Shown here: in pieces, positions 1-64,000 of the stretch
How the letters are laid out: every line of letters begins with the position of its first letter
How positions within the stretch are numbered: the first letter of the stretch is position 1
Source: Candidatus Falkowbacteria bacterium RIFOXYA2_FULL_47_19
GTDB lineage: Bacteria; Patescibacteriota; Patescibacteriia; Patescibacteriales; UBA12075
Length of the DNA: 64,000 bases
Assembly (NCBI GenBank): GCA_001780275.1
Contig: MFGB01000016.1
Location: forward strand, 27,205-91,204
Direction of reading: 5' to 3'
Program-made: the position numbers and the translations under genes
The notes under the pieces: generated by a model
Told to the model about the DNA's origin: nothing
The model's database searches: none
Seen by the model: the letters and a program-made list of their open reading frames with translations, nothing else

Positions 1-1
1 G

Positions 2-3000
2 GCGAAAAAAACCTTGGTAGCGGCCGTGATCGGTCTTATTATCATACTGATGTCCTTTGCGATAGCCAGTTTTGTCTTAAACAGCCTTCTTTCCGCTACC
101 GGCGGAAACGCCTGCAATCCGGGTGATCCGCCTCGGAGCTGCGGCTGCTACGGCACGCAGGTCTGCCAGGCCGATAACACCTGGGGGCCTTGCTCGGGCG
201 TTTGCGGCGGCGGCGACGTTTGTTGTCCTTTGACCGGCTGCCAAGCGCCGCCCTGCAGTCCCGGCGGTACGGTTGATTGCGACTCCGTACCCGGTCCGAC
301 TTGTTCGAGCCCGGATAATATGATTTGCGATACCTTTTTCACCCCGGGAACTTATTTTTGCGATCCGACCGCCTGTACCTGCTCGCCTCTGGGCGGATTC
401 GGCGATCCCTGCGACGGTGATAGCGCGACCGCCGTTTGCGACGCCACGGACTCGATGTGCGTAAGCGGTTTAAGATGCGACGATACCGTCGGTTCGCCGA
501 CGGAATGCCGATGTATCGGCGCGCCGGTGATCGATTGGGTAAGTCCGCCGGACGGAGCGCGCGGCAATCTCGTGACGATCGGCGGCCGGTTTTTCGGCGC
601 GGCACCCGGAGAAGTTTATTTTAACGGCGTCCTGGCGCCTTTCCCGAACACGGTCAATCCCAATTGTACCGCTTTCTGGTCTGACAACCAGGTGATCGTG
701 GTCGTTCCGGCCGGAGCACCTATGGGAGCGAACGTCATCCGGCTCGTGAGGTCCTCTGATACGGAAGAAGACACGACGGATAATGCCCGCGGACCGGTAA
801 TTGACCCTGGCTTTATTGTCAATAACACGGTCAGGCCCGGTTTATGCCAGCTGTCAACCACCACCGGCTATTATCAGGATATCATCACTTATCAGGGTAT
901 AAACCTGCCTAACGGCACCCGGACTTATTTCGGGAATTATACCGATAATATAGCGGCTTTAAATTCTTTGTTTACCGATCCGCAAGGCAGATTCGGCACC
1001 GCCGGAGTGCCGGATATGCGCGCCGGCAATACTACTACTTTCGCCTCTTCGACCAACCCGAGCAATTACCTTAATTTCCGGGTATCGACGCTGACCGTTA
1101 CCGGCCCGTATATAACGGGTTTCGAGCCATCCTCCGGACCGCCGGGACAATACGTAACGATCTATGGCGGCGGCTTCGGCGCGGCGCGCGGCGGATCAAG
1201 CGTTTCTTTCGGCGCCACGGAAGCCGATTATGATTTTCCCGAAGATTGCGCGGACAGCGTCTGGACGGATCACCGGGTAATAGTCAAGGTTCCGGACGGG
1301 ATAAGCGGCAGCGAGACCATATTCATGGATGTCGGTTCCTGGCCGCAGATCGACACCGGCACCCTGAACCCCGCCCAATTCAGCATTACCGCCGGCGCTC
1401 CGGCACCGAGCATTTGCCGGATCACGCCGATCATGGGGCCCAATAACAGCCCGGTCTCCTTGTACGGCGAATATTTCGGCGCGGCAGACGATACCGTTTG
1501 GTTCCACCTCAACCACGGCCAGACCACCCACGCTTCCTGGCTTGACAATCCTGATCCGAACGCCGATACCATAGTGACGACGGTCCATCAGCTGGCCGTA
1601 ACCGGTCCCGTATCGGTCGAACAGAGCGGGAGCATCGGAAACAGTATTGACTTTACGGTCGGCTTATGCACGAACGCGCCGGATCCCGACGCCGCTTGCG
1701 GCGGGGTTTGTTGCCCTTCAGGTACCTTTCGGGCGGGACGCTGCGCCACTGACGCGGCGGCAATGGGCGGAAACGGCGACGGCTTTGTAACAATCGAAGA
1801 TTGCTATAATCGGATAACCAGCTCTGTTTACGAATGGGAATTTACGAGCGAAACAGGCACGAGCACTATCCCCGGAGGATTAGGAGATCCCTGCTATGTG
1901 GACGCGCTTACGACCCCGGGCTGCAATCCGATCTACGGTCCTTGCCAGATCGGCTTGTATTGCGATAACGATCCGGCGAGTCCGACCCACTGTACTTGCC
2001 AGACGGCAGCCGCTTTAGAGTCATGTTCCGGTTACAGCATGGATCAGTGTCTTAATTCGAGATTCTGCCCGAATTCTCCCGGCCAGTGTTCGACCGATCC
2101 CGGCGGTTCGACGGAAACCGTAGGAACGTGCGATTCGAGCTGCTCGAGCGTTTCCCCGGCTTGTGCCGGCGGAGCCTGCTCTTATAATAGTGTTATCGAT
2201 CGGTGCGTCGACGGATCGAATTGCGACCTGTCGCCGGTTTTTTACGATATCCTGAACAATCCCGCGCAATCCTATTGCGCCGATTATAGCGGCGCCGCCC
2301 GCTGGCATTTGCGAACCAACCTGAGCTGTCCGACTTCGACCCCGGGATGGATAAAGATCCCGCCGGGTAACGTTTGCGTGAATCCGAATTTGCCTTGCTT
2401 AGCCTGCGCAAACGGCCTTGAATGCCTCGACGATTTAGTGGCTCCTGCTGACGAGGGAGTATGCGCCATAGCGGCGGATATCTGCCCCCCAGGCGCTACC
2501 TGCGCGGCTAACCGGTGCGAACTGACCTCGACACCTGCCTGCGAATGCTGCTGCGAAATTGGCCAGGACGCCCGTGATTGCTGCGTGCCCCTCGAATGCA
2601 CCGGCAGCTGCGGTTCGGGCGGCAGTTTCGGGGAATGTTCCGGCTGCGCTTTGGCGGGCACGACCCAGGCGGAACGCAATGACGCCTGCAATTGCACCGG
2701 CACGAGCGGAAAGTTCTGCGATACCGCTGATCCGGGTTATCCGGACGGAGTTTGCCGGGACTGCACCGGTTTAGCGGGCGCGGCCGATTGCCTAAATATC
2801 GGCGTGGGCAGCTGTTGTTTTGACGAAAAGGATAATGTTGATATATGCCGCGGCGGTGACGGTACTATCCTAGGCGGTTCCTGTCCTTACTGGAACTGCT
2901 TGCCGGTGCCCAATAACGATACCTGTAATACCGGCGCGGCTAACGCGGTTATTGACGGCGATTATCGCGACGAAGTGAGCTGTGTCGCCGGTTGTTTGAT

Positions 3001-5179
3001 GAATAATCCGGCCAATGGATTGGGTTTAAGCTGCGCTTATCAAGTGGCCACTAATACCTGCGATACCGCTGTTTGTCCGGCGCCTTTCGGCTGCATAAAC
3101 GAGGACGGTTCCGCGCCGACGCCCTTTAACGTATCGGGAAATCCCGATACCTGCGGTGTCTGCTGCTGCGATCCGGGCAGCGCGGATTGCGATCCTCTGG
3201 GTCTTGATTGCCAGGCCGATAAATCGCCTTGTACCGGCGGGAGCCGGGGACTCTGCTGCGGCTGCGATACCGATCTTGATTGTTCTTTGACGGGCATCCC
3301 TCCCGTCAACGTCGGTTGCGGGATCGATACCTGCTGTCGGGCCCGGCCCACCATCGTGCCTAATTCGGAGATGCCGGCCGATGACGCTGTCAACATTTGC
3401 CGCAACGCGGTTTTTTCCGTGACTTTCAATCAGCCGATGTCAGTCGCGAGTTTTTCCGGCAATGTCATCGTGGTGGGGGATTATATGGACGCTAATTGTC
3501 CGGCAGGCACGGAATACCTGGCTAGTGATATTCATATAAAAGACCGGAGTCGTTTGGCGTCCCGTATCTATAATAAGATGGGATGGCTCCTTTATCGGAC
3601 GATGGAAACCATCCTACCCTCTTTCCTGGCCGAAGCCTATACGCCCCCGGCCGCAAGCCGTAATTATTGCGCTATTGCCGGAAGTACCGGCGGTTCGACC
3701 TTAAGCGGGCAAACGACCCTGACCTTCACGCCTTCTTCTCTGTTGGAGGGAAACAGGCTTTATTACGTGATTATTAAAGGAGACGAGAATCTCGACTCGA
3801 ACCACGGCGTCCTTTCCGCTTGGGGGGTAGGTTTTAACGGCGGCCTGGACCTAACCTTTAACGGCATAACTTACCGCAATTCGCACGTCTGGTCATTCCG
3901 TACTTTAACCGAGCAGTCCCCCAATAACGGCGTTTGCGAACTTAACCGGGTTGACGTCAGGCCGGAATCTTATCTTTTCCAGACTACCCGCAACGATATC
4001 AATAATGAGAATGATACGAATCCGGCGGATCCGACTTTCGATAAGATCACGGACGCCGATAAGGTTTTTACGGCTTATCCGCTGAGCCGCGACGGCCAGG
4101 TTTTGGGAGCCATACCCGGTCTTTACGATTGGACCTGGACCTGGACGTCAGGCGCTCCCCAGGTAGCCGATATCGCGGCCCCGGGTCCGTTCCCGGTCGG
4201 AGGAGAAGATAAGAAATTGGTGGTTGCCGATGCTCAAACGACCGACGGCTATACTCTTCTTTCCGCCCGGGCCATAATCGGTTCGAGCGTCATACCGACT
4301 TCCCCGGCCGGCACGGTTTATCCCGGCAGTGCGGATGTTTATGTGTTTGTCTGCGAAAATCCCTGGCCTCCGGTCATCGGAGGATTGTGGGCGCCCTGGC
4401 AGGACGCGGCCGGGAATTGCACGCAGGCGGCGGGCGGCTGCGCCAATAGTTATAATTACGAGATCTATTATTGCCGCGACCAGGGTCAGGTCGGAACTTT
4501 CGACGATCTGCCCGCCATAACATATGACCGCGTGATCGTCGGCGAAAATCTTCCCGGTCTCCTTAAGGAATATTATTTCTTCCGGGAAGCGGCGCCGGTA
4601 TCGACGACTACCCTTAATGTGACCAATGGCGGCACAGGCGGAAGCGTGACCGCGACCTGGAATCCGCCGGTAGCCGGCGCCAGCGGTTATCGTCTTTACT
4701 GGGGAACGTCTCCGGGTTTTTACGGCAGCAATGTTGATGCCGGCAATATTTTAAGCTATAATATAACCGGTTTAACCGACGATATTCCTTATTATTTCAA
4801 TATCACGTCCTATAATGCCGCGGGAGCGGAAAGCGGGATGAACGGCGAATTCGGACCGGTCATTCCTAGGGACACGACAGCGCCGCTAGCCCCCACGGGA
4901 CTTACCGGTACTGCTGGCAACGGAGAGGCGCGTTTAAGCTGGAATCCCGATACAACGGGAAGTATAGCTGATTATACGGTTTATTTCCGGAGCGGTTCAG
5001 GCTGCGCCGGAGCTACTCCTCCGGCCTGCTACGGCAACTCGGAGGATATCGGGCTGGACGAAGAAATAATAATATCCGGATTGACGGCCGGCACTAATTA
5101 TTATTTCGCGATAACGGGGAGCGATGACGCCGGCAACGAAAGCGGATACTCGAATGAGGTTATGGTAATGCCCAATTAA
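2..5179 (+). CDS. giant Cys-rich surface/secreted protein with an N-terminal TM helix, IPT/TIG-like modules and two C-terminal fibronectin type III domains; probably 5'-partial in this window
   Basis: The ORF track gives 14..5179 (TTG start), but the frame stays open to base 2. Hydrophobic helix VAAVIGLIIILMSFAIASFVL. Dozens of Cys in CC/CxC/CxxC patterns. Three IPT-like units (PVIDWVSPPDGARGNLVTIGGRFFG, PYITGFEPSSGPPGQYVTIYGGGFG, PSICRITPIMGPNNSPVSLYGEYFG). Two FN3-like units (WNPPVAGASGYRLYWG..YYFNITSYNAAGAES and LSWNPD..YTVYF..YYFAITGSDDAGNES). Confidence 0.8.
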   Translation, partial: AKKTLVAAVIGLIIILMSFAIASFVLNSLLSATGGNACNPGDPPRSCGCYGTQVCQADNTWGPCSGVCGGGDVCCPLTGCQAPPCSPGGTVDCDSVPGPTCSSPDNMICDTFFTPGTYFCDPTACTCSPLGGFGDPCDGDSATAVCDATDSMCVSGLRCDDTVGSPTECRCIGAPVIDWVSPPDGARGNLVTIGGRFFGAAPGEVYFNGVLAPFPNTVNPNCTAFWSDNQVIVVVPAGAPMGANVIRLVRSSDTEEDTTDNARGPVIDPGFIVNNTVRPGLCQLSTTTGYYQDIITYQGINLPNGTRTYFGNYTDNIAALNSLFTDPQGRFGTAGVPDMRAGNTTTFASSTNPSNYLNFRVSTLTVTGPYITGFEPSSGPPGQYVTIYGGGFGAARGGSSVSFGATEADYDFPEDCADSVWTDHRVIVKVPDGISGSETIFMDVGSWPQIDTGTLNPAQFSITAGAPAPSICRITPIMGPNNSPVSLYGEYFGAADDTVWFHLNHGQTTHASWLDNPDPNADTIVTTVHQLAVTGPVSVEQSGSIGNSIDFTVGLCTNAPDPDAACGGVCCPSGTFRAGRCATDAAAMGGNGDGFVTIEDCYNRITSSVYEWEFTSETGTSTIPGGLGDPCYVDALTTPGCNPIYGPCQIGLYCDNDPASPTHCTCQTAAALESCSGYSMDQCLNSRFCPNSPGQCSTDPGGSTETVGTCDSSCSSVSPACAGGACSYNSVIDRCVDGSNCDLSPVFYDILNNPAQSYCADYSGAARWHLRTNLSCPTSTPGWIKIPPGNVCVNPNLPCLACANGLECLDDLVAPADEGVCAIAADICPPGATCAANRCELTSTPACECCCEIGQDARDCCVPLECTGSCGSGGSFGECSGCALAGTTQAERNDACNCTGTSGKFCDTADPGYPDGVCRDCTGLAGAADCLNIGVGSCCFDEKDNVDICRGGDGTILGGSCPYWNCLPVPNNDTCNTGAANAVIDGDYRDEVSCVAGCLMNNPANGLGLSCAYQVATNTCDTAVCPAPFGCINEDGSAPTPFNVSGNPDTCGVCCCDPGSADCDPLGLDCQADKSPCTGGSRGLCCGCDTDLDCSLTGIPPVNVGCGIDTCCRARPTIVPNSEMPADDAVNICRNAVFSVTFNQPMSVASFSGNVIVVGDYMDANCPAGTEYLASDIHIKDRSRLASRIYNKMGWLLYRTMETILPSFLAEAYTPPAASRNYCAIAGSTGGSTLSGQTTLTFTPSSLLEGNRLYYVIIKGDENLDSNHGVLSAWGVGFNGGLDLTFNGITYRNSHVWSFRTLTEQSPNNGVCELNRVDVRPESYLFQTTRNDINNENDTNPADPTFDKITDADKVFTAYPLSRDGQVLGAIPGLYDWTWTWTSGAPQVADIAAPGPFPVGGEDKKLVVADAQTTDGYTLLSARAIIGSSVIPTSPAGTVYPGSADVYVFVCENPWPPVIGGLWAPWQDAAGNCTQAAGGCANSYNYEIYYCRDQGQVGTFDDLPAITYDRVIVGENLPGLLKEYYFFREAAPVSTTTLNVTNGGTGGSVTATWNPPVAGASGYRLYWGTSPGFYGSNVDAGNILSYNITGLTDDIPYYFNITSYNAAGAESGMNGEFGPVIPRDTTAPLAPTGLTGTAGNGEARLSWNPDTTGSIADYTVYFRSGSGCAGATPPACYGNSEDIGLDEEIIISGLTAGTNYYFAITGSDDAGNESGYSNEVMVMPN

Positions 5180-5337
5180 CGGGCATTCGATATTGATTAT
5201 CGGATATTTCTCTTGTAAAGGCGAAATTTTCGATAACCAATATCGAAATATTGGGATTATTTTTTAAAAAGAAATATTTTAAATACAGTAGTGATTCAAC
5301 ATGCTGTCTACTGCATTTTGTTATTTCTTGAAATTTT

Positions 5338-6105
5338 ATGTTCGATAATATCGCCTCGAGTGATCGGAACAATGATCTTTCCGCTGCGCAAAAACAGCCA
5401 GCCGGCAAAGAAGCGGAAAATAACGATAAGGATAAAAAACCGCTTATGTCCGGCCGGACGGTAGAGGATATTTTCGCTGATACGGATAAGGCTGGCGCGG
5501 CCTTGCCCGCTCCGAAGGTTAAACCGGCTATTTTCCAACCCAGGACAAGCCCGGCTTTACTTGAGAATTACGGCCATGACGACATCAATTCCGCCGATAA
5601 ACACGCTTCAAAGAAGCTTTTGCTTTTGGCGGCCTTGATCATCGCCTTTATCGCGATAGCCGGGGGCGGTTATCTGATTTTCGGGCTTTTTTTCGATACG
5701 GCGGATAACGTACCTGCGGCCGAACCCATCGAAAACGATGTTTTTCCGGTAGGAACCAAGGATGATATCGTGATTCCGGTAAATAACGACGAGATACCGG
5801 TGCCGGACAATACGGCGCCGGAGGGCGAAGTTCCTCAGTTTACCGACACTGCTCCTGAAACGGAAAATAAAACGGATATTGATACCGACCAGGACGGGTT
5901 AACTGACGCGGAAGAGGAATCCTTAGGCACGGATACGATCAGCGCGGACAGCGATGGCGACGGCCTTTTTGACCGCGAAGAGGTAAGAGTTTACATGACC
6001 GACCCTTTAAATCCCGATACCGATGGAGACGGTTACGCCGACGGCGGAGAGGTAAATAATGGTTTTAATCCCAAGGGAGCGGGAAAATTGTACGATATGA
6101 ATTAG
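5338..6105 (+). CDS. membrane-anchored protein with thrombospondin type-3-like Ca-binding repeats
   Basis: Single TM segment (LLLLAALIIAFIAIAGGGYLIFGLFF). C-terminal repeats DTDQDGLTDAEE, DSDGDGLFDREE and DTDGDGYADGGE. Confidence 0.65.
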   Translation: MFDNIASSDRNNDLSAAQKQPAGKEAENNDKDKKPLMSGRTVEDIFADTDKAGAALPAPKVKPAIFQPRTSPALLENYGHDDINSADKHASKKLLLLAALIIAFIAIAGGGYLIFGLFFDTADNVPAAEPIENDVFPVGTKDDIVIPVNNDEIPVPDNTAPEGEVPQFTDTAPETENKTDIDTDQDGLTDAEEESLGTDTISADSDGDGLFDREEVRVYMTDPLNPDTDGDGYADGGEVNNGFNPKGAGKLYDMN

Positions 6106-6169
6106 AAATCTCAGTTTTTGGAAGTATTTACGGAAAGCAGTCTCGTAAAGCATCCAAAGAAGCATAAAT

Positions 6170-7219
6170 ATGGATATGAACAAAAAACCGGATAACCTGA
6201 TAAAGCCTTTAAGCGGCCAGACCGGAGGTCAGGTAACCATACATACCATGCCGGAAAGATTTTTTTTCGAAAAGCCGACGGCACAGAAAAGCAAGTTTAC
6301 CGGCATCCTGATATTATCGATTGGGGCGGTATTGCTTTTGGCTATATTCGCGGCCGCTTATTTTTATTTTTCGATGACCCCCGGGAGCGGGAATGCGCCC
6401 GCTCCGGCGGATACCGGCATCCTAAACAACGTAACGAATAATGTTGCCACGAACAATGCGCCGGCGGAAACGATCGGCGGGAATGACGCCACTAATGAAA
6501 ATAATACAGACCACAATCCGCCAGTCGCGGTTGAGCCGTCCTTTATCGAGGCGGAAGAAGATTTTTCCTCTTCTACCGCCGCCGTTCCCGCTACCCCATC
6601 TCCGGAAACCGCCACCTCCTCCTCCGAGATCGAAACGCCCGTTCCGACAATAACAATAGAAATAAAAGCCGCTCCGGACGGCGATTATGACGGTTTGTCC
6701 GACATCGAAGAAACACTTTTGGGAACAAACAAGGACTCCGGCGATAGCGACGGCGACGGGTACGGCGATCTCCCCGAACTATTGAACCTGTACAATCCCG
6801 CCGGTACCGGCCTCTTAGTTATTAACACGAGCATTGAAAGGTATATTAACAGCAAATACCAATATAAACTGTTCTATCCGGAAACATGGGAACTTATTTC
6901 GGTCGGAGCCGAAGATTCGATCATGATAAAAGCTGATAACGGCCAGTTTTTCCAGGTAATTATCCAGCCCAACAGCGGTTATGCCACGATCGAAGATTGG
7001 TACGTGAAGCAATTCGAGGTGGAGAGCGTAAAGAGCAGCCAGAAGATATATAAGAAGGGCTGGCGGGGGATCAAGGGCGAAAACGGGCTTACGATCTATC
7101 TTCTTCCGGCTGACGGGAAGAATATTTTTACTTTGAATTATAATGTCGGCGCGGACAATACTTCCCACTATGGCCGTATTTTCGACATGATGATGAATTC
7201 ACTGGAAATTATCGAATAG
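6170..7219 (+). CDS. membrane-anchored protein with TSP3-like repeats and a globular C-terminal domain
   Basis: TM helix GILILSIGAVLLLAIFAAAYFYF, then an N/T/P/S-rich linker, the repeats DGDYDGLSDIEE and DSDGDGYGDLPE, and a non-repetitive C-terminal domain of about 140 aa. Confidence 0.65.
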   Translation: MDMNKKPDNLIKPLSGQTGGQVTIHTMPERFFFEKPTAQKSKFTGILILSIGAVLLLAIFAAAYFYFSMTPGSGNAPAPADTGILNNVTNNVATNNAPAETIGGNDATNENNTDHNPPVAVEPSFIEAEEDFSSSTAAVPATPSPETATSSSEIETPVPTITIEIKAAPDGDYDGLSDIEETLLGTNKDSGDSDGDGYGDLPELLNLYNPAGTGLLVINTSIERYINSKYQYKLFYPETWELISVGAEDSIMIKADNGQFFQVIIQPNSGYATIEDWYVKQFEVESVKSSQKIYKKGWRGIKGENGLTIYLLPADGKNIFTLNYNVGADNTSHYGRIFDMMMNSLEIIE

Positions 7220-7220
7220 A

Positions 7221-7631
7221 ATGAATATGATAGAAATCAACAATCGGACCCGGAGCAAGATAGACCTTAAGCTTGTAAGAATGGTAACGGACAAATTCTT
7301 AAGGCAGAACGGACTCGGGAACCGGGAGTTGTCAATAGCTTTCGTCGGCGATATCGTAATGAGGAGGCTAAACGGAGAATATCGCAAAAAAGACAAAGTT
7401 ACCGACGTTTTGGCTTTTCCCGGAGAAGGCAATGATCTCGGCGAGATCATAATAGATTACGCCCAGATAAAAAGGCAGGCGAAGAAATTCTCTCCGAACC
7501 CGAAATCAGAACTGGTCTTTATTCTGGTACATGCTCTACTGCATTTATTGGGATACGATGATGTAACGGCGGGGGGCAGAGCGGAAATGATCGCCTTGGG
7601 TGAAAAGTTCATAAAAAAATTACGAGTATGA
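7221..7631 (+). CDS. ybeY: rRNA maturation endoribonuclease YbeY
   Basis: HALLHLLGYDD matches the H-x3-H-x5-H zinc motif of the YbeY family. Size is about 136 aa. The stop overlaps the next start (ATGA at 7628-7631). Confidence 0.9.
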   Translation: MNMIEINNRTRSKIDLKLVRMVTDKFLRQNGLGNRELSIAFVGDIVMRRLNGEYRKKDKVTDVLAFPGEGNDLGEIIIDYAQIKRQAKKFSPNPKSELVFILVHALLHLLGYDDVTAGGRAEMIALGEKFIKKLRV

Positions 7632-7996
7632 TAAATATAAAACGCCTGGCAAAAAGCTTTAAATACGCTTTCCAGGGGCTTGTTAAAACCTTTAAGGAGG
7701 AGCAGAACCTTAAGCTTCAGACCGGTATTGCCATTTTGGCTGTGATTTTAGCCGTTTTTTTCCGTATCAGCCGTCTGGAGTGGTGTTTTCTGGTTTTTAC
7801 TATCGGTCTGGTTATACTCATGGAAATCGCCAATAGCGCCGTAGAAAGAATAACCGACGTGCTTAAACCAAGGATTAACAGCTATGTTAAGGAAATAAAG
7901 GATATTATGGCGGCGGCGGTAATGCTTTCCTCGATGGTCGCTATAATTATCGGTTTAATAATTTTTTTTCCGTATATACGGCCATTTTTTATTTGA
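7628..7996 (+). CDS. dgkA: diacylglycerol/undecaprenol kinase (DgkA family)
   Basis: 122 aa with three TM segments and a MEIANSAVERITD motif typical of DgkA. Sits in the usual ybeY-dgkA arrangement. Confidence 0.85.
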   Translation: MINIKRLAKSFKYAFQGLVKTFKEEQNLKLQTGIAILAVILAVFFRISRLEWCFLVFTIGLVILMEIANSAVERITDVLKPRINSYVKEIKDIMAAAVMLSSMVAIIIGLIIFFPYIRPFFI

Positions 7997-8047
7997 AATT
8001 TTCAGCATAAATGCTATAATTAATTAACGATAAAGGAATTTGAGTAT

Positions 8048-8140
8048 TTCGTTAAAATTCGTGAGTATTCGTTATTTTCGTGTTTACGGTTTTTGGGCGT
8101 CAAAGACGAAAATTGCGAAATATCACGAAAAAACAAAACG
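8048..8140. repeat. phased TTCGT x4 / ACGAA x3 inverted array (copy A)
   Basis: TTCGT starts at 8048, 8058, 8068 and 8077. The inverse (A/G)CGAA starts at 8106, 8115 and 8125. The 38-nt left arm matches copy B at 35 of 38 positions. Confidence 0.8.
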
Positions 8141-8166
8141 TGCCAAAGACCTAATTTTTTAAAGAT

Positions 8167-9423
8167 ATGAAAGAAAACATCATCGCCGGACTTGATATCG
8201 GTTCAACCGCCGTAAGGCTCGTGATCGGACATAGGAAAGGCGGAGGATCAAAGGAATCCCTGCAGATCATCGGCGCGGTCAGCGTTCCGTCCGAAGGAAT
8301 CAACCGGGGAGCCGTGAAAAGCATAGAAGATGTGACTTCTTCTATTTCAGCTTGCCTCGAAAAAGCGGAGAGGCTTGTCGGGCTTCCGGTGGAAACGGTT
8401 TGGGTAAGCATCAACAGTCCGCACATAAAATGCGAGAAAAGCCGGGGTGTCGTGGCCGTGGGTCGGAGTGACGGCGAGATCAACCAGGATGACGTTGAAC
8501 GCGCCCTGGAAGCCGCCCGAGCCATGTCGGTTCCCCCTAATTACGAAATACTCCACGTGATTCCCGTAAAATTCACGGTAGACAGCCAGGAGGACATAAA
8601 AGACCCGATCGGTATGACCGGCATAAGGCTTGAGGTAGAGACGCTCGTTATCCAGGGGCTTTCAAGTCAGATAAAAAATCTTACTAAAGCGATATTCCGG
8701 ACCGGACTCGATATCGAAGATCTGGTTTCATCGCCTTTGGCGGCCGCTGAAGCCGTGATCGGAACGAAGCAGAAAGAACTGGGCGCAGCCCTGGTCAATA
8801 TCGGCGCCTCGACCACGAGTCTGGCCGTTTTTGAAGAAGGGGAGCTTCTGCATACGGCCGTCATACCGATAGGCTCCGAACATATTACTGCCGATATCGC
8901 TATTGGCCTTCGCTGCCCGATAAACCTGGCCGAAAGGATTAAGAACGAATACGGCTGTGTCCGGCCCGAACAAATAAATAAAAAAGACGAGATCGATATT
9001 AGCAATCTGGCGAAAGAAGAGAACGCCGAAGGCGAACTTTCTACGGTTTCGCGCCGTTATCTGGCCGAGATAATAGAAGCGCGGGTTGAAGAGATATTCA
9101 ATAAGGTGGATAACGAATTCAAATCGATCGAGCGTTCCGGCATGCTTCCCGGCGGGGTGTTCCTGATCGGCGGCGGCATCAGGCTCACGGATATGGTCGA
9201 GGTCGCCAAAAGAGAACTTAAATTGCCTGTTTCCCTGGGCACGAATATAAATGTCGCGACCGTGATCGATAAAGCCAACGAAACGGAATTTTTAAACGCT
9301 TTGGGACTGGTCGTCTGGGGAAACGAAGCTATTGCCGCCGGAGGCGGTTTTTCCGCCAGCCGGACAGCAGTCAATAAATCCATCGAGAAAGTAAAGAAAT
9401 GGTTCTCATCCTTAATCCCTTAA
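8167..9423 (+). CDS. ftsA: cell division protein FtsA
   Basis: Actin-fold N-terminus (IIAGLDIGSTAVRLVIG), 418 aa, immediately upstream of ftsZ. Confidence 0.92.
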   Translation: MKENIIAGLDIGSTAVRLVIGHRKGGGSKESLQIIGAVSVPSEGINRGAVKSIEDVTSSISACLEKAERLVGLPVETVWVSINSPHIKCEKSRGVVAVGRSDGEINQDDVERALEAARAMSVPPNYEILHVIPVKFTVDSQEDIKDPIGMTGIRLEVETLVIQGLSSQIKNLTKAIFRTGLDIEDLVSSPLAAAEAVIGTKQKELGAALVNIGASTTSLAVFEEGELLHTAVIPIGSEHITADIAIGLRCPINLAERIKNEYGCVRPEQINKKDEIDISNLAKEENAEGELSTVSRRYLAEIIEARVEEIFNKVDNEFKSIERSGMLPGGVFLIGGGIRLTDMVEVAKRELKLPVSLGTNINVATVIDKANETEFLNALGLVVWGNEAIAAGGGFSASRTAVNKSIEKVKKWFSSLIP

Positions 9424-9446
9424 AACCGATTTTCAGATTAATATAA

Positions 9447-9473
9447 GCGAATACCCTCCCGGTATTCGTTTTA
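9447..9473 (+). terminator. intrinsic terminator after ftsA
   Basis: CGAATACC / GGTATTCG stem with a 5-nt loop, followed by TTTT. Confidence 0.7.
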
Positions 9474-9659
9474 GGTTACTGTATAAAAAATTTGTACAAT
9501 GATTCTAAAAACCCTTACTCTTGCTAAATTCGCGTTTATATTATAAAATATAGTTAGTTATTGGGGATAGTGTATACTGGTTTGATAACCTTGTAAAATG
9601 CGTTGTTTTATCGAAAATAACGTTTAAATACTGTTTATAAACTAAGTTACTAAATATAT

Positions 9660-10856
9660 ATGGCCGAAATAAAACCAGTCATGGAAACATTCGCGAAAAT
9701 AAAGGTGGTCGGCGTCGGCGGAGGGGGCGGTTCTGCCGTTGACCGCATGGTTGCCGCCGGCTTGAAGGGCGTCGAATTTATCGCCGTCAATACGGACGTG
9801 CAGGCTTTGCATTACAATAAATCGTCGAAGAAACTGCATATCGGCAAATCGATAACGAGAGGACTGGGAGCCGGCATGAATCCCGAGCTCGGCCGTCAGG
9901 CGGCCGAGGAGTCCCAGAACGAGATTCGGGATGCGCTTAAGGACGCCGATATGGTATTCGTGACCTGCGGTCTGGGAGGAGGAACGGGTACGGGCGCTTC
10001 GCCGATCGTAGCCGAGATCGCGCGCGATCTGGGAGCTTTGACCGTTGCCGTGGTAACGAAACCCTTCGCCTTTGAAGGAGCGCAGAGAAGGAATATCGCC
10101 GAAAGGGGTTTGACCGAACTTACCGATAAGGTCGATACTATAATAACGATTCCGAACGATAAGCTGCTTCAGGTTATAGACAAAAAAACCAGCTTACTGG
10201 ACGCGTTCATGGTCGTGGACGAGATACTTCACCAGGGCGTCCAGGGTATTGCGGAACTGATCACGATTCCGGGCCTTATAAACGTCGATTTTGCCGACGT
10301 TAAAGCGGTCATGGCCAACGCCGGGTCAGCCCTGATGGGCATCGGCCAGTCTTCAGGAGAGAATAAGGCGATCGAAGCCGCCAAGTCGGCGATAAGCTCG
10401 CCTCTTCTTGAGATGTCGATCGAAGGCGCCCGCGGGGTTCTCTTTACGATCACTGGCGGGAGCAACCTGGGCATGAACGAAGTTAACGAAGCCGCGAAGA
10501 TAATCACGGCTGCCGCCGACGAAGAAGCGAAAATAATCTTCGGCGCGGTCATTAACGATAAGATGAAGGATGAGATAAAGATCACGGTCGTGGCTACGGG
10601 TTTCGACGGCCGCGTCAATAACGAGGGAAAGATAGTGAGCCCGAAATCGAGCTATACCAAGAACTCCTATATCGCCGAAAAAGAGAAAGAATCCATTTCG
10701 CATAAAGAGGTGGATCTGCCGGAAAGGCCGGCTCATAAGATCTCCCCGTTAAAAGCCGCGCAGGCGGAACCGGCCAAGAAAAAGCGGGTCGATGCTATGG
10801 ACGAAGAAGATGAAGAATTGGGTATACCGGCATTTATTAGGAAGAAGATGGGATAA
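9660..10856 (+). CDS. ftsZ: cell division GTPase FtsZ
   Basis: Tubulin signature [24 protein letters not shown] near the N-terminus, and a conserved C-terminal peptide ([10 protein letters not shown]). Confidence 0.97.
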
Positions 10857-10888
10857 TATTAATAAAATTTATTGATTATACACAAAAA

Positions 10889-10916
10889 TAGGGCAAGTAA
10901 AGCCCTGTTTTTTATT
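10889..10916 (+). terminator. intrinsic terminator after ftsZ
   Basis: AGGGC-aagtaaa-GCCCT followed by GTTTTTTATTTT. Confidence 0.7.
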
Positions 10917-11070
10917 TTACCGTTGCCCATTTCTGTCGGTCAATTGACGAAAACCTATCCCGGTTAGCTGTTCTTGACCGAAGACCTTGACTTAGGGCCT
11001 GATTTGTGTTAAAAATATAAAACGATCTTTATAATATAATAAGTGTAATAAAACAACGGAGGACAGAGTC

Positions 11071-11730
11071 ATGGAAGAAGGCAGAATCGAAGATTTTAAG
11101 CTCATGATAAAGGATGCCTGGCGACTGCAGACGTTTCTCGCCGAATCCGTGACTGCGATAAACAAGATGCACGATCTCGGTCCGGCCGTCACGATTTTCG
11201 GCTCAGCCAGAACAAACCCCAGAAGCCAGGACTATAAAAACGCCCGGAAGATAGCGGGCCTGTTCGCCCGGAACAATTACGCGGTCATATCAGGAGGGGG
11301 CGGGGGTATTATGGAAGCCGCTAACCGCGGCGCGGCGGAAGGCGGTGGTAAGTCGGTCGGCCTTAATATCATATTGCCTCACGAGCAGATGCCAAACCAA
11401 TATGCGAATATCAGGCTGGACTTCAAATATTTTTTCATCAGGAAGGTTTTTCTGGTGCGCTATTCCGACGCCTTTATCATTATGCCCGGCGGATTCGGCA
11501 CTTTGGACGAATTTTTCGAAGTAGTTACCCTAATCCAGACCAGGCGCAGCAAAAGCTGTCCCGTCGTTCTCGTAGGCGCGAAATTTTGGAAGGGTCTTGT
11601 TGAATGGATCCGCGCCGTGATGCTTGAGCACAAGACGATATCCGCCGAAGACATGGAGCATATCCAGATACTTGATAGCCCGGAAGAGGTTTTCGAGTTC
11701 ATCGACTGTCTTTGTAAACAAAGAAATTAA
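11071..11730 (+). CDS. LOG family / TIGR00730-type Rossmann-fold nucleotide-binding protein
   Basis: GGGGGIMEAANRG and PGGFGTLDEFFE motifs. SD GGAGGA lies upstream of the ATG. Confidence 0.85.
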   Translation: MEEGRIEDFKLMIKDAWRLQTFLAESVTAINKMHDLGPAVTIFGSARTNPRSQDYKNARKIAGLFARNNYAVISGGGGGIMEAANRGAAEGGGKSVGLNIILPHEQMPNQYANIRLDFKYFFIRKVFLVRYSDAFIIMPGGFGTLDEFFEVVTLIQTRRSKSCPVVLVGAKFWKGLVEWIRAVMLEHKTISAEDMEHIQILDSPEEVFEFIDCLCKQRN

Positions 11731-11822
11731 TCAACTTAGGAGCGACCAACGCTCCTTTTAAATTTAAAAAATTCCCGCCGGAGATTTTCCGACGGGATTT
11801 TATTTTTGTCTAGAAATTTTTT

Positions 11823-11912
11823 TTCGTTAAATTTCGTGAATATTCGTTAATTTCGTGTTTTGGTTTAAAACACTCTAGACACAGAATAAACAAAAGGCAC
11901 GAAATAAACGAA
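11823..11912. repeat. phased TTCGT x4 / ACGAA x2 inverted array (copy B)
   Basis: TTCGT starts at 11823, 11833, 11843 and 11852. ACGAA starts at 11899 and 11908. The array lies between the convergent LOG and hpt genes. Confidence 0.8.
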
Positions 11913-11932
11913 ATCGCTGAGGGCTTATTTTG

Positions 11933-12469
11933 TTAAGAATATATTTCCGGCTTAAGAACGCCGATATAAGGCAGATGGCGGTAATTTTCCGCGTAATCCA
12001 GGCCGTAGCCGACCACAAATTCATTGATTACCGGGAAGCCGGCGTAATTTATTTTTATGTTTATTTTTCGGGCGGCGCTTTTATCTAGGAGGGCGCAGAC
12101 CCCGATTGAAGCCGGATTATTTTTTTCCAGATGCCGGATAATGAAGTCTATAGTCAGGCCGGTGTCTATAATATCTTCCACTATGATCGCGTCCTTGCCG
12201 GCAATATCAATCTCAATATCCTTAGAGATCGCAATAAGGCCGGATGTGGACGCTTTTTGGCCATATGATCTCACCCGGATAAGATCGATTTTTGCCGGAT
12301 AGGAAAGGGTACGCATAAGATCAGCGAGAAAGACCAGGGCTCCGTTCGCGACCCCGATCAATATCGGTTCCCGGCCTTTATAATCCCGGGAAATTTCCTC
12401 GCCTAAAGTTTTTACCCGTTTCCGGATCGTTTTAGCCGGAAACAATATCCTTTTTATGTGCCGGTGCAT
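11933..12469 (-). CDS. hpt: hypoxanthine phosphoribosyltransferase
   Basis: PRPP-binding motif AIIVEDIIDTGLT, 178 aa, and the typical HPRT C-terminus (DYAENYRHLPYIGVL). Confidence 0.9.
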   Translation of the reverse strand: MHRHIKRILFPAKTIRKRVKTLGEEISRDYKGREPILIGVANGALVFLADLMRTLSYPAKIDLIRVRSYGQKASTSGLIAISKDIEIDIAGKDAIIVEDIIDTGLTIDFIIRHLEKNNPASIGVCALLDKSAARKINIKINYAGFPVINEFVVGYGLDYAENYRHLPYIGVLKPEIYS

Positions 12470-12603
12470 AAATTCCTCCTTTTTATGGCCGGTAATTTTA
12501 AAAACTGGATATTTTTATTATATTTTAAACTGGGAAAAAAGACAATTTCCATTAGCAAAAAAGATTTTACGCCCCCCACCGCTTTAGGGTAAAAGTTATG
12601 CAC

Positions 12604-12612
12604 TTATCCACA
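12604..12612 (+). promoter_or_regulatory. perfect DnaA box TTATCCACA
   Basis: Exact 9-mer consensus in the hpt / nrdR intergenic region, about 90 nt upstream of the NrdR-box promoter. Confidence 0.5.
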
Positions 12613-12689
12613 GGTTGATTATTTTTTAATATATGATATTCTGGTATTAAGCGATCCCCAAGCCTTAAAAACAGCTAATTCCAGCAACC

Positions 12690-12717
12690 TTGATATTACT
12701 ATATCTTGTGGTATAAT
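12690..12717 (+). promoter_or_regulatory. sigma-70-type promoter of the nrd leader
   Basis: TTGATA (12690-12695), a 16-nt spacer containing TG, then TATAAT (12712-12717). Confidence 0.7.
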
Positions 12718-12743
12718 ATAATTACAGCCCACAAGATGTAGTG
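12698..12743. promoter_or_regulatory. pair of NrdR boxes
   Basis: ACTATATCTTGTGG (12698-12711) and CACAAGATGTAGTG (12730-12743) both resemble the palindromic NrdR box (acaCwAtATaTwGtgt). Their centres are 32 bp apart and box 1 overlaps the -10. They lie upstream of nrdR-nrdD-nrdG. Confidence 0.75.
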
Positions 12744-12760
12744 ATTTAAGGAGGATTAAG

Positions 12761-12818
12761 AAAAACACCTATATAAGCCCTTTTACATAAGAGGTTATAG
12801 GAAAAAAGGTGTTTTTTT
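12761..12818 (+). terminator. leader hairpin plus U-tract (attenuator/terminator) between the NrdR-box promoter and nrdR
   Basis: AAAAACACCT (12761-12770) pairs with AGGTGTTTTT (12807-12816), with an inner TATAAgCC / GGTTATA stem, followed by a T7 run. AAGGAGG lies at 12748-12754 just upstream. Confidence 0.55.
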
Positions 12819-12843
12819 GTTTGCCGCCGCGGGCATAAACTTA

Positions 12844-12907
12844 ACGAAAACGGACGAAAATACACGAATTTATAAAGACGCTTTCGTGTGGTTTCGTTAA
12901 TATTCGT
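12844..12907. repeat. phased ACGAA x3 / TTCGT x3 inverted array (copy C)
   Basis: ACGAA starts at 12844, 12854 and 12864. TTCGT starts at 12883, 12893 and 12903, an exact 10-bp period. The array ends 19 nt before the nrdR ATG. Confidence 0.8.
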
Positions 12908-12925
12908 TTAATCAGTATATATCGC

Positions 12926-13420
12926 ATGAAATGTCCCGCCTGCTATTATGAAGATACTAAGGTGGTCGATTCCCGGGTTGCCGCGGACGGATTATCGATT
13001 CGCCGGCGTCGGGAATGCCTGAAATGCGGTTTTAGGTTTTCCACCTACGAAGAGCTTATTATCCTTGATCTGACCATAATAAAGAGGGACGGACGTAAAG
13101 AACCCTATAGCCGGGAAAAACTAGTCCGCGGCATTATGAGATCGCTGGAGAAACGGCCGGTCACCGATGAAAAATTCAAAAAGTTAATTAATTCCATCGA
13201 AAGGGACCTACAGGTACTGCGCAAGGCTGAAATAACCACCAATGAGGTTGGTCAAATAATCCTGAAGCATCTTAAAAAGGTGGATCAGATCGCATATATA
13301 CGCTTCGCCAGCGTCTACCGGGCGTTTCAGGACGTAGAAGCCTTTCGGGAAGAATTAAATAAACTGCTTCCGAAAACTAAAGGAGGTAAGAAAAAGCGTC
13401 TCCCTGTCCGTAAAAATTAA
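12926..13420 (+). CDS. nrdR: transcriptional repressor NrdR
   Basis: N-terminal zinc ribbon MKCPACYYEDTKVVDSR..CLKCGFRFSTYE followed by an ATP-cone. Confidence 0.95.
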   Translation: MKCPACYYEDTKVVDSRVAADGLSIRRRRECLKCGFRFSTYEELIILDLTIIKRDGRKEPYSREKLVRGIMRSLEKRPVTDEKFKKLINSIERDLQVLRKAEITTNEVGQIILKHLKKVDQIAYIRFASVYRAFQDVEAFREELNKLLPKTKGGKKKRLPVRKN

Positions 13421-13453
13421 GGCGGGACCATAATTAACCTATATATATTCCAC

Positions 13454-15577
13454 ATGCAAAACGAAATCTCTAAAATAAGGAAGCGTGACGGCAAGATCGC
13501 GGATTTCAACCGCGATAAGGTCACTACCGCCATTTACCGCTGTCTGGAGGCCGTCGGTAAACAAAATCGGGAAACGGCTGATAAATATTGTCGGGAGGTG
13601 GTTTTCAAACTTAACGAAAAATTCAACGCCAGAACCATCCCGGCCGTGGAAGAGGTTCAGGATCTGGTCGAAGAAGTTCTGATCGATAACCGGGAGATCA
13701 AGGCGGCTAAAGCTTTTATACTATTCCGCGATCAGCGCGCCCGGAATCGGGAAATGAACGCGATCGATTCCCGGATCGATTCGAACGATATCATCGAGAA
13801 TTATTTGAAGCAATCGGATTGGCGGGTAAAGGAGAATTCCAATATGGGTTACAGCCTGCAAGGACTCAATAATCATCTGGCCTCGATAATCTCTTCCAAC
13901 TACTGGCTCTCTAAGGTTTATTCCGCCAACATCCGGAGTGCTTATCAGGATGGCGACATCCACATTCATGACTTGCAATTGTTAGCGCCTTATTGTGCCG
14001 GCTGGGACCTTAAAGAGACTCTTCGACTCGGATTCGCCGGCGTTACCGGGAAAGTTGAATCGAAGCCTCCGAAACATTTCCGGACGGCCTTGGGACAGGT
14101 GGTTAATTTCTTTTATACTCTTCAGGGGGAGGTGGCCGGAGCCCAGGCTTTTTCCGGTTTCGATACCTTTTTAGCTCCTTTCGTCGGTTATGACAAACTT
14201 AATTATAAGGAAGTAAAGCAGGGACTCCAGGAGTTTTTATTTAACATAAACGTTCCGACCCGCGTGGGATTTCAGACGCCTTTTACCAATATTACCATGG
14301 ATATGATCCCGTCCAAGCAGACCGGCGAAGAGAACGTCGTTTATGGCGGCGAGATCCAGAAAGAGAAATATAAGGATTTCCAGGCTGAGATGGATATGAT
14401 CAATACGGCTTTCGCTGAGGTCATGATGGAAGGGGACGCCAAAGGCCGGGTATTCACATTTCCTATCCCGACCTACAATATTACGAAAAAATTCGATTGG
14501 GACTCGCCGGTAGCGGAAAAGGTTTTTGAAATGACGGCTAAATACGGCATTCCTTATTTTTCGAACTATATCAATTCCGATATGGATCCGGATGACGCCA
14601 GGAGCATGTGCTGCCGCTTAAGGCTCGATAACCGCGAGCTCAGGAAAAGGGGCGGCGGACTTTTTGGGGCTAATCCCTTAACCGGTTCGATCGGCGTAGT
14701 TACGATCAACCTGCCCCGCATCGGTTATTTATCCAAGGACAAAAAGGAATTTTTCGAGAGACTATATAATATGATGCAGATCTCTAAAGAAAGCCTCGAG
14801 ATGAAACGGCAGGTGCTGGAAGACCTGACTGACCGCGGACTTTATCCTTATGCCCGGCATTATCTTAAGAATATCAAAAAGCGCTTCGATCAATACTGGA
14901 AAAATCATTTTTCCACGATCGGCATAATCGGCATGAACGAAGCGCTCTTGAACTTCGCTCCGGTACGGAACAATATCGCGTCAGCTTCCGGCAAGGAATT
15001 CGCCCTGGAAATACTTAATTATATGAGGGAGCGTATCATGGATTACCAGAATTCCACAAATAATCTTTATAATCTGGAAGCGACCCCGGCCGAAGGCACC
15101 TCCAGGAGACTTGCCAGAATAGACAAGGATAAGCATGCGGATATTATCGTGGCCAACGAGGACGGAGTAAGGACGCGGAAGGCCTCTCCTTTCTATACGA
15201 ATTCCACACAATTGCCGGTTAATTATACGGATGACCTTTTCGAGGCGCTCGATCTGCAGGACGATATCCAAACGAAATATACGGGTGGTACGGTTTTACA
15301 CGCTTATTTGGGTGAAGCCTTGCCTTCAGCCGAAGCGGTAAAAAGACTGGTCCGTAAGATCGCCACTAATTATCAGTTGCCGTATTTTACCTTGACCCCG
15401 ACTTTTTCGATCTGTCCGAAACACGGTTATCTCGTCGGAGAACATCATTATTGCCCGAAATGCGACAAAGAGAACGGTTATAAGGGCGATTCCGTTCAAA
15501 ATCCGCCCGCAGCCGAAAAGCCGCCGATCGTTATCGACGTGGATATGGACCGAAAGCTGATCATGGATTTAGCTTAA
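13454..15577 (+). CDS. nrdD: anaerobic (class III) ribonucleoside-triphosphate reductase, catalytic body without the glycyl-radical tail
   Basis: N-terminal ATP-cone. Conserved core (CCRLRLD, GANPLTGSIGVVTINLPR, LYNLEATPAEG). C-terminal zinc site FSICPKHGYLVGEHHYCPKCD. No RVxGY glycyl-radical motif occurs before the stop at 15575-15577. Confidence 0.9.
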   Translation: MQNEISKIRKRDGKIADFNRDKVTTAIYRCLEAVGKQNRETADKYCREVVFKLNEKFNARTIPAVEEVQDLVEEVLIDNREIKAAKAFILFRDQRARNREMNAIDSRIDSNDIIENYLKQSDWRVKENSNMGYSLQGLNNHLASIISSNYWLSKVYSANIRSAYQDGDIHIHDLQLLAPYCAGWDLKETLRLGFAGVTGKVESKPPKHFRTALGQVVNFFYTLQGEVAGAQAFSGFDTFLAPFVGYDKLNYKEVKQGLQEFLFNINVPTRVGFQTPFTNITMDMIPSKQTGEENVVYGGEIQKEKYKDFQAEMDMINTAFAEVMMEGDAKGRVFTFPIPTYNITKKFDWDSPVAEKVFEMTAKYGIPYFSNYINSDMDPDDARSMCCRLRLDNRELRKRGGGLFGANPLTGSIGVVTINLPRIGYLSKDKKEFFERLYNMMQISKESLEMKRQVLEDLTDRGLYPYARHYLKNIKKRFDQYWKNHFSTIGIIGMNEALLNFAPVRNNIASASGKEFALEILNYMRERIMDYQNSTNNLYNLEATPAEGTSRRLARIDKDKHADIIVANEDGVRTRKASPFYTNSTQLPVNYTDDLFEALDLQDDIQTKYTGGTVLHAYLGEALPSAEAVKRLVRKIATNYQLPYFTLTPTFSICPKHGYLVGEHHYCPKCDKENGYKGDSVQNPPAAEKPPIVIDVDMDRKLIMDLA

Positions 15578-15653
15578 ATTATCAGCCGGTAAAAATTTTA
15601 TATAATATAAAAATAAAATAAATTGATATTGCCGTTTTTCGGCTCTAATCGAA

Positions 15654-15678
15654 AATCGTCAATCGTCAATCGTCAATC
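15654..15678 (+). repeat. tandem heptamer AATCGTC x3 (plus a partial unit)
   Basis: aatcgtcaatcgtcaatcgtcaatc, immediately upstream of the small glycyl-radical ORF. Confidence 0.85.
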
Positions 15679-15680
15679 CT

Positions 15681-15818
15681 ATGAGCCCGATAAAAACAAA
15701 AAGACAACCTTGCGAAGTGTTCAGCCGGGTAACCGGATATCTGCGGCCGGTAAGCCAATGGAATGACGGTAAACAGGCTGAATACGAATGCCGCAAGACC
15801 TTTAACGTAAACGAATAA
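15681..15818 (+). CDS. stand-alone glycyl-radical domain peptide of NrdD (45 aa, absent from the ORF track)
   Basis: Hand translation gives MSPIKTKRQPCEVFSRVTGYLRPVSQWNDGKQAEYECRKTFNVNE. This carries the RVxGY..WNxGK..E...R signature of the NrdD C-terminus. The frame differs from nrdD, and stops occur in all three frames across 15578-15626. Confidence 0.7.
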   Translation: MSPIKTKRQPCEVFSRVTGYLRPVSQWNDGKQAEYECRKTFNVNE

Positions 15819-15891
15819 GCGGACGATCCGCGATAGCGGACAAAGCGGAATAAAATGATGGCTACACGGATAGATCGCTCCATATTCCCCT

Positions 15892-16650
15892 ATGATCATC
15901 GGCGGTTTGCAAAAATTCAGTTTACTCGATTATCCCGGACAGGTAGCGGCGATCGTTTTTACCCAAGGCTGTAATTTCCGCTGTCCGTTTTGCTACAACC
16001 CAATGCTTGTCGTGCCCTCTATGGGCGGGACAAAAGATATTTTTGAATCTTCTTCGGAAGAAATCCAAAAGAGTTATTCTCAATTCCGCCCCCAGGGGCA
16101 GTTAAGCGAGGATGACTTTTTTGTTTTTCTTAAATCCCGCGCCGGAAAACTCGACGCCATAGTGATAACAGGCGGGGAACCCACCCTCCATCCCGATTTA
16201 ACGGGCTTCGCCGCCCGCATCAAAGCCTTGGGTTATAAAATAAAGCTTGATACCAACGGCACTAATCCGGAAATGATCGAAAAACTGTTTTTAGGAAATC
16301 TGGTCGATTATATCGCCATGGATATCAAGGGCGCTCCGGAGAAATATTCTCGGTTTACGGGAGATAAAGATGATTTGGATAAAATCAGGAAAAGTATTAT
16401 AATGATAAAGGGGGGTAGGGTGCCGTATGAATTCAGGACAACGGTCGTTCCCGCTTTTACACAGACAGAAGACATAGATCGAATGGGCGGCATGATCGAT
16501 GGCGCGGAAACGTGGTGGCTGCAGAGGTTTAAAAGCGACACCTCCCTGATCGATAAAGATCTTGAGAATACCGATATTCCGTCGGATGAGACTATGGAGG
16601 AAATGAGGTGTCGGGGATTAAAATACGTGAAGAATTGCCGTTTAAGGTAA
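15892..16650 (+). CDS. nrdG: anaerobic RNR activating enzyme (radical SAM)
   Basis: GCNFRCPFCYNP is the CxxxCxxC radical-SAM cluster motif. GGEPTLHP is also present. Located directly after nrdD. Confidence 0.88.
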   Translation: MIIGGLQKFSLLDYPGQVAAIVFTQGCNFRCPFCYNPMLVVPSMGGTKDIFESSSEEIQKSYSQFRPQGQLSEDDFFVFLKSRAGKLDAIVITGGEPTLHPDLTGFAARIKALGYKIKLDTNGTNPEMIEKLFLGNLVDYIAMDIKGAPEKYSRFTGDKDDLDKIRKSIIMIKGGRVPYEFRTTVVPAFTQTEDIDRMGGMIDGAETWWLQRFKSDTSLIDKDLENTDIPSDETMEEMRCRGLKYVKNCRLR

Positions 16651-16680
16651 TAATTTATAACGAGCGACCCGCATTCAATT

Positions 16681-17079
16681 ATGCCGGACAAAAAAAATAC
16701 AACCGAAGCTGTCACGGAGGAGCGTAATGATCCGAGCGTGGCCCGGACCATGGAAAATATCAGGGAACTGACGGAGAAAAATCTGGCGATATCCGAAGAA
16801 ATCCTGGAGAAGACGAAACATATCAATCGGTTTGTCACACTGTCGCAAATTATGGGCGTGATCAAGCTTCTCTTGATCGTGGTGCCGATAATCTTGGGCG
16901 TTTTGTACCTGCCGTCGCTCCTAAAAGGCATTACGCCGATATTCGGCCAGGTGCTTGATGTCTATAAGGAGCTTTTGGGCGTGAAGCAAGGGTCGGACGA
17001 CGTATTAAACGGACTCGACCCGAATAAGATTGATATGAATAAAATAGATCCGGATATTATAAAAAAATACATGAAGTAG
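16681..17079 (+). CDS. hypothetical membrane protein
   Basis: 132 aa with a central TM helix (IMGVIKLLLIVVPIILGVLYL). I recognise no family. Confidence 0.5.
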   Translation: MPDKKNTTEAVTEERNDPSVARTMENIRELTEKNLAISEEILEKTKHINRFVTLSQIMGVIKLLLIVVPIILGVLYLPSLLKGITPIFGQVLDVYKELLGVKQGSDDVLNGLDPNKIDMNKIDPDIIKKYMK

Positions 17080-17086
17080 TCTTCAT

Positions 17087-17620
17087 ATGAGTATAGAAAA
17101 AAATTGGGAAAATAAAAAAGATATTAAGATAAAAGCGGAGGCGAAATATGAGAAATTCGAAGGAAATTACACGGGTACTAAAAGTAACGCTTCTATTGGG
17201 GTAAGAATTGAAGTTAATGGTAAAATTTTTCATACGACCGTGTGGGACGTTGGCGGAGGAAAACCAGAAAGAAAATTAGAAATTTGTAAAAAATTTTTTG
17301 AAAATTTTGCGGAACAATACGGATATGTACCAGGTACTTTTTCCTATAGTGAAATTAGAGAATGGGGTATAAACGTTGGTGAGATAAAGGGTAAAATTAG
17401 TCGTTATGGAGATATTAAAAAAGAGCATTTAAAAATATCATTTATAAAAGGGTTCAATAAAAAAAGACAATGCGAACAATGGCAGGTGCGTCGCGAAGGG
17501 ACGCTTTACGTACTTGACGATTTTCCGGTGGGATATTCTCAAGAGGAGGGCGATATTCCGGTTGAAGTAACAAAAGATCTGGGCGGAATAAAAATTGTAA
17601 AAAGGATAAGGTCGTTTTAA
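17087..17620 (+). CDS. hypothetical protein (AT-rich gene)
   Basis: 177-aa ORF, K/E-rich, with markedly lower GC than its neighbours. I recognise no motif. Confidence 0.5.
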   Translation: MSIEKNWENKKDIKIKAEAKYEKFEGNYTGTKSNASIGVRIEVNGKIFHTTVWDVGGGKPERKLEICKKFFENFAEQYGYVPGTFSYSEIREWGINVGEIKGKISRYGDIKKEHLKISFIKGFNKKRQCEQWQVRREGTLYVLDDFPVGYSQEEGDIPVEVTKDLGGIKIVKRIRSF

Positions 17621-17624
17621 TTTT

Positions 17625-17933
17625 ATGAAATTAACCGAATTCGAGTTAAAGGTTTTGAATAAATTGAAACATGTCCCCAGGGGGCGGGTGACGACCTACG
17701 GCGCTTTAGCGCGGTCGGTCGGTCGGCCGGGAGCGGCGCGGGCGGTCGGAAACGCTTTAAATAAAAATCCGGATGCGCCTATTACGCCTTGTCATCGGGT
17801 GGTTTATAGCGACGGTCGTTTAGGCGGTTATGCCGGCGGCGCGGAAAAAAAGATCGGGCTTTTGAAAGGGGAGGGAGTCGGCGTAAAGAACGGCCGGATC
17901 GTTGATTTTAAAAAAATATTTTATAGATTTTGA
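17625..17933 (+). CDS. methylated-DNA--protein-cysteine methyltransferase, DNA-binding/catalytic domain only
   Basis: The PCHRVV active-site motif is present (ITPCHRVVYSDGRLGGYAGG). At 102 aa it has only the C-terminal MGMT domain. Confidence 0.85.
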   Translation: MKLTEFELKVLNKLKHVPRGRVTTYGALARSVGRPGAARAVGNALNKNPDAPITPCHRVVYSDGRLGGYAGGAEKKIGLLKGEGVGVKNGRIVDFKKIFYRF

Positions 17934-17948
17934 TACGGAAAAATTTTA

Positions 17949-17979
17949 AAACACCGCGTTCAGCTCGCGGTGTTTTTTA
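17949..17979 (+). terminator. intrinsic terminator
   Basis: AACACCGCG-ttcagct-CGCGGTGTT followed by TTTT. Confidence 0.8.
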
Positions 17980-18043
17980 ATTTATTTCTAATTATTGTTT
18001 TATAAGATTTTAAACAATGTTGTTTGTTTATAAATACTCATAT

Positions 18044-19516
18044 ATGAAAAATTTATTGTATCTGATTTTTTTGATTTTTATTCTTACCAGTAACCCCGTT
18101 AATGTGGCCGGAAAAGATTTTTTCATAGCCGCTTTAGAGAAACGGGCTGACGGTATTTATTTTAGTGATCACAAGATGGACGCTGACCCCGAAACATTTC
18201 AACAATTGGACGTATTTTGGTCTAAAGACAAAAATAAAGTTTTTTATAGATGGCACGTTGTTGACGTGGCGGATCCGGGTAGTTTTGAAGCTATAAATTA
18301 TCAGATAGGAAAAGATAAATATAATGTATATTGGAATAGTCAGTTTTCTGAGGGTATCCACGCAATCAAGGATGCCGATCCAAAAACGTTTGTTTTATGT
18401 GGACCGACAAGCGTTTATGCTTACGACAAAGAACGTGTTTTTTATATTTCGAGCGAAACGGCCGATGGTCAGGAGATAAAGGGAACCGACAAAGAAAGTT
18501 TCGAGATTTTACGGGGGAGCTACTCAAAAGATAAAAATAATGTATACTACAAAAATGAAATAGTTGAATCGGCTGATCCGGATTCATTTAAGGTGATTCA
18601 GGGTTCGGTTACTGATTTTACTAATTACAGTATTGATAGCCATTACGTATATTGTCACGGTAAAAAACTTGATAATTCTGACGCAAAAACATTTGAAATT
18701 ATTAATCAGTATAACGCCAAAGATAAAAATAATGTTTATACCAATAATTTGTTTGAATGCAATATAATGACCGGCGCTGACCCCGGTTCTTATGTTGATT
18801 TAAGCAGGAATTATAAAAAAGATAAAAATAATGTTTATTTCGGATATTGGGGAGATATAATCGAAAATGCTGATCCGGAAAGCCTCGAATTAATCCAGGA
18901 TATTTATAGCAAAGATAAAAATAATGTTTATCTTATGGCCGATGTAATAGAAGGCGCCGACCCCAAAACATTCCGTTATCTGAATTATGGCTATAGTCTG
19001 GACGCTAATAATGTTTTTTACATGGATAAAGCGATCAAGGGCGCGGATATAAATTCATTCAGGGTTGTTAAGGAAAAATATGCAGCTGACAGCTTTGCGA
19101 ATTATTTTCAGGATATCGTGATATCAAGGAACGGTAAAACGCACGATATAAAAAATAAAATAATGCACGATCGTTTGCGCGGGAGAATATTACTGGAAAC
19201 AGAAAAAAACGGAGAGGCTTGGTATGTTTCGCCGGATTTAAATAAAGCATATTATCTTGGCCTGCCATTGGACGCCTTTGCCGTTATGCGCGAATTGGGG
19301 CTTGGTATTTCCGAAACTAATTATAATTCCTTTAAAGGTTACGCGCCGCAAAAATTGAGCGGCAAAATAATTTTAAGGACCGAGGCTATGGGCGAAGCTT
19401 ATTATGTAAACCCCCCGGATTTAAAAATGCATTACCTGGGCCGGCCAGCTGACGCTTTCCGGGTTATGCGAGAGCTGGGGCTTGGAATATCTAGCGAGGA
19501 TTTTGACAATCTATAA
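18044..19516 (+). CDS. secreted DKNNVY-repeat (DKNYY-like) protein with two C-terminal GEAWYV modules
   Basis: Likely start is MKNLLYLIFLIF at 18044; the track ORF starts at 18017. At least 8 repeats of the type ..SKDKNNVYY..ADP.SF... The C-terminus carries GRILLETEKNGEAWYVSPDLNKAYYLGLPLDAFAVMRELGLGIS and GKIILRTEAMGEAYYVNPPDLKMHYLGRPADAFRVMRELGLGIS. The gene is AT-rich. Confidence 0.75.
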   Translation: MKNLLYLIFLIFILTSNPVNVAGKDFFIAALEKRADGIYFSDHKMDADPETFQQLDVFWSKDKNKVFYRWHVVDVADPGSFEAINYQIGKDKYNVYWNSQFSEGIHAIKDADPKTFVLCGPTSVYAYDKERVFYISSETADGQEIKGTDKESFEILRGSYSKDKNNVYYKNEIVESADPDSFKVIQGSVTDFTNYSIDSHYVYCHGKKLDNSDAKTFEIINQYNAKDKNNVYTNNLFECNIMTGADPGSYVDLSRNYKKDKNNVYFGYWGDIIENADPESLELIQDIYSKDKNNVYLMADVIEGADPKTFRYLNYGYSLDANNVFYMDKAIKGADINSFRVVKEKYAADSFANYFQDIVISRNGKTHDIKNKIMHDRLRGRILLETEKNGEAWYVSPDLNKAYYLGLPLDAFAVMRELGLGISETNYNSFKGYAPQKLSGKIILRTEAMGEAYYVNPPDLKMHYLGRPADAFRVMRELGLGISSEDFDNL

Positions 19517-19619
19517 ATTGCCCCGCGGTAAAGAACGCATTTATTCGGCGTTCCCTTATTTTTTTAATTTACTTTTAATTATTTTTTTATTAAATTTATA
19601 TAGTTAATCATTTTTTAGT

Positions 19620-20261
19620 ATGCTGAAAAATAAACATTTTTATTTAATAGTTTTTGGGCTAGCCGTTCTGTTTTTTGCTGTTATTTTTTGGGGAAAACCG
19701 GCTGTAAACGGCCGGGTGGCGGATAATAACCAAAATTCGATTGGAAAAGCGCCGCTCGGAAGGGGCCCGGAGCCTACACAATATGTTTCCGGAACCGGCA
19801 CCCCGGAAGCGCATCATTGGGAAACAGAATTTAAAGATATTGATTCGATCCCTGTTTGGCCGGAGCAAATATATAGCGAAGCCGACTATGAAGGCTGGCA
19901 GACTTTTATGTATGAAGACTTGGGATATACATTAAAGTATCCGCCTGATTGGCGGATTGAGGATCAGAGAGAAGGTTCAACAGCTAAAGCGGTTTATTTT
20001 AAACCGCATAATCCGGAGCCGTTTATGGGTTATTTCGGGGTGAGTTTAGAATTGCGGTCGCTTGAGTTAGCAAGAAAAACTTTGTACGGCAAAGAAGAGA
20101 AGATTATATTTAATGGGCATAAGGCTTTTCAATTTACGTACGATAATCATGCACGAATAATAATTATTCCATATAAAGGTAAAATTTTAAGCATTGGAAC
20201 CGACAAACAGGATATGCCAGAAATAAAGCAGATAATGGCCAGTTTTGAGTTCATTGATTAA
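19620..20261 (+). CDS. hypothetical secreted/membrane-anchored protein
   Basis: N-terminal TM/signal helix (FYLIVFGLAVLFFAVIFWG), 213 aa, AT-rich. Confidence 0.55.
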   Translation: MLKNKHFYLIVFGLAVLFFAVIFWGKPAVNGRVADNNQNSIGKAPLGRGPEPTQYVSGTGTPEAHHWETEFKDIDSIPVWPEQIYSEADYEGWQTFMYEDLGYTLKYPPDWRIEDQREGSTAKAVYFKPHNPEPFMGYFGVSLELRSLELARKTLYGKEEKIIFNGHKAFQFTYDNHARIIIIPYKGKILSIGTDKQDMPEIKQIMASFEFID

Positions 20262-20528
20262 TTATACTGAAAACAAAAACCAAACCCAAAAGATTAAGGA
20301 GGAGTATCGCTCTTTGAAAAAATTATAACCAAAAGAAAAGGAGATGAAAGATGAGAACAAGATAAATCCTTAAACCACACGTTCATTTTAAAAACCATCG
20401 GGCGACGCGTCAGGCGTCGCTTTTTTGTTTGGGATATTAAAATATTTATGCGATTTTAACGCCATTCAAATATTTTACCTGTATATTAATTTTGTAAATA
20501 AGTCTTAATCTTCGGATTATTCAAAAAT

Positions 20529-21740
20529 ATGAAATCTGATTCTAAAATTTTTATTATTGTGATTATTTTGGCGGTTTTAGTAAGCTCCTTGTTCGGTTCT
20601 TTGGCTGGATTCTGGTCGGCGGCGAAGATAACCGCGGATATAGATTTATCCCGTGCTTTCGTTCCGGAAGTATTCCGGGCGGTAGCTGATACGGACGCCG
20701 GGACTGAGGCCGTGGCGTTAGGACAGGAAGCAGCCGTAATCGCGGCCGTCGACAGGGTTTCGCCGGCCGTGGTCTCGATCATTGTTACTAAGAGTTTACC
20801 GGTGATCGAACGCTATTATATAATGCCTGACGAGGATGGTTATTTGAGCGTTCCGGAGCGCAGGCGGGAAGAAACCGTCGAAAGGGAGATCGGGGGCGGA
20901 TCGGGTTTTTTGATCGCGGCCGACGGATATATAATCACGAATAATCACGTTGTGGCCGATACGGCGGCGAGCTATACGGTTCTCTTGAATGACGGCTCGA
21001 AGCATGAAGCAACGGTACTGGCGAACGACCCGGCAACCGATCTGGCGGTCATTAAGATCGAGGCCGGGGATTTGCCGGTCGTTACCCTGGGAGAGAGCGC
21101 CGATCTTAAGGTCGGCCAATCGGTAATAGCGATCGGCAATTCTTTGGGTGAATTTCGGAATACGGTCTCGAACGGGATCATATCCGGCTTATCGCGTCAG
21201 GTAACGGCCGGAGGCACCGGCGGCGCTGAAGAGCTTTTCGGGGCGATCCAGACCGACGCTTCGATAAACCCCGGTAATTCCGGCGGGCCTCTGGTAGATC
21301 TCTCCGGCGAGGTCATCGGTATAAATACGGCCATGGCCTTGGGCGCGGAGAATATCGGATTTGCCATTCCGGTCGATGCGATCAGGGATGTTTACGAAAG
21401 CGTCCGCGCGATCGGCCGGGTAATACGGCCTTGGCTTGGGGTGCGCTATATCACGCTCGACGAAGCGATCGCCGCTGAAAACGGCCTGGATCGGAGCGAG
21501 GGCGCCTGGATAGTCGAGGATACGCCCGGGGAGCCGTCCGTAGTTCCCGGTTCTCCGGCCGACAAAGCGGGCCTTAAACCCGGAGATTTAATTATCGAGC
21601 TCGACGGTGAACGGATAAATAAGGGAAACCCGCTGTCTTTGATATTAAGAAAGCGGAAGCCGGGGGATGAAGTGTCGATCAGGCTAATGCGGCAGGGAAA
21701 GGAAACAACGGTGGTGGCGGTTTTGGAAGAGATGAAATGA
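20529..21740 (+). CDS. HtrA/DegP-family serine protease with a PDZ domain
   Basis: N-terminal TM segment. TNNHVV (His), DLAVIK (Asp) and GNSGGPL (Ser) form the catalytic triad context. C-terminal PDZ domain (GSPADKAGLKPGDLIIELDG). Confidence 0.92.
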   Translation: MKSDSKIFIIVIILAVLVSSLFGSLAGFWSAAKITADIDLSRAFVPEVFRAVADTDAGTEAVALGQEAAVIAAVDRVSPAVVSIIVTKSLPVIERYYIMPDEDGYLSVPERRREETVEREIGGGSGFLIAADGYIITNNHVVADTAASYTVLLNDGSKHEATVLANDPATDLAVIKIEAGDLPVVTLGESADLKVGQSVIAIGNSLGEFRNTVSNGIISGLSRQVTAGGTGGAEELFGAIQTDASINPGNSGGPLVDLSGEVIGINTAMALGAENIGFAIPVDAIRDVYESVRAIGRVIRPWLGVRYITLDEAIAAENGLDRSEGAWIVEDTPGEPSVVPGSPADKAGLKPGDLIIELDGERINKGNPLSLILRKRKPGDEVSIRLMRQGKETTVVAVLEEMK

Positions 21741-21804
21741 TGCGACACATGACCAATGTGGCCTAACTAGTAAAACATGCTCTGTTTTCTAAATTCTAAT
21801 CTAT

Positions 21805-21833
21805 AAAAAAGCAACGAGGGTCGTTGCTTTTAT
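21805..21833. terminator. bidirectional terminator between convergent genes
   Basis: AAAAGCAACGA-ggg-TCGTTGCTTTT, flanked by A and T runs. Confidence 0.75.
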
Positions 21834-21862
21834 AATGCGCGTTGGGAGTTATAAGGGGAAGA

Positions 21863-23089
21863 CTATGAGAGGGAAAATTCGCCTTTTTCATAAATAATCC
21901 TGGTCTGGCCGTTTTTAAGATGGGCCGTGACGCGCTTCGGTTCCGTGTTGACGAGGTCCCAATGCAGGGCCGAATCGTTGAAGCCGAGTCTTTGTTTTTG
22001 CGCTTTGGTAAATTTCGATACGTCGCCGTCGTAAGAGTCGGCGTAAGCCGAGCCGACCGCGATGTGGCAGTTGCCGTGTTTTCCGCCGAAGTTCTCGTCA
22101 AAGAGGGTATTGGCCATGAATTTATCGATATTGGAGAAACGGGTATCGGTCAGGCTGAATTCACCGACCTGGTTTGCGCCCTTGTCCAGGGCGAGCTGTT
22201 TTTGGACGAATTTTTCCCCGGCCGTCGCTTTAACGGCGACAGCCGAACCGTTTTTGAATTCCAGGCGCACGCCTTCGACTAAATTGCCGTTCCGATAAGA
22301 GGGCAGGTTGGCGTAGAATACGCCCGCGGTGCCGCGCCAGTCAGGCGACAGGAATAGTTCGAAGCTCGGGATATTGCAGCCGCGTCCGCCCAGCCATTGG
22401 CGTTTTTCCCCGGGAACGATCTTTAGGTCGGTATTTTTCGATTCGACATGGAAGAAAACGGTCTGCCGGGTTGTTTTATTCAGGATTTTCATGAATTCGT
22501 TTTGCCTTTTAGCGATTTCGGTCCATTTTGCGATCGGATCCTTATCGTTTAAAAAGCAGGCCTTGACGATCTGGCCGGTAAAATCCTTAAGCGTCAGGCC
22601 CGCTTCTTTGGCCGTGGCCGCGGTCGGCAGGTAAGTCAGGGTCCAGCCTAAAAGGCCGCGGGCCTGCCGGTTAAAACGGGCAACGGTCGTAAAGCGCAGG
22701 GCTAATTCGCGCGCGCCGATCTTTTTCGGGTCGATATCCTTAAGGTGAGTGATCGACTCCGGCGCCCGGAGCATGATGAGGCCGTTAAGATTGTCGTATA
22801 ATTCTTTCGTGCCCGGCGAGACGAATTTTAACTGTGAGGCATCGGCAAGTTTGTAATAATCGTAATCCATGGCGTGGGGATGGTTTATTTTCACGACCGG
22901 GTTCAATCCGTCTTTGATGAGCTTGGCGTTTATTTTCCGTGCCAGGTCAAGGGCGGCCAGGTCGGTTATGACCAGAACGATATCTCCGCGCCGATACCTT
23001 CCTGTCCGGGACGTTTTCATCCCCCAAACCAGGGAAGCGGCCAGATTATCGAGCTGTTTTTCCGTAAAAAGCTGTTTTGTGGTTTCCAT
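21863..23089 (-). CDS. M29-family aminopeptidase (AmpS/PepS-like)
   Basis: 408 aa. C-terminal HIAVGSAYADSY...ALHWDLV resembles the M29 metal-binding region. Confidence 0.75.
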   Translation of the reverse strand: METTKQLFTEKQLDNLAASLVWGMKTSRTGRYRRGDIVLVITDLAALDLARKINAKLIKDGLNPVVKINHPHAMDYDYYKLADASQLKFVSPGTKELYDNLNGLIMLRAPESITHLKDIDPKKIGARELALRFTTVARFNRQARGLLGWTLTYLPTAATAKEAGLTLKDFTGQIVKACFLNDKDPIAKWTEIAKRQNEFMKILNKTTRQTVFFHVESKNTDLKIVPGEKRQWLGGRGCNIPSFELFLSPDWRGTAGVFYANLPSYRNGNLVEGVRLEFKNGSAVAVKATAGEKFVQKQLALDKGANQVGEFSLTDTRFSNIDKFMANTLFDENFGGKHGNCHIAVGSAYADSYDGDVSKFTKAQKQRLGFNDSALHWDLVNTEPKRVTAHLKNGQTRIIYEKGEFSLS

Positions 23090-23193
23090 ATGTTTTTAAG
23101 TTGGTTAATTCGCTATTATTATTGTAAAACAAAATACGATTTTGTCAAACAGAAAATTAAAAAACGGCGGTTTTAAAGCGCCGTTCGTGTTTT

Positions 23194-25836
23194 TCAGATT
23201 TTTGAAATGATTTCATATAATTTGTCCGAAGGTTCCGATTTCAGTAATCGATCGATCGCTTTTCTCATGAGTTCTTTCCGGACAGGATCGAGCCGGCCGT
23301 AATTTTCGAAGGCCCGTTTTGCCAGATTAGCGGCTATCAGATGGTTGAATTTATCGATCGACGCGATTTTGGCGGCGATGAATTCGTATCCCTCTCCCGC
23401 CGGATCGTGGTATTTCGGGTTTCCGAGGAAAGAGAAAAGCAGAACGTGGATCTTATTGGGATTTTTCCGATCATATACCGGATCGTTTTCGGCCGTTTTT
23501 ATCCATTCCAGGACGCCCGGAAGCTCGCTTATCGCTTGCGCGCAAAGCCAATCGTCGATCGCCAAAGTATCGAGGCGCCAATCGGCATAGAAGCGTTCGA
23601 AAACCGTTTTTCTTTCCTTGCACCTTATATTGGTAAGGCAATACAGCACCGCTACCCGGTCGGTCATGTTATCGGCATTGGCGAACTGACTGCAAGCCAG
23701 TTCAATATATTCTTTTTTTCCCAGTAAGGCGAGATAGCACAAGGCTTTATTTTTGAGCGCTCGTCCGGCGATAGCTTCCCGATCATGGGCATAGGGCCGG
23801 CCGTCATTAAGGCTGTCGTAGATCGTTTTCAGTTTTTTTTCGTGGGCGCGGGCGATGCCCCGAATGAGGTGATTCCGGGCGCGGGCAACGGCGTTAAAAT
23901 CGCAAATTTCCATGTTTTCCAGAAGCTCTTTCTCCGAAGGCGGAGTCAGGGCAAGCGCCACGAAATCCTTGTCCAGAAAGCGGTCATCCAATAGCCGGCC
24001 GTAAGCGAAGATCAAGGCCGGATCAGCGGACGGCTCTTCACCTTTTTGGATGTGAGCGATCGATCTTTCGAGGTCCAGGACGGCAAATCTTTGTCCGGCT
24101 TCGTAGCGATTAAAAGGATCAGAATCGTACGCCATCAGGAAGGCTAATTCTTCCGGGGTATAATCGTAGAACAGCTTGACGGGGGCGGAGAAATTCCGCA
24201 AGAGCGACGGAATCGGTTTTTCCGTTATTCCCTTAAAAATGAAAGTCTGCCGTTTTTCATAGACCGTCAGGACCTTGGTCGCGAGCGCCGGGACAGAATC
24301 CGTTTCGCCTTTGAGGCGAAGCGACATATCCCGTCCTTTGGAATTAAGGAGTCCTACGGCCAGTGGAAAATAAAACGGTTTTTTATCGCTGCATTCCGGT
24401 GTGGGCGGGCAGTTTTGTTCGACTGTCAGCGAATAGGTTTTTCGCTTTTTGTCGTATTCGGTGCGAACGCGGCAAACCGGCGTGCCGGCCTGGTGGTACC
24501 AAGTTTCCCGGAACCGGGAAAGGTCCCGGCCGGAAGCTGTTTCCATGGCGGTTACGAAATCTTCGGTAGTAGCCGCCTGTCCGCGGTGATTGATTACATA
24601 AATTTTTATGCCGCGAAGATAATCTTCTTCTCCGACGAGCGTATGTATCATCCGGACAACCTCGGCGCCTTTACGGTAGGTGGTCGCGGTGTATAAATTA
24701 TCGAAAGATATCGCTTCCGACGGTTTTATGGGGGCCGCACCCGGGCCGGCATCTTCGGTAAACTGGTAATTCCTTAATCGATTTACGTCATCTATCCTTT
24801 TTATCGGCGCGGAGGCGGTTTCGGCCATGTAGGTTTGATCGGTAAAGACGGCCAACCCTTCCTTTAAAGTAAGCTGGAACCAGTCCCGGACGGTTACGAG
24901 GTTTCCGAACCAGTAATGGTCGGATTCGTGGTTGATGATCGCGGCGATATTCTGGTAATCAGAGTCGGTAGCTGTGGCTGGATCGGCTAAAATATAGCGA
25001 GAGCTGAAAATATTCAAGCCGGTGTTTTCCATGGCGCCGGCATTGAAGGAATCCGCCGCTACGATCATGTAAAGATCAAGAAGGTACGGCAGGCCGTATT
25101 TGTTTTCGAACCAGGAGAGTGAATCCTTCAGACATTCGAGGGCGTATTTCGTCCGGTTTTCGCTGCCGGAGTCAACGTAAATTCGCAATTCGATCAGGCG
25201 TCCGTTTTTTGCGGCGTATTTACCCTTGATCACGCCCAGGTTGCCGGCCACGGCGGCGAACAGATAACATGGCTTCGGAAAAGGATCGGACCAGATTGCG
25301 TAATGCCTGCCTGCCGGCAATTGACCGGTTTCGATCTCGTTGCCGTTTGACAGAAGTACGGGATATTTTTCCCGATCGGCTTCCAGGCGGACCGTATAGA
25401 CGCTAAGAACGTCCGGCCGGTCCGGAAAGTAGGTAATACGGCGGAAACAATCGGATTCGCATTGCGTACAGAGGATATTTCCTGATTTGTACAAGCCTTC
25501 GCAGGATTCGTTCGCGAAAGGGTCGATTCTGACTTCGGTTTCGAGGACGAAAGTTTTCTTTTTTGGTATATCCAGTATGACCAGATGATCCCTGGAAACC
25601 AAAAAACCAGATGGCGGTATTTTCCGGCCGTCGATCTTTAACGTTAAAAGTTCCATATTCTTGCCGTCAAGCAGGACGGGCGATCCTGATTTTCCCGTTT
25701 TGGCCGTGAACAGGAATCTGCCCGTTACGACCGCGTGGTCATCGTTGATGGAAATTGTCAGGCGAGTTTCCGTAATTTCAAAAGGATAAGGACGATAATC
25801 CGCCAGCCGTGTTTTTTCCGGTTTGTTTTCGTTCAT
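23194..25836 (-). CDS. pepN: aminopeptidase N (M1 family)
   Basis: GAMEN exopeptidase motif (NAGAMENTGLNIF). HESDHYWFGN is the HExxH motif, with a downstream E (LKEGLAVF). Length is 880 aa. Confidence 0.92.
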   Translation of the reverse strand: MNENKPEKTRLADYRPYPFEITETRLTISINDDHAVVTGRFLFTAKTGKSGSPVLLDGKNMELLTLKIDGRKIPPSGFLVSRDHLVILDIPKKKTFVLETEVRIDPFANESCEGLYKSGNILCTQCESDCFRRITYFPDRPDVLSVYTVRLEADREKYPVLLSNGNEIETGQLPAGRHYAIWSDPFPKPCYLFAAVAGNLGVIKGKYAAKNGRLIELRIYVDSGSENRTKYALECLKDSLSWFENKYGLPYLLDLYMIVAADSFNAGAMENTGLNIFSSRYILADPATATDSDYQNIAAIINHESDHYWFGNLVTVRDWFQLTLKEGLAVFTDQTYMAETASAPIKRIDDVNRLRNYQFTEDAGPGAAPIKPSEAISFDNLYTATTYRKGAEVVRMIHTLVGEEDYLRGIKIYVINHRGQAATTEDFVTAMETASGRDLSRFRETWYHQAGTPVCRVRTEYDKKRKTYSLTVEQNCPPTPECSDKKPFYFPLAVGLLNSKGRDMSLRLKGETDSVPALATKVLTVYEKRQTFIFKGITEKPIPSLLRNFSAPVKLFYDYTPEELAFLMAYDSDPFNRYEAGQRFAVLDLERSIAHIQKGEEPSADPALIFAYGRLLDDRFLDKDFVALALTPPSEKELLENMEICDFNAVARARNHLIRGIARAHEKKLKTIYDSLNDGRPYAHDREAIAGRALKNKALCYLALLGKKEYIELACSQFANADNMTDRVAVLYCLTNIRCKERKTVFERFYADWRLDTLAIDDWLCAQAISELPGVLEWIKTAENDPVYDRKNPNKIHVLLFSFLGNPKYHDPAGEGYEFIAAKIASIDKFNHLIAANLAKRAFENYGRLDPVRKELMRKAIDRLLKSEPSDKLYEIISKI

Positions 25837-25969
25837 TTTGCCCCCTTTTCGGGAAAATAAATTTATCGTTTAAATTGTTAAACAGCGTTTAAGCTATGAA
25901 TTTATCATAAAGTTTCGGATTTGTCAATTTGATTTTTTAATCCATCATGCTATATTATATACATACTTT

Positions 25970-27067
25970 ATGGAAAATTTGCTGAAAAACATCGAAGAAT
26001 TGCGCGAACGCCTGGCTGCCACCCGTCGGCTTTTGGATATTGATGAAAAGAAGATAGAAGTAAGTAGCAAGAAGTTAGAAATTAATAAACCTGATTTTTG
26101 GAATAACCGCGAAAGAGCGGTGGAAATAAGTAAAAACGTGGAGTCATTAGAAGCGGAGATCGGGGAATGGGATGAATTTTCCGCGGAAGTCAACGATCTG
26201 GAAGAACTCACGGCGATGGCGGCCGCCGAGGGAGATACCTCGGTCGAGGCGGATGTCAATAAAAAATACGAAGAGCTGAAAAAGAAATTCGAACGGCTGG
26301 AGTTTTATATACTGTTTTCAGGTAAATACGACCAAGGGAACGCGATCCTGTCGGTCCATGCTGGCACGGGCGGGGTGGACGCGCAGGACTGGGCTGAGAT
26401 CCTCGAGCGGATGTTCCTGCGTTTCGCTGAAAAAAAGGGCTGGCGCGCCGAAATGATCGATCGGACGGTCGGCAATGAAGCCGGGATAAAGAGTGTTACC
26501 GTCCATATCAAGGGACGCTGGGCCTACGGGTATCTTCGCGGCGAAGCGGGTGTGCACCGGCTCGTCCGTATAAGCCCGTTTGATGCCGAGGCCATGCGCC
26601 ATACGTCTTTCGCGTTAGTCGAGGTTATCCCAGAATTGCCCGAAGCGGAAGATATCGAGCTTAAAGAGGATGAGTTGCGCGTAGACGTTTATCGTTCAAG
26701 CGGCCCCGGGGGCCAAAGCGTCAATACGACCGATTCGGCCGTGCGCGTAACGCATAAACCCACCGGAATCGTGGTCGCCTGCCAGAACGAACGCAGTCAG
26801 CACCAGAACCGGGAAACGGCCCTTAAAATACTTAAGTCGAAATTATACCAGTTCCAGGAAGAAAAACGCGCCGCCGAAGAAAGGAATATCAGGGGCGAAG
26901 TGCAGAAGGCGGAATGGGGGAAGCAGATCCGGTCATACGTCATGCAGCCTTATAAAATGGTCAAGGACCACCGGACGAATCACGAGACCCAGGACATAGA
27001 CGGCGTTTTAGGGGGTAGTCTCGGGGCTTTTACGGAGTCTTACCTGCGCTGGAAGCGGGAAAAGTAA
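25970..27067 (+). CDS. prfB: peptide chain release factor 2, uninterrupted
   Basis: SPF tripeptide (RISPFDA) and GGQ (SGPGGQSVN). The reading frame is continuous through the region where many bacteria carry the +1 frameshift site. Confidence 0.93.
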   Translation: MENLLKNIEELRERLAATRRLLDIDEKKIEVSSKKLEINKPDFWNNRERAVEISKNVESLEAEIGEWDEFSAEVNDLEELTAMAAAEGDTSVEADVNKKYEELKKKFERLEFYILFSGKYDQGNAILSVHAGTGGVDAQDWAEILERMFLRFAEKKGWRAEMIDRTVGNEAGIKSVTVHIKGRWAYGYLRGEAGVHRLVRISPFDAEAMRHTSFALVEVIPELPEAEDIELKEDELRVDVYRSSGPGGQSVNTTDSAVRVTHKPTGIVVACQNERSQHQNRETALKILKSKLYQFQEEKRAAEERNIRGEVQKAEWGKQIRSYVMQPYKMVKDHRTNHETQDIDGVLGGSLGAFTESYLRWKREK

Positions 27068-27136
27068 GAATAAAGCATTCATTAAAATATTTAAAATAAG
27101 CACATTAAAACTTAAACAGATGAGACAGGGGGCAGT

Positions 27137-28546
27137 ATGGTTTTTATCGGCAAGAAAATAAAACCCAACAGTATACCGTCCATACTGGCAAAGAAATTCC
27201 GCGGCCGGAAAATGATCACCTGTTATTTGGGATCGAACGCGGCCACTCCCACGGCCAGTCTTAAGGCGTTGGCCGCGGCGGCTAAGGAACGCCGGCCGAA
27301 ATTGCCGTTCATACGGCTGGTTCACACCCTACTTCAAGGGCCCGCGCCGCATACCGAACCGGGGCTTGAAGACCGGATCATGAGCTATTCTATTTTTTCC
27401 GGGGAAAATATCAGGCGGGCGGCCAATGAGGGGCGGGCTTTTTATCTGCCCTGTACCTTGCGCAATATCGAAAACATCATTGCTCCCGGAGAGGAATACT
27501 GTCCGGATGTCGCCATATTCAAAGTCAGGCGGCATCCGCAGACGGGCGAATACAGCCTGGGATTATCCGTGGAGGCGCTTCACGCCGCCATAGACCACGC
27601 CAAGGTCGTAATTGCCGAAGAGGATGATTCGATGCCGTTCGTATTAGGACAAAGCGTGGTTGATGCCGATTCGATCGATTATCTCGTGACCGAGGGCGTA
27701 GAACCCGTATATTCCTTTCCGGCTCCGGATTTTGATAATCTCGGGGCCGCGGAAAAGCGTATCGGAGAACAGATCGTGTCCCATTTTATCCGTGACGGCG
27801 TTACTCTCCAGGTCGGGATCGGAAAAATAACCGACGCCGCTATCGGAATGATAAAGAATGCCGGTTTCCGGAATCTGGGCGTACAGACCGAACTCTACGG
27901 TGACGGGCTCATGCTTCTGCAAAAGCTCAATATCATAAATAACCGGCGGAAAAAAGCCAACATGGGTTATAGCACGACCTGCCTGATCATGGGGACCCGG
28001 GAGCTTTACGATTTTACGCATTTAAGGAACGGCGTACAAATGCGCCCGGCCTCTTACACGAACGCCGTGGAAACGATCCGCCGGAACGCTCCCTTCATTT
28101 CGATAAATACGGCGATCGGCGTGGATCTTTTCGGCAATGTGTGGGCCGATTTTATCGATCCGCGCCGTTATTGGAGCGGGATCGGCGGACAACCTGATTT
28201 TATTCGGGCGTTGAGTTCCAGGAATTTCGGAACGCCGATAATCGCCATAAAAAGCCTGGCCGGAAACGGCGAATCAAAGATCGTCCTGGCCGCTCCTCCG
28301 GGAATAAGCCAGACGGCCGCGGCCTATGACGGGGTCGTGATCGTGAATGAATTCGGGGTCGCCGATCTGCGGGGTTTGACCACGGGCAACAAAGCGCTGG
28401 CGATCGCTTCGATCGCTCATCCGAAATTCCGGGAAGGTCTTATCCGGCATATTTACGATGACCCGTTTTTCACCAAACCCCAGGGGTATACGTTTGGTAA
28501 GACGCCCAAAGGCGTTATTATGTATGAGGGTAATATCCCCCTGTAA
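27137..28546 (+). CDS. acetyl-CoA hydrolase/transferase family protein (CoA-transferase)
   Basis: 469 aa. The GIGGQPDF motif and overall layout match the 4-hydroxybutyrate / succinyl-CoA:acetate CoA-transferase family. Confidence 0.8.
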   Translation: MVFIGKKIKPNSIPSILAKKFRGRKMITCYLGSNAATPTASLKALAAAAKERRPKLPFIRLVHTLLQGPAPHTEPGLEDRIMSYSIFSGENIRRAANEGRAFYLPCTLRNIENIIAPGEEYCPDVAIFKVRRHPQTGEYSLGLSVEALHAAIDHAKVVIAEEDDSMPFVLGQSVVDADSIDYLVTEGVEPVYSFPAPDFDNLGAAEKRIGEQIVSHFIRDGVTLQVGIGKITDAAIGMIKNAGFRNLGVQTELYGDGLMLLQKLNIINNRRKKANMGYSTTCLIMGTRELYDFTHLRNGVQMRPASYTNAVETIRRNAPFISINTAIGVDLFGNVWADFIDPRRYWSGIGGQPDFIRALSSRNFGTPIIAIKSLAGNGESKIVLAAPPGISQTAAAYDGVVIVNEFGVADLRGLTTGNKALAIASIAHPKFREGLIRHIYDDPFFTKPQGYTFGKTPKGVIMYEGNIPL

Positions 28547-28576
28547 ATATTTCGTAAAAAGAAGGGAGAGGTGCTT

Positions 28577-28822
28577 ATGTCTCAAGACCAGGGCACGGAG
28601 TATAAAATCGTGGATTCCAATCGTCTAAACATCAAGATCGACTGGGTGTGCCGGGATTGCTCTCAGGAGGCTCTTCTGCTTGAGGTTAACCGAGGAAGAG
28701 GATTTTCTTCCATAATGACCGTACACGAAGATACGTGCGATATCTGCAAGAAAAAGAAGCCGGTGGCCGCTCCCCGCTGTTTCGGTTATCTTAAATATCA
28801 GGTGCCGACAGACTGGGAATAG
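28577..28822 (+). CDS. small zinc-ribbon protein (hypothetical)
   Basis: SD GGGAGAGG lies before the ATG at 28577; the track ORF begins at GTG 28571. CRDC ... CDIC Cys pairs. Confidence 0.5.
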   Translation: MSQDQGTEYKIVDSNRLNIKIDWVCRDCSQEALLLEVNRGRGFSSIMTVHEDTCDICKKKKPVAAPRCFGYLKYQVPTDWE

Positions 28823-28868
28823 TTTTTTTAAATCCGCGGGTCAATTGACGGAAGAAAAGAGGAGAAGC

Positions 28869-29108
28869 ATGGCCAGAAAGACGAAACCGAAAAACAAGAA
28901 CATGGGGACGCAATCCATAAAAATTCAGCTGGTGTTATCGCGGGAATACGAAGAAATGCTCAGCGTGCCTGGCGGCACGGAACGCGTATTTCAGGCGGTT
29001 ATCAGGGAGATCAGTGAAAAAACCAGCCTGGAAGTGCGCCTTATGCCGAAAAGAAGATGGTCCGAGGACTGTGAGCGGACGGAGGCGGAGCCCGCTATCG
29101 GGTTTTAA
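28869..29108 (+). CDS. small basic hypothetical protein
   Basis: AGGAG lies 5 nt before the ATG at 28869; the track ORF starts at TTG 28845, inside a TCAATTGAC palindrome. Confidence 0.45.
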   Translation: MARKTKPKNKNMGTQSIKIQLVLSREYEEMLSVPGGTERVFQAVIREISEKTSLEVRLMPKRRWSEDCERTEAEPAIGF

Positions 29109-29140
29109 AATAATTTTTATACAACATTAATAAACATATA

Positions 29141-29165
29141 AAAGGGTAAATAACCCTTTTTTATT
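29141..29165 (+). terminator. intrinsic terminator
   Basis: AAAGGGT-aaata-ACCCTTT followed by TTTATTTTTT. Confidence 0.75.
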
Positions 29166-29184
29166 TTTTCTTTATATTTTTTTT

Positions 29185-30813
29185 ATGAAAATTTTATCCC
29201 GATTTTGCTATAATACTATTATGGAAATGACAAAATCTAAAATATTCCTGATCGGCTGTCTGGCGTTTATTATCGGAGCGGGGCTGGCGGCCTTCCTGCC
29301 CGAAAGGATTGTCCGGCTGGAATTATTCTGGTTTAGCCTTGCGGCCGGCTGTCTGGCGGCGGTTATTTTGTCGTGGTTAGGTTGTAGAGATATTGCGCGT
29401 AGAGACGAGGCAATGCCTCGTCTCTACGATGGCGGCCGGAGAACGGTTCTGTTATTATTCTGCCTATGTTTCTTTTTGGGCCTGTGGCGCTACGCGCTTA
29501 GCTTGCCCGAAAATTCGCCGGACAAGATCCGGTATTACAACGGGCGGACCGTTTTCGTGGCCGGGACGATTATCAATGAACCGGATAAGCGGATAGGAAG
29601 TCAGAAATTGGAGATTAATGTCAATTCTGTTGATTCGGCGGATAAAGATGCCCCAGCCAGAGATACCCCAGCGAGGCGTCTTTACGGCGTGTCGGGCAAG
29701 ATCCTGGTCACGACCGATCTGTATCCGGAATATTCTTACGGCGACGAAATAGAGATGATCTGCAATTTAGAGGTGCCGGAAGAATTCAAGGGTTTCGCTT
29801 ATGATCGGTATCTGGCCCGGCATGATATTTATTCGGTTTGTTATTACCCCCGCCTTCGCTCCGCTTCGCGGAGTTTCGGCGGGCAAGACTCGCAAGTTCT
29901 AATCTACAAAAAGATATTCGCCTTTAAGGACGAATTGCGCGGCCTGGTAAACAACGGCCTTCCCGAGCCGGCGGCGGGACTCACGCGGGCGATCATGCTC
30001 GGCGACATGCGCGGCATCCCGGATGATCTCAGGGTGATTTTTTCCCAAGTAGGAATAAGCCATATCATGTCCATCTCCGGATCGCATATCAGTATTCTCT
30101 CGGCCATGGCCATGGCCATTCTCTTTGGCCTGGGCCTCAAGCGGCGATACGCTTTTTACGGCGCCGTTTTTTTCCTGTTCGCTTATATTATTTTAGTCGG
30201 CGCTCCGGCCTCGGCTCTCCGTTCGGGGTTTATGGGTTTTCTCGTACTCTGGGCCCTTAATCTGGGCCGCCTTAATAAATTGACCAATTCGCTCGTTTTG
30301 GCGGCCGCCATTATGCTTCTTATAAACCCCCGCCTTTTGCGGGATGATATCGGTTTTCAGCTGTCGTTTTTGGCGGTTTTAGGCATGAGTGAGATTAATC
30401 CGCTTTTGGAAAGTTTATCAGAGCGATTGAAAATTCCTGAATTTAAGGGTATGCGGGCGGTTTTTAACATGACTTTGGCGGCCGAGGCTCTTACCCTGCC
30501 CATAATCGTTTATAATTTCGGCATCCTGTCCGTAGTGGCGCCAATCGCTAATTTATTGGTGCTCTGGACCTTCCCCCTGCTCATGGCCGCTTGTCTGGCC
30601 GGCTGGGCTTTAGGTTTTATTTTTCCCGGCTTAGTCGTTTTATGGTTTTTTCCCGTGGGTCTGATTTTTAAATATATTATCGTTTTGTCACGTTTATTAT
30701 CTAAAATACCCGGCGTTTATTTCACGATTGATTATCTTTGGTCCGGCTGGGCGCTTTTATATTTTTTAGCAATTATTATTTTGATAGTTAAATACAGAAA
30801 GAAGACCAGATAA
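29185..30813 (+). CDS. comEC: DNA internalization competence protein ComEC/Rec2 (membrane domain)
   Basis: Polytopic membrane protein with the ISHIMSISGSHISIL competence-domain motif. The start is uncertain: a TATAAT at 29208-29213 would favour the ATG at 29221 or 29227. Confidence 0.85.
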   Translation: MKILSRFCYNTIMEMTKSKIFLIGCLAFIIGAGLAAFLPERIVRLELFWFSLAAGCLAAVILSWLGCRDIARRDEAMPRLYDGGRRTVLLLFCLCFFLGLWRYALSLPENSPDKIRYYNGRTVFVAGTIINEPDKRIGSQKLEINVNSVDSADKDAPARDTPARRLYGVSGKILVTTDLYPEYSYGDEIEMICNLEVPEEFKGFAYDRYLARHDIYSVCYYPRLRSASRSFGGQDSQVLIYKKIFAFKDELRGLVNNGLPEPAAGLTRAIMLGDMRGIPDDLRVIFSQVGISHIMSISGSHISILSAMAMAILFGLGLKRRYAFYGAVFFLFAYIILVGAPASALRSGFMGFLVLWALNLGRLNKLTNSLVLAAAIMLLINPRLLRDDIGFQLSFLAVLGMSEINPLLESLSERLKIPEFKGMRAVFNMTLAAEALTLPIIVYNFGILSVVAPIANLLVLWTFPLLMAACLAGWALGFIFPGLVVLWFFPVGLIFKYIIVLSRLLSKIPGVYFTIDYLWSGWALLYFLAIIILIVKYRKKTR

Positions 30814-30820
30814 TACAAAT

Positions 30821-30850
30821 AAAAAACCCGGAGGATATTTCTCCGGGTAG
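30821..30850. terminator. bidirectional terminator
   Basis: ACCCGGAG-gatattt-CTCCGGGT, preceded by an A-run. Confidence 0.7.
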
Positions 30851-30854
30851 AGGT

Positions 30855-31274
30855 TTAATGTGTTAATTGTTTTTTTAGCGTTTCAAGGTAGTTAATTGTT
30901 TTTTCTATTTCCAGAAGCATTCTTCGGCAAAATTGTATGGGGGTTATATTAGATTGCCTATTATACTCCAGTTGTAAATTCACAAGCTCATCTTCGGTAT
31001 CGTTTTTAAGCACGCCTTGCGCGACCAATATTTGGAAGCGTAGGGAAAGCAACGTTATATCAAAACTCAGCGATGTTAATGTTTCTTTTTCGGATGTTGA
31101 TTGTAGGTTTGCGGAGAAATCCTCAAAAGTTTTCAGCTTCTTTTCGTATGTGTCCAGCTCGGCCAGTATTTTACTGATTTCTTCGTTGCCCGCGACATCG
31201 CCTCGCGCCCGAATTGGGGCGGAGAGGGAAAAAAATACTGTCAGACAGACAATAGACAAAAAGAGTTTTTTCAT
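30855..31274 (-). CDS. hypothetical secreted coiled-coil protein
   Basis: Signal peptide MKKLFLSIVCLTVFFSLSAPIRA, 139 aa, AT-rich. Confidence 0.55.
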   Translation of the reverse strand: MKKLFLSIVCLTVFFSLSAPIRARGDVAGNEEISKILAELDTYEKKLKTFEDFSANLQSTSEKETLTSLSFDITLLSLRFQILVAQGVLKNDTEDELVNLQLEYNRQSNITPIQFCRRMLLEIEKTINYLETLKKQLTH

Positions 31275-31289
31275 TATTCGTCCTCCTTT

Positions 31290-34226
31290 TTAGATTTTAT
31301 GGAGCCTAAGCGGATTTTTAAGCCTTTTATTGGCTTCGTTCAATTTGTCTTCGTTCGAAATAACGGCGGTTGTTTTGTCGGGCGAGTCAAAATATTTTTT
31401 GGCCACCCTGACGATATCGTCGCGCCGCAGCCGGATCAGGCCGGCTTTGAAAGACTGGCGCATATCATCGGTTGCCAGGATCAGCTCCCGGTAAAAAGCG
31501 AGCTCTGAAGCCGGTCCCGGAGGATCCGGTTTATCTAATTCGGCACAGACCATAAGAATCGCTTCTTTGACGTTTTCGTCGGTGTAGTTTCCGGACCTGA
31601 TAAAATCATCCGCCCGGTTGTAAACACCAAGAGTGTTGATGATATGCGGATCCCGGTATGAAGCATAGGCGAATATCCCGTTTTCGGGATTGTAATTGGC
31701 AAATCCGCCGTAAGCGCCGCCTTTTTCCCTTAGCTCCCGGTGCAGATATTCGTTGCGCATAAGTTCGGCGATGACTGCGAGCGCCGGAGCGTCTTTGTGG
31801 CCGTATTTGACGGCTTCGAAAGCCTGGGCCACGAACGATACGGCGGTGGCGGTTGACCAACCTTCTCGGACAATCGTGTCGGTTGATGTTATTTTGGGAG
31901 ACCGGAAATTATCGGCCTTGTCCGTTCCTCTTCCGGCCAGAAAATCAAGCAGCCGTTTGTCCGGGTTTTCGTTTACGAAAGCCATTTTCAGGTTAGCCGG
32001 CTTTAAGACGGTTTTTTTGATCGCTTCCAGGTCGCGCGCTATGACTTGGAGTTTTTCGTGCCCCAGGTTCAGAGACAGGCCCTTTAGGAATTCGAATTGA
32101 TGGATTCCATCCCATGATTCTTTTAGGAAATTTGTTTTGGAAAAATTCCTGGAAGCTAAAGACATCGCCAGACGATGGCCGTTTTGAATGATCCGCGATT
32201 CTTTTGAGGCCTTGAATCTGTTAAGCGTGTTGGCCAGATGTTTAAGGTTGTCAAAAACCGTTTCGTTAATTAATTCTTCGATCAAGGCGAGCATTTTTTC
32301 TTTATTACGGCTTAAGCATTTGCCGGAAAAAGAGACAAAGGGCAGAGTCGTTCTGGTACCGCCGTATTTAGTATGGACATGCGGACTCAGGCTGATATCG
32401 CCGGTATAACGGTCGATTTCGCGCATCAAAGCCGCGTAATCCCGCCGCTTTGTTCCCATTAAAGGATAGGCGAAGCAGAAGAACGGCACCAAGGGCAGGA
32501 GTTTTTCCGGCAATCGGCCCAGGCCCGCGGCGGCGGTAAAATATTCAATGCCGGCGGTGGGTTGCCTGTACAGGCTGACGCGTCCGTTTTCGATGGCGGC
32601 CTTAACGCTGATAACGGTCGGGGGAATATCCGTTCGTTCCAGGGTCGGCAATATATCCAGGCTTTCTTTTGATTCCTGCAATTTTTCGAGCGCCGTAGCG
32701 GTGGCCTTGATCTTTTCGATCTCCACAGAACCCAGATTGGCTTTAATAGCGGCCAAGCGCTTCTTTTCCTCTTGTTCGAGTCCGGCCTGCATAGTCGTAT
32801 CCGCTTTGAGCGTAAAAAGCACGCGATGGCCGTTATCTATGAAGTATTCCTTGATCTTCTTTTCCAGATAGGCGCCGTTCCCGATCAGATCGCGCAGTTT
32901 TTCAAAAGCGGTTTTTACATTAAGGGCATGAAGCGGGTCGCCGCCATGGATCCAGCATCCGGCCGAATCCAGGAATAGTTTCAGGCCGTAAGGATAGGGT
33001 TCGTTCACTATCTCCTTGGCCTGGAATTCGATCTGGTGGATCGCCGATTCGACCAGTTCCGGGTCGATGCCGTCAGCCGCCAGATTTTCCAGGGTCGAAA
33101 AGATTATTTTTTCGATTTCCGGTGCCGCCGCCGCGTTAACGTCTTTAAGGCCGGCGGCGAACATAGTATCGCGGTTTTCGCAGTTATAGCCGGAGGCGTC
33201 GGACAGGGTCGAGCCCAAATTCGACTCGATCAGAGCGCGGCGCAGAGGAGCCGCGTCATTACCGAGAAGGATCTGCTCCAGGACTTTGAGCGTTAAAACC
33301 TCGAAAACGTCCTTTACATCGGCCGTTAGCCAGGCTACGCACGCCTGGTTCTTTTTTTTCGGGTTTTCGTTCGTGGGGTAGCGGTAAGTCGTTTTTTTCG
33401 GCTGGTCCCAGCGCGGCTGGTTAGGCACCTCGGTATGCGGGTCGATCTTCTTGAAACGGCCCATAATCTTTTCGCTGATGACCTTTAGATGGCCGGCCAA
33501 GGGCAGGTTGCCGTAAGTAAAGAAGAAAGCGTTCGAGGGGTGGTAATGGCGGCGGTGGAATTCTTTGAATTGTTCATACGTCAAAGACGGGATATCTTCG
33601 GGGTCGCCGCCGGAATTGTGTCCGTAGGTCGTATCCGGATAAAGGGCGTTCATTAAGGATCGGTACATCACATTCAGGGGAGACGACATAGCGCCTTTCA
33701 TTTCGTTGAAGACTATGCCTTTGTAAACAAGCTCTTCGGCGCCGGTATCCGGATCTTTCTCGATTTCGTAGCGCCAGCCTTCCTGCCGGAAGTTCAATTC
33801 TTCCAGACGGGGAAAGAAAGCGGCATCGAGATAAACGCCGAGGAGATTATAGAAATCTTTCGTGTTTTGGGTGGCGAAAGGATAACTAGTCCAGTCGGAG
33901 GCGGTAAAGGCGTTCATGAAAGTGCTTAAACTGCGTTTCATCATCGAAAAAAACGGGTCGCGGACAGGATATGATTCCGAACCGCAAAGGGCGGTGTGCT
34001 CAAGGATGTGGGCCACGCCGGTCGAATCGCTGGGCACGGTTTTAAATAGGACGCTGAAGGCGTTTTCTTTATCCTGATTGCTTATATGGATATGTTGAGC
34101 GCCCGTGGCCACGTGCTCCAGTTCGTAAAGTACGGAAGCGATGTCGGGCAGGGCAGCGGCGCGTTTTACCCGGTAGCCGAATAATTCCGCACCCTCAGTA
34201 AGTTCCGGATTGTTTTTATCCTTCAT
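31290..34226 (-). CDS. M16-family zinc metalloprotease (PreP/insulinase-like, M16C)
   Basis: HILEHTALCGS is the inverted zincin HxxEH motif. About 980 aa. I prefer the ATG at 34226, which has AGGAG 8 nt upstream, over the track start at 34268. Confidence 0.88.
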   Translation of the reverse strand: MKDKNNPELTEGAELFGYRVKRAAALPDIASVLYELEHVATGAQHIHISNQDKENAFSVLFKTVPSDSTGVAHILEHTALCGSESYPVRDPFFSMMKRSLSTFMNAFTASDWTSYPFATQNTKDFYNLLGVYLDAAFFPRLEELNFRQEGWRYEIEKDPDTGAEELVYKGIVFNEMKGAMSSPLNVMYRSLMNALYPDTTYGHNSGGDPEDIPSLTYEQFKEFHRRHYHPSNAFFFTYGNLPLAGHLKVISEKIMGRFKKIDPHTEVPNQPRWDQPKKTTYRYPTNENPKKKNQACVAWLTADVKDVFEVLTLKVLEQILLGNDAAPLRRALIESNLGSTLSDASGYNCENRDTMFAAGLKDVNAAAAPEIEKIIFSTLENLAADGIDPELVESAIHQIEFQAKEIVNEPYPYGLKLFLDSAGCWIHGGDPLHALNVKTAFEKLRDLIGNGAYLEKKIKEYFIDNGHRVLFTLKADTTMQAGLEQEEKKRLAAIKANLGSVEIEKIKATATALEKLQESKESLDILPTLERTDIPPTVISVKAAIENGRVSLYRQPTAGIEYFTAAAGLGRLPEKLLPLVPFFCFAYPLMGTKRRDYAALMREIDRYTGDISLSPHVHTKYGGTRTTLPFVSFSGKCLSRNKEKMLALIEELINETVFDNLKHLANTLNRFKASKESRIIQNGHRLAMSLASRNFSKTNFLKESWDGIHQFEFLKGLSLNLGHEKLQVIARDLEAIKKTVLKPANLKMAFVNENPDKRLLDFLAGRGTDKADNFRSPKITSTDTIVREGWSTATAVSFVAQAFEAVKYGHKDAPALAVIAELMRNEYLHRELREKGGAYGGFANYNPENGIFAYASYRDPHIINTLGVYNRADDFIRSGNYTDENVKEAILMVCAELDKPDPPGPASELAFYRELILATDDMRQSFKAGLIRLRRDDIVRVAKKYFDSPDKTTAVISNEDKLNEANKRLKNPLRLHKI

Positions 34227-34434
34227 CTTTTTTTCTCCTCGCTTGGTTTTTATTGCCGTTTTAGACATAACACCGATTAAAAACTTAGCCTTTCTTTATT
34301 GTAATTGATTTATTGTCAAAGGTCAAAAATTTATAACTTTAGATAAATTTAGCATAAAGAGGGAGGAAAAGTCAAGAGTGGGCGGGAAGAGAGGCTGCGT
34401 TGCGACCCCTCTGCCCGCCTTGATTAAAACCTAA

Positions 34435-34462
34435 TTGATTTTTAATCCGGGTTTGTTATAAT
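34435..34462 (+). promoter_or_regulatory. strong sigma-70-type promoter with no downstream ORF
   Basis: TTGATT (34435-34440), a 16-nt spacer, then an extended TGtTATAAT (34454-34462). Confidence 0.65.
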
Positions 34463-34468
34463 ATTATT

Positions 34469-34733
34469 GATGATAAAAATACTTGTCATCTGCAAAGGCT
34501 TCACCAGGCTAACTTCAAGATTTGGATCAAATTGTAAAGAATGGCTTTCCGTTTCTCGCGCGGTTCCGTGGAACCCGGAGTAGGAGACAAGGGCTAGAAA
34601 TCTTTCTGCTTCAACCATTATTCGGAAGATAATACTTCTGAAGAGATTGAACCGGAATGAACTGTTAAGCGATTAACAGCGCCCAATGTATATGGCCAAT
34701 TCTTGGATAGGCATTTTTGGTGAAGCTTTTTTA
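34469..34733 (+). ncRNA. candidate structured ncRNA of unknown class (about 265 nt)
   Basis: Bounded by the promoter above and a T-run. A 5'/3' closing helix forms between GCTTCACCA (34498-34506) and TGGTGAAGC (34718-34726). Internal hairpins: CTGTTAA-GCGA-TTAACAG (34662-34679), GGTTC-cgtg-GAACC (about 34562-34575) and TTCGGAAG..CTTCTGAA (34621-34642). No credible ORF. Confidence 0.45.
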
Positions 34734-34741
34734 TATTCACA

Positions 34742-34796
34742 ATGCGAATCTGCGAATAGATGCCTTAAATTGAGAATGATGCGAATTGTCGTTCTT
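34742..34796 (+). repeat. (A/C)TGCGAAT short-repeat cluster
   Basis: atgcgaat at 34742, ctgcgaat at 34750 and atgcgaat at 34789. Followed by the hairpin ATCCGG-ttatgg-CCGGAT plus T7 (34806-34830). Confidence 0.6.
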
Positions 34797-34880
34797 ATCC
34801 GGTTATGGCCGGATTTTTTTGTTTGACTGGACAAATTATGTTTTTTTGTTTAATATGAATAAAGAAAGAATATTGTCAAT

Positions 34881-34976
34881 GGGCCGTAGTATAACCTGCC
34901 TGCCGGCAGGCAGGCGGTAGTACCCCGAAAAAATCGCTTTGCGATTCTCGGGACAAGCGCGAGCATAAGCGCATGT
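34881..34976 (+). pseudogene. tRNA-Pro 5'-half copy interrupted by two hairpin insertions
   Basis: GGGCCGTAGTATAAC, GGTAGTAC and GCGAGCAT are identical to blocks of the downstream tRNA. They are split by the palindrome CCTGCCTGCCGGCAGGCAGG and by CCCGAaaaaATCGCtttGCGATtcTCGGG. There is no T-arm and no 3' acceptor strand. Confidence 0.55.
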
Positions 34977-34992
34977 AAAATTAAATATTATT

Positions 34993-35063
34993 CGGGCCGT
35001 AGTATAACGGTAGTACGCGAGCATGGGGTGCTTGTAGCGAGGGTTCAATTCCCTCCGGCCCGA
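34993..35063 (+). tRNA. tRNA-Pro (anticodon GGG)
   Basis: Hand-folded cloverleaf. Acceptor CGGGCCG / CGGCCCG. D-arm GTAT-aacggta-GTAC. Anticodon stem CGAGC / GCTTG with loop AT-GGG-GT. T-arm GAGGG-ttcaatt-CCCTC. Discriminator A. CCA is not encoded. Confidence 0.9.
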
Positions 35064-35073
35064 CAGATAAAAT

Positions 35074-35114
35074 ACGAATGACGAATTTCGAATGAATCAA
35101 TGATTTAAAACGAA
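35074..35114 (+). repeat. heptamer-period (A/T)CGAAT repeat cluster
   Basis: acgaatg acgaatt tcgaatg in tandem, plus a further acgaa at 35110. Lies between the tRNA-Pro and the HAD gene. Confidence 0.6.
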
Positions 35115-35203
35115 GAATGCGTAGTTTTTTCAATGACCCGTTGGTTGAAAAGATTACGTATTTTTCATAATTGCACTTTTAACAAATTGGAGGAGGAGGA
35201 AAC

Positions 35204-35863
35204 TTGATCAAGAACTGCTTATTCGACTGGTCCGGGACTTTGGTTGATGATTTTCTAAATGTTTATAAGGCGACAGCCCTGGCTTTTAATGGACTGGGGC
35301 TTAAGGCCATTTCCCTTAACCGGTTTCGGCGCGAATTCAAATTGCCGTATATGGATTTTTGGCACAAGTATTTGCCGAATATGACGCCGGCGGAAGAAAA
35401 AGTCGTTTTTCTGTCGGCCTGGGACACCTTAAAACCATCCCAACTCTTCCCCTTCGTTCATTTAACCCTGTCGGTTCTTAGGGGAAGAAAGATTAATTTG
35501 GTGCTTTTTAGTTCGCATGACCAAGACAGACTGGAAAAAGAAGTTAAGCTTTTCGGCCTGGAGGGTTTTTTCCGGGAGATAAATGGCAGTGTTTTGGACA
35601 AGGTAGCGGCAATCAAATCCGTTCTGGCGCGCAATAATTTCGCAGCTGAAGAAACTATGTTTATCGGCGACATGACCCATGACATTGAGGCTGGGCATGC
35701 GGCCGGAATCATTGCTTGCGCCATTGTGAATCAGGAGGCGAAATTTTTGTACGAAACTATGGGCAAAATATTGTGCGCCTACCCGGATTATTTAATTAAT
35801 GACATCCGGGGGGCGGTTGGCCTTTCGTCTTTTGCCAGAAAAAAAAGAAAAACAAAAATATAA
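35204..35863 (+). CDS. HAD-superfamily hydrolase (phosphatase/phosphonatase-like)
   Basis: TTG start preceded by GGAGGAGGAGGA. Motif I is LFDWSGTLVDD (a DWxGT variant as in phosphonatase-type HADs). Motif IV-like GDMTHDIEAG. Confidence 0.8.
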   Translation: MIKNCLFDWSGTLVDDFLNVYKATALAFNGLGLKAISLNRFRREFKLPYMDFWHKYLPNMTPAEEKVVFLSAWDTLKPSQLFPFVHLTLSVLRGRKINLVLFSSHDQDRLEKEVKLFGLEGFFREINGSVLDKVAAIKSVLARNNFAAEETMFIGDMTHDIEAGHAAGIIACAIVNQEAKFLYETMGKILCAYPDYLINDIRGAVGLSSFARKKRKTKI

Positions 35864-35908
35864 CAACAAAAATAAAACAAAAAAGTCCCGGATACTCGGG
35901 ACTTGTTT

Positions 35909-36571
35909 TTATAAACCGGAGACAATGCGTATGAGCATTCCGATCTCCGACCAATTATGGAAGAAACGGGCGTTGGCCTCGCTTAAGCGCACGCAGCCGT
36001 GCGAATCCGGTTTTCCCGGCAACGTTTGATAATGTATCCAGTAGAGGCTTCCGTGGAACCTTACGCCCCATTTCATCGATGCTCGTTTGCCCTTTATGAA
36101 GTATTTGCTGGAAAAATGATCTTTGTCTTTTTGCAAGACATGAAATTCGCCGGTCGGGGTGGCGTGTCCCTTTTTGCCGGTCGAGACTGGCATAATATCA
36201 ATAAGCCGGCCGTATTCATAGCAATAGAAAAGCTGTTCGGAAAGGTTCATGAGCGCGGCCTTCGGCAGAGCAGCGAATTCTTCCCGGGAGGCCTTAAATT
36301 CGTCTTCGTAGATTTTAAGAACTTTTTTCCAGTTTTCTTCGTCTGCGGGAATCATGACGCTTTGCCCCGTTCTGACTTTTAACGGGTCGATCCGATTGAT
36401 TATCCCCAGAAGTTTTAACCTGAGTTCGTCATTACCGGCTATTTTGGCCAGGTTGTCGTTTTTTCCGATTTTCAGGGTTGCGTATCGGATCGAATCGTTA
36501 TCAAAGCCGGATGCCGGAACAGATCCCGTCCAAACAAACAACAAAAAGAGCGCCAGCCAGAATTTTTTCAT
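35909..36571 (-). CDS. L,D-transpeptidase (YkuD domain) with an N-terminal LysM-like segment
   Basis: Signal peptide. Catalytic SHGCVRL motif. HATPTGEF upstream. Confidence 0.88.
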   Translation of the reverse strand: MKKFWLALFLLFVWTGSVPASGFDNDSIRYATLKIGKNDNLAKIAGNDELRLKLLGIINRIDPLKVRTGQSVMIPADEENWKKVLKIYEDEFKASREEFAALPKAALMNLSEQLFYCYEYGRLIDIMPVSTGKKGHATPTGEFHVLQKDKDHFSSKYFIKGKRASMKWGVRFHGSLYWIHYQTLPGKPDSHGCVRLSEANARFFHNWSEIGMLIRIVSGL

Positions 36572-36710
36572 TTTCTCTCCTTGCTACTTTTGGTTTTAAA
36601 GCAAAATATTTTTAAAAGAGCTATTTTTTAAAACCGATTAAATTCTTACCTTATATTACACCTTAACTCGCGGTCTGTCAATCGTCTCTTGGTTGTGATA
36701 TGATAAAAAC

Positions 36711-38156
36711 ATGAAGAAAATTATTGTTTTTATTATTTTGATTTTACTGGTTTGGGCCTTTGGTTCGTTATCGGCGGCGGATTTACTCGCCGAAGCCTTG
36801 GCGCAGGCGGGTTTGGCCGATAAATTATCCGGCCGGATTTTACTTCAGGTCGAAGAGAACGGCGAAGCCTGGTACGTGGGGCCGGAGGATAAGATGCGAT
36901 ATTTTTTGGGTCGGCCAGCGGACGCTTTCGCACTGATGCGGGAACAGGGGATTGGTATAACTGACGCGAACCTAAACAGGATACCTGTCGGTTTGATGGA
37001 GGCCTGCGCCACAGAGACGAGGCAATGCCCCGTCCCTGCATCCCCGGATACGGATAATGACAGCCTCCCCGACGATCTTGAGGTTGCTTTGGGAACGGAT
37101 ACAATGAAAGCCGATACGGACGGGGACGGTTTTGACGATAAGCATGAACTCGCGAACGGTTTTAATTATCTCGGATCAGGGGTAATGCCCGTTAATCTTG
37201 ATTTTACCGGGCGCCAGAAAGGGAAAATTTTTTTGGCTGTGGAAAGAAACGGCGAAGCCTGGTACGTTAACCCGGCGGACGGAAAAAGGTATTTCCTGGG
37301 ACGGCCCGCGGACGCCTTCGCGCTCATGCGCTCCCTGGGACTGGGAATTACCAATGGCGATCTGGATAAAATATTGGCTGGCACACCAGGCTTTTTGCTT
37401 TCCGAAGGGGAGCGGGATATACATGAATCAGTAAACCGGGAGAGAACCGACAACGGTTTGCCGGCGCTTCGCTGGAACGATGAACTGGCGGCCGTCGCCC
37501 GGGAGCATAGTATGAATCTCGCGCGGGAGAATGAAGCTTTTACGGCCTTTGGCGTCGCCTGCGATTACCCCTTGATCCACCACGAAGGCCTTGAATTCGG
37601 GATCTATAACAGTGAACGTCTGGGCAACCGCGGCGTCCATTATTTCAGCCAGACGGCGGAGAATATAGCGCTCTTATCCGGCGCAACTTATAAGGTGGTC
37701 TATTGGGAGGGCGATCCGGTGGGAGTCGAATTGGCGGCTTGCCAGAAAAAGCGGGAGGACTGGGACGCCGCCTTTAAATCCGCGGTAGACGCGGGCCGGG
37801 ATAACGAAGAAAAACTGGCGATCGTCCGGGCGGAGCTTCTTCGCCGCGCCGCCGCTTTCGAATCGGAAACCGCGATCAAAGCGAGCGAAGTCAATTGGCG
37901 CGCGGAAGATATTATCGTTAGCGAGATGACAAAAGGTTGGATGGAGAGCCCGGGACATCGGGCGAATATATTGAATGGCGATTACGACGAGGCCGGCGTC
38001 GGCCTGGCCTACGTTAACGGCTTTTTCATAGCTACCCAGGTATTCATCAAGCGCGCCGATTGCGGTTTTAAAAACGGCCCTTGCTGTGAAAAGCCCGGTT
38101 ATTATCCCTATTGCTACGTGCCTCTGGAATGCCGGGATAGTATTTGCGGGGAATGA
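36711..38156 (+). CDS. secreted multi-domain protein: 2 GEAWYV modules, TSP3-like repeats and a CAP/SCP (YkwD-like) domain
   Basis: Signal peptide. GRILLQVEENGEAWYVGPEDKMRYFLGRPADAFALMREQGIGIT and GKIFLAVERNGEAWYVNPADGKRYFLGRPADAFALMRSLGLGIT. DTDNDSLPDDLE and DTDGDGFDDKHE. CAP-type GHRANILNGDYDEAGVG. Cys-rich tail. Confidence 0.8.
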   Translation: MKKIIVFIILILLVWAFGSLSAADLLAEALAQAGLADKLSGRILLQVEENGEAWYVGPEDKMRYFLGRPADAFALMREQGIGITDANLNRIPVGLMEACATETRQCPVPASPDTDNDSLPDDLEVALGTDTMKADTDGDGFDDKHELANGFNYLGSGVMPVNLDFTGRQKGKIFLAVERNGEAWYVNPADGKRYFLGRPADAFALMRSLGLGITNGDLDKILAGTPGFLLSEGERDIHESVNRERTDNGLPALRWNDELAAVAREHSMNLARENEAFTAFGVACDYPLIHHEGLEFGIYNSERLGNRGVHYFSQTAENIALLSGATYKVVYWEGDPVGVELAACQKKREDWDAAFKSAVDAGRDNEEKLAIVRAELLRRAAAFESETAIKASEVNWRAEDIIVSEMTKGWMESPGHRANILNGDYDEAGVGLAYVNGFFIATQVFIKRADCGFKNGPCCEKPGYYPYCYVPLECRDSICGE

Positions 38157-38236
38157 TCCGGTCAGATCGGATTTTGTTGCTTTAATTTTTTTTGTATTAT
38201 ATAATATAATTAACAACTGAATACTTGTTGATAATT

Positions 38237-38392
38237 TTATCACGAGCGCGGCGATCCTGGGATGAACCCGGGACGGCCCGAAGCGATTTATCGCGAACGG
38301 CCGGAGTACTGGCTCTATGACCCGCCGGCAACCATTCCCTAAAAGGAAAAGGTGCCCCTTCCAGCCCCGTAATACCGGGGAAAGATGATTTT
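38237..38392 (+). promoter_or_regulatory. SAM-I (S-box) riboswitch; core 38283-38392, preceded by a half-copy-like segment
   Basis: Core: UUUAUCgcgaaCGGCCGGAGuACUGGCuCuAUGAcccGCCGGCAACCauucc-cuaaaa-ggaaaaGGUGCCccUUCCAGccccg-uaaua-cgggGAAAGAUGA. This matches the GGAGGGACUGGCCC.AUGA..CCCGGCAACC...GGUGCCAAUUCC...AGAUAA pattern of SAM-I. Candidate promoter TTGCTT-17-TATAAT at 38177-38205. Lies upstream of metK. Confidence 0.75.
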
Positions 38393-38400
38393 TTGTTTTA

Positions 38401-38430
38401 GTCTTTCCGCGGGGAAGGACTTTTTTATTT
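38401..38430 (+). terminator. riboswitch expression-platform terminator
   Basis: GTCTTTCC-gcgg-GGAAGGAC followed by TTTTTTATTT. Confidence 0.75.
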
Positions 38431-38438
38431 AACATAAT

Positions 38439-38531
38439 GCGAATTTGCGAATTATGCGAATTCTACGAATATGCGAACAGTCCATGTTAATTCGCATGTT
38501 CGTAGGTTTGCATATAAATTCGTAGTTTCGC
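38439..38531. repeat. GCGAA x5 / TTCG(C/T) x4 inverted short-repeat array with an 8-9 nt period
   Basis: (G/A)CGAA starts at 38439, 38447, 38456, 38465 and 38473. TTCGC/TTCGT starts at 38491, 38499, 38519 and 38527. The array lies between the riboswitch terminator and the metK ATG. Confidence 0.75.
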
Positions 38532-38546
38532 ATCATAACCAAAAAT

Positions 38547-39596
38547 ATGCATCACAACAATCTCTACACAGTCGAAAGCGTTACCGCCGGACACCCGGAC
38601 AAGGTCTGCGACCAGATCTCGGACGCCTGTCTGGACGCCTGCCTTAGGCAGGATCCGTCCTCCCGGGTCGCGGTCGAGACTTTCGGCGGCCACGGTCTGC
38701 TTCTGGTCGGGGGCGAGGTCACGACTAACGCGGATTTTGACGCGGCCGCGATCGCCCGGCAGGTTTATAAAGACATCGGTTATGATAATGAGCTGGAGGT
38801 GATCACGAAGATCGTCAAACAGTCGCCGGATATCGCTCAGGGCGTTGATACCGGCGGTGCCGGAGACCAGGGGATCATGTACGGATATGCGACCCGTGAA
38901 ACCGCGGAATTCATGCCCCGGGGCGTGGTTCTGGCGCATAAACTCACCCGCGGCCTGGAAGATTTAAGAAAAAGCGGGGAAATAAAATGGCTTCGTCCCG
39001 ACGGCAAGGCGCAGGTGACGCTTGAAAACGGCCGGGTTAAGAACGTTTTGGTAAGCACCCAGCACAATGAAGAGGTAGACCAGGCGGAGATCAGACGGGT
39101 CTTAATTGAAAAATTGATCGGCCCGGTTATCGGCGATTTGATCGGCGTGGATATTTTCGTGAATCCGACCGGTAAATTCTTTTTAGGCGGCTTTGCGGCC
39201 GATACCGGCCTGACCGGACGGAAGATCATGGTCGATACTTACGGCGGGCTTATTCCGCACGGCGGCGGCGCCTTTTCCGGCAAGGACGCGACTAAAGTCG
39301 ATCGCAGTGCCGCCTATATGGCCCGCTTCGCGGCCAAGAATATCGTGGCCGCTGGGCGCGCGGAGAAATGCCTCGTCTCGGTCGCTTACGCCATCGGCCA
39401 CGCCGAGCCTTTGATGGTGGAGGCGATAGACGAAAACGGAAATAGCCTCAAAGACGCGGTCAGGGGAAAATTCGATTTCCGTCCGCGCGCCATTGTTGAA
39501 AGGCTCGGTTTAAGAAAGCCGATCTTCCGGCCGACCGCGAGCTACGGCCATTTCGGCAAGGCCGGACTTCCCTGGGAAGAGATAATCGAACTATAA
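38547..39596 (+). CDS. metK: S-adenosylmethionine synthetase
   Basis: ESVTAGHPDKVCDQISDACLDA, GAGDQGIMYGYA and GGGAFSGKDATKVDRSAAY motifs. At 349 aa it is short for the family. Confidence 0.93.
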   Translation: MHHNNLYTVESVTAGHPDKVCDQISDACLDACLRQDPSSRVAVETFGGHGLLLVGGEVTTNADFDAAAIARQVYKDIGYDNELEVITKIVKQSPDIAQGVDTGGAGDQGIMYGYATRETAEFMPRGVVLAHKLTRGLEDLRKSGEIKWLRPDGKAQVTLENGRVKNVLVSTQHNEEVDQAEIRRVLIEKLIGPVIGDLIGVDIFVNPTGKFFLGGFAADTGLTGRKIMVDTYGGLIPHGGGAFSGKDATKVDRSAAYMARFAAKNIVAAGRAEKCLVSVAYAIGHAEPLMVEAIDENGNSLKDAVRGKFDFRPRAIVERLGLRKPIFRPTASYGHFGKAGLPWEEIIEL

Positions 39597-39608
39597 GATT
39601 AAAGATAA

Positions 39609-39633
39609 AAAGACGGGCCGGGCCCGTCTTTTG
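39609..39633 (+). terminator. intrinsic terminator after metK
   Basis: AAGACGGGC-cgg-GCCCGTCTT followed by TTG. Confidence 0.75.
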
Positions 39634-39750
39634 CTTAAATTGATTGACAATAAATTTAATATTATGTTAGCTTGGGATTAATATATTCATGAACGGTTAA
39701 AAAATAAAGCATCCCCGGGATGCTTTTTTAAATTAACAAAGAGGGGAAAA

Positions 39751-39790
39751 TAAAAAACGGATGCGCGCATCCGTTCGTTTTTTTAAAAAC
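39751..39790. terminator. bidirectional terminator (ctp side)
   Basis: AACGGATGCG / CGCATCCGTT palindrome, flanked by an A-run and a T-run. Confidence 0.7.
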
Positions 39791-39797
39791 AGTCTTT

Positions 39798-41159
39798 TTA
39801 TATTTTTCCTTTTAAAATTTCGATCGCTTTTTGGAGCGGTTCGTTCTCCTCCGTCGCCGGATCATCTTCGATCTCTACGTCCGGCGTGATACCGATACCG
39901 TCGGGGCAGGCCTTGGTCACGGGCAGATGGTATTTTTTGATCGTGATTTTCAGGCCGGAATTGTCGGGCAAATGGCGTATGATCTGAACAGAGCCCTTGC
40001 CGTATGATTTTGTGCCCATGAGGATGGCTAAACCGTAATCCTTAAGGATACCGGCTAATACTTCGGAGGCGCTGGCCGAATTGCCGTTTATGAGGACGGC
40101 TATCGGGCCGGAAAAAGATTTAGCGGTTTCGGACTTAACGTAAAGAACGAGTTCGTTGTTACGTCCCTTGATATAAAGCAGGGGTTTCCCCGGTTCGATA
40201 AAGGCGTCGGCTATTTGCAATGTTTCCCTGAGGTTTCCGCCGGGATTATTTTCGACGTCGATGATCAGGGCTTTCGCGCCGGCCTTTTTCAGCGCTTCGA
40301 GCTTTTTCAGAAATTCCAGGCAATTGTCATCAAAACGGGAAACTTTTATATAGCCGATACCGGTACCGGGAATAATGCGGCTCGTTACGGGAGCAATTTC
40401 GATTTCTCCGCGGGTTATCGTGAAAGTTTTCGTTCGCGAGCCGTCCGGCAATCTGACCGCGATCGTTACCGGCGTTCCGGTTTCTCCCCTGATCAAGTCG
40501 ACCATTTCTCCCAGAGTGCGGCCGGCCGCGTTTGTATCGCCCACTTTGGTAATATACCAGCCTTCGGTTAAACCGCATTTTTCCGCCGGAGAACCCTCGA
40601 TGACCTCTTTGATATAAACCCCCTGGTCGTTTAATTTTCCCGCGATAAGGGCTTCGCGGATTTTTTTATATTCCGGACTGACGGTCTCCAGGAATTGTAT
40701 CGCCCGGAGAAAAGCGTTTGGATCGTTTTTTAATTTTTCCGCGCCGGCTTCCGTCAGGAATTCCGCTTCGATCTTCTTTAAGCTTTCTTGAGCCTGCTTT
40801 AGCATTTCAGGGCAGAGACCGACGATAATACCGATACCGCTTATTGAGGAGTCAAGAAGCCGGCTTAGCTCTTTCTCAGACATGATCATGGTATGCTGGT
40901 CCAGATATTTCGGAAAATAATCTTTAAGGTATTCCTCCAGATTTTTTACGTCTTCGTCCGTCAGAGAGCGATAATATTCGCGGGCGACGATTGCCACGGA
41001 TTTTTCGAAAGCGTCCAGGAGTTCCGATATCCGCCGTTCCTGATCGTTTAGCGTGACCATGAATCCGAGTCCGGACGGCTGGCCGTAAATAGCCGTAGAT
41101 CCCAGGAGCAGGATGAACGCCGCCAATCCGAAAACGCGGAGCGATCTCAATAATTTCAT
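39798..41159 (-). CDS. S41-family C-terminal processing (tail-specific) peptidase with a PDZ domain
   Basis: Signal/TM N-terminus. PDZ domain (GSPAEKCGLTEGWYITKVGD). Catalytic region NGNSASASEVLAGILKD ... KGS. Confidence 0.88.
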   Translation of the reverse strand: MKLLRSLRVFGLAAFILLLGSTAIYGQPSGLGFMVTLNDQERRISELLDAFEKSVAIVAREYYRSLTDEDVKNLEEYLKDYFPKYLDQHTMIMSEKELSRLLDSSISGIGIIVGLCPEMLKQAQESLKKIEAEFLTEAGAEKLKNDPNAFLRAIQFLETVSPEYKKIREALIAGKLNDQGVYIKEVIEGSPAEKCGLTEGWYITKVGDTNAAGRTLGEMVDLIRGETGTPVTIAVRLPDGSRTKTFTITRGEIEIAPVTSRIIPGTGIGYIKVSRFDDNCLEFLKKLEALKKAGAKALIIDVENNPGGNLRETLQIADAFIEPGKPLLYIKGRNNELVLYVKSETAKSFSGPIAVLINGNSASASEVLAGILKDYGLAILMGTKSYGKGSVQIIRHLPDNSGLKITIKKYHLPVTKACPDGIGITPDVEIEDDPATEENEPLQKAIEILKGKI

Positions 41160-41389
41160 GTTATCCTTCCCTTCTTCCCCGATCGGGGATAGGCATAAAA
41201 AATAAAATTTTAACGAACGCTTATAAATTCCTCCGTTCCGGAATTTTTTCCGTTTGATTTTATCTTATCTTATTATATCCGTTTCTTTAAGTCAATTGAC
41301 AAAACAGCGGTATTATGTAAAGTTAAAGTTAACCAGATTCATGATCTTTAAAATTAATCCTTGGATAATTTAAAGAATGGAGGTCCGGG

Positions 41390-42382
41390 ATGTTAAAATC
41401 TTTTTTTTGGAGCAAGAAGTGGTTTTTGTGGGCCTGGGGCGGCTTATTAATATTATTATTATCTTTGTACGCTCAGGTTTATATGTCGGTATTGTTTAAT
41501 GAGTGGTACGGCAAGTTTTATGATATGCTGGGCGAAGTAAAAAAATATACAGTTGATGATTTCTGGGGTTCGCTCGCCTGGTTTACTAAAATCGCCCTAA
41601 TTTATATCATATTAGCTACGATTACGGGCTGGTTTACCAGGCTTTATGCCTTCCGTTGGCGCAAGGCCATAACCTTTGATTATATACCGCGCTGGCGTAA
41701 CGTTAAAGAAGAAATTGAGGGCTCAAGTCAGCGCATACAGGAAGACGCTTATCGCTTCGCTCGCATTATAGAATCCTTGGGCCTGCAGGTGGCTAAGGCG
41801 GTTATGACTTTGGTAGCTTTTTTGCCGATACTTTGGGGTTTGAGCAACGGCATAGCCATCAATATTGTCGGTTGGGTCGTGCCCGTAATCGGCACCGCGC
41901 CCGGCAACCTGGTCTGGCTGGCGATCGCGACTAGTATCGGCGGCATGGTTATTTCCTGGTTCGTGGGCATAAAATTGCCTGGACTGGAATATAATAATCA
42001 AAAAGTGGAAGCGGCCTTCCGCAAAGAACTCGTCTTGGGCGAAGATAATAAAACGTTATATGCCGTACCGGAAACGCTGTTAAAACTTTTTACCGGCCTG
42101 GAATATAATTACCATCGCCTCTTCCTGCACTACGGATATTTTGATGCTTGGGTTAATACATATGATCAGCTAATGATCATCCTGCCTTATATCGTGGCCG
42201 GACCGGCGCTTTTTAGCGGCACGATCATACTTGGGGCCCTGGTACAGATATCAAACGCTTTCAGCAAGGTGCACGGCAGTTTTTCGCTTTTTATTCAGAA
42301 TTGGACGACTATAACGGAATTGCGCAGTATCTGGAAGCGCTTGCATGAATTTGAAAGAAATCTTGATAAACATCAGGTTTAA
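41390..42382 (+). CDS. SbmA/BacA-like inner-membrane transporter
   Basis: FNEWYGKFYDML resembles the conserved NAWYxPFYDLIQ segment of SbmA/BacA. Polytopic, with no ATPase domain. Promoter TTGACA-16-TGTAAAGT near 41297-41325. Confidence 0.7.
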   Translation: MLKSFFWSKKWFLWAWGGLLILLLSLYAQVYMSVLFNEWYGKFYDMLGEVKKYTVDDFWGSLAWFTKIALIYIILATITGWFTRLYAFRWRKAITFDYIPRWRNVKEEIEGSSQRIQEDAYRFARIIESLGLQVAKAVMTLVAFLPILWGLSNGIAINIVGWVVPVIGTAPGNLVWLAIATSIGGMVISWFVGIKLPGLEYNNQKVEAAFRKELVLGEDNKTLYAVPETLLKLFTGLEYNYHRLFLHYGYFDAWVNTYDQLMIILPYIVAGPALFSGTIILGALVQISNAFSKVHGSFSLFIQNWTTITELRSIWKRLHEFERNLDKHQV

Positions 42383-42408
42383 AAATTTTTTTATCGGTAG
42401 TAAAAAAA

Positions 42409-42436
42409 CAACGGCATTTATAATGCCGTTTTTTAA
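42409..42436 (+). terminator. intrinsic terminator
   Basis: AACGGCATT-tata-ATGCCGTT followed by TTTT. Confidence 0.8.
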
Positions 42437-42491
42437 TAGCTACTTATTGCCAGGATGCGGATTTTCGTTATATAATAAACCCACACCTATT

Positions 42492-43757
42492 ATGAAAAAA
42501 TTCCGCACCGGCAAAATTCAACTATTTTTTTTATTTATTGTTAGCCTTTTTACGGCTGTTTTTTTGTGGCGAATAAATCAGGATGTCACTAATATTACAC
42601 AAGCCGGACTTGACGAAGAAAACACAGTTGTTGTCCCCCCGACCGAGCCCGACCGGATGGAAAAGATCGAGATCGGGGACGGAGCGACTTACGGAACGCT
42701 CTTGTCCTCGACCAGTATCGCTTACGCTGACTATATGGCGGTTTATGAAGCGGCCGCGCCGGTTTATGATCTGGTAAAAATTAGGGCCGGCCGTTTTTTA
42801 GAATTAGTGTTTGACGGGAAAACTGATGAGTTCAAGGAATTGAAATATAAGATCGATTCGGAGGACGAGCTTCACGTGCGGAATATGAAATATTACGAAT
42901 ACGCGGCTTCGAGCACCGCGGAGTGGATGGCGGAAGTTTCTCCTATCCCTTATGAGGTAAAAATAAAAACCGCCGCTGGCACGGTCGAGTCTTCGATGTA
43001 TCAGGCCGCCCTGGACAACGATATCGATATCCGCGCCATAATTGAGTTAGCTGATGCTTTCCAGTGGACAATCGATTTCGCTATGGATCCCAGGGTCGGC
43101 GACACGTTCAAATTCATCTACGAAGAACGTTATCTGGACGGAAAATACGAGATGCCGGGACGGGTCCTCTCCGGACGCTATGTGAACGATGGGCAGGCTT
43201 TCGACGTTTATTATTTTGAAGAAGACGAGGATAACAAAGGCTATTTCGACGGAGAAGGGAATTCGGTCCAGAAGATGTTCCTGAAAGCGCCGGTCGCTTT
43301 CCGGTATATTTCTTCCGGTTTTACGACCGGCCTCCGGTATGTCGAAGCTTTTAACGTCGCGACCGGGCATCGGGCGATCGATTACGCCGCGCCTCAGGGT
43401 ACGCCGATCCGGTCAGTAGGGGACGGGACGGTCGCTTCCGCCGGCTGGAGCGCGGCCGGTTACGGCAATCTTACCTCGATCAGGCATAACGGCACTTATA
43501 CGACTAATTACGCCCACCAGTCGAGGATAATAGTCAAGCGCGGCCAAAAGGTAAAGCAGGGCGAAATTATCGGCTATGTCGGTTCCACCGGTTTTTCGAC
43601 CGGTCCGCACCTGCATTTCGAGATGGTCAAGAACGGCGTCAAGGTAAATCCTTTAAAAGAGATCCTGCCGCCCGGTAAAGCCATTGCCGATGAAAATAAG
43701 AATAGATTTTTCGAGGAAATAAAAAAATGGCGGGAAGATCTCGATGGGGCGAATTAA
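42492..43757 (+). CDS. M23-family (LytM-type) peptidoglycan endopeptidase
   Basis: GHRAIDYAAPQGTPI and GSTGFSTGPHLHFEM motifs. I prefer the start at 42492 (MKKFRTGK plus a TM segment), downstream of the terminator; the track ORF starts at 42345, overlapping the previous gene. Confidence 0.9.
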   Translation: MKKFRTGKIQLFFLFIVSLFTAVFLWRINQDVTNITQAGLDEENTVVVPPTEPDRMEKIEIGDGATYGTLLSSTSIAYADYMAVYEAAAPVYDLVKIRAGRFLELVFDGKTDEFKELKYKIDSEDELHVRNMKYYEYAASSTAEWMAEVSPIPYEVKIKTAAGTVESSMYQAALDNDIDIRAIIELADAFQWTIDFAMDPRVGDTFKFIYEERYLDGKYEMPGRVLSGRYVNDGQAFDVYYFEEDEDNKGYFDGEGNSVQKMFLKAPVAFRYISSGFTTGLRYVEAFNVATGHRAIDYAAPQGTPIRSVGDGTVASAGWSAAGYGNLTSIRHNGTYTTNYAHQSRIIVKRGQKVKQGEIIGYVGSTGFSTGPHLHFEMVKNGVKVNPLKEILPPGKAIADENKNRFFEEIKKWREDLDGAN

Positions 43758-43863
43758 TTCGTCCATAGATCGTTACTGAACATTCCAATAAATAAAAAAT
43801 GAAATCACAATGAAGATCACCGGAAGATCGGCAACGGTTTATTTTTAGAAGAAGGGAGGAGTT

Positions 43864-44064
43864 TTGGAAAATAATAACGAAGCAATCGACGTGGAATTTG
43901 ATGAAGTAGGGGTTTGCGACCAATGCGGTAAATACTTCCTGCTTTACGGGGACGAAAAAGGAACCTGTCCTGATTGCCGTCAAATTAAGCGGCTTGTCAA
44001 TAAAATAAGCTGGCCCCTGATAATCGTAACGATCATAGCCGTTATATTTCTGAAATTCCTATAG
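43864..44064 (+). CDS. small zinc-ribbon membrane protein
   Basis: GGGAGGAG SD before the TTG start. CDQCG..CPDC. C-terminal TM helix WPLIIVTIIAVIFL. Confidence 0.55.
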   Translation: MENNNEAIDVEFDEVGVCDQCGKYFLLYGDEKGTCPDCRQIKRLVNKISWPLIIVTIIAVIFLKFL

Positions 44065-44138
44065 ATAAATTAAAAACAAAAAACCAGTTCAAACGGAACC
44101 GGTTTTTTTATTGCTTCTCGCGGCAATATTTTAGAGGA

Positions 44139-45500
44139 TTATTTTCTATAACTCTCGTAAAAATAGATGATCGTTTCGATGGCCTTAAGATAATTCCAGA
44201 CGCCGAAGCTTTCGTTGGGAGAGTGGATCGCGTCCGAATCAAGCCCGAAACCCATCAGGATCGGTTCCGCCCCGAGGATCTTTTTGAATAAGGCCGTGAT
44301 CGGGATGCTGCCGCCGGTTCTTAGGGGAAGCGGTTTTTTACCGAAGGATCTGGCGTAAGCCGCAGAGGCCGCCCGGAAAACAGGCGAGTCCAGGGCGGTC
44401 ACGAATGGTTCGCCGCCGGTATAGGTTTTAATTTTGACTTTGACGGTTTTCGGCGCCAGAGCTTTAAAATGATCAATGAATAAGGTTGTGATCTTTTTCG
44501 GGTTTTGGCCGGGCACCAGGCGCATCGATATTTTGGCGTGCGCTTTCGAGGGAAGTACCGTTTTCGAGCCTTCCCCGGTAAACCCGCCCCAGATACCGTT
44601 TACGTCCAGGGTCGGCCGGGCGCCGGCGCGTTCCAGGGTGGAGTAGCCTTTCTCTCCGAATACTTCAGCGATCCCCAATTCTTTTTTATAACGGGCTAGG
44701 TTAAAGGGTATTTTTTTCATGCTCCGGCGCTCGGACGGGGTAAGCGGAACGACATCGTCATAAAATCCGGGAATAGTGATGCGGCCGTTTTTGTCTTTGA
44801 GCCGCGCTATGATCTCGCAAAGCACGTTTATCGGGTTGGCTACGGCGCCGCCGTAAACTCCGGAATGGAGATCGTGATCCGGTCCGGTCAGCTCGACCTC
44901 GAGGTAGACAAGTCCCTTAAGTCCGGCTGTGATCGAGGGCACGGAATTACTGAACATTTCGGTGTCCGAGATCAAAACAATATCGGCCGCGAGCTTTTTC
45001 CGGTTTTTCCGGATATAAGCGTCAAGATTCACCGAGCCGATCTCTTCTTCGCCTTCGATGATGAATTTTACGTTTACCGGCAAGCGGCCGCTTCGCGCGA
45101 GATATTCGAAAGCTTTAATATGCGCGTACATCTGCCCCTTGTCGTCAGACGCTCCGCGGGCGAATATTTTTCCGTTTTTTACGGTCGGCTCAAAAGGCCG
45201 GGAATTCCACAACTCGACCGGATCCACCGGCTGGACGTCGTAATGCCCGTACACCAGCACCGTCGGCAGTTTTTTATCAATGATTTTTTCTCCGTAAACC
45301 ACCGGATGTCCGCCGGTAGATTCTACGGCCGCCTGAGCGGCTCCGGCGGCGGAAAGCTTTTCCTTTATGAACCGGGCGGCTTCAAGGACGTCTTTTTTGC
45401 GCTCGGGGTCGGTACTGATCGAAGGAAAGCGCAGGAGTTCGAAAAGTTCGCTTAAGAACTTTTTTTGGTTGGTTTTGAGGTATCGTTTGACATCGGTCAT
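44139..45500 (-). CDS. M20-family dipeptidase/acylase
   Basis: YGHYDVQP, GASDDKGQ and EGEEEIGS motifs of the ArgE/DapE/ACY1/CPG2 family. 453 aa. Confidence 0.88.
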   Translation of the reverse strand: MTDVKRYLKTNQKKFLSELFELLRFPSISTDPERKKDVLEAARFIKEKLSAAGAAQAAVESTGGHPVVYGEKIIDKKLPTVLVYGHYDVQPVDPVELWNSRPFEPTVKNGKIFARGASDDKGQMYAHIKAFEYLARSGRLPVNVKFIIEGEEEIGSVNLDAYIRKNRKKLAADIVLISDTEMFSNSVPSITAGLKGLVYLEVELTGPDHDLHSGVYGGAVANPINVLCEIIARLKDKNGRITIPGFYDDVVPLTPSERRSMKKIPFNLARYKKELGIAEVFGEKGYSTLERAGARPTLDVNGIWGGFTGEGSKTVLPSKAHAKISMRLVPGQNPKKITTLFIDHFKALAPKTVKVKIKTYTGGEPFVTALDSPVFRAASAAYARSFGKKPLPLRTGGSIPITALFKKILGAEPILMGFGLDSDAIHSPNESFGVWNYLKAIETIIYFYESYRK

Positions 45501-45669
45501 ATTAGTGAGTGTTAAGTATAAAAAGTATACTTATTAATTATACCATAAAAATAATTTAAACAAACATTAATTTTTGTTTTTTTAGCTTGACTTATCTTAT
45601 TATTTAATAATAAAATATGAGCAAAAGATATTTTTTACCTTAAACCCGGATAAAGAAAAGAGGGAAACG

Positions 45670-46023
45670 ATGACACCGGATGAAATAGTAAGAAGGGCCA
45701 GGGAAGAGAACGCCAGAAAAGAAAAAGAAGAAACGGCTAAAAAAGAGGTTTTTGACCGCATATTTGAAAAGTTTAAAGACGGTTGCTGGAAGGCCATTCA
45801 AGAAGATGTGACCGAGCCGGAAGAGATAGACCGGTTTGAAGAAGAGATGGAAAGACTTCAAAAAGAAGCCTGGGATGCGGTTAACGGCGAAATCAGCCAG
45901 GACGAACTGCAAGAGGTTGAAGAGGATTTGGACGATTTTTTAGATTTCTTTTTTGAGGAATTGGACAACAAGGAAGATCTTCAAAATGAAATATTGAAAA
46001 AAGTTAAAAATGTCTGTAAATAG
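45670..46023 (+). CDS. hypothetical acidic coiled-coil protein
   Basis: SD GAGGGAAA. 117 aa, very E/K/D-rich. Confidence 0.5.
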   Translation: MTPDEIVRRAREENARKEKEETAKKEVFDRIFEKFKDGCWKAIQEDVTEPEEIDRFEEEMERLQKEAWDAVNGEISQDELQEVEEDLDDFLDFFFEELDNKEDLQNEILKKVKNVCK

Positions 46024-46164
46024 AATAACGGCATTTCAGCATCTTAAAAAAACAACGGCCTTAAAAAGGACCGTTTTTTATTGCCAGAAGATTTAAAGGG
46101 GTGTAGAATTTATTTAGCTTTTGGGCGCGGGTAATCCGCGGTTTAAAATCCAAGCGCAAGCCAT

Positions 46165-47484
46165 ATGTCAAAAAAACTTCCGCCTCGGTTCGAGGTAAAA
46201 ATCGAAAAATTCTCCTTTGCCGGCGAAGGCGTCGGTCGCTACGGCGGCCGGGAGGTTTTTGTTTACGGGGGTTTGCCCGGGGAGACGGTTTCGGTGCGTC
46301 CGCTTAAAAAGCGGCGGAAAGGTATAACGGCCGGATTTTTAGAGGTAATAAAACCCGCGGCCGCGAGACGGCCGGCGGTCGAAGACCATTTTTTTTCCTG
46401 TTCTCCCTGGCAGATAATCCCGGAAGAGCTTCAGCTTAAGTATAAACAGGAATTGGCGGAAAGAATGTTCAGGGAATTGGCCGAAAAATCGCCGCAAAGT
46501 GATCCCGGCATCGTCGGAGGCGAACGGTTCTGGCATTACCGCAATAAGATGGAATTTAGTTTTACGGAAAATAAATCCGGCGAGCCATCTCTGGCCCTGC
46601 ATAAGCGCGGCAGCCGTTACGAATGCTGGCCGCTTAAGTCTTGCGCGATCGCGCACGAGCGCATTAACGAGAGTGCCGGAGAAATAATAAAAACGCTGGC
46701 GGCACGGAACATAAAAAGGGAACAACTTAAATATTTATTGATCAGATACAGTTATTTTGAAGATAAATGCCTGGCCGCGCTTTTTGTCGCGGATGAAAAT
46801 TTTCCGGTTTTGAGCGCCGTTGCGCCCGGTTTGACCGGCTGGCGGATAATTTATTCCGACCCGAGGACACCGGCGACAGTCACGACTAAAGTTTTACACG
46901 AAGAGGGGCGGGATTATCTTATCGAAGAAATATCCGGCTTGAAATTAAAATATTATTTTGACAGTTTTTTCCAGACCAACCCGCCGGCCTTTTCCGGTCC
47001 TCTGGATTACTTAAAAGACAATATCCGGCCGGGCGGAACCCTTATCGATCTTTACTCCGGCGTGGGAACGATCGGACTTTCTCTGGCCCGGAACTTCGAG
47101 CGGGTAATTAGCCTCGAATTTGATCTCCGGGCTTCTGAGGCGGCCCGTTTCAACCTCTCCATGAATAAGATCGCCAACGCAGAAGTTATCGGCGGCGCCG
47201 CGGAAAAGCAGGATTTACCCGTGATTTTATCGAAAGCCGATACTGTCATCGTTGATCCGCCCCGCACGGGACTTCACCCGAAAGTGACAAAGGCGATTCT
47301 CGCTAAAGCGCCTGAAAATTTTATATATATTTCCTGCAACCCCCTGACCCAGGCGCGTGACTTCGCCTTTCTTAAGAAAAAATACCGGGTCCGCCGCTGG
47401 CGGCTTTTCGATCTTTATCCGCAGACGCCGCATATGGAGAGCGTTCTGATCATGGAGCGGGAGCGATGGTGGAAGATATTTTAA
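46165..47484 (+). CDS. TRAM-domain RNA (uracil-5-)-methyltransferase (RumA/TrmA family)
   Basis: N-terminal TRAM-like fold. DLYSGVGTIG is the SAM motif. VIVDPPRTGL and ISCNP are catalytic motifs. Confidence 0.85.
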   Translation: MSKKLPPRFEVKIEKFSFAGEGVGRYGGREVFVYGGLPGETVSVRPLKKRRKGITAGFLEVIKPAAARRPAVEDHFFSCSPWQIIPEELQLKYKQELAERMFRELAEKSPQSDPGIVGGERFWHYRNKMEFSFTENKSGEPSLALHKRGSRYECWPLKSCAIAHERINESAGEIIKTLAARNIKREQLKYLLIRYSYFEDKCLAALFVADENFPVLSAVAPGLTGWRIIYSDPRTPATVTTKVLHEEGRDYLIEEISGLKLKYYFDSFFQTNPPAFSGPLDYLKDNIRPGGTLIDLYSGVGTIGLSLARNFERVISLEFDLRASEAARFNLSMNKIANAEVIGGAAEKQDLPVILSKADTVIVDPPRTGLHPKVTKAILAKAPENFIYISCNPLTQARDFAFLKKKYRVRRWRLFDLYPQTPHMESVLIMERERWWKIF

Positions 47485-47512
47485 CCGGAAAATTAAGCCA
47501 AGAGCAATAAAA

Positions 47513-47540
47513 AAGTCCCTCGGATATTCGGGACTTTATT
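47513..47540. terminator. terminator between convergent genes
   Basis: AAGTCCC-tcggatattc-GGGACTT followed by TATTTTTT. Confidence 0.7.
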
Positions 47541-47542
47541 TT

Positions 47543-48337
47543 TTATAAGGGCATCCGCCGGGCGATATCATTGAATATGACAAAGATCATCAAAGCAAGT
47601 AAAATACATATGCCGGCGATATGCGCCCTATGTCTGGTTTTAAGGCTTATCGGACCGCCCTTGACAGCTTCGATGCCGAAGAAAAGCAGATGACCGCCGT
47701 CTAAGACGGGGACGGGCAGGAGATTAATTATGGCCAGGCCGATACTTATCAAGGCTATTAAGAAGAAAAACGCAATCAACCCTTCTTCTGCGGCCCGCTT
47801 GCTCATTTTATAAATAGCAACCGGGCCTCCCAGGTGTTCTTTGACGGAAATTTTCCCTGCGGCCATTTTAACGATGTCGGTCGCTTGCTGTTCGACGATT
47901 TTTCCGGTAACGACTACGGCCATAAAAGCGGACTTAATCGGACCGATTTTTTGGTAGGATAATTCATTGTCGCCGTTTTTTACTGGAATGCCCTGAGCAA
48001 AGAGAATGCCAAAGATGATTATTGCGGCCAGGAGGAAATTAAACGCCGGTCCGGCCGCAACGATCAGGCTTTTTTTCCAGAGTGGTTTATTATCGAAAGA
48101 TAGGCGCGCGAATTCCGGCCTGACTTCACGCCCCGGTTCATCGCCGACCATTTTTACATACCCGCCCAGAGGGATCAGGGAGATCCGGTAGTCGGTCAAA
48201 CCGATCCTAGTACCCGTAAGGCGCGGCCCGAACCCCAAAGAAAAGATTTCTATACCCACGCCACAGAGGCGGGCGGCCAGGTAGTGGCCGAATTCATGGA
48301 TGAATATGAGAATGCCCAAAAGTATCCAAAACGCCAT
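47543..48337 (-). CDS. site-2 (M50) intramembrane metalloprotease, short form without an evident PDZ domain
   Basis: HEFGHYLAARLCG is the HExxH motif. NLLPVPVLDGGHLLF is also present. 264 aa. Confidence 0.85.
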   Translation of the reverse strand: MAFWILLGILIFIHEFGHYLAARLCGVGIEIFSLGFGPRLTGTRIGLTDYRISLIPLGGYVKMVGDEPGREVRPEFARLSFDNKPLWKKSLIVAAGPAFNFLLAAIIIFGILFAQGIPVKNGDNELSYQKIGPIKSAFMAVVVTGKIVEQQATDIVKMAAGKISVKEHLGGPVAIYKMSKRAAEEGLIAFFFLIALISIGLAIINLLPVPVLDGGHLLFFGIEAVKGGPISLKTRHRAHIAGICILLALMIFVIFNDIARRMPL

Positions 48338-48482
48338 TTTTACCCCCCTTTTTTTACCGGGTTTGCTTAAATTTAAAGGTGCGCAGCTTTATTATTTTCT
48401 TTATATTGGCACATTATTTAAAAGAGGTCAAGGATTTTTGGATAATTAAAAAGGACAAGCTTTTCGCTTGTCCTGTCTTATT

Positions 48483-49127
48483 TTATTTTATTTCCAAGGG
48501 GCCCATTTCGCCGCTTTTGAAAGCGTCTCTGGCTTTTCCGGAAATAACGATCCGTTTCATTTTTTCCAGAGCCTCGGGTCCGTAATAAACATCTTCGCCT
48601 ATCCTGGCTTCCAGGCGCCTCGTGGGAACGCCGATGATCTTCTCGATGATAAAACTGTCGATATACCCGTCCTGGCGCCAAAATTCGTAAACCTGTATCA
48701 TGGAAAGAATTTTCGTCTGGTAATTCTTGAACTCGGACCGTTTGGCGCGTACGTAATCCGCGATCTTATCGTAGATATCGAGGCCGGCCAGGTCGGGATA
48801 AGCTTCCTTGACCGCCGCGAAGAACGCGCCATTGGCGGAAAATCCGTCATCCCCGTAACGGCCGGTTACGGCGTCGCGGATGATCTGATCCATCTTAGCG
48901 CTCTTGAGATTCGCGAGGCCCAGTTGTTCGTAAAATCCGTTCACGAATTCCGACAGCAGATTCTGGTTGTCCAGGTATTGGGCGTTCAGTCCGGTCTCAT
49001 GATGGATCGAAGCGGTTCTCAAATCGTTCAGTTTCGCATATCCTCCCAGTCCTAAAAGAAAAAGACCGCCGACAATAACTCCCAAGACTATCAATACGAT
49101 CTTTACGCCGCCATTTTGGTTTTTCAT
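48483..49127 (-). CDS. hypothetical membrane-anchored protein
   Basis: GGGGAGGAAAG SD before the ATG. N-terminal TM helix IVLIVLGVIVGGLFLLGLGG. The overlapping plus-strand ORF 48468..49055 has no such signals. Confidence 0.6.
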   Translation of the reverse strand: MKNQNGGVKIVLIVLGVIVGGLFLLGLGGYAKLNDLRTASIHHETGLNAQYLDNQNLLSEFVNGFYEQLGLANLKSAKMDQIIRDAVTGRYGDDGFSANGAFFAAVKEAYPDLAGLDIYDKIADYVRAKRSEFKNYQTKILSMIQVYEFWRQDGYIDSFIIEKIIGVPTRRLEARIGEDVYYGPEALEKMKRIVISGKARDAFKSGEMGPLEIK

Positions 49128-49149
49128 GCTTTCCTCCCCGTGTTTTTAG

Positions 49150-50553
49150 TTATCGTTTTTTACGGAAATGTAATCCGGCGCCACCGTTGTCGCCGATTAC
49201 GATCGCGATTACCCAGCCAAGACCGCAAAAAAAGAAAGTAACGACATGGATGATTATTCTCTGTTTTTTTGTCGGCTGGACCTGGTCTACGAGATAAAGG
49301 AATCCCCGGCCATTGTCATCGGGATCTTTAGCCGACATACTGATCCGCTTAAAACGCGTTTCAGGGTCCTTAAGGCCGAAAATAATGTTCTCGAGCACTC
49401 CGTTACCGTAAAGATCTTCCGCCTTTCCTCCTTTCATTTTTCGTTTTACTTTTCCGATAATTTTTTCCGGATCGAGTTCGGTTCCGCGTAAACCATTATT
49501 CAGGGCCACAAGCATCATCTCGTTCCCGACGGGCATGCCGGTAAAAGACCTGGCCCAGATGATCTTTTCGCCATCCGTCAAAGAAACGGCGACGACTGAA
49601 TTCTTGCTTAAGGCGTTTATACCCTGCCGTTTCGTATCCTGCCAATAGGCTTTGAGCGCCAACGCGTACTTTTCTGGGTCGGAAGCGATCGAATCGTTCC
49701 GGACGATCACCAGGTGCATGTCGCCTTGAAGTTCCTTGCCGAAAGAAGCGTTCAGGTAGGACATCGCGTCGAACCAATCTTTGCGGTTCGGCGGATTTAA
49801 GCCGATGAAATAAACCTTATTCGCGTAATAGAAATCATAAATGTGCCTCTGGAATACCGGGAATAGTCCGCTTTTTTCGTAAACCTCGATATCGGCCGAG
49901 AAGCTTTGAAGTATTTTTTGTTCGCTCGCGTAAATATAATTATTATACTCCAATTTTTTCGTAACCGGTCCGGGTTCCCCAGCGGCGATCCGTTCTTTTA
50001 CTTTTGTCCAGAAAGGATGCTCTCCTGTTCCCGCGTTCGTAATCACGCGATCGGGGATCCTTTCGAAACGGCGCCATCTGTGCGCCTGGGGATTTTCCGG
50101 CAGTCTATGACGGTCTATCTCGTAAGTTCCGATCGTTGTCCTGGCGTAATAATTCATCTCTTTGGTAACGTAGGGACAATCATGGTATTCTGTTCTTTCG
50201 CAAGTTTCGCATTCTCCCTTGTCGTTACAATTACATTCGTAAGACACTGTATAAGGATCGCAGTCGTATTCCCATCGGCATGGTCCGTCGCGATAGCATT
50301 TGACGTCTTCCTTATGGGCCTCGGTTTCCCAACCCGACCAGAATTCGTTAAAGGTCACTAAATTTTTTTTGGCCATTTCCCAGCCCACATAAACCGAACC
50401 GGGCGCGGCCAATGAAGCTATTACGGCCATTACCAAGCCGTATTCTTTCCAGGTAATTTCTTTTTGTGTTTTTATGAATCGGTCAAAAATGAATTTTACG
50501 GCCAGTCCGGTAATAGCGGCTATTAATACCGAAATAAGGATGGTAAAATGCAT
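49150..50553 (-). CDS. hypothetical membrane protein with a Cys-rich extracytoplasmic knot
   Basis: TM helices at both termini. CYRDGPCRWEYDCDPYTVSYECNCNDKGECETCERTEYHDCPYV. I recognise no family. Confidence 0.6.
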   Translation of the reverse strand: MHFTILISVLIAAITGLAVKFIFDRFIKTQKEITWKEYGLVMAVIASLAAPGSVYVGWEMAKKNLVTFNEFWSGWETEAHKEDVKCYRDGPCRWEYDCDPYTVSYECNCNDKGECETCERTEYHDCPYVTKEMNYYARTTIGTYEIDRHRLPENPQAHRWRRFERIPDRVITNAGTGEHPFWTKVKERIAAGEPGPVTKKLEYNNYIYASEQKILQSFSADIEVYEKSGLFPVFQRHIYDFYYANKVYFIGLNPPNRKDWFDAMSYLNASFGKELQGDMHLVIVRNDSIASDPEKYALALKAYWQDTKRQGINALSKNSVVAVSLTDGEKIIWARSFTGMPVGNEMMLVALNNGLRGTELDPEKIIGKVKRKMKGGKAEDLYGNGVLENIIFGLKDPETRFKRISMSAKDPDDNGRGFLYLVDQVQPTKKQRIIIHVVTFFFCGLGWVIAIVIGDNGGAGLHFRKKR

Positions 50554-50728
50554 GACTGCCTCCCAGGTAAATTCGTTATGTGTTAAGGTGCGAAATTATA
50601 TAAAATTATCATGTTTGTCGAATTTTGTCAATATCCCGAGCATAGAGGGGGTTAATATTTTTTTACTTATTATTAGGGCAAACATCGAATAGTTTGCATA
50701 ATTATCCAATAAAGGTTAATATTTTATT

Positions 50729-51388
50729 ATGGATTCAAAAATCAACAAAAATTCATCAGTTATAATTCCTATTCCCCCAGCCAAAAGAATTTTCGATATT
50801 CTTATGTCTGTTTTTATTTTACTTGCCGCTCTGCCGTTATTTCTCCTGATCGCAGCCGCTGTTTTTATTGAGCACGTGTTGCGAGGACAGGCCCTGGCTC
50901 CGCTTTTTTATGCGGAGGAGAGGGTGTCCCAGGGAAAACCGTTCCGATTCGTGAAATTCAATATTTTCAAACCGGAGACGATCGCGGACATGAAAAAAAG
51001 AGGTGAATTTATCCGCACCAAAAGCCTCGAGCACGACGGACATAGCTTGACCCGGGTCGGTCGGATCGTGCAGCGCCTTTATCTGGACGAACTGCCCCAG
51101 CTTCTTAGCGTTCTTAAAGGCGACATGAGCCTGGTCGGACCGCGGCCGTTAAATCTTGCGGTTTACGAACGGCACGTAAAAACCGGCGGCCTTACCAAAA
51201 CCGCGCTTAGAGCCGGACTGACCGGACCCTATCAGGCACGCAAGGGCGAACCGGGGGCGAGCCAGGAGCGTCTGGATCAGGAGTACCTGGATATGTGCGC
51301 TTCTTTATCGGTTTGGCGGATAATTATCCACGACATAAAGATACTGTTTCGCACCCTGCTTATCTTGCTCAAGGCCAAGGGATATTAA
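50729..51388 (+). CDS. undecaprenyl-phosphate sugar phosphotransferase (bacterial sugar transferase family)
   Basis: TM helix plus the DELPQLLSVLKGDMSLVGPRP motif. Confidence 0.88.
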   Translation: MDSKINKNSSVIIPIPPAKRIFDILMSVFILLAALPLFLLIAAAVFIEHVLRGQALAPLFYAEERVSQGKPFRFVKFNIFKPETIADMKKRGEFIRTKSLEHDGHSLTRVGRIVQRLYLDELPQLLSVLKGDMSLVGPRPLNLAVYERHVKTGGLTKTALRAGLTGPYQARKGEPGASQERLDQEYLDMCASLSVWRIIIHDIKILFRTLLILLKAKGY

Positions 51389-51408
51389 GGCGCGGACGAA
51401 TTTTATTT

Positions 51409-51436
51409 TGAAAACCGGAAATTCCGGTTTTTTATA
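51409..51436 (+). terminator. intrinsic terminator
   Basis: AAACCGGAAATTCCGGTTT palindrome followed by TTTAT. Confidence 0.75.
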
Positions 51437-51639
51437 TTTAATTAACTTTAATTTAATTAAAATATAATCTTAATTCTATAAAATAATTTATTAAGGATTA
51501 AATTTCTTTAAAAGTAAAAGGTAGCAGGCATAGATAAGTTTATACCAAATAAGTCGTCGGATAGTGAAATTTTATATTACACAATACAATAAAGACGTGC
51601 CTGCTGCCTTTTACCTGGAATTACTGGGATAGCAAGATC

Positions 51640-52209
51640 ATGATGCTGAAAAAAACATTAAAATTCATCTCTGAAACCCTCAAGGTGGTCATTATCTCTT
51701 TGGTGGTGATCCTGCCGGTAAGATATTTCCTCTTCCAGCCGTTCTACGTCATGGGCGCCTCGATGGAGCCCAGTTTTTTTGATCGTGAATATCTGATAAT
51801 AGACGAAATATCCTATCGTTTCAACGCGCCGGAGAGGGGAGACGTCGTGATCTTCCGCTATCCTGAAAATCAGCGGGAATTTTTCATCAAACGCATAGTC
51901 GGCCTGCCTGAAGAAGGAGTGGAAATCAGAAATGGTTCTATTTATGTATATAATAGCGATCATCAGAATGGCTTTATGCTTCCGGAGCCGTATTTAGGTA
52001 CCGATATCAGCACTGCCGGCGATACGGACGGGATCATCCGCCTTAAAGCCGATGAGTATTATGTTCTGGGCGATAACCGGGACTTTTCGCTGGATTCACG
52101 GGAGTTCGGTCCGGTTAAGTCAGATCTGATTAAGGGGCGGGCGTTTTTCCGGGGGTGGCCATTAAAACGCGTTGACGTTTTGCGGACCCCTGATTACGGG
52201 ATTAATTGA
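51640..52209 (+). CDS. lepB: signal peptidase I
   Basis: GASMEPSF (catalytic Ser box), RGDVVIF, KRIVGLPEE (Lys box) and GDNRDFSLDSREFG. Confidence 0.93.
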   Translation: MMLKKTLKFISETLKVVIISLVVILPVRYFLFQPFYVMGASMEPSFFDREYLIIDEISYRFNAPERGDVVIFRYPENQREFFIKRIVGLPEEGVEIRNGSIYVYNSDHQNGFMLPEPYLGTDISTAGDTDGIIRLKADEYYVLGDNRDFSLDSREFGPVKSDLIKGRAFFRGWPLKRVDVLRTPDYGIN

Positions 52210-52219
52210 ACCGGGGCGC

Positions 52220-52753
52220 TTATTCCCGATTACCGGTAGCGGCGCGATAATCGTCTACTTTGGATTTTAAAATTTTAGTTCCCTGATAAATGATCACGCT
52301 TACGTGATTAGGCGATTTGCCGGTCAAAGCGCAGATTTCGTTTATGCTCATATGATTAAGATAGCGGTATGATATTATTTTCCGGTAATTACTTTCAAGT
52401 TTCGAAAGGAGCCTGCGGAAAATAGCTAGTTTGATCTTCAGGTCAATTTCATGTTCCTGGGTGGGACGGATCGTAATTTCTTTCTCGCCTACCTCCTCAA
52501 GCCAAAGCGGAAGTTTGTTTTTTTGGCGGTAATGATCTATTATCAGGTTGTTAGCGACCATGTAAAGGAAATTTTTATGATCTTTGACGTGATTACCCTC
52601 CAGAGCCATATAATTCCAGGTTTTCAGGAAGACATCTTGCGTAAGATCCTTGGCCAGATCGTAGTTACTTACCCGAAAATAGATATGCCTAAGAATGGCC
52701 GGAGCATGATCTTTGTAAACTTGCGAAAATTTTTCTTTGATGTTATTATCCAT
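52220..52753 (-). CDS. ECF-type RNA polymerase sigma factor (sigma-70 regions 2 and 4)
   Basis: 177 aa. Region-2-like DLTQDVFLKTW...NFLYMVANNLIIDHYR. Region-4 HTH MSINEICALTGKSPNHVSVIIYQG. Confidence 0.85.
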   Translation of the reverse strand: MDNNIKEKFSQVYKDHAPAILRHIYFRVSNYDLAKDLTQDVFLKTWNYMALEGNHVKDHKNFLYMVANNLIIDHYRQKNKLPLWLEEVGEKEITIRPTQEHEIDLKIKLAIFRRLLSKLESNYRKIISYRYLNHMSINEICALTGKSPNHVSVIIYQGTKILKSKVDDYRAATGNRE

Positions 52754-52815
52754 GGCGGCGGCTTTAGTTTATTAATCGGCCGGATAGCTATGCCCGGAGG
52801 TAATCGCACAAACCT

Positions 52816-53649
52816 ATGAGACCCACAACTTTTATAATTTTAATATTGGTTTTTATCGCCGGTTTTTCGGGCGGATTTTACGCTTTATCCGTGATCGCCG
52901 AAAAACCTGAGCCGTCGGTTTCCGGCGGAACGCCAAACCCGGATTATGCCGCAAGGAGCCAAGCGGTCGCCGAAACGGATATCGAAACAGCGGATCGGAC
53001 GGAATTTTTCCGGAATGATCGCGCGGAGGTGGTCGGCGAAGCGACGACGACAAGGAAGGAAGAGGAGGAGCTGTCGCTGGAGGTCCCTTTCGTGTCCCAG
53101 GCGCCTCTGGGTGATTGGAGCGACCCGCGCCAGCAAGACGGTTGCGAAGAAGCTTCCGCGTTTATGGCCGTTCTTTGGGCCCGTAACGAGGCCGCGCCCA
53201 CCCCACCCCAGGTGCTTAAAGAGATCATTGCCATATCCGAGCATGAAAATGAAAAGTACGGCAGTTTTCACGACACTTCGGCGAAAGATACGGGCGAGCG
53301 GATTCTTATTGATTATTTCGGCCATGAGCGGTTCAAGGTAAAATACGATTTTAACGTCGATGACATAAAAAACGAACTCGCTCTCGGCCACCCGGTTATC
53401 ATACCGGCCGATGGGCGTAAGTTGAGGAATCCGTTTTATACTCCTCCCGGACCGGAGCGGCATATGCTCATAATCAAAGGTTATGATCCGGCCAAAAAAG
53501 AGTTCATTACGAACGATCCCGGCACGAGACAGGGGGAAAATTACCGTTATGGGGAGGAATTATTATTCGAAGCCATCAGGGATTACCCCACCGGAAATCA
53601 CGAAGTTCAAAACGGAGCCGGTAAAGCTATGATCGTAATTTTCAAATAA
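52816..53649 (+). CDS. secreted/membrane-anchored C39-like (peptidase_C39_2-type) cysteine peptidase domain protein
   Basis: N-terminal TM segment. VPFVSQAPLGDWSDPRQQDGCEEAS holds the putative catalytic Cys, with a downstream GHPVIIP His. Confidence 0.65.
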   Translation: MRPTTFIILILVFIAGFSGGFYALSVIAEKPEPSVSGGTPNPDYAARSQAVAETDIETADRTEFFRNDRAEVVGEATTTRKEEEELSLEVPFVSQAPLGDWSDPRQQDGCEEASAFMAVLWARNEAAPTPPQVLKEIIAISEHENEKYGSFHDTSAKDTGERILIDYFGHERFKVKYDFNVDDIKNELALGHPVIIPADGRKLRNPFYTPPGPERHMLIIKGYDPAKKEFITNDPGTRQGENYRYGEELLFEAIRDYPTGNHEVQNGAGKAMIVIFK

Positions 53650-53780
53650 ACCAATATTTAGCGTTACTTAAAAATATTACCACGGCTTGATTAACTTATA
53701 GTGAAAAAGAAGTTAGACTAACGATTTTTTTAATATCAGAAAAAAATAAAAACAGCGACCAGCGGATTTCCGCTATGTCG

Positions 53781-54830
53781 TTACTTGACCGTATTGCCGC
53801 CATTCTCCAGGGCGGTTTTTAGTTTTTCGTTGGCTCGATTTGCCCGGATAAATTCCACCTCCGGAAAAACAGACGCTAACACGGGGATCGCTCCGTAATA
53901 GACGTCGTTTATTAATACAAATTTAACGCCTTCGTTTATCGGAAGACCGGGTCCGCCAAGAACGATAAAACTGCCGCCTTTATAAACGGTGCCGTCGCCG
54001 GTACCGATGCCGGTTTTAAAAGCGAGACCGCTTTGAGGATCGGCGGAAAGCGGGGCGAGTCGGGGTATGTCCGGAAACGGTTCCTTTATAACCGCGAGCA
54101 GAAGATCAAGGTCGGCGGTCGGATCGTCGGTAGCTATCCCGAAGCCTTCGAATTTCGAGCCCACGTTCCAGTCGACCGGGTTAAAATAGAAAGAGAAATT
54201 AGCCTGCGGATATCCGGCGCGGAGGGCGGCCTCGTTTTTTAAACCCTCGATTTTTTCCGGGGATATATAAATATTTTCCGTTGCTGCCGGCGGATTTTTT
54301 CCCGGAACCGGATTTTCGGTATTTTCTCCGACCGTTTCACGTTCCTCGCCAATCGGTTTTTTATCCGCATCGTTTTTTTCGGATATTATCGCGTCCGACG
54401 AAATTTTTTCTTGGCGACCGGCGTTTATGAGTCCCTCGACGGTATTGCCGGGAATTTCCGATTCCGGATAGTAAGGAGATTCGATTTTTATTTTTTTCAA
54501 TCGGTCGATATTATCTTCCAGCTGTTCCGCCCCGCGAGCCTTGTCCAATTCGTTTTCCGACTCTATTTTTAAACGTTCCGTTTTTGATCTCCGCCTTTCT
54601 ATTTCTCCGAGATCCTCCCGTACCCGGTTCATTTCCCGGACTGTTTTCAGGGCATCCTTTACTTCGCGCCTTAATCTTTCTATGCCGCTTTCGTTGTTTC
54701 GGTTTTGCCGGAGGTTGTTACCGAGAAGGAGTTCTAAATCCGTCCCGGCGGCCCTTCCGGTTCCCCCGGCGACCAATGCTGTCGCCAGGAACAGGGAGTA
54801 TAAGGATTTTTTTAAGTTAAGTATTCTCAT
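53781..54830 (-). CDS. hypothetical secreted protein (coiled-coil N-terminal half)
   Basis: Signal peptide LFLATALVAGGTGRAAG, an R/E/K-rich coiled-coil segment, and a globular C-terminal half. Confidence 0.6.
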   Translation of the reverse strand: MRILNLKKSLYSLFLATALVAGGTGRAAGTDLELLLGNNLRQNRNNESGIERLRREVKDALKTVREMNRVREDLGEIERRRSKTERLKIESENELDKARGAEQLEDNIDRLKKIKIESPYYPESEIPGNTVEGLINAGRQEKISSDAIISEKNDADKKPIGEERETVGENTENPVPGKNPPAATENIYISPEKIEGLKNEAALRAGYPQANFSFYFNPVDWNVGSKFEGFGIATDDPTADLDLLLAVIKEPFPDIPRLAPLSADPQSGLAFKTGIGTGDGTVYKGGSFIVLGGPGLPINEGVKFVLINDVYYGAIPVLASVFPEVEFIRANRANEKLKTALENGGNTVK

Positions 54831-54954
54831 CGCGTAGACTTAATGGAATTTTTAATATTGCCATAATTTACCATATTATAATTACGGACGAATTAAAGGT
54901 TAATTTAAAGTCTATTTTTTTTTAATCATAAATTTTATTTCCGGTCGGTCAAAG

Positions 54955-54963
54955 TTATCCACA
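54955..54963 (+). promoter_or_regulatory. perfect DnaA box TTATCCACA
   Basis: Exact consensus. It is embedded in AAAGTTATCCACAAGCCTTAAAAA, which shares both flanks with the 12592-12671 element. Confidence 0.45.
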
Positions 54964-55286
54964 AGCCTTAAAAATATATAAAAATTAAAAAATTCCGCGG
55001 CCCGCGCGCTCCGGATTTTTATTTTTTTGATCGGACCGGCGTTTAAATTTAAGATTAATAATTAATTAAAATATAATACACGGATAGCGCTAACTTAAAA
55101 TAATATTAAAACTTATATTATTCCGCTTCAAAATCCGCCAAAACGCGATATTAAATTCGGATTAAAAAATATTTGACAAGCCAAAACGCATAGTATATCA
55201 TACCCCCGCATCCGGATATCGGGCTACCCGCCCCGGAGCGCATTAAAGATCGATTGCTAATTCATTAAGAAATAAATAAAAGCCTT

Positions 55287-56729
55287 ATGAAAAAAAATAT
55301 TCTTCTGGCGATTGGCGCTTTTATCGTTATCGGCCTCTTATTCGTTCCGCTCCTGGATTTTTTTTATGATCTGGGCGGCTTCGCTAAAGCCGATCCGCGG
55401 CCGTTTACCGTCGAGGGCTTATTCGCCGGGCGGAGCGGGGAGGGAGGGGAAATTTTTCCGGTAACCGTAGCCACTTCAGCGGAGGCCTATGAAGATTTGC
55501 CGGTCGGAGAGGTTTCCTTCCACGAGATTGCCGATCCGAAAGGGACCGTTGTCCTTATTCCGCAGAATCACCAGTATCCCGGTTCGGCCGCCGAGGATCC
55601 GAAAAACGATTCGGCGGAGAAAACCCAGGCGCAGATATACGATATCCTGAAGCACCTGCACGAAGAAAATGGCATCGATTTTATAATGACCGAGGGCGAC
55701 CTTAATGGCGACGTGCCTGCGGAAAAGCTCGCCGCGCTTGCCGAGAAGATCGATCTGCGCGACGAATTCGCCGTTCGAATCGAAAAATTGCGGGTTGAAG
55801 CCGACGGAAAATTAGATCCGGGAGCGGAAAAGAATCTATTAGTGAAAGCGGAAAAATTGATCGCCTCCCTGGACCGGGAGATAATACTGAAAGGCGCCCC
55901 CTATAAGCTTAAGGCCGAAGGCGTGGATTTTAAGCTTGTCGGGTCGGAAAACGAGGAGACTCGCGAAGAGTGCGCGGATATTGTCCGGAATTATATTTAC
56001 CAGCAAGACCAGTTAAAAACCTGCAACGGTTTGGCGGCGGGGAATGATTCATCGGTCTTGACTGGAAACGGTACAACCGCCGCTACGCAGGAGAAGTTGC
56101 GGGTTCTGAAAGATAAATTAAAAACGTTTAAGGACCTGCCTTTATCAGAAAGGCTTAAGGCCCTGCAAACGGAATTCAAATCAAAGGATCTTTCTTTCAT
56201 GATCGCGTCGGAAGACCTTAATGGCTTAACGGGCGGTAATTCGCTCCTGGAAAAGATCCGGCAGATCAAGACATTAAGCGCGGGCCAGGTGTCCCTTGAC
56301 AAAGAGTTTAGCGAGCTTTTGACGGTTGCTAACGCCCGCGGCGAAAAGGCTCTAACCGACAAATTAACGGCGGCGAAAGAAGCGTACCAGAAGATCGAAG
56401 ACTTTAAAAGCGGGAAGCAAGGCGCTTTGACCTCGTCTTCTCCTTCCAGAAGCGATAATCCCTACAAAACGATCACGGATCCGGTCAAGCTGCAAACGAT
56501 GATAAAAGAGTCGGAGGGTATGATCCAGACGGTGGTTATCGACCAAAGGAACCGGGAAACGGCGGTTAATTTCGTTTCGGCAATGGAGACGGCCGGAGAA
56601 AAAATCGGCATCCTGCAATTCGGCGCCGGCCACGAAGAAGGTCTGATCAAAGAATTGAATAACCAGGCTTTAAACGTCATCGTTATCAAGGCGGATGAGG
56701 TTTTAAGAAGAGAGAAGACCGGGGAATAA
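55287..56729 (+). CDS. hypothetical secreted/membrane-anchored protein
   Basis: N-terminal TM segment ILLAIGAFIVIGLLFVPLL. 480 aa. Promoter TTGACA-17-TATCAT at 55174-55202. Confidence 0.6.
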   Translation: MKKNILLAIGAFIVIGLLFVPLLDFFYDLGGFAKADPRPFTVEGLFAGRSGEGGEIFPVTVATSAEAYEDLPVGEVSFHEIADPKGTVVLIPQNHQYPGSAAEDPKNDSAEKTQAQIYDILKHLHEENGIDFIMTEGDLNGDVPAEKLAALAEKIDLRDEFAVRIEKLRVEADGKLDPGAEKNLLVKAEKLIASLDREIILKGAPYKLKAEGVDFKLVGSENEETREECADIVRNYIYQQDQLKTCNGLAAGNDSSVLTGNGTTAATQEKLRVLKDKLKTFKDLPLSERLKALQTEFKSKDLSFMIASEDLNGLTGGNSLLEKIRQIKTLSAGQVSLDKEFSELLTVANARGEKALTDKLTAAKEAYQKIEDFKSGKQGALTSSSPSRSDNPYKTITDPVKLQTMIKESEGMIQTVVIDQRNRETAVNFVSAMETAGEKIGILQFGAGHEEGLIKELNNQALNVIVIKADEVLRREKTGE

Positions 56730-56763
56730 TATTGATTATAAAAAACAGGTATACAGGTATATA

Positions 56764-56800
56764 GAGCGGCTCGGCTGATAATATCAGCCGGGCGCTTTTA
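56764..56800 (+). terminator. intrinsic terminator
   Basis: CGGCTGATA / TATCAGCCG stem extended by AGCG..CGCT, followed by TTTTA. Confidence 0.7.
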
Positions 56801-56811
56801 TTGACAAATCA

Positions 56812-57318
56812 TCAATTGAACAGCTGGTCTAAAATAAAAATATCGCCTAAGGCGCCGCCGTCCGCGTTGAGGATCTTACTGTCTTTCCGGAAGAGCCGGT
56901 CCAATACGAACAGATCGCCCGGGCCGAGAGGGCCGTTATCTTCGAACAGTCGGCCGTTATTCATGATCTGGTCCAGGATAATAAGATCGCCCAAGGACGT
57001 CCGGCCGGGTTCAAGAAGAGAATGTCCGTCAAACAGTTTATCCAAAACGAACAGATCGCCCAGATTCAAATTTTCGGCTTGTTCCATGAGCGCGTATTCT
57101 TCCGAGGCCGGGTCATAGCCGTTGATATCAGGACCGAATAAACGCCGGACAGCATCCTCCGCCGTCCCTTCGATCGGCTTGTTTTTATCGTCAGCGGAAT
57201 CGTCTATCTCCAGAGCGACAGTATCGGCCAATTCATGCATGCGCGCCGAAGCGGCCAAATACCAGAAATTAGAAGCGGTCATGATAATTATAGTAAGTAT
57301 GATAATCGGTCTTTTCAT
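56812..57318 (-). CDS. secreted LGDLFxLDxLF-repeat protein, paralog 1
   Basis: Signal/TM N-terminus. Motifs LGDLFVLDKLF, LGDLIILDQIM, PGDLFVLDRLF and LGDIFILDQLF. The start codon sits in a CATATG context. Confidence 0.75.
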   Translation of the reverse strand: MKRPIIILTIIIMTASNFWYLAASARMHELADTVALEIDDSADDKNKPIEGTAEDAVRRLFGPDINGYDPASEEYALMEQAENLNLGDLFVLDKLFDGHSLLEPGRTSLGDLIILDQIMNNGRLFEDNGPLGPGDLFVLDRLFRKDSKILNADGGALGDIFILDQLFN

Positions 57319-57388
57319 ATGGTTTACTTGTCTTTATACCTTAATAAATATTCCTTAAAATCGCGTGAATAAATTTTTGCGTGAAAAT

Positions 57389-57418
57389 AAAAAAGACGGC
57401 TATTTCGCCGTCTTTTTT
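57389..57418 (-). terminator. intrinsic terminator of paralog 2
   Basis: AAAAAAGACGGC-gaaata-GCCGTCTTTTTT on the minus strand, followed by ATTTT. Confidence 0.8.
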
Positions 57419-57439
57419 GATCCCTTTGTACTTCTTGGG

Positions 57440-57829
57440 TTATTTCGTTGTACTGTCGCTGCCGTCGAACAGGCTACCACCGTTGTCATTGAATAATCGA
57501 TCAAGGATAAAGAGCTCGCCTAGATTACTGCCACCCCCGATCCCTCCGCTACCGAAGAGTCGATCAAGCACGAAGAGGTCGCCCAAGTCGCTGCCGCCCC
57601 CGATCCCTCCGCTACCGAAGAGTCGATCAAGCACGAAGAGCTTGCCTAGATTATTATTATCATTATCCGAGCCGAAAATATCTCCGCCGTTGCCTCCGCC
57701 AAAAAGCTGATCCAGGATCAGGAGATCCCCCAAATTACTATTACTGCTGTTCAGGACATTAGCGGAAGCCGTTACCGGCATTAAAGTTACGGCCAAGATC
57801 GATAGACTTATTAGTATTTTGTTGATCAT
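57440..57829 (-). CDS. secreted LGDLFxLDxLF-repeat protein, paralog 2
   Basis: Signal peptide ..LMPVTASA. Motifs LGDLLILDQLF, LGKLFVLDRLF, LGDLFVLDRLF and LGELFILDRLF, separated by Gly-rich linkers. Contains an internal 63-bp tandem duplication. Confidence 0.8.
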   Translation of the reverse strand: MINKILISLSILAVTLMPVTASANVLNSSNSNLGDLLILDQLFGGGNGGDIFGSDNDNNNLGKLFVLDRLFGSGGIGGGSDLGDLFVLDRLFGSGGIGGGSNLGELFILDRLFNDNGGSLFDGSDSTTK

Positions 57830-57911
57830 ATGATTTTGGCTTTAAGCCTTAATTAATAATTAATCCCGGGAGAAATCTTATTATTGAGAATGATTCCCGT
57901 ATATATAAAAA

Positions 57912-57935
57912 GACGGTTGGGGAAATTTTTATGAG
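57912..57935 (-). promoter_or_regulatory. CTCAT-N15-CGTC bipartite promoter-like motif upstream of paralog 2
   Basis: The minus strand reads CTCAT aaaaatttccccaac CGTCTTT. The geometry matches the three ATCAT-N15-CGTC copies. Confidence 0.45.
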
Positions 57936-57962
57936 AGGATTACAATCTCTTTACGATAGATT

Positions 57963-58008
57963 AAGAATAAAATAAGAGACGAGATATCTCGTCTCTTATT
58001 TTATTCTT
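57963..58008. terminator. 46-nt perfect palindrome (bidirectional terminator)
   Basis: AAGAATAAAATAAGAGACGAGAT followed directly by its exact reverse complement ATCTCGTCTCTTATTTTATTCTT. Confidence 0.75.
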
Positions 58009-58024
58009 ATCTCAAGATAAATAT

Positions 58025-58657
58025 CTAATTGACCGCCAGTGAACCGGGCGCTACCGGAATTTGTTCGATATTGGCGTTGGTAATCCCTAAGCCCCTATCC
58101 TCAATGAGGTTGAACGCGCCGGCCGCGCCGATTACCGGTATAATGCTCCTGTCCGTCGGATTGACGTAATAAAGCTTGCCGCTGTCCTCGACCTTAAGGA
58201 GGAATTTGCCGGCCAAGCGGGACGGAGCAGTACCGCCGAACGCGTCAAAATTCGCGTTCGTAATACCGGTGGCTTGTTCCCCCATGATGGTCAGGGCAGC
58301 CTGCGGTCCGTTCAGGTAATAGCGCTGCGTGTCTGCCGGGTTTACGTACCAGGCTCGTCCATCAGCTTCGGTCTGGATAAGGATCCGGCCGGACAGCCGC
58401 TGTCTTAAGGGAGTCGGCGCCACCGCTACCGGTGCTGTCGTTTGCTGCGGAAATAGCTGGTCCAGGATGAACAGGTCGCCTAAATTAGTTTGCGAGTCGT
58501 CACCTACATTGAACAGCCTATCCAGCGCGAACAGATCGCCGATATTGCCCGCGCCGTTTAGACCGTTAAGAATTCCGGCGGCGGCGGCCGGAGCCATCGG
58601 CGACATAACGCCCATTACGACTGCCGCGACCGCGAAAACGGAAATTATTCTCTTCAT
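58025..58657 (-). CDS. secreted LGDLFxLDxLF-repeat protein, paralog 3, fused to two GEAWYV-type modules
   Basis: Signal peptide ..SPMAPAAAAG. Motifs IGDLFALDRLF and LGDLFILDQLF, then GRILIQTEADGRAWYVNPADTQRYYLNGPQAALTIMGEQATGIT and GKFLLKVEDSGKLYYVNPTDRS...LIEDRGLGIT. Confidence 0.8.
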   Translation of the reverse strand: MKRIISVFAVAAVVMGVMSPMAPAAAAGILNGLNGAGNIGDLFALDRLFNVGDDSQTNLGDLFILDQLFPQQTTAPVAVAPTPLRQRLSGRILIQTEADGRAWYVNPADTQRYYLNGPQAALTIMGEQATGITNANFDAFGGTAPSRLAGKFLLKVEDSGKLYYVNPTDRSIIPVIGAAGAFNLIEDRGLGITNANIEQIPVAPGSLAVN

Positions 58658-58860
58658 ATGATTGCATCTTGATACGAGGACGAAAGTTTATTCCGAAATA
58701 AAACTTCGGAATTATTTTTCGATCCTCGATGTTCGATTGTTTAACAACGCTTCCCCCGACCTTTGTTTTCACCCTTGAAACCTTAAAAAGATTTCAGGGA
58801 AGCGATTTGTTCTTTAAAGATATAATTCTAATTCTTTTATTATGACCCCATAATATATAT

Positions 58861-58884
58861 GACGCTTGATTTTAATATTATGAT
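58861..58884 (-). promoter_or_regulatory. ATCAT-N15-CGTC bipartite promoter-like motif upstream of paralog 3
   Basis: The minus strand reads ATCAT aatattaaaatcaag CGTCATA, inside a 60-nt block homologous to 59629-59688. Confidence 0.5.
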
Positions 58885-58890
58885 TGAATT

Positions 58891-58928
58891 AAATTAAGAG
58901 ACCGGGGTACACCACGGTCTCTTAATTT
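58891..58928 (-). terminator. terminator of paralog 4
   Basis: AAATTAAGAGACCG-10 nt-CGGTCTCTTAATTT. Confidence 0.7.
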
Positions 58929-58950
58929 ATTTTATCCGACTAGTTCTAAT

Positions 58951-59469
58951 TTAGAGAGCATCGCCGCCGAAAAGCTGATCCAGAATAAAGATATCGCCCA
59001 GATTGGCGTTATCGCCATTGCCGAATAATCTGCTCATGATGAAAAGCTCTCCCAAACCGCCGCTGCCGGTATCTAGTATGCCGCCGCTCTCTCCGGAAGT
59101 GCCATCGTTAAAGAGCTGATCCAGGATAAAGATATCGCCCAGATTGGCGTCGGTGTCATCGCCGCCGAAGAGCCTGTCCAAAACGAATAATTCTCCCAGG
59201 TCGCTGCTGCCGCTGCCGGTATCTAGTATGCCGCCGCTCTCTCCGGAAGTGCCATCGTTAAAGAGCTGATCCAGGATAAAGATATCTCCCAGATTCGCGT
59301 TGGTGTCATCGCCGCCGAAGAGCCTGTCCAAAACGAATAATTCTCCCAAGTCGCTGCTGCCGCTGCCGCTATCGAGTATGCCCGCGTTAGCCGTAACCGG
59401 CGCGGTTATGACGGCGCCGATTGCCAGAGCGAATACCGCTAGACTGGCAATTATTTTTTTTCCTACCAT
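58951..59469 (-). CDS. secreted LGDLFxLDxLF-repeat protein, paralog 4 (three tandem 50-aa units)
   Basis: Likely start is MVGKKIIASLAVFALAIGAVITAPVTANA at 59469; the track uses GTG at 59514. The unit GILDxGSGSSDLGELFVLDRLFGGDDTxANLGDIFILDQLFNDGTSGESG occurs twice nearly identically (150-bp DNA repeat, 59083-59382), followed by a diverged third unit. Confidence 0.8.
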   Translation of the reverse strand: MVGKKIIASLAVFALAIGAVITAPVTANAGILDSGSGSSDLGELFVLDRLFGGDDTNANLGDIFILDQLFNDGTSGESGGILDTGSGSSDLGELFVLDRLFGGDDTDANLGDIFILDQLFNDGTSGESGGILDTGSGGLGELFIMSRLFGNGDNANLGDIFILDQLFGGDAL

Positions 59470-59652
59470 ATGTTTAGTTTTTAGGTTTATTAACTTGATT
59501 ACGATCTTCTTCACGACCTTTGGTCGAGGGCAAGGTCATCGGCAGGGGTCATGTCCTTATTTGACCTTTTTTAGATGAAGAAGTTAATAGAATTATATCT
59601 TCAAGAATTGATTATTTATTTTATTTATCTTTTATCGCCCCCTAAATATTAT

Positions 59653-59676
59653 GACGGATAACTTTCATATTATGAT
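59653..59676 (-). promoter_or_regulatory. ATCAT-N15-CGTC bipartite promoter-like motif upstream of paralog 4
   Basis: The minus strand reads ATCAT aatatgaaagttatc CGTCATA. Confidence 0.5.
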
Positions 59677-59721
59677 TATGTTAAATTCATGCGTTTTTAG
59701 TCTTACCTGTGGATATTAGCC

Positions 59722-59884
59722 AAATAAAAATCTTCCCCCGACCTTTAAAAACGGTTACGCTTCCCTTTGATATGTTAATATCTTTAAAGAGGCTTATAAC
59801 GCGGGAAGCGCAACCGGGGGAAGATTTAAGACCCTGTCTTCAGATCCCGAGAAAGGCAGGGTTTGTGTTTATAAGCCTCCTAAA
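59722..59884 (-). ncRNA. candidate small RNA (about 160 nt) between an ATCAT-N15-CGTC motif and an intrinsic terminator
   Basis: Nested helices TCTTCCCCCG / CGGGGGAAGA (59731-40 / 59815-24) and CGCTTCCC / GGGAAGCG (59758-65 / 59803-10), followed on the minus strand by TTTTTATTT. A competing 11-bp helix GAGGCTTATAA / TTATAAGCCTC (59789-99 / 59869-79) sequesters an AGGAGG. Extra hairpin at 59832-59862. No start codon after the SD-like sequence. Confidence 0.5.
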
Positions 59885-59890
59885 ATCTAA

Positions 59891-59914
59891 GACGGTCCCC
59901 GTTATTATTATGAT
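59891..59914 (-). promoter_or_regulatory. ATCAT-N15-CGTC bipartite promoter-like motif upstream of the candidate sRNA
   Basis: The minus strand reads ATCAT aataataacggggac CGTCTTA, directly after the terminator at 59921-59955. Confidence 0.5.
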
Positions 59915-59920
59915 AGGATT

Positions 59921-59955
59921 AAAAACAAAAAGCCGCCCGCTAAAAGCCGGGCGGC
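59921..59955 (-). terminator. intrinsic terminator of the 59963..60376 gene
   Basis: GCCGCCCG-8 nt-CGGGCGGC, with TTTTTGTTTTT on the minus strand. Confidence 0.8.
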
Positions 59956-59962
59956 AACGATT

Positions 59963-60376
59963 TTATGGAGTTGGCCGGATGATTAAAAATTGTAAATCCG
60001 GATCCGGTTCAATGGACACGATGCAGATATCATTGGGGCCGGTAACCCAGATGATGTCTTTCGGGTGTTTCGTCCGATATTTTTTCCGCAAGTATCCTTC
60101 AGACCCAAAGGAGTGGACAACCTTGCCCTTGAGCACGAGACGATAGATGATTTCGCCCTTGCCCTTGTGGAGAGCCGCGTTTTTAAGGGCTTGGGGGATG
60201 CCGTCTATTTCCGCGACGGTTTTGTTCGGGCGGGAAAATATCCAGACGGGTTGAGGATGGCTCATCTCCTCTTTGATTTCATGGGTTATAAGCGCGAAAA
60301 TGCTCAATATCGCCCCGACGATCATTGCTGTCTTCACGAAAAAATACAAACCATTAATGATTTTGAAAGAGCGCAT
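59963..60376 (-). CDS. hypothetical membrane-anchored protein
   Basis: 137 aa with an N-terminal TM helix (TAMIVGAILSIFALI), followed by its own terminator. Confidence 0.55.
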   Translation of the reverse strand: MRSFKIINGLYFFVKTAMIVGAILSIFALITHEIKEEMSHPQPVWIFSRPNKTVAEIDGIPQALKNAALHKGKGEIIYRLVLKGKVVHSFGSEGYLRKKYRTKHPKDIIWVTGPNDICIVSIEPDPDLQFLIIRPTP

Positions 60377-60567
60377 CTTCGTTCCTTTCTATGATTTAAG
60401 GTAAAATGTGAGTTTTATATTTAATTATAATAGCATATAAGTTAAATTTTGTCAAGTTGTTACTTTTTTGTTAAAAATTCGTTATAAATATTGTTAGCCA
60501 AACAAATAAATATATATTATAATATATACTAGAGCGTGGCTCTAGTTATGAAATTAACTTAAATTTT

Positions 60568-61131
60568 ATGAATATCGGCGTGGATGAAATATCGGCGATA
60601 AAACAATGCCAAGCCGGAGATCCGGAAAAATTCGGCGTTTTATACGATAAATATATAAAAAAGATCTACGATTTCGTTTATTACAAGACCCATCACCGGG
60701 AAACGGCCGAAGATCTTACTTCCAGAATTTTCATGAAAGCTCTGGAGAATATCGGCGGTTTTGATCCCGGCAAAGGCACTTTTCAGGCCTGGATCTATAG
60801 GATCGCGCGCAATACGGTCATTGATCATTACCGGACGTCCAGAGCGCACGCGAATATCGAAGACGTTTGGGATCTGTCCGGGAATGATGATCCGGAACGG
60901 GATATTGACGCGAAAACCAAACTCGAAAAAGTTAGAAAGTATTTGGCGAAACTGAAACCGATCGAACGGGATATAGTGATCATGCGCGTTTGGCAGGGGA
61001 TGAATCACAAAGAGATCGCGGCCGTAATGGGCAAAACGGAGGCGGGAGTTAAAATGGCTTTTTCGCGGACGATAACAAAGCTCCGGGAAGAGATGCCGTT
61101 GGCGATCTTTCTTTCCTTTTTTATGCAGTGA
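60568..61131 (+). CDS. ECF-type RNA polymerase sigma factor
   Basis: Region 2 (AEDLTSRIFMKALENI..FQAWIYRIARNTVIDHYR) and a region 4 HTH (MNHKEIAAVMGKTEAGVKMAFSR). The 5' UTR hairpin ACTAGAGC-gtg-GCTCTAGT lies at 60530-60548. Confidence 0.88.
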   Translation: MNIGVDEISAIKQCQAGDPEKFGVLYDKYIKKIYDFVYYKTHHRETAEDLTSRIFMKALENIGGFDPGKGTFQAWIYRIARNTVIDHYRTSRAHANIEDVWDLSGNDDPERDIDAKTKLEKVRKYLAKLKPIERDIVIMRVWQGMNHKEIAAVMGKTEAGVKMAFSRTITKLREEMPLAIFLSFFMQ

Positions 61132-61201
61132 TCTTGTTACCGTGAATGATCTTTATCGTATAATTTAAGCATAAGGAATTAATAATTAAGCGATTAAATT
61201 T

Positions 61202-62929
61202 ATGAATGACACAATCAGGCAAATCCTCGATGACATCTATAAGCTTGATCCGGAACTTAAGAAACATGAGCCCGAGCTTATAAAGGTCGTGGACAACCTC
61301 TTAAAGACGCGGCCGGAGACGGAATATAATGATGATTTCGTTAAAGCTCTTCGCGCCGATATCATGGCCAAAGCCCAGTCCCTGAAGGAGAAACCGGTAA
61401 CGCTCAGGTTTTGGCAATTTCCGAAACTGTCTTATTTTTTCGGGGGAGCGATCCTGGGCGTCGCCTTGGTTATAGCGGCCGTCAGTTATTTTGATCGCCC
61501 CGGTAGTCTCGCCTTAAAGAGCGAACCGGATGCTGTGCGGCCGCGGATCGATCGTTTGGCAAGCGGCGCTTTCGGTTCTTTGGCCGGACTTGAATCGGAC
61601 GGCGGCAAATCAGCTTCCGATCTGGGCGAAAGCGGCACTATGTCCAGCCGGCAGAATTCACCGCCGCCGGCCGCCGAACAGGAAGCGGCAATGGAAGATA
61701 CCGCTTCTTTTTACGGTACCGACGCCGATAAGGGGTCGGCTAAAATAGCCCCGGAAATGGCGCCCTTGGGTATGGGCGGAGGAGGCGGCCTGGACGCACG
61801 GTCGATGATCGTTCCGCCTTACGAATGGACGAATTATAAATATGAATACACCGGAGAAGCTTTAGCGGCTCCGGCGGCGGAATTGCCGGTTTACAAGCGG
61901 AAGATAGATCCGAAAGTGCCCGGCGATCTGACGGGCCTTATCGACGGCGGGCAGACGCCTTATCTAGACTTGAATAAATTCCGGAATTTGAGAATGACGA
62001 GTTTAAGCGCGAGCGAAGACCGGAATTACGGTTATACGCTTTATTTCGATTTTTTGAACGGAATGGCCAACATCGACATGCAATGGGAAAAATGGCCTCA
62101 GCCCGGACGCGATTGCCGGGATCAAGCCTGCTTTGACGATCTGCGCCTGAAAGCGGAAGATGTGCCGGCCGATCAGGAACTTATCCGGATAGCCGATTCT
62201 TTTTTAGGGGAATACGGTATCGATAAGTCGGATTTCGGACCGGGCGAAGTGCGGAACGAATGGCGGACGATGTACGGCGCGGCGGAGATCAAGAGCGATA
62301 TCTGGATCCCGGATACCGTTACGGTCGTTTATTCGCTTAAGATCAAGGATCAAACCGTATACGAAGAATCCGGTTATACCACTGGCCTTAATGTCAGCGT
62401 CAATATACGGGAAAAAAGAGTGTCGAATATGTACGGCCTTAAGACCCTTAATTTTGAAAGTTCCGATTACGCGATGGAAACCGACACCGATCTGATCAGG
62501 CGTCTGGCCGAACGCGGCGGTAATTGGTGGGGACCGGGTATTATGGATTCGGGCAAAACCGTAACCGTTAAATTAGGCGCGCCGAAGGTCGAACTTATAT
62601 CTTATTGGCGATATGACCAGAAGAGCGGTCGCGGCGAAGAACTTTATATTCCCGCTTATATTTTTCCGATACTCAACAAAGAGGATGCCCCGAACCTGTA
62701 TCGCGACAACATCGTTGTCCCCTTGGTTAGGGAAATAATCGATGAGCAGGAAAAGAGATGGCAGGAGAATCCGCCCATGCCGCTTATAGAACCTATGCTT
62801 AAGGAGGAGGGGGCCGCCGGTTCCGGCGGCGGCGAAACCGGCGCGAATGCCGGCGGATCCGTCGCGCCGGCCGAACCCATGATCTTAGGAATTCCGGAGG
62901 CGTCTCGGGAAGATGCTCCCGTCAAATAG
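61202..62929 (+). CDS. putative anti-sigma factor-like single-pass membrane protein with a large extracytoplasmic domain
   Basis: Located immediately downstream of the ECF sigma. A cytoplasmic N-terminal segment of about 75 aa precedes one TM helix (YFFGGAILGVALVIAAVSYF) and an external region of about 480 aa. The role is assigned by architecture and position only. Confidence 0.45.
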   Translation: MNDTIRQILDDIYKLDPELKKHEPELIKVVDNLLKTRPETEYNDDFVKALRADIMAKAQSLKEKPVTLRFWQFPKLSYFFGGAILGVALVIAAVSYFDRPGSLALKSEPDAVRPRIDRLASGAFGSLAGLESDGGKSASDLGESGTMSSRQNSPPPAAEQEAAMEDTASFYGTDADKGSAKIAPEMAPLGMGGGGGLDARSMIVPPYEWTNYKYEYTGEALAAPAAELPVYKRKIDPKVPGDLTGLIDGGQTPYLDLNKFRNLRMTSLSASEDRNYGYTLYFDFLNGMANIDMQWEKWPQPGRDCRDQACFDDLRLKAEDVPADQELIRIADSFLGEYGIDKSDFGPGEVRNEWRTMYGAAEIKSDIWIPDTVTVVYSLKIKDQTVYEESGYTTGLNVSVNIREKRVSNMYGLKTLNFESSDYAMETDTDLIRRLAERGGNWWGPGIMDSGKTVTVKLGAPKVELISYWRYDQKSGRGEELYIPAYIFPILNKEDAPNLYRDNIVVPLVREIIDEQEKRWQENPPMPLIEPMLKEEGAAGSGGGETGANAGGSVAPAEPMILGIPEASREDAPVK

Positions 62930-62993
62930 GCTTAGTAGACAATAAACGGATATAATAAAATATCCCGCGAAATCGCGGGATATTTTATTTTGA

Positions 62994-63977
62994 TCATTCG
63001 AATTTTATGACCGTGATCTCCGATCGGCCGCTCGTGCGCATGGGCGGACCCCAGGTGCCGGTACCGGGAGAAGAATAAGCCGTGAGATCGCCGTTGGTAT
63101 TTAAACCCGTATGATATTTGCCGAAGATCAGGCGGGTAATAAGGCCAAAAGGAAAAAGCTGGCCGCGGTGGGTGTGTCCGGAAAGGACGAGATCGACTTT
63201 CGCGGCGCTTATATCGCCGATGTCGTTCGGCGCGTGTTTTAAGAGGATCGTTGGCTGGTCCGGATCGAGTCCTTTGAGCAAACCGGCAGGATCCTCCTTT
63301 TCGCCCCGATCGGCATAGTCGAGTCCGGCGATAGTCAGGCCGTCAGCCATCGCCGTTTCGGAACGCAGATAGCGGACGCCGGTGCCGGCGAGAGCGGCCG
63401 CGACCTTATCGCGGCCGATATAAGTTTCATGGTTGCCGTTCACGAAATAAACGCCGTAAGAAGCCGTGATATCTTTTAAAGGAGCGGCCAGACCGGTTAG
63501 ATCGGGCCCGGTGCCGTCGAAAAGATCGCCGGTAATGAAAACTATATCCGGATTCAAAGAGTTGATGTTTTTCGTAAGCGCCGTGAACCATCTTATTCCG
63601 TAAATCGCGCCGAGATGAAGATCTGTTATCTGTACAGCGGTTTTGCCCGACCAATCCGGGGGCAGGTTTTTTATTTTTACGTTAATATTTTTAATCAGGG
63701 GATAGCGCGCATTATAGATGCCGTAACCGGATACGATGATCGCCAGCAGGCAGAGGACCGCTGTAAGCCGGCGTGGATCGATAGTAAAGCGCGATAGCGA
63801 ACTAAGTCCGTAGATAACCCAACCGGCGGTCGCGGCCAGGAGAAGATTCGCGAAGAGCCCGTACCAGACAGAAGAAGCGATGTAAAGCCATTCAGTCGCC
63901 TGATTTTCGATCAATCGGTTAAGCAATATCGTTACGATAAAGCTCGTGGCCAGACCGTAAAGAACGAGGCCCAGCAT
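62994..63977 (-). CDS. membrane-bound metallophosphoesterase (calcineurin-like, YkuE-type)
   Basis: N-terminal TM helices, then the motifs DLHLG, GDLFDG, GNHE and GHTHRG. The true start could lie further upstream, near the window edge. Confidence 0.85.
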   Translation of the reverse strand: MLGLVLYGLATSFIVTILLNRLIENQATEWLYIASSVWYGLFANLLLAATAGWVIYGLSSLSRFTIDPRRLTAVLCLLAIIVSGYGIYNARYPLIKNINVKIKNLPPDWSGKTAVQITDLHLGAIYGIRWFTALTKNINSLNPDIVFITGDLFDGTGPDLTGLAAPLKDITASYGVYFVNGNHETYIGRDKVAAALAGTGVRYLRSETAMADGLTIAGLDYADRGEKEDPAGLLKGLDPDQPTILLKHAPNDIGDISAAKVDLVLSGHTHRGQLFPFGLITRLIFGKYHTGLNTNGDLTAYSSPGTGTWGPPMRTSGRSEITVIKFE

Positions 63978-64000
63978 ACGTGATTGGGACTGGCTAAGCG

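Follow-up and report, generated by a model that had tools for sequence, protein, structure and literature searches.

The window, a 64-kb stretch of the Candidatus Falkowbacteria bacterium RIFOXYA2_FULL_47_19 genome, carries a set of genes for a class III ribonucleotide reductase (RNR) in which the catalytic protein, NrdD, appears to be encoded by two neighbouring reading frames. The features of this locus are as follows.

12926..13420, + strand: nrdR, encoding a transcriptional repressor of nrd genes, 164 aa, directly 5' of nrdD
13454..15577, + strand: nrdD body, 707 aa, with ATP-cone, catalytic barrel, finger loop and zinc ribbon, and without a glycyl-radical loop
15413..15463, + strand: zinc ribbon, C654-P-K-H657 ... 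C667-P-K-C670, the last element common to the body and contiguous NrdDs
15464..15574, + strand: body-specific C-terminal tail, residues 671-707
15578..15680, no strand: intercistronic spacer, 103 nt, AT-rich
15681..15818, + strand: glycyl-radical peptide gene, 45 aa, MSPIKTKRQPCEVFSRVTGYLRPVSQWNDGKQAEYECRKTFNVNE, matching the C-terminal ends of Pfam NRDD and NF006126
15735-15737, + strand: codon of Gly19 of the peptide, the predicted radical glycine
15892..16650, + strand: nrdG, encoding a radical-SAM activase, 252 aa, cluster motif CNFRCPFC

The nrdR product matches the Pfam families Zn_ribbon_NrdR (E = 5.8e-21) and ATP-cone (E = 5.6e-20), and the gene likewise lies 5' of nrdD in the sister MAG (L081). 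At the other end of the locus, the proposal that nrdG follows at 15892 is confirmed by a match to TIGR02495 (NrdG2) of 195 bits, above the cutoff of 131, as well as by a match to Pfam Radical_SAM; this gene supplies the dedicated radical-SAM activase of a class III RNR. The body and peptide ORFs lie in different reading frames, and the latter opens with its own ATG. The small ORF had been described as unannotated, and its exact sequence is indeed absent from the records as a called gene. No Shine-Dalgarno-like motif precedes it, which is normal for this organism because only 8 of the 44 genes in the window have one.

The original prediction held that the 707-aa NrdD terminates at 15577 without a glycyl-radical motif, and both the ORF itself and its profile matches agree with this. 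Residues 6-673 of the body align with positions 3-650 of the 684 in the NCBIfam NrdD equivalog NF006126, with a score of 1045 bits that is approximately twice the cutoff of 548. The body also scores 519 bits against TIGR02487 (cutoff 326), covers positions 1-531 of the 562 in Pfam NRDD (E = 2.6e-182) and has a match to the ATP-cone family; it is 100% identical to P0090, a 'ribonucleoside triphosphate reductase' from Candidatus Falkowbacteria RIFOXYB2_FULL_47_14. The finger loop SMCCR occupies residues 384-388, with its paired cysteines at Cys386/387, and C386, C387 and R388 are invariant in an alignment of 13 split and fused relatives. The same is true of the zinc ligands C654, H657, C667 and C670 (pattern CPKH-x9-CPKC, residues 654-670) across split and fused relatives. 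The body therefore contains the finger-loop cysteine that receives the radical in class III RNRs and the structural zinc ribbon that precedes the radical loop. The RVxGY motif is not found on the same chain, although the two-ORF system as a whole possesses it, and it is missing from all 120 of the closest body homologues (71-78% identity) as it is from the 707-aa ORF.

The missing motif had been located in a separate ORF at 15681-15818, in another frame, and this ORF corresponds exactly to the part of the NrdD model that is left over. When both ORFs are aligned to NrdD family models they prove complementary, the peptide being the portion that the body lacks: it matches NF006126 from position 649 to 683 of 684, where the match of the body ends at 650, and Pfam NRDD gives an equivalent picture (positions 531-562 of 562, E = 6.4e-10). 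No match between the peptide and the PFL or Gly_radical families was found in Pfam at E <= 0.1, and only NRDD was hit.

Stand-alone homologues of the peptide are numerous. There are 89 with lengths of 42-74 aa. Among short proteins in the databases, a few are fragments or result from faulty assembly (e.g. P0210, P0215, P0236 and P0279). Fourteen residues of the peptide are invariant, including S15, R16, G19 and Y20, and the N-terminus is conserved as MSPIxTKRQxC. When 1.84 billion cluster representatives were searched with a profile, 4953 matches were returned; among the best 150 of these, 149 are 45-116 aa long and one is full length, and at 50% identity there are at least about 140 clusters of stand-alone peptides. 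Selection on the peptide core is strongly purifying, with a median dN/dS of approximately 0.09 in 42 unsaturated pairs, and a dN of 0 against a dS of 0.45 between the window and the sister MAG, while the catalytic and zinc columns of the body are invariant.

The residues that follow the zinc ribbon in the body were previously regarded as a non-conserved tail. This is accurate insofar as residues 671-707 have no homology to NrdD, but they have a conserved start of their own and, in many homologues, a conserved end. In the window the tail starts with DKENGY, continues as a variable acidic and proline-rich linker and finishes with the motif DRKLIMDLA (15548-15574). Across the 120 homologues the start conforms to D-[EQ]-E-I-G-Y, with the aspartate present in all 120, the glutamate of the third position in 116 and the glycine of the fifth in 111, and 78 of the same 120 end in [ED]-R-x-[IL]-I-x-A-[LMI]-A.

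The 103-nt spacer is as AT-rich as had been stated (28% G+C), and each of its three forward frames is indeed interrupted by stop codons. The AATCGTC heptad, originally counted three times, extends over 15654-15678 as 3.6 copies with a period of 7 and 100% matches. Promoter-like hexamers had also been reported at 15579-15606; the site, TTATCA-16-TATAAT, is present, but such sites are no commoner in the region than expected by chance (9 observed against 6.9 +/- 3.1 expected). The heptad array was considered as a mobile or regulatory element that could have caused the split, and was rejected as a specific candidate, similar arrays being common in other intergenic regions of the window and of the split loci themselves; heptamer arrays resembling AATCGTC also occur in other split-locus spacers. 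A small GCCG/CGGC hairpin is found at 15631-15643, and the RNA fold of the spacer is unremarkable (z-score -1.8). The promoter and terminator scan detected no terminator after the body, and a permissive Rfam scan of 15200-16000 returned only chance-level matches to eukaryotic families, with no intron or riboswitch. The corresponding spacer of the sister MAG is of equal length and differs by 8 substitutions, some of which fall in the middle heptad.

The level of conservation of this arrangement between genomes was also studied. The sister MAG, GCA_043801965, is an independent assembly that shares these genes and has a spacer of 103 nt as well. Beyond this pair, the tail motif is split off at the same junction in 26 of 73 classifiable loci from GTDB species representatives, a fraction that refers to the top 80 by score among at least 596 loci, in a sample biased toward query-like sequences. 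Several of the bodies are on contigs of 0.45-1.06 Mb (e.g. P0096, P0148, P0120 and P0181). The split loci span Falkowbacteria, other Patescibacteria, Microgenomates, Dojkabacteria, Saccharibacteria, DPANN archaea, Hippea and Bacillota. The break point lies immediately after the fourth zinc ligand, in a position at which contiguous relatives have only 3-5 residues between CPxC and CEVYSRVxGY. Each of the 27 split loci examined has an NrdG-type CxxxCxxC gene alongside in the same orientation, and in 26 of 27 cellular split loci the peptide gene is situated between the body and nrdG; the order is body-nrdG-peptide in L023, and in L147 the peptide is upstream of the body. The spacers range from 0 to 355 nt, place the two ORFs in relative frames 0, 1 and 2, and are unrelated in sequence.

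These comparisons bear directly on the suggestion, made in the original prediction, that an insertion had turned nrdD into a pseudogene. If a contiguous gene had been broken by an insertion, or by a mis-join during assembly, and its pieces were decaying, this would explain why the window ORFs are in different frames, why the spacer is AT-rich, repeat-bearing and closed by stops in all frames, and why the source record has no gene call for the small ORF. It would not explain the same layout in an independent assembly, the lack of a radical-loop tail in every one of the 120 nearest body homologues, the split at one junction in 26 species representatives, the low dN/dS of the peptide (including the absence of amino acid change relative to the sister genome despite synonymous divergence) or a body score of twice the equivalog cutoff. 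The suggestion is rejected because the split is conserved across genomes and the peptide is under purifying selection; the comparative data already refute both the pseudogene and the artefact, and the probability left to either is very small.

Introns, inteins and translational bypassing are known in phage and bacterial nrd genes, and the nrdD of phage T4 carries a group I intron. This precedent favours a scheme in which a single polypeptide is restored by bypassing, frameshifting, RNA splicing or split-intein trans-splicing, as does a set of weak matches (E ~1) between the peptide and DnaE split-intein chains in a PDB sequence search. The latter lie on the glycine loop that is homologous to NrdD, and were judged to be due to chance. 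Several other observations are difficult to reconcile with recoding. No Rfam family is found in or around the spacer, and the split-locus spacers, with their range of lengths and all three relative frames, share no sequence, structure or conserved RNA element that could join the frames, as a bypass or an intron would need. In L023 nrdG intervenes between the pieces, and in L147 their order is reversed; each peptide ORF has its own start codon and conserved N-terminus. Furthermore, the extensions at the junction, 19-63 aa after the CxxC of the body (120 homologues) and 3-25 aa at the N-terminus of the peptide, are far below intein size, and in the body and peptide homologues the N-junction has no conserved Cys or Ser and the C-junction lacks His-Asn. 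The earlier idea that the spacer is removed or bypassed at the level of RNA or translation is consequently dismissed, given the unrelated spacers, the varying gene order and the lack of an Rfam match; recoding of any kind is considered extremely unlikely.

The two-piece NrdD with an autonomous glycyl-radical peptide, which was among the options first put forward, is supported by the sister MAG, the 26 split loci and the selection on the peptide. It is highly probable that this is a class III RNR with a catalytic subunit made up of two separately encoded polypeptides, the peptide supplying the radical glycine in trans. The body has an ATP-cone, a ten-stranded barrel, the Cys finger loop and all of the zinc ribbon, and the separately translated 45-aa peptide would contribute the RVxGY loop together with the short C-terminal segment that is found behind this loop in contiguous enzymes. 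The peptide would place its loop inside the body's barrel, in the manner of the attached loop in the NrdDs of T4, T. maritima and P. copri. The NrdG encoded next to it, with S-adenosylmethionine, would then remove a hydrogen from Gly19, and the glycyl radical would generate a thiyl radical on the SMCCR finger loop, which in turn would initiate nucleotide reduction. Association of the two chains is probably aided by the conserved motif at the C-terminal end of the body and by the conserved MSPIxTKRQxC with which the peptide starts; at a Hippea locus the two ends look instead like complementary charged helices. AlphaFold2 gave unusable models for a body-peptide concatenation, both as a single sequence (mean pLDDT 36.8) and with 92 body and 56 peptide sequences in a block alignment (pLDDT 53.3, barrel below 50), and for this reason the docking of the peptide is proposed from homology only. 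It is from the sequence alone that we infer its translation, its assembly and the formation of the radical on the free or bound peptide.

Canonical NrdD/NrdG systems, such as those of T4, E. coli, Thermotoga maritima and Prevotella copri, belong to the same profile family and have the same ATP-cone, barrel and double-Cys finger loop (SMCCR), along with an RVxGY loop and an adjacent NrdG activase. The zinc ribbon of the window body, of the C-x2-H...C-x2-C type, is like that of T. maritima NrdD, the zinc site of which is given as CxxxHx6CxxC (PMC4493059). In characterised class III RNRs the zinc ribbon and the glycine loop form one C-terminal domain of the same chain (PMC11226230, PMC4493059), whereas the window chain stops after the fourth zinc ligand and the glycine loop is a separate 45-aa product.

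A closer parallel in function is offered by the spare-part proteins of pyruvate formate-lyase (PFL), GrcA/YfiD and Y06I of phage T4, in which a large barrel is complemented in trans by a small stand-alone protein, whose glycyl-radical motif is switched on by a radical-SAM activase. The likeness to GrcA/YfiD that was drawn in the original prediction holds for the small stand-alone protein bearing the radical glycine, but not for the role of a spare, since the window peptide would be the sole source of the radical. It also covers the glycine loop only, where GrcA mimics the whole radical domain, and it matches only the NRDD profile, where GrcA is homologous to the C-terminus of PFL. GrcA rescues a parent that has a radical domain of its own; in the window the parent, like its 120 closest homologues, is without the loop. 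The peptide is taken to be obligatory because the parent body has no glycine loop of any kind.

A GrcA-like rescue of a complete NrdD encoded elsewhere, with the adjacent tail-less body inactive or otherwise employed, would be compatible with the many viral contigs and Desulfobacterota in which stand-alone peptides are found without an adjacent body, and with this genome having been seen only as a 64-kb window. Such a body would hardly be expected to retain all catalytic and allosteric features under constraint, or to have the peptide gene placed between itself and nrdG in nearly all cellular split loci. None of the 120 homologues closest to it in these lineages bears the tail, and a second nrdD would be out of the ordinary in the small genomes of this group. 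A role as spare part only is thus very unlikely, and for the genome as represented by the window the best reading of the sequence is an obligate two-subunit class III RNR.

Two other split RNRs are comparable to this arrangement in part. Aeromonas phage Aeh1 has a nrdA in pieces, divided by the homing endonuclease gene mobE, and its RNR large subunit similarly works as two polypeptides after a split at the level of the gene. That split was caused by, and still holds, a mobile endonuclease gene, whereas spacers of the window type are short, non-coding and mutually unrelated. The class II RNR NrdJa/NrdJb of Pseudomonas aeruginosa also has a catalytic subunit derived from two adjacent ORFs that have to act together, with an element required for turnover on the C-terminal piece (as cited in PMC9669993; see also PMC4520616). 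It differs in class, in its B12 cofactor and in its break point, and its second piece is much larger and has no radical site.

Full-text searches of papers and reviews found no description of a split NrdD, and the two-gene arrangement has not previously been described for class III RNRs in the literature that was searched. To our knowledge, glycyl-radical enzymes are thought to bear the radical on the C-terminal domain of the catalytic chain, with GrcA of PFL the only known exception. If correct, the present reading would establish a second kind of radical carrier acting in trans, this one obligate, and would provide both a natural minimal substrate for NrdG and a direct test of the exit of the glycine loop from the barrel and its re-entry. 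It would also suggest that organisms with tiny genomes might repair the enzyme cheaply once they have been exposed to oxygen, and that their viruses might have a way of manipulating the dNTP supply of the host. Annotation would be corrected as well: in many Patescibacteria and DPANN the tail-less NrdD has the appearance of a truncated protein, and the peptide often goes uncalled. A 2026 review lists formate lyases as the only class of glycyl-radical enzymes with known spare-part proteins (PMC13450708). Surveys of RNRs that filter by length discard such peptides, as in one that kept only sequences of 400-1100 residues (PMC9531940).

The split may also bring a benefit, for example in the cheap replacement of a radical loop cleaved by oxygen. 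Fused intermediates with the same linker exist at L027 and at L034, which reads CSICDEENGYVEGMVVDEKRQKCEVF; at the split locus L022, by comparison, the body ends in ...DEEAGYKEGMSFDEK before its stop, and 23 nt later the peptide begins as MSNTKVARQKCEVY. Almost nothing but a stop and a start codon separates the two forms, and they are interleaved in a neighbour-joining tree of the bodies, which is too rough, and too disturbed by intein-bearing sequences, for a count of independent split events. Together with the lack of any conserved regulatory element in the spacers, this is consistent with a fission that is functional yet selectively neutral, in which the linker behind the zinc ribbon would tolerate a break because the glycine loop binds tightly, and drift and horizontal transfer would have spread the split form without its conferring a benefit such as exchangeability. 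This is a tangible possibility, if somewhat short of probable. The conserved terminal motifs that body tails gained after the split argue against neutrality, as do the persistence of the split in very divergent lineages and the carriage of the peptide alone by viruses, which hint at a use for free peptide; none of these points is decisive.

The peptides that lack an adjacent body make an autonomous role plausible in some settings, and the many viral contigs with the peptide alone, such as the 101-kb IMGVR_UViG_3300033145_002224, raise the possibility of an exchangeable radical cofactor. Under this extension of the two-subunit reading, the peptide would be a protein cofactor rather than a fixed subunit, activated by NrdG, possibly while free, and plugged into a tail-less barrel; after oxygen cleavage at the radical glycine, the peptide alone would need replacing. 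Viruses of these hosts would encode it, or a slightly larger version comprising zinc ribbon and loop, among their replication genes, in order to boost or re-arm the reductase of the host. This is conceivable but rather unlikely; were it true, ribonucleotide reduction would gain its first spare-part or auxiliary radical proteins, and their genes would rank with the smallest metabolic genes of phages. A search of GenBank phages with the peptide gave three weak matches, two of them within genes annotated as NrdD and the third in an unannotated record.

The proposal that the class III ribonucleotide reductase (RNR) of the window is split is confirmed by ORF, profile and comparative data. The locus consists of four genes:

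12926-13420, plus strand, nrdR
13454-15577, plus strand, nrdD body of 707 aa, matching the NF006126 equivalog at model positions 3-650 of 684
15681-15818, plus strand, glycyl-radical peptide ORF of 45 codons, matching NF006126 at positions 649-683 of 684
15892-16650, plus strand, nrdG

The body scores 1045 bits against NF006126, a curated NrdD equivalog with a cutoff of 548, and on the 562 positions of the Pfam NRDD model it accounts for 1-531 and the peptide for 531-562. Because their matches abut on both models, the two ORFs are, on this profile evidence, exactly complementary parts of one NrdD. The zinc ribbon of the body is complete (C654-x2-H657 ... C667-x2-C670) and is followed by 37 residues without counterpart in the NrdD model. 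A spacer of 103 nt (28% G+C, stops in all three frames) separates the body from the peptide ORF, which is in a different frame; the original prediction's description of a tail-less NrdD, a separate ORF and an AT-rich, stop-filled spacer was accurate. The locus has an ordinary chromosomal neighbourhood, with ftsA, ftsZ and a phosphoribosyltransferase gene. Candidatus Falkowbacteria bacterium RIFOXYB2_FULL_47_14 has a protein 100% identical to the body. Annotation pipelines call the peptide gene inconsistently. No called gene for the exact 45-aa product of 15681-15818 is on record in public collections; the peptide of a sister MAG, 98% identical, is annotated 'anaerobic ribonucleoside-triphosphate reductase'. 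As pipelines apply this label to some of the small peptide ORFs, their homology to NrdD has already been seen by software; neither NCBIfam nor Pfam has a model for the peptide alone. The NrdG product aligns with TIGR02495 in two blocks; an additional stretch of about 35 residues follows its CNFRCPFC cluster motif (MLVVPSMGGTKDIFESSSEEIQKSYSQFRPQGQ...).

That an insertion had reduced nrdD to a pseudogene, one of the explanations offered originally, is contradicted by the sister genome, the homologues and the substitution data. The sister (L081, GCA_043801965.1), an independently assembled Falkowbacteria MAG, shares all five genes and the spacer length with the window, to which it is 96% identical over 461 nt. 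Between the two, 11 of the 12 changed codons in the peptide gene are synonymous, and in the conserved peptide core dN is 0 and dS 0.45. None of the body's 120 top-scoring database homologues (71-78% identity, 686-1012 aa) has the RVxGY motif. Searched with the peptide, the database yielded 89 clusters; their proteins are uniformly 42-74 aa long, begin with a start codon and share the near-invariant core CEV[FY]SR[VI]xGYLRPVxQWNDGKQAE. On the sister layout, the tail-less homologues, the peptide clusters and these substitution rates, a lesion or artefact was rejected. The same split is present in other loci besides that of the sister MAG, and purifying selection is evident in a median pairwise dN/dS of 0.09 for the 28-codon core, over 42 pairs with unsaturated dS.

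Removal or bypass of the spacer at the RNA or translation level can likewise be set against the comparative data. The spacers of cellular split loci measure 0, 8, 11, 14, 16, 18, 23, 29, 35, 59, 59, 65, 70, 72, 93, 96, 103, 103, 113, 117, 124, 163, 179, 187 and 355 nt. The frame of the peptide relative to the body takes all three values, and no sequence is common to the spacers. Gene order also varies: a Bacillota MAG (L023:70-1747) has the body, a complete nrdG overlapping its end and then the peptide with a GTG start, and in a viral contig (L147:3232-6422) the peptide gene is upstream of the body. Rfam has no match in or near the window spacer, the predicted fold of which is unremarkable. 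Spacer lengths, frames, unrelated sequences, gene orders and the Rfam result contradict such recoding; by sequence comparison, the two pieces are separate cistrons. A split intein was rejected, because the extensions flanking the break vary and are much too small for one. The absence of a Shine-Dalgarno-like motif before the peptide gene is uninformative, because only 8 of the 44 window genes have one.

When the peptide alignment was scanned against one genome per GTDB species, at least 596 loci were confirmed, and of the 73 classifiable among the best 80, 26 are split and 47 fused. Bacterial split loci come from Falkowbacteria, other Patescibacteria, Microgenomates, Dojkabacteria, Saccharibacteria, one Hippea MAG and one Bacillota MAG; those of DPANN archaea come from Woesearchaeota, Nanobdellota and an unclassified archaeon. 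All 27 split loci have a same-strand NrdG-type radical-SAM neighbour; the order is body-peptide-nrdG in 26 and body-nrdG-peptide in one. Searching 1.84 billion representatives of 50%-identity clusters (one each) with a profile yielded 4953 hits; among the best 150, of which a handful are evident artefacts or fragments, 149 are of 45-116 aa and one is full length, and the start-codon residue comes first in all 143 newly found proteins.

The break can be placed in a connector of 3-5 residues directly after the fourth zinc ligand, because contiguous relatives have CPxC, 3-5 residues and then the Gly loop: CPxC-TIKQP-CEVYSRVVGY in Paceibacterota and relatives, CPTCGANCEVYSR in Bathyarchaeia. The aligned counterpart in T. 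maritima NrdD is CPVCG | KAKVDEYMRIVGY, and the break coincides with the point where, in published crystal and cryo-EM structures (PMC4493059, PMC11226230), the zinc ribbon gives way to the buried Gly loop. Two fused proteins, L034 (CSICDEENGYVEGMVVDEKRQKCEVF) and L027, have a connector that is longer and of the type seen in the split tails. Since these connectors resemble tails such as that of split locus L022 (...DEEAGYKEGMSFDEK, stop, 23 nt, MSNTKVARQKCEVY), the split and fused-with-linker forms are, at the sequence level, separated by hardly more than one stop and one start codon. In a rough neighbour-joining tree, from which the number of split origins cannot be read, most split bodies group together with the fused L034 among them. 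More than one origin of the split is suggested by how tails and gene orders differ between Hippea, Bacillota and the Falkowbacteria group. Several NrdD bodies are of 1010-1194 aa instead of about 700 (L021:729-3923, L031:933-3962, L153:433-3462, L167, L168); these disturbed the distance tree, and probably carry inteins or other large insertions.

The simplest and most likely reading, given strong comparative evidence, is a heteromeric class III RNR, and the original suggestion of a two-piece NrdD with an autonomous glycyl-radical peptide is supported by profiles, distribution, selection and nrdG linkage. The peptide would provide in trans the loop that forms the last 35-40 chain residues of other NrdDs; NrdG would convert its Gly19 to a radical, to be handed to the SMCCR finger loop of the body. 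In alignment with fused relatives, the finger loop, the NLEATPAE, YTNS and YTGGT motifs and the four zinc ligands of the body are invariant. The body tail is also conserved, with D-[EQ]-E-I-G-Y after the zinc ribbon (D in 120/120 of the best homologues), an acidic linker of variable length and, in 78/120, a C-terminal [ED]-R-x-[IL]-I-x-A-[LMI]-A (DRKLIMDLA in the window). The conserved ends created by the split probably aid association, candidate contacts in the Falkowbacteria group being the peptide's MSPIxTKRQxC start and the amphipathic motif at the C-terminus of the body. Both Hippea ends (L020:230-640) are charged, heptad-like helices (body ...KEEKLEEIESEIQRLKRQLELE, peptide MMTRDEILKRIEELEKAKKEIK), and the body tail KEEKLEEIESEIQRLKRQLELEMENGQ... 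and peptide N-terminus MMTRDEILKRIEELEKAKKEIKGTP-CEVY could zip together. Peptides of viral loci L138, L139 and L159 have a similar N-terminal helix. Two AlphaFold2 runs on the concatenated body and peptide gave pLDDT of 37 and 53, too low for a usable model. As oxygen cleaves glycyl-radical enzymes (GREs) at the radical glycine (PMC13450708), here on the 45-aa peptide, one possible advantage is that only this peptide would need replacing.

The system matches class III RNR on all testable points but one: its radical motif is off the catalytic chain. By sequence comparison, this two-gene version of a known enzyme is conserved and widespread. The split class II NrdJa/NrdJb is a parallel, its catalytic subunit likewise coming from two ORFs. 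The peptide would work partly like GrcA/YfiD, the stand-alone 'spare part' of pyruvate formate-lyase (PFL), but falls outside that family: its homology is to NrdD and not to PFL, it covers the loop only, and its parent enzyme has no loop of its own. According to a 2026 GRE review, spare-part proteins are known only for formate lyases (PMC13450708). No description of a split NrdD was found in the RNR and GRE full-text literature searched, subscription journals not being covered.

Scanning IMG/VR viral contigs with the peptide alignment confirmed 145 loci, of which the best 80 (L082-L161) were analysed. A short stand-alone peptide ORF is present in 77 of these (e.g. L083:3501-3635, L085:3501-3635), and in 74 custom-built NrdD-body and NrdG HMMs have no match within about 3.5 kb. 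In L083, a contig of 101 kb, primase and recA flank the peptide gene, and genes for a replication initiator and a DnaB-like helicase precede it. When bodies of the window's subfamily were sought by pattern, 54 viral loci were obtained, and only 4 of their contigs recur in the peptide list. The viral peptide may be a radical 'spare part' for the host class III RNR. A second stand-alone type, of about 95-160 aa, has its own CxxC...CxxC ribbon before the CEVYSRVVGY loop (NRDD positions 510-562). Its genes are found in viral contigs and in genomes of Desulfobacterota, in both cases without a neighbouring nrdD (within 4 kb in Desulfobacterota, where synteny by a transglycosylase-like gene is conserved):

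L011, L026:3644-4126 and L049:3731-4138, non-viral loci, and database proteins P0256, P0322 and P0255, zinc-ribbon-plus-loop proteins
L089, L093, L096, L109, L114, L119, L130, L131, L134, L140, L142 and L148, viral loci, zinc-ribbon-plus-loop proteins

These look like true GrcA analogues for class III RNR.

The promoter-like hexamers reported in the window spacer are present and also conserved in the sister, but the region holds such sites at no more than chance frequency. The AATCGTC repeat is real (x3.6, 15654-15678), its middle copy being degenerate in the sister. Tandem heptamers or octamers in short runs are present in several other split spacers too, in many cases close to an inverted array. 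Because equivalent 7-8 nt arrays abound between other genes, both in these loci and in the window (e.g. 38437-38538), they are a general property of these genomes and not a feature of the split. Intergenic examples from these Patescibacteria include L002:3816-3996 and 4136-4220, L004:3650-3996, L005:3854-3995, and L012:739-823 and 3853-3940. The unit sequence varies from place to place, and frequently an array and an inverted array close by form long imperfect hairpins, with 43-nt arms of 72% complementarity in L004. Relative to the closely related spacer L003:3941-4000, L006:368-461 has a 34-nt insertion containing a near-perfect 28-nt palindrome (CCCCCTACACTTACGTGTAAGTGTGGGG); by its appearance, a small hairpin element has inserted itself here, separating body and peptide gene further. 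Elsewhere in the window, a 150-bp tandem repeat (59059-59382; 2.2 copies, 96% identical) lies inside a minus-strand ORF of 172 aa (58951-59469) without a Pfam match.

Follow-up and report, generated by a model that had tools for sequence, protein, structure and literature searches.

A stretch of about 265 nt in the genome of Candidatus Falkowbacteria bacterium RIFOXYA2_FULL_47_19 probably encodes a structured non-coding RNA that is stand-alone and trans-acting and belongs to an undescribed family, so far seen only in Candidatus Falkowbacteria, an uncultured lineage of the Candidate Phyla Radiation (CPR)/Patescibacteria. The unit has sharp boundaries, is under purifying selection, keeps its pairing through sequence change and holds no conserved reading frame. 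The DNA analysed, hereafter the window, comprises 64,000 nt (contig MFGB01000016.1, assembly GCA_001780275.1, positions 27,205-91,204, forward strand). An initial annotation had proposed a promoter-to-terminator structured RNA of unassigned class; this core claim is supported, and all of the features that it listed are real. Taken by itself, the window sequence makes the case for an RNA suggestive only. The case rises above chance because of comparative evidence from two further Falkowbacteria genomes in which the same RNA was recovered, the close relative L178 and the distant relative L182, so that the RNA occurs in at least three species. All comparisons rest on these three distinct sequences, in which the RNA is 237-285 nt long.

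Promoter, predicted fold and parts of the RNA

A motif scan confirmed the near-consensus promoter of the initial annotation (TTGATT/16 nt/TGtTATAAT). No other site in a scan of 2.5 kb combines a 10/12 match with the extended -10 (TG), and the promoter is among the best matches in the window; the pattern of TTGAnn, a 16-nt spacer, TG and a perfect TATAAT occurs at three + strand sites in the 64 kb, all of them intergenic. Transcription would start near 34469. The parts of the unit and its downstream elements are as follows.

34435-34462, + strand: sigma-70-type promoter, TTGATT-16 nt-TG-T-TATAAT (extended -10)
34469-34490, + strand: 5'-terminal hairpin GAUGAUAA-AAAUAC-UUGUCAUC, 8 bp (pair probability 0.98), at the predicted 5' end
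34494-34510, + strand: P1 5' strand of the closing rod (AAAGGCUUCACCAG + GCU), pairing with 34710-34730
34514-34533, + strand: conserved block UUCAAGAUUUGGAUCAAAUU, comprising the P2 5' strand (UUCAAGA, U.U mismatch, UUGG) and the first part of the junction strand
34540-34550, + strand: conserved junction block AAUGGCUUUCC, invariant in 3/3 sequences
34555-34580, + strand: hairpin H1 (CUC-G-CG-C-GGUUC CGUG GAACC-CG-GAG), variable in sequence
34580-34594, + strand: GUAGGA (invariant), then a linker and the P3 5' strand (GGGC)
34601-34660, + strand: hairpin H2, a long irregular arm with apical stem UUCGGAAG/CUUCUGAA, species-variable in sequence
34662-34684, + strand: hairpin H3 (CUGUUAA-GCGA-UUAACAG, at 34662-34679), then the P3 3' strand (GCCC)
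34695-34710, + strand: conserved block GCCAAUUCUUGGAUAG, the P2 3' strand
34710-34732, + strand: P1 3' strand (GGC....UUGGUGAAGCUUUU) running into the U6 tract at 34727-34732, the putative intrinsic terminator and 3' end
34797-34820, + strand: canonical hairpin terminator (AUCCGGU-UAUG-GCCGGAU + U7), outside the conserved RNA
34993-35064: tRNA-Pro(GGG)

The minimum free energy fold of 34468-34735(+) has -86.5 kcal/mol (z = -4.6) and is identical to the centroid, with pair probabilities of 0.84-0.99 for most helices; several other intergenic regions in the window have equal or more negative z-scores because of long palindromes. The + strand is favoured by its G.U pairs and U-runs, and the minus strand folds 15 kcal/mol worse. 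In the closing helix, GCTTCACCA at 34498-34506 pairs with TGGTGAAGC at 34718-34726, directly ahead of T6 at 34727-34732, which is the perfect 9-bp end-to-end helix already annotated; as RNA it extends to 14 bp (34494-34507 with 34717-34730). By our estimate, a 13-bp end-to-end helix is only moderately unlikely to arise by chance in about 1 kb. The further pairing noted inside this helix, TTCAAGA (34514-34520) with TCTTGGA (34701-34707), was also found, extended by TTGG/CCAA to form P2, and so was the GNRA-capped stem of H3. Pairing within the junction is ambiguous between predictions: AAUGGCUUUCC could fold as a small hairpin (GAAUGG-CUUU-CCGUUU), the other option being that UUUCC pairs with GGAGA.

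Conservation in a close relative

Between the window and L178, conservation runs from about 45 nt upstream of the promoter to the exact end of the U-run, and these edges coincide with those of the promoter-to-terminator unit that had been predicted. The promoter is 100% identical from -35 to +25, DNA upstream of about -45 is unalignable, and the 61-nt spacer past the U6 tract (34736-34796, ahead of the second terminator) is likewise unalignable, at only 21% identity. The RNA itself is identical at 212/237 positions by MAFFT (89%) and at about 91% in the covariance-model alignment, as against 62-80% (about 68% pooled) for four-fold degenerate sites in the HAD, CAP and metK genes on its flanks (binomial p = 7e-15). 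Judged by these neutral sites, the RNA is under purifying selection, with conservation well above the neutral rate.

Several G.U pairs of the window are A-U or G-C in L178, and in H2 A-U pairs have become G.U, with one changed loop base. The 5' hairpin has a single loop change, both bulges of H1 are deleted, and the H3 loop is GCGA in the window and GAAA in L178, both of the GNRA type. Predicted pairs are broken by changes from G-C to U.U in H1, from C-G to C.A in P3 and from A-U to A.C in a 3-bp helix (34527-34529 with 34693-34695).

Covariation in a distant relative

The L182 copy was matched at E = 4e-8 by a covariance model built from the window sequence alone, and at E = 0.015 by sequence only (nhmmer). 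It lies in a partly conserved gene order, upstream of a CAP gene and within 5.4 kb of metK, in a genome of 25% GC as against 43% for the window organism. The initial annotation had held that absence of a homologous region from related genomes, together with lack of a stable transcript, would refute it; two homologous regions were found.

Folded alone, the L182 copy has z = -8.5 and a perfect 27-bp end-to-end helix followed by U8. Its closing helix is entirely different in sequence from that of the window, yet fully paired: six of the 14 P1 pairs are changed on both sides, with 100% of cells paired. H1 is a perfect 10-bp stem with four pairs changed on both sides, and P3 reads AGGA/UCCU as against GGGC/GCCC in the window, with two pairs changed on both sides. 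H2 has a different sequence, aligned there with low confidence, and a 60-nt expansion stands in place of H3. In total, 19 pairs are changed on both sides, compared with 6.7 +/- 2.2 in shuffles and 1-6 in slid controls, and 94.7% of cells are paired, in an alignment fitted to the covariance-model structure and with all compensatory changes stemming from the single divergent lineage L182, the other two sequences being close relatives. A MAFFT alignment of the shortened core mis-registers P1 and was left out of the analysis. RNAalifold independently recovers P1, P2, H1, P3, H2 and H3. The proposal of a structured RNA thus gains from the preservation of the closing helix and H1 through compensatory changes.

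Four blocks around the central junction are invariant, and the outer hairpins H1, H2 and H3 vary in sequence and length. Nearly all invariant nucleotides fall at the junction (UUCAAGNUUUGGAUCAAAUU, AAUGGCUUUCC, GUAGGA and GCCAAUUCUUGRAUAG), and the U.U mismatch of P2 is conserved. Both P2 blocks are unchanged in L178 and differ by one base in L182 (in GCCAAUUCUUGGAUAG, G to A). Among 275 fetched loci, the GCCAAUUCUUGGAUAG motif occurs in family members only, as does the UUCAAGAUUUGGAUCAAAUU motif, barring viral contigs retrieved by that motif itself.

Distribution of the RNA

The known distribution is narrow. Other relatives of metK from Patescibacteria (L165-L171, L185) have no conserved gene order and gave 0 covariance-model matches, and the RNA was not matched in plasmid and phage collections. 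Six motif-based pattern scans of viral contigs gave fortuitous matches, every one rejected by the covariance model. A set of 160 loci gathered through the adjacent M16/PreP peptidase gene (GTDB genomes and JGI metagenomes; nhmmer, blastn) was uninformative; the loci of the best M16 relatives carry neither the tRNA nor the RNA. This gene was probably acquired horizontally, because its best relatives are from Desulfobacterales, at 57% identity.

Coding potential

The region had been described as having no plausible ORF, and the comparison agrees: indels disrupt the reading frames in L178, L182 does not have them, and no protein homologue was found. A 58-aa antisense ORF is frameshifted in L178, absent in L182 and has no homologue among 5.8 billion proteins. 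Three 'significant' matches to it in a 1.8-billion-protein library are long tandem-repeat ORFs that sum weak copies, single units of which score about 24 bits. A conserved small ORF with protein-level constraint, which the initial annotation had named as an argument for a coding function, was not found. The relatives of M16 have a ~130-aa gene ahead of it. We considered whether the region is what remains of that gene, and tblastn gave nothing.

Termination and genomic neighbourhood

The hairpin terminator at 34797-34820 probably acts as a reserve stop that shields the promoter of the tRNA; its stem and U7 are kept in L178, with a different loop. A terminator that encloses a loop of about 200 nt, as the P1 helix with its U-run would, is unusual. 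In L182, U8 follows P1 and no other terminator was found. The RNA is flanked by M16 peptidase, tRNA-Pro and HAD genes in the window, and by pilin-like and CAP genes in L182. Downstream lie a terminator, a promoter, a pseudo-tRNA and tRNA-Pro in the window and L178, where the conserved terminator and conserved tRNA promoter part the RNA from the downstream genes, and a promoter-like site and the CAP gene in L182. The L182 copy begins 20 nt past the pilin-like gene, with no convincing promoter upstream, and may be co-transcribed and processed; a hairpin analogous to the 5'-terminal one (GUAAUU..AAUUAU) immediately precedes its P1. The tRNA gene reported beside the unit is present in the window, but its reading as a hint of a housekeeping role does not hold for the family, L182 having no nearby tRNA. 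Across the three loci, no conserved candidate partner gene adjoins the RNA.

Proposed mode of action

We propose that the strong promoter would initiate near 34469 a transcript that opens with the short 5' hairpin, and whose 5' and 3' parts would come together as P1+P2, a rod of about 30 bp. As the U-tract directly follows, the rod could double as an intrinsic terminator, and it would shield both ends. It would lead into the multi-helix junction that holds nearly all invariant nucleotides. Because a conserved core is combined with a variable periphery, the RNA may form a specific three-dimensional core that binds a partner, most likely a protein, with the RNA as a ribonucleoprotein (RNP) scaffold or as a decoy like 6S or Y RNA, the conservation pattern being the sole basis of this reading. 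The RNA does not look like a linear antisense seed.

A more tentative proposal, possible although we would not lean towards it, is that this is the RNA subunit of a novel, CPR-specific RNP: a new housekeeping-grade class rather than an analogue of 6S, Y, RNase P or SRP RNA, in which the conserved four-way-junction core and the sequence-conserved duplex with the U.U mismatch recruit a dedicated protein. Such an RNP could be tied to the reduced, episymbiotic CPR lifestyle.

Known RNA classes and alternative explanations

The initial annotation had left the class open and suggested comparison with Rfam, and that comparison gave no family. Rfam 15 gave no match at the gathering threshold, and none at E <= 10 with 901 nt or 276 nt of the window or with the L182 copy; the unmatched families include 6S, RNase P, SRP, tmRNA and Y RNA and any riboswitch or ribozyme. 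Ro60/Rsr (TROVE) is absent among the window ORFs scanned (Pfam, NCBIfam) and the called genes of the related loci, and no reverse transcriptase, as in retron msr-msd or DRT-type ncRNA systems, lies beside the RNA in the three loci. Two chance resemblances were set aside, one to the 5S rRNA loop-E arm (AUGG...GAGUAGG; no 5S model match) and one an 8-mer in common with the 16S 3' end.

The RNA is unlikely to be a functional counterpart of 6S or Ms1 RNA that sequesters RNA polymerase by presenting its long rod and single-stranded junction strand as a mimic of open promoter DNA, although several features speak for this reading. The unit stands alone behind a strong promoter of the housekeeping type, and beyond its rod of about 30 bp comes a conserved 5' junction strand, 13-19 nt long and mostly unpaired. 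The 6S families are conserved in shape and poorly conserved in sequence. Against it, the 6S model (RF00013), like all others, matched neither the 276-nt query nor the L182 copy at E <= 10, and past the rod and large junction loop come H1 and a P3 domain bearing H2/H3, a distal three- or four-way junction with variable hairpins and not one long terminal arm. The RNA is also longer (237-285 nt vs about 150-200 nt for 6S), and the sequence of its P2 duplex is conserved, which shape mimicry would not need. The suggestion of a 6S-like housekeeping RNA in the initial annotation therefore finds no support in any test.

We give little weight to a cis-acting riboswitch or attenuator, in which a ligand-stabilized P1 terminator would control either tRNA-Pro and HAD or the CAP-domain gene. 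Aptamers typically surround a conserved junction core with peripheral helices that vary, the U-run here comes right after P1, and a same-strand CAP-domain gene lies downstream in 3/3 genomes, only 163 nt away in L182. However, in both the window and L178 the RNA is separated from CAP by the second conserved terminator, a conserved promoter, the tRNA and HAD, and in the window also by YkuD on the opposite strand; purifying selection is clear in this pair despite the intervening elements; and in L182 the promoter-like site lies between the U8 tract and the CAP gene. The downstream element thus differs between genomes, and neither RNAalifold nor manual checking gave a conserved alternative pairing that could act as an anti-terminator, the AAGAAUGGC/GCCAAUUCUU helix being unsupported in L182.

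Equally improbable is a base-pairing small RNA whose seed would be a conserved single strand (AUCAAAUU, or the Shine-Dalgarno-like UAGGAG) directed at mRNAs or the 16S 3' tail. The stand-alone promoter-to-terminator unit and its short invariant stretches predicted to be unpaired speak for it, but the fold is far larger and more elaborate than in typical seed-type small RNAs, and both strands of the P2 duplex are conserved.

It is very unlikely that the region is a non-functional relic (a miniature inverted-repeat transposable element, MITE, or a decayed gene) or a DNA-level regulatory sequence. Its 13-bp terminal inverted repeat, its coding-like GC content and its place beside a tRNA and a pseudo-tRNA fragment, typical of integration scars, might suggest as much. 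No target-site duplication was seen. Against such a reading stand the occurrence of one copy only, both in the 64-kb window and at each related locus, the compensatory changes and G.U pairs that keep a pairing relevant only in RNA, the conservation well above neutral with sharp edges at the promoter and U-run, and the lack of any trace of the gene preceding M16 in its relatives.

Least probable of all is a very divergent RNase P, SRP or tm RNA missed by the Rfam models: CPR RNase P RNAs frequently score under Rfam thresholds and are without some helices (PMC8172020), and the promoter is strong and a tRNA adjoins, but no model (RNase P RF00010/RF00011, SRP RF00169/RF01854, tmRNA) matched at E <= 10, GGAAAGUCC and ACAGAANCCGGCUUA, the strands of P4, do not occur on the + strand, the helices are by our reading nested and not in the P2/P4 pseudoknot order of RNase P, there is no GNAR-capped SRP helix 8 with conserved loops, ARAGORN finds no tmRNA in the window or L178, and the size is under that of the smallest known bacterial RNase P RNA. 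The absence of RNase P, tmRNA and SRP signatures in the initial annotation thus stands. The only GNRA hairpin, H3, is unlike SRP helix 8, being a perfect 7-bp stem that is replaced in L182 by the 60-nt expansion. A P4-like AAGAAUGGC/GCCAAUUCUU helix was rejected on two grounds, the nested topology and a G-C pair that is A.C in L182. For RNase P RNA specifically, a sliver of doubt is left, since CPR forms can score low.

Significance

CPR/Patescibacteria account for a large share of bacterial diversity and have tiny genomes and atypical universal RNAs. A literature search turned up no lineage-specific non-coding RNA reported from this group. The RNA described here, with its strong promoter, its purifying selection and a fold kept across 43% to 25% GC, is a candidate for a new RNA class in CPR. 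If it is widespread in Patescibacteria, it would make a new Rfam family, help to annotate better the long 'empty' stretches between genes in metagenome-assembled CPR genomes and could point to a novel RNP or regulatory mechanism; if it is confined to a few Falkowbacteria, it would be a modest lineage-specific small RNA.

Comparison with known systems

Terminating riboswitches share with this RNA a P1-closed multi-helix core, invariant junction nucleotides and a U-run right after P1, but here no ORF is consistently adjacent, an independent terminator and promoter follow, and no aptamer model matches. The diverged CPR RNase P RNAs (Lui et al. 2021, PMC8172020) likewise come from CPR hosts, evade Rfam thresholds and have variable peripheral helices round a conserved core, and a tRNA neighbours our RNA in two genomes; the differences are that P4 sequences and pseudoknot topology are absent here, RF00010 is not matched and the RNA is too small.

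Like 6S RNA (RF00013) and Ms1, the RNA would be the product of a stand-alone gene with a strong promoter, and base pairing between its ends gives a long rod with interruptions, beyond which lies a large region that is single-stranded in part; a trans action on a protein, here by inference only, would be a further likeness. It differs in having no model match, a multi-helix distal junction with three variable hairpins, a length of 237-285 nt and a sequence-conserved inner rod duplex. Binding to the RNA polymerase holoenzyme and the templating of product RNAs (pRNAs) are hallmarks of 6S RNA. In Y RNAs, a duplex with a mismatch or bulge within the stem is the Ro binding site. With these RNAs, including the bacterial YrlA, our RNA shares a stem that joins its two ends ahead of a U-run, a conserved duplex of this mismatched or bulged kind and a variable distal module, but it has no Rfam Y match and no tRNA-like module, and is two to three times larger. 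Finally, although the models of raiA, OLE, ROOL, GOLLD and HEARO are unmatched, and the RNA comes from Patescibacteria and is smaller than OLE, ROOL or GOLLD, it resembles these families in its comparatively defined intricate fold, its GNRA loop, its conserved junction and its restriction to a lineage.

Genomic setting and predicted fold

The candidate RNA lies in a 724-nt intergenic gap between an M16/PreP-type peptidase gene and tRNA-Pro(GGG), and every element listed for it in the initial annotation (promoter, end helix, nested pairing, GNRA hairpin and T6 run) was found in the sequence. The 9-bp helix noted as joining the two ends is real and grows to 14 bp as RNA.

31290-34268, minus strand: M16/PreP-type peptidase gene, 992 aa, flanking the gap
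34380-34419: GC-rich hairpin GGGCGGGAAGAGAGG...CCCCTCTGCCCGCC, adjoining the -35 element on its upstream side
34435-34462, plus strand: promoter TTGATT-16-TGtTATAAT
34494-34507 with 34717-34730, plus strand: end-to-end helix P1, 14 bp as RNA
inside P1, plus strand: nested helix UUCAAGA/UCUUGGA plus UUGG/CCAA
34662-34679, plus strand: GNRA hairpin
34727-34732, plus strand: T6 run
34993-35064: tRNA-Pro(GGG), downstream flank of the gap
5180-5337, 57830-58024 and 11731-11932: intergenic near-perfect hairpins of 17-21 bp, fold z -6 to -9

The predicted parts follow one another as promoter, 5' hairpin, P1 and P2 (outer and inner helices of the closing rod), junction, hairpin H1, P3 with H2 and H3, the returning strands of P2 and P1, and the U-tract. 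A scan of the whole window for TTGAnn-16-TGnTATAAT gave three plus-strand sites only, all intergenic, and this restriction indicates that the pattern is plausibly the strong-promoter form of the host. The plus strand folds with a minimum free energy (MFE) of -86.5 kcal/mol (z = -4.6, centroid equal to MFE), the minus strand with only -71.6 kcal/mol. In this genome a low z by itself is not diagnostic, because z falls as low as -9 in other intergenic regions of the window as a result of long palindromes; the 17-21 bp hairpins are probably bidirectional terminators. As the chance of a 13-bp terminal helix in 1 kb is, by our own estimate, only moderately small, the case for an RNA from the window sequence alone is not decisive.

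Conservation in a close relative

Relatives were first sought via the adjoining M16 gene, and the RNA and nearby tRNA were absent from all 80 GTDB and 80 metagenome M16 loci. The next-best relatives of this peptidase are Desulfobacterales (55-57% identity), whereas the relatives of metK, 3.8 kb downstream, are all Patescibacteria, like the host, which exact sequence matching identifies as Candidatus Falkowbacteria bacterium RIFOXYB2_FULL_47_14 / RIFOXYA2_FULL_47_19. The M16 gene was thus probably acquired horizontally, which would explain the failure of the synteny search. Searching also ruled out that the region is a relic of a small gene preceding M16 in relatives, and plasmid and phage collections held no match to the RNA.

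Built on the window sequence alone, a covariance model matched positions 3141-3382 of L178, a locus in the Falkowbacteria metagenome-assembled genome GCA_043801965.1, with 245 bits. Gene order there matches the window (M16, RNA, pseudo-tRNA, tRNA-Pro, HAD, CAP, metK), but M16 is split into two ORFs (812 and 161 aa), suggesting that it is frameshifted or a pseudogene. When the whole intergenic regions were aligned, the stretch that begins at about -45 and takes in the promoter and 5' hairpin was essentially identical and the RNA body matched at 212 of 237 positions; past the U-run, identity drops at once to 21% and length differs too. The GC-rich hairpin at 34380-34419, unique in the window, is not conserved (15% identity) and is replaced in L178 by an unrelated, longer sequence, which places it, on this comparison, outside the conserved unit. 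Selection begins and ends where the promoter and terminator are predicted. Identity at four-fold degenerate sites is 80% for HAD, 68% for CAP and 62% for metK, and that of the RNA exceeds the 68% neutral level (binomial p = 7e-15), which shows that the RNA is under purifying selection.

The L178 substitutions are typical of an RNA. P1 changes from G.U to A-U and from U.G to C-G, two A-U pairs of H2 become G.U with one loop base altered, the GNRA loop is GAAA instead of GCGA, and H1 has lost both of its bulged bases. On the other side, three predicted pairs are broken.

A distant homologue and covariation

The second homologue, in Falkowbacteria RIFOXYB2_FULL_34_18 (loci L182-L184), was matched by covariance model at L182 4262-4546 (29.8 bits, E = 4e-8, GC 25%); by sequence alone, E is 0.015. 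Its neighbours are a pilin-like gene and a CAP-domain gene, metK lies 5.4 kb downstream, and its 285 nt, folded separately, give z = -8.5. The ends, AAAAAACACCGCUAUUUACUAUUCAAG and CUUGAAUAGUAAAUAGCGGUGUUUUUU, pair perfectly over 27 bp just before a U8 run, and the outer half of this helix shares almost no sequence with P1 of the window although pairing is intact. H1 differs in sequence and forms an uninterrupted stem of 10 bp, P3 has AGGA/UCCU for GGGC/GCCC in the window, and H3 carries a 60-nt expansion. In the three-sequence alignment 94.7% of cells pair, and there are 19 double-sided pair changes (6 in P1, 4 in H1, 2 in P3), against 6.7 +/- 2.2 after shuffling and 1-6 with slid partners. 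RNAalifold yields the same helices.

P1 keeps its structure with free sequence, while both strands of P2 are conserved in sequence together with a U.U mismatch. The junction holds invariant strands, H1 is variable, and P3 encloses H2 and H3, both variable and expandable. Four blocks show no or almost no variation in the three sequences: UUCAAGNUUUGGAUCAAAUU, AAUGGCUUUCC, GUAGGA and GCCAAUUCUUGRAUAG, the last a 16-mer restricted to family members among 275 loci examined. AAUGGCUUUCC may form either a small hairpin, GAAUGG-CUUU-CCGUUU, slightly favoured by two one-sided changes, or a pairing of UUUCC with GGAGA.

Coding potential

Gene callers annotate a 58-aa antisense ORF over the region, for which a protein search found no homologue. 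Its three matches in a 1.8-billion-protein library (P0242-P0244; HMMER whole-library E 1e-19 to 1e-26) are artefacts of long tandem-repeat ORFs: one repeat unit alone reaches about 24 bits, and summed repeat matches can look significant. P0243 is matched over 17 stretches and P0244 over 13, with none listed for P0242 (3353 aa). No reading frame is shared across the window, L178 and L182 copies, which bears out the earlier remark that there is no plausible ORF. The comparison shows a conserved unit that is sharply bounded, keeps its pairing and lacks coding potential.

Proposed role

The cautious reading first given to the region, that of a structured RNA of unknown class, was right. We regard it as very probably a real, selected gene of a structured RNA, and on sequence comparison it would represent a new RNA family, so far in three Falkowbacteria species (n = 3 sequences). 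The rod (P1 and P2) with its U-tract would act as an intrinsic terminator, and L182 contains no other. A conserved hairpin terminator in the window (34797-34820) and L178, 65 nt past the U-run and before a conserved tRNA promoter, looks like a back-up. Since the downstream neighbour varies among genomes and owns a promoter, yet selection persists, the RNA may act in trans; the conserved junction, free periphery and sequence-conserved duplex suggest a specific three-dimensional core that would recognise a partner, most likely a protein. We hold this protein-binding, trans-acting reading only tentatively.

Other elements in the window

Upstream of the intact tRNA-Pro gene, at a distance of 113 nt, the 5' third of the tRNA recurs as a partial copy (34881-34965) that begins with GGGCCGTAGTATAAC (15/15 identical) and carries an inserted 19-20 nt perfect palindrome, CCTGCCTGCCGGCAGGCAGG, in its D-loop and a 33-nt hairpin after the D-arm. 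Its acceptor strand pairs with the 3' strand of the true tRNA in the MFE fold (z = -5.4). L178 also has this pseudo-tRNA (about 3590-3700), in which another GC-rich hairpin occupies the corresponding place.

The heptamer TGCGAAT/TACGAAT forms intergenic clusters, direct and inverted, at 34743-34786, 38438-38545, 35070-35100 and 12840-12925. Three copies just past the RNA U-run are not conserved in L178, and at least 8 occupy the stretch from the SAM-riboswitch terminator to the start codon of metK. The heptamers might be sites bound by a regulator, or a short repeat peculiar to the species. The SAM-I riboswitch itself, with terminator, lies upstream of metK (38285-38391). In L165, a locus with a 79% identical metK, a SAM-riboswitch-like leader and terminator are readable at about 1180-1400, followed by a 23S-rRNA-intervening-sequence protein gene and metK.

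A second promoter-to-terminator unit (12690-12820, plus strand; promoter TTGATA-16-TGgTATAAT) has about 95 nt with AAGGAGG and no obvious start codon, then a strong hairpin and U7 terminator; it could be a further small RNA or a tiny ORF.

Comparison with known RNA families

The class had been left open initially, and Rfam 15 supplied no family. The whole window gave tRNA and the SAM riboswitch only, 901 nt and the 276-nt unit gave nothing relevant at E <= 10 (6S, RNase P, SRP, tmRNA, Y RNA, riboswitches, ribozymes and large ornate RNAs included), the L182 copy had no match, and ARAGORN found no tmRNA. Literature searches turned up no account of an RNA like this from Falkowbacteria or Parcubacteria. 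Universal RNAs of Candidate Phyla Radiation genomes can be diverged and escape Rfam thresholds (PMC8172020), and a diverged RNA was therefore kept in view and examined by hand.

RNase P RNA is unlikely: neither its P4 sequences nor the pseudoknot order of P2 and P4 is present, L182 contradicts a tentative P4-like helix, and the RNA is smaller than any known bacterial RNase P RNA. The conservation pattern is similar to that of a riboswitch aptamer, but the RNA has no consistent regulated gene. Although it failed the defining tests of 6S/Ms1 and Y RNA, it is to these RNAs, end-paired and stand-alone, that it comes closest in overall design.

Follow-up and report, generated by a model that had tools for sequence, protein, structure and literature searches.

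Comparison of about 21 lineages carrying homologues of a 480-aa protein, here called h480, indicates that the conserved unit of the locus is a Patescibacteria-specific module of three protein parts and one RNA part, and not the whole stretch of 10.7 kb. The first part comprises one to four genes for Sec-secreted proteins made of paired repeat units. The second is the convergent h480 gene, coding for an N-terminally anchored protein of 400–500 aa whose ectodomain is most likely a divergent Tiki-type hydrolase. The third, usually present, is an ECF sigma factor of the type called sigA, and the fourth a structured leader at the 5' end of most mRNAs from repeat genes. A preliminary description had joined all the genes of the stretch into one envelope system. 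What stands of that proposal is a conserved envelope-directed module to which the repeat genes and, in most cases, an ECF sigma factor belong, whereas the C39-like peptidase, a second sigma factor (sigB) with a 575-aa protein, a 349-aa protein and a 137-aa protein are neighbours in this genus, outside the conserved core.

Gene content and linkage across lineages

The genes announced for the ~10.7-kb stretch are all present at their positions in the window, i.e. the whole 64-kb piece of DNA that was analysed; they are listed here with an adjoining signal peptidase gene and a promoter-like site:

51640–52209, plus strand: type I signal peptidase (S26; Pfam Peptidase_S26, E 1.1e-39)
52220–52753, minus strand: ECF sigma factor sigA, 177 aa (Sigma70_r2 and r4_2; TIGR02937, 75.4 bits)
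52816–53649, plus strand: membrane-anchored Peptidase_C39_2 protein, 277 aa (PF13529, E 8.8e-11)
53781–54830, minus strand: 349-aa secreted protein with an N-terminal hydrophobic segment, lineage-restricted (a real ORF)
55173–55201, plus strand: sigma-70-type promoter-like site 5' of h480 (TTGACA-17-TATCAT, 11/12 matches; a consensus match only)
55287–56729, plus strand: h480, 480 aa, N-terminally anchored core member, its homologues convergent with repeat genes
56812–57318, minus strand: R1, LGDLF-repeat protein, 168 aa, with a signal peptide or anchor, two regex matches and two degenerate units
57440–57829, minus strand: R2, LGDLF-repeat protein, 129 aa, with a signal peptide and four units
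58025–58657, minus strand: R3, 210 aa, with a signal peptide, two LGDLF units and a doubled C-terminal 'WYVNP' domain
58951–59469, minus strand: R4, 172 aa from the ATG at 59469, with a signal peptide and six LGDLF units
59963–60376, minus strand: 137-aa single-pass membrane protein, lineage-restricted, non-core
60568–61131, plus strand: second ECF sigma factor sigB, 187 aa (sigma-70 r2 and r4_2; NCBIfam sigma70-ECF, 99.2 bits)
61202–62929, plus strand: 575-aa single-pass membrane protein, starting 71 nt behind sigB

Three proteins of the window are 100% identical to those of Candidatus Falkowbacteria RIFOXYB2_FULL_47_14, and R1 is identical to P0020 of the same genome. Both sigma factors consist of the sigma-70 r2 and r4_2 domains only and exceed the NCBIfam cut-off for the sigma70-ECF superfamily (TIGR02937; 42.9 bits), as the earlier assignment of two ECF sigma factors required.

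A convergent LGDLF-type repeat gene was found next to h480 in 19 of the ~21 lineages compared for synteny. When sampled through the repeat protein or R3, all eight independent lineages (window/L001, L003, L004, L006, L009, L010, L011 and L108) possess a convergent h480 homologue and a sigA-type sigma factor. Sampling through h480 shows repeat genes immediately downstream, on the other strand, everywhere except in L099, a 1.9-kb contig, and L104, a distant homologue with a different-looking context. Diverged repeat variants (NPISQWIVLSGLF, LGELIVLDNLF and LEDLFVLKALFDD) also adjoin h480. In each repeat-bearing h480 locus, all motif matches are located at most 4 kb from the 3' end of h480, while 75 control Patescibacteria loci without h480 (1.13 Mb) gave no strict and 11 loose repeat motifs. 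Each lineage has different genes on either side of the module, so that it moves as a unit.

As for the regulators, the predicted synteny of LGDLF genes with an ECF sigma gene was recovered in 14 of the ~21 h480-bearing lineages, where such a gene, mostly of the sigA type, lies within ~3 kb of the module. SigA orthologues (26–44% identity, and 94% in the close relative L003) adjoin it in L003, L004, L006, L009, L010, L011, L097, L102, L107 and L108; the module's sigma factor is usually of this type, and no anti-sigma gene accompanies sigA. Other regulators near the module are of the Crp type (L092 and L105), and none was found near it in L090 and L098. The S26 signal peptidase gene adjoins sigA, an adjacency also seen for sigA-type genes in L003, L004 and L009; its place in the module is not established.

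Repeat units, promoter motif and leader RNA

The four LGDLF-repeat genes were confirmed, all on the minus strand and with a total of 14 units of the pattern [LI]G[DEK][LI][FL]x[LM][DS]x[LI]F. A six-frame scan of the 64 kb with a slightly stricter pattern returned 13 units, all on the minus strand between 56847 and 59346, and none elsewhere in the window. The hydrophobic-acidic units of 11 residues are paired (LGDLFvLDRLF ... LGDLFiLDQLF), R-type and Q-type units alternating with a conserved linker between them, which favours a folded pair of 35 aa over the release of single 11-mers. The 11-mer is conserved at almost all positions, both between paralogous units and between lineages whose remaining proteins are only 30–45% identical, while the linkers drift freely; this pattern suits a ligand or recognition motif better than a scaffold. 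The AF2 model of R2 shows only short helices across the units and no confident fold (pLDDT 44.7).

Concerning the individual genes, R3 is, on the evidence of its full-length orthologues in L004, L006, L009, L010 and L011 (44–53% identity), the best-conserved repeat gene of the module, and 336 relatives of its C-terminal domain alone occur in genomes of Patescibacteria. Some members of the repeat family are fused to the peptidoglycan-binding LysM domain and others to the doubled 'WYVNP' domain. R4 most likely starts at ATG 59469 and not at GTG 59514, as in the earlier gene call (58951–59514), since the homologues P0001–P0003 are alike in this respect, GTG 59514 falls within the leader RNA and stop codons interrupt the extension in L003. 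It has six units in the window vs. four in the near-identical strain L001 (P0002), so that copy number varies.

The following non-coding features were located around these genes:

57912–57934, minus strand: ECF-like promoter motif TCATAA-N13-CGTC, 5' of R2 (kept in L003, spacer changed)
58658–58852, minus strand: structured 5' leader of R3, with AAAGGTCG at 58757–58764 flanked by the helix CGCUUCCCU/GGGGAAGCG
58861–58883, minus strand: ECF-like promoter motif, 5' of R3
59470–59641, minus strand: 5' leader of R4, with AAAGGTCG at 59514–59521 and the helix CUUCUUCAU/GUGAAGAAG
59653–59675, minus strand: ECF-like promoter motif, proximal, for R4
59712–59880, minus strand: orphan leader copy with no ORF behind it, AAAGGTCG at 59739–59746 and a 13-bp helix AAAUCUUCCCCCG/CGGGGGAAGAUUU followed by a U-run
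59891–59913, minus strand: ECF-like promoter motif, distal, for the orphan leader (in L003 the spacer differs at several positions, TCATAA and CGTC being kept)

The TCATAA-N13-CGTC motif precedes three of the four repeat genes. Its four matches in the window (0.16 expected) are all 5' of repeat genes or of the orphan leader, the pattern having been derived from these same four sites, so that its conservation in other lineages is the only independent check. All four sites are kept in L003 with changed spacers, and relaxed matches were found 5' of repeat genes in L009, L011 and L102; the 1.13 Mb of controls contained three strict and seven relaxed matches.

Across the lineages, most repeat genes have a structured 5' leader in which an invariant AAAGGUCG stands beside a covarying helix, R1 and R2 being without the AAAGGTCG leader. 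Controls and shuffles both support the helix: pairing is weaker at 120 other AAAGGTC sites (Mann-Whitney p 9e-6), and 11 of the 18 leaders have a stronger helix than their shuffled versions (Fisher p 8e-9). Among the 16 non-coding AAAGGTCG-plus-helix sites in 1.4 Mb, 13 lie within modules. The R3 leader (folding z-score -4.0) has no Rfam match. What had been taken for a candidate sRNA is indeed a structured element (z-score -4.57; 0/200 shuffles as stable), also conserved in L003, and is an orphan copy of the repeat-gene leader.

The h480 protein and the proposed working of the module

Previously listed as secreted, the 480-aa protein is a real ORF with an N-terminal hydrophobic segment and is better called N-terminally membrane-anchored. 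Given the opposite strands of h480 and the repeat genes and the sigma-70-like promoter of h480, they would not be co-transcribed. No family matched h480 above threshold. PF01963 is the top recurrent sub-threshold Pfam match of the family, found in 27/43 and 11/35 members (38/78) with best E-values of 2.9e-5 and 6.9e-5; profile positions ~193–261 (of 263) always align to the C-terminus of the protein, at 13–23 bits and never at the gathering score of 26.8. The AF2 model (pLDDT 83), which includes a long helical insertion, has the erythromycin esterase EreC as its best PDB fold match (6xcs and 6xcq, E 0.019 and 0.03), a weak one (TM 0.17–0.20), followed by unrelated coiled coils (E > 0.4). Direct comparison of the h480 profile with YbaP, a TraB-family protein of E. 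coli, gave no significant match. Residues H95, E136, R421 and H449 are invariant in the 78 family members, and the His and Glu fit the catalytic set described for the Tiki/Ere superfamily (PMC6254334), which argues for an enzyme rather than a passive receptor. Quite probably, h480 is a divergent TraB/PrgY/GumN hydrolase of the Tiki-erythromycin-esterase superfamily. Since that superfamily also holds esterases and the haem-binding ChaN (PMC6254334), its substrate need not be a protein.

The best overall model, to which we give somewhat more credence than doubt on the basis of sequence and gene neighbourhood, is that the ECF sigma factor drives secreted repeat proteins on which a Tiki-like ectoenzyme acts. 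SigA would transcribe the repeat genes from the TCATAA-N13-CGTC promoters, a specificity that we infer, and the leader RNA, with its invariant AAAGGUCG by the covarying helix, may exert post-transcriptional control. Once exported, the repeat proteins would remain at the wall or membrane, where h480 could cut between units, or degrade or trim them. Such an action would be similar to the presumed role of enterococcal PrgY/TraB in limiting short hydrophobic pheromone peptides; the pheromone cCF10 is believed to be degraded by PrgY (PMC7117660), and loci for peptide maturation have been noted to contain Tiki/TraB peptidases (PMC8939145). That any proteolysis occurs in the system is a tentative proposal, possible if less than probable.

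The repeat proteins may instead escape cleavage altogether and have a structural or adhesive role at the surface, an account that we consider rather doubtful. Their multivalent hydrophobic units would bind wall, membrane or host cell, the sigma factor would tune the amount of coat, and h480 would be a non-proteolytic partner, e.g. a receptor, a chaperone, or an esterase or different hydrolase with a wall or lipid component as its substrate. The LysM fusions, the doubled R3 domain common in Patescibacteria surface proteins, the R/Q pairs with a conserved linker as expected of a folded repeat, the breadth of the Tiki/Ere superfamily and the helical insertion of h480 agree with such an account, but the near-invariant 11-mer amid drifting linkers, the lack of a stable fold in the AF2 prediction and the invariant His and Glu of h480 speak against it.

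It is improbable that no functional module exists, the gene order being clade synteny by inheritance and the upstream motifs ordinary promoter or 5'-UTR features of highly expressed genes. Even though every example comes from Patescibacteria, and a larger synteny persists in that the window and L006 both have a sigB-like gene with a membrane protein and a Metallophos gene near the module, the flanks differ in almost every lineage, the convergent h480/repeat pairing persists down to 31–35% protein identity, strongly diverged repeats still adjoin h480, and the AAAGGTCG-plus-helix element is nearly confined to module genes.

The C39-like peptidase and other neighbours

The preliminary description had the anchored C39-like Cys peptidase cutting LGDLF polyproteins after Gly-Gly, with two ECF sigma factors in control. 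The domain is real (PF13529, 43 bits vs. a threshold of 24), the protein has a hydrophobic anchor at its N-terminus and, with Q95, C110, H216 and N233/D234 invariant in 18 homologues, looks catalytically intact. The GG and G-rich tails quoted earlier do follow some units, and hydrophobic residues at -4 and -7 resemble, by inspection, those of double-glycine leaders. Nevertheless, this reading is very improbable, and the C39_2 protein is probably not the enzyme of the module: only three of the ~21 lineages (the window, L003 and, at 3.2 kb, L102) have its gene within 10 kb of the module, and its orthologue in the MAG of L011 is on a separate contig; the family is very large in Patescibacteria (at least 1611 homologues vs. 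31 repeat-protein matches in like searches, and far above the h480 family); the family matched is not the transporter-fused PF03412 but PF13529, which a phage-lysin survey places among the lytic domains, and the protein also has a weak endolysin PHROG match; the locus has no ABC transporter; and GG is not conserved after the units of the repeat family, whose proteins bear Sec signal peptides and not double-glycine leaders.

The remaining neighbours are confined to two close Falkowbacteria, the sole exception being a weak match (23%) to the 349-aa protein at the same relative position in L011. The 349-aa protein, with no family match above threshold, is otherwise present only in the window, L001 and L003, and the 137-aa protein only in the window and in L001, L002 and L003; the gene of the latter is equipped with a separate sigma-70-like promoter and terminator. 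No close sigB orthologue adjoins the module outside the window and L003, and a sigB-like gene followed by one for a membrane protein is located ~8 kb away in L006; sigB is probably a separate sigma/anti-sigma unit. The 575-aa protein, found only in the window, L001 and L003, had been termed anti-sigma-like. It does lie behind sigB and is single-pass, but it matches no family, anti-sigma families included, so that only its position and topology make it a candidate anti-sigma factor.

Processing of the repeat proteins, as first proposed, is still a live idea in modified form, since a dedicated extracytoplasmic hydrolase adjoins the repeat genes, but it is probably not the C39-like enzyme. For the parts of the module, Pfam, NCBIfam, Rfam and the searchable literature yielded no description, which makes it a candidate for a new system of the cell surface or of peptides in this small-genome member of the Patescibacteria.

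Gene content of the locus and a conserved Patescibacteria module

All the genes named in the preliminary description were found in the locus by ORF listing and profile searches. Its neighbours are, on one side, genes for a type I signal peptidase and a sugar transferase and, on the other, a metallophosphoesterase gene.

Features of the locus (window coordinates, strand, description)
52220-52753, minus: sigA, ECF sigma factor (profile match)
52816-53649, plus: C39-like protein, 277 aa, with an N-terminal anchor, divergent to sigA (Peptidase_C39_2, PF13529, E 8.8e-11)
53781-54830, minus: 349-aa protein, without family match
55287-56729, plus: h480, 480-aa N-terminally anchored protein, without family match
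56812-57318, minus: R1, gene with LGDLF-type units
57440-57829, minus: R2, gene with LGDLF-type units
58025-58657, minus: R3, gene with LGDLF-type units
58951-59469, minus: R4, gene with LGDLF-type units
59712-59880, minus: ORF-less copy of the repeat-gene leader
59963-60376, minus: 137-aa membrane protein
60568-61131, plus: sigB, second ECF sigma factor
61202-62929, plus: 575-aa single-pass membrane protein, 71 nt downstream of sigB

A six-frame scan gave 13 strict repeat units; all are on the minus strand between 56847 and 59346, and the rest of the 64 kb has none. Candidatus Falkowbacteria bacterium RIFOXYB2_FULL_47_14 has proteins (P0020, P0032 and P0078) with 100% identity to three window proteins, which places the source organism within the Patescibacteria. 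As for the rest of the window, a SAM riboswitch (RF00162; 51.6 bits vs. 44.4) lies at 38285-38391 (plus strand), upstream of an ORF at 38547-39596, and a 1721-aa ORF (14-5179, plus strand) begins at the window edge. The GC content shifts markedly, from 57-58% over positions 1-4000 to ca. 47% in the remainder. A 467-aa protein (49150-50553, minus strand), with hydrophobic segments at its two termini and a Cys-rich stretch, CYRDGPCRWEYDCDPYTVSYECNCNDKGECETCERTEYHDCPY, matches no family; of the compared loci, only that of the same strain encodes a homologue.

Searches with the repeat proteins yielded 31 relatives, and all those with a source name belong to Patescibacteria. One compared locus (L001) is from the same strain as the window, and the full gene order is kept in a diverged Falkowbacteria (L003). 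More distant loci (L004, L006/L007 and L108) retain only the repeat genes, a convergent gene of 416-497 aa and one ECF sigma; tblastn identified the convergent gene as a homologue of h480 (36-42% identity) and the sigma as being of the sigA type (31-44% identity). The same trio was found in three further loci (L009, L010 and L011) by scanning a genome collection with the R3 alignment, a scan swamped by a widespread C-terminal domain, WYVNP: five of its 79 loci were true repeat loci, and the remainder were used as controls.

Loci were also sampled by means of h480, through a metagenome scan and contig look-ups of database homologues. In these loci, repeat genes lie directly downstream of h480 on the opposite strand, including drifted forms of the repeat (NPISQWIVLSGLF in L090, LGELIVLDNLF in L092 and L105, LEDLFVLKALFDD in L096) and LysM-containing forms (L095, L097 and L106). 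A convergent repeat gene is present in 19 of the ca. 21 h480-carrying lineages, the exceptions being a 1.9-kb contig (L099) and a distant 544-aa homologue in a different-looking context (L104). An ECF sigma is found within ca. 3 kb of the module in 14 of these lineages, and a Crp-type regulator takes its place in two. Across the same lineages, sigB and the 575-aa and 137-aa proteins are confined to the window and L003, as is the 349-aa protein apart from one weak match in L011. The 75 h480-free control loci of Patescibacteria (1.13 Mb) contain no strict repeat motif and just 11 loose matches. Since the flanking genes vary in nearly every lineage, the repeat/h480/sigma trio moves as a unit. The conserved Patescibacteria module consists of the repeat genes and h480, usually accompanied by an ECF sigma of the sigA type.

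Two side observations concern the compared loci. A sigB-like sigma followed by a membrane protein, near a Metallophos gene, is found a few kb from the repeat module in both the window (60568-63977) and a Parcubacteria locus (L006, 1-3914); this shared neighbourhood is a leftover of synteny on a larger scale or else a second linked unit. Many MAG records titled "uncultured Gammaproteobacteria bacterium" (L009, L014, L015, L019 and others) hold Patescibacteria-type genes (the WYVNP domain and, in L009, also the LGDLF module), and their organism names look unreliable.

The C39-like protein and h480 as candidate enzymes

The preliminary description speculated that the C39-like peptidase might mature the repeat polyproteins after Gly-Gly. 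Synteny rejects the linkage of this peptidase to the repeat genes in both directions: a C39_2 gene lies within 10 kb of the module in three of the ca. 21 h480 lineages (the window, L003 and L102), and in the L011 MAG the orthologue is on another contig, amid unrelated genes. The GG following repeat units proved to be a minority feature of the family alignment, without conservation. The C39_2 gene is independent of the module.

The C39-like protein itself is probably active, because its Gln, Cys, His and Asn-Asp residues (Q95, C110, H216, N233 and D234) are invariant among 18 homologues. It matches PF13529 only, a domain counted among the lytic ones in a survey of phage lysins, and has a weak endolysin match in PHROGs; PDB sequence searches with the protein and its profile returned nothing usable. 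The C39_2 family has at least 1611 database members, many of them 55-60% identical over the domain. We conclude that the C39-like protein is a common Patescibacteria envelope enzyme, lying beside the module by chance in this genus. Some C39_2 proteins of Patescibacteria are fused to DUF192 (PF02643) or SanA/DUF218 (PF02698) domains (P0087, P0119, P0189, P0159 and P0186), which hints at an envelope-maintenance role for the family.

With the double-glycine systems that use C39 domains (PCAT/AMS transporters such as LahT; PF03412), the locus has in common a papain-like Cys/His peptidase domain and the GG behind some repeat units. It differs from them in that the domain belongs to PF13529 without PF03412 membership, is free-standing and anchored outside the membrane, and is not the N-terminal domain of an ABC transporter, none of which is encoded in the locus; moreover, the peptidase is not co-inherited with the repeat genes, the GG is not conserved and the candidate substrates carry Sec signal peptides. 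A tempting but wrong label, "C39 bacteriocin-type processing", is thereby removed, which could have spread to many genomes with the very common C39_2 gene.

Concerning h480, no match above threshold was obtained against Pfam, NCBIfam or PDB sequences, and a PDB sequence search with its profile gave nothing usable. The family is a compact one and comprises 222 representatives at 50% identity (E <= 1e-3) among 1.84 billion proteins. When members were scanned singly, PF01963 (TraB_PrgY_gumN) was by far the commonest weak match (27 of 43 and 11 of 35 members), i.e. the top recurrent match in 38 of the 78, with best E-values of 2.9e-5 and 6.9e-5; the scores range from 13 to 23 bits, below the gathering threshold of 26.8, which no member reaches. 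The last ca. 65 profile positions always align with the C-terminal GAGH segment ("...RN.E.A...QFGAGHE.GL..L").

In the AlphaFold2 model of h480 (pLDDT 83), a transmembrane helix lies at the N-terminus and six strands alternate with helices; the model also includes a long helical insertion of ca. 150 residues. Its best two PDB fold matches are both erythromycin esterase EreC (6xcs and 6xcq; E 0.019 and 0.03), at a TM-score of ca. 0.2 and followed in rank by unrelated coiled coils. H95, E136, R421 and H449 are invariant in the 78 members, and E221 and E450 nearly so; the conserved His, Glu and Arg residues are located at or just after predicted strands. These invariant residues fit the His/Glu catalytic set of the Tiki/Ere superfamily (PMC6254334). 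The correspondence, judged by eye against the E. coli TraB-family protein YbaP and not by superposition, is only suggestive, since the direct comparisons were not significant: hhalign of the h480 alignment against YbaP gave a probability of 1.3%, and hmmsearch with the 78-sequence profile scored YbaP at -0.9, with 73 of 2000 shuffles at least as good and the aligned YbaP region not the expected one. On the whole, h480 is rather likely to belong to the TraB/PrgY/GumN (Tiki) superfamily.

Among the closest known systems are the PrgY/TraB pheromone-shutdown proteins of Enterococcus faecalis conjugative plasmids, members of the TraB/PrgY/GumN family that sit in the membrane and expose a Tiki-type domain outside the cytoplasm. 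The proposed role of PrgY is to bind the 7-residue hydrophobic pheromone cCF10 extracellularly and break it down (PMC7117660), and Tiki/TraB peptidases have been seen in peptide-maturation loci (PMC8939145). Like PrgY/TraB, h480 shows PF01963 similarity with invariant His and Glu residues, and in both cases neighbouring genes encode short hydrophobic secreted peptide sequences. Unlike them, h480 always falls short of the family threshold, is anchored at its N-terminus, contains the ca. 150-residue helical insertion and is chromosomal, in Patescibacteria; its candidate substrates are multi-unit Sec proteins instead of lipoprotein signal-peptide fragments, and no conjugation or pheromone-receptor genes lie near it. 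EreC/Bcr135 and the Tiki metalloproteases, of the same superfamily, have an alpha/beta core with His and Glu at strand ends, as the h480 model appears to (PMC6254334), whereas the EreC match is weak (E ca. 0.02, TM ca. 0.2) and h480 has no macrolide context.

Promoter-like motif and leader RNA of the repeat genes

Both sigA and sigB consist of Sigma70_r2 and Sigma70_r4_2 only, with TIGR02937 scores of 75.4 and 99.2 bits, respectively, vs. a cut-off of 42.9. The 575-aa protein behind sigB matches no anti-sigma family, and no anti-sigma candidate was seen adjacent to sigA in any lineage examined. By inspection, a terminator hairpin lies behind each of R4, R3 and R2. A sigma-70-like promoter was found at h480.

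The repeat genes share promoter-like and leader elements. TCATAA-N13-CGTC is located upstream of R2, R3 and R4, with a fourth copy farther upstream of R4, before an orphan leader; the four occurrences in the window, vs. 0.16 expected, are not an independent count, as the pattern was derived from these sites. All four are kept in L003 with altered spacers, and relaxed matches were found upstream of repeat genes in L009, L011 and L102; the controls contain three strict and seven relaxed matches in 1.13 Mb. CGTC at such a spacing is typical of ECF -10 elements, from which we infer that sigA reads the repeat-gene promoters. The -35-like TCATAAT(A) recurs ca. 38 nt downstream, at the predicted transcript start GGGGTCATAATAA (window, 58840-58890; L102, ca. 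9470-9520); the two copies enclose the -10 element as a direct repeat and could serve to bind a regulator instead of, or besides, acting as a sigma contact.

As in the ECF envelope regulons of the Bacillus SigW, SigM and SigV type, a group-4 sigma adjoins exported-protein genes, and a promoter-like motif combines a CGTC -10 element with ECF-like spacing. In contrast to those regulons, an anti-sigma gene adjoins the module-linked sigma in none of the lineages, the -35 element is TCATAA and not the usual AAC motif, and the regulation is a prediction.

Most repeat-gene transcripts have a predicted start of GGG(Y)CAUAAUAA, ca. 12 nt after CGTC; in them AAAGGUCG, which is invariant, precedes the start codon by 43-107 nt. 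Directly behind AAAGGUCG comes the 3' strand of a helix that varies in sequence by gene and lineage (e.g. CGCUUCCCU/GGGGAAGCG, CUUCUUCAU/GUGAAGAAG, AUCCUCUG/CAGAGGAU, AAUCUUACC/GGUAAGAUU and CGCCUUCCCG/CGGGAAGGUG). The evidence for the helix comes from anchor-based scoring with controls and shuffles: it exceeds in strength 120 other AAAGGTC sites (p 9e-6) and beats shuffles in 11 of 18 leaders (Fisher p 8e-9). Of the 16 non-coding sites in 1.4 Mb that combine AAAGGTCG with a helix, 13 are within repeat modules. MAFFT and RNAalifold predicted 0 pairs on 22 leaders, because a variable insert shifts the helices out of register, and the 3' strands were still out of register in a trimmed alignment. 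In several lineages the 5' end of the leader would pair with the segment just upstream of AAAGGUCG, as a putative pseudoknot.

The "candidate sRNA" of the preliminary description is an ORF-less copy of this leader (59712-59880, minus strand), with the distal promoter motif upstream, AAAGGTCG and the helix, the latter followed by a U-run at the end. Its folding z-score is -4.6, vs. -4.0 for the R3 leader. Similar orphan copies, likewise with a promoter motif, AAAGGTCG and the helix and with no ORF behind them, are found in L004 (ca. 8230-8360) and L011 (ca. 9460-9590). The orphans may act as sRNAs in their own right or be what is left of repeat genes that were lost. Neither the leader nor the orphan RNA matched Rfam 15 at the gathering threshold, and the E-value mode over 56700-60600 returned only noise (best 30 bits vs. 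a threshold of 56). A reading of AAAGG as the Shine-Dalgarno sequence of an upstream R4 start (GTG at 59514) was rejected: the in-frame extension is closed by stop codons in L003, and elsewhere the element is 43-107 nt from the start codons.

Repeat proteins and possible functions of the module

R1 to R4 all carry Sec-type signal peptides (e.g. ...APVTANA|G in R4 and ...PVTASA|N in R2). The canonical form of the family is a signal peptide followed by two unit pairs, each composed of an R-type unit (LGDLFVLDRLF), a linker of ca. 8-12 residues in which "IL ... T" is conserved, and a Q-type unit (LGDLFILDQLF), the C-terminus often coming right behind the latter. Linkers between pairs are rich in G, S, N and D, and variable in length. 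R4 has six units in the window (58951-59469) vs. four in the near-identical strain of L001 (10001-10369; P0001 and P0002, 122 aa), and a third variant, P0003, for which no contig was found, has 125 aa; the unit number thus changes quickly, by gain or loss of a 50-aa tandem block. The AlphaFold2 model of R2 (23 homologues; pLDDT 44.7) shows a short helix per unit at low confidence and no usable fold.

The LGDLF repeat has no family in Pfam, NCBIfam, PHROG or PADLOC, and a literature search on the repeat sequence gave nothing relevant and no paper describing it. The PADLOC defence-system search returned no match except a weak, irrelevant one for sigB. R3 carries in addition a doubled WYVNP domain with 336 relatives in Patescibacteria genomes, and other family members carry LysM; in view of these domains, at least some repeat proteins are probably wall-associated. 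The WYVNP domain (ca. 55 aa, doubled, in the C-terminal half of R3 at 58025-58400; motif "G.aWYVNP...RyyL"; loci L013-L086) has no Pfam or PDB match, including by a PDB search with the R3 profile. It is widespread and undescribed, and presumably surface-located.

Multi-copy peptide precursors, e.g. cyanobactin PatE, the fungal Kex2-processed repeat peptides and yeast alpha-factor, combine conserved cores with variable linkers. The repeat proteins resemble them in their short conserved units and variable low-complexity linkers, in a unit number that differs between near-identical strains (R4) and in having a candidate processing enzyme encoded alongside. They differ in that the module has no modification enzymes, no conserved cleavage motif was found, the units come in pairs, wall-binding domains are fused to several members, and cleavage is hypothetical.

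As a whole, the preliminary picture of an ECF-controlled, secreted and possibly processed repeat-protein system holds in outline, with a different enzyme and just one of the two sigmas. In this picture, h480 would be a Tiki-type hydrolase acting on the repeat proteins, and sigA would read the promoters of their genes. The action would be proteolytic, either releasing the units or removing them, as proposed for PrgY. In the main alternative, the repeat proteins form a non-cleaved surface coat with h480 as a non-proteolytic partner. Within the proteolytic reading, it is conceivable, though unlikely, that the Tiki/TraB-like ectoenzyme frees LGDLF units as short hydrophobic peptides. An episymbiotic Patescibacteria cell would use these for signalling, or as effectors that are membrane-active or directed at the host. 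A dedicated ECF sigma would set their production together with a new leader RNA that regulates in cis (AAAGGUCG plus helix) and also has free-standing sRNA copies. If true, no peptide-signal-like system would have been described before in the candidate phyla radiation, and the leader would be a new RNA family.

A large part of the diversity of bacteria belongs to the Patescibacteria. They are organisms with tiny genomes, many of them attached to other cells, and for most of their surface and secreted proteins no function has been assigned. The module is a compact, recurrent gene set that brings together a new repeat-protein family, what would be a new branch of a hydrolase superfamily, an ECF sigma as partner with its candidate promoter, and a leader RNA that is a candidate for a new family. 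Known members of that superfamily include proteins that regulate peptide and protein signals (PrgY/TraB with pheromones, Tiki with Wnt). Should h480 act on the repeat proteins, the module would offer an initial way into the regulated remodelling of the surface, or into peptide signalling, in Patescibacteria.
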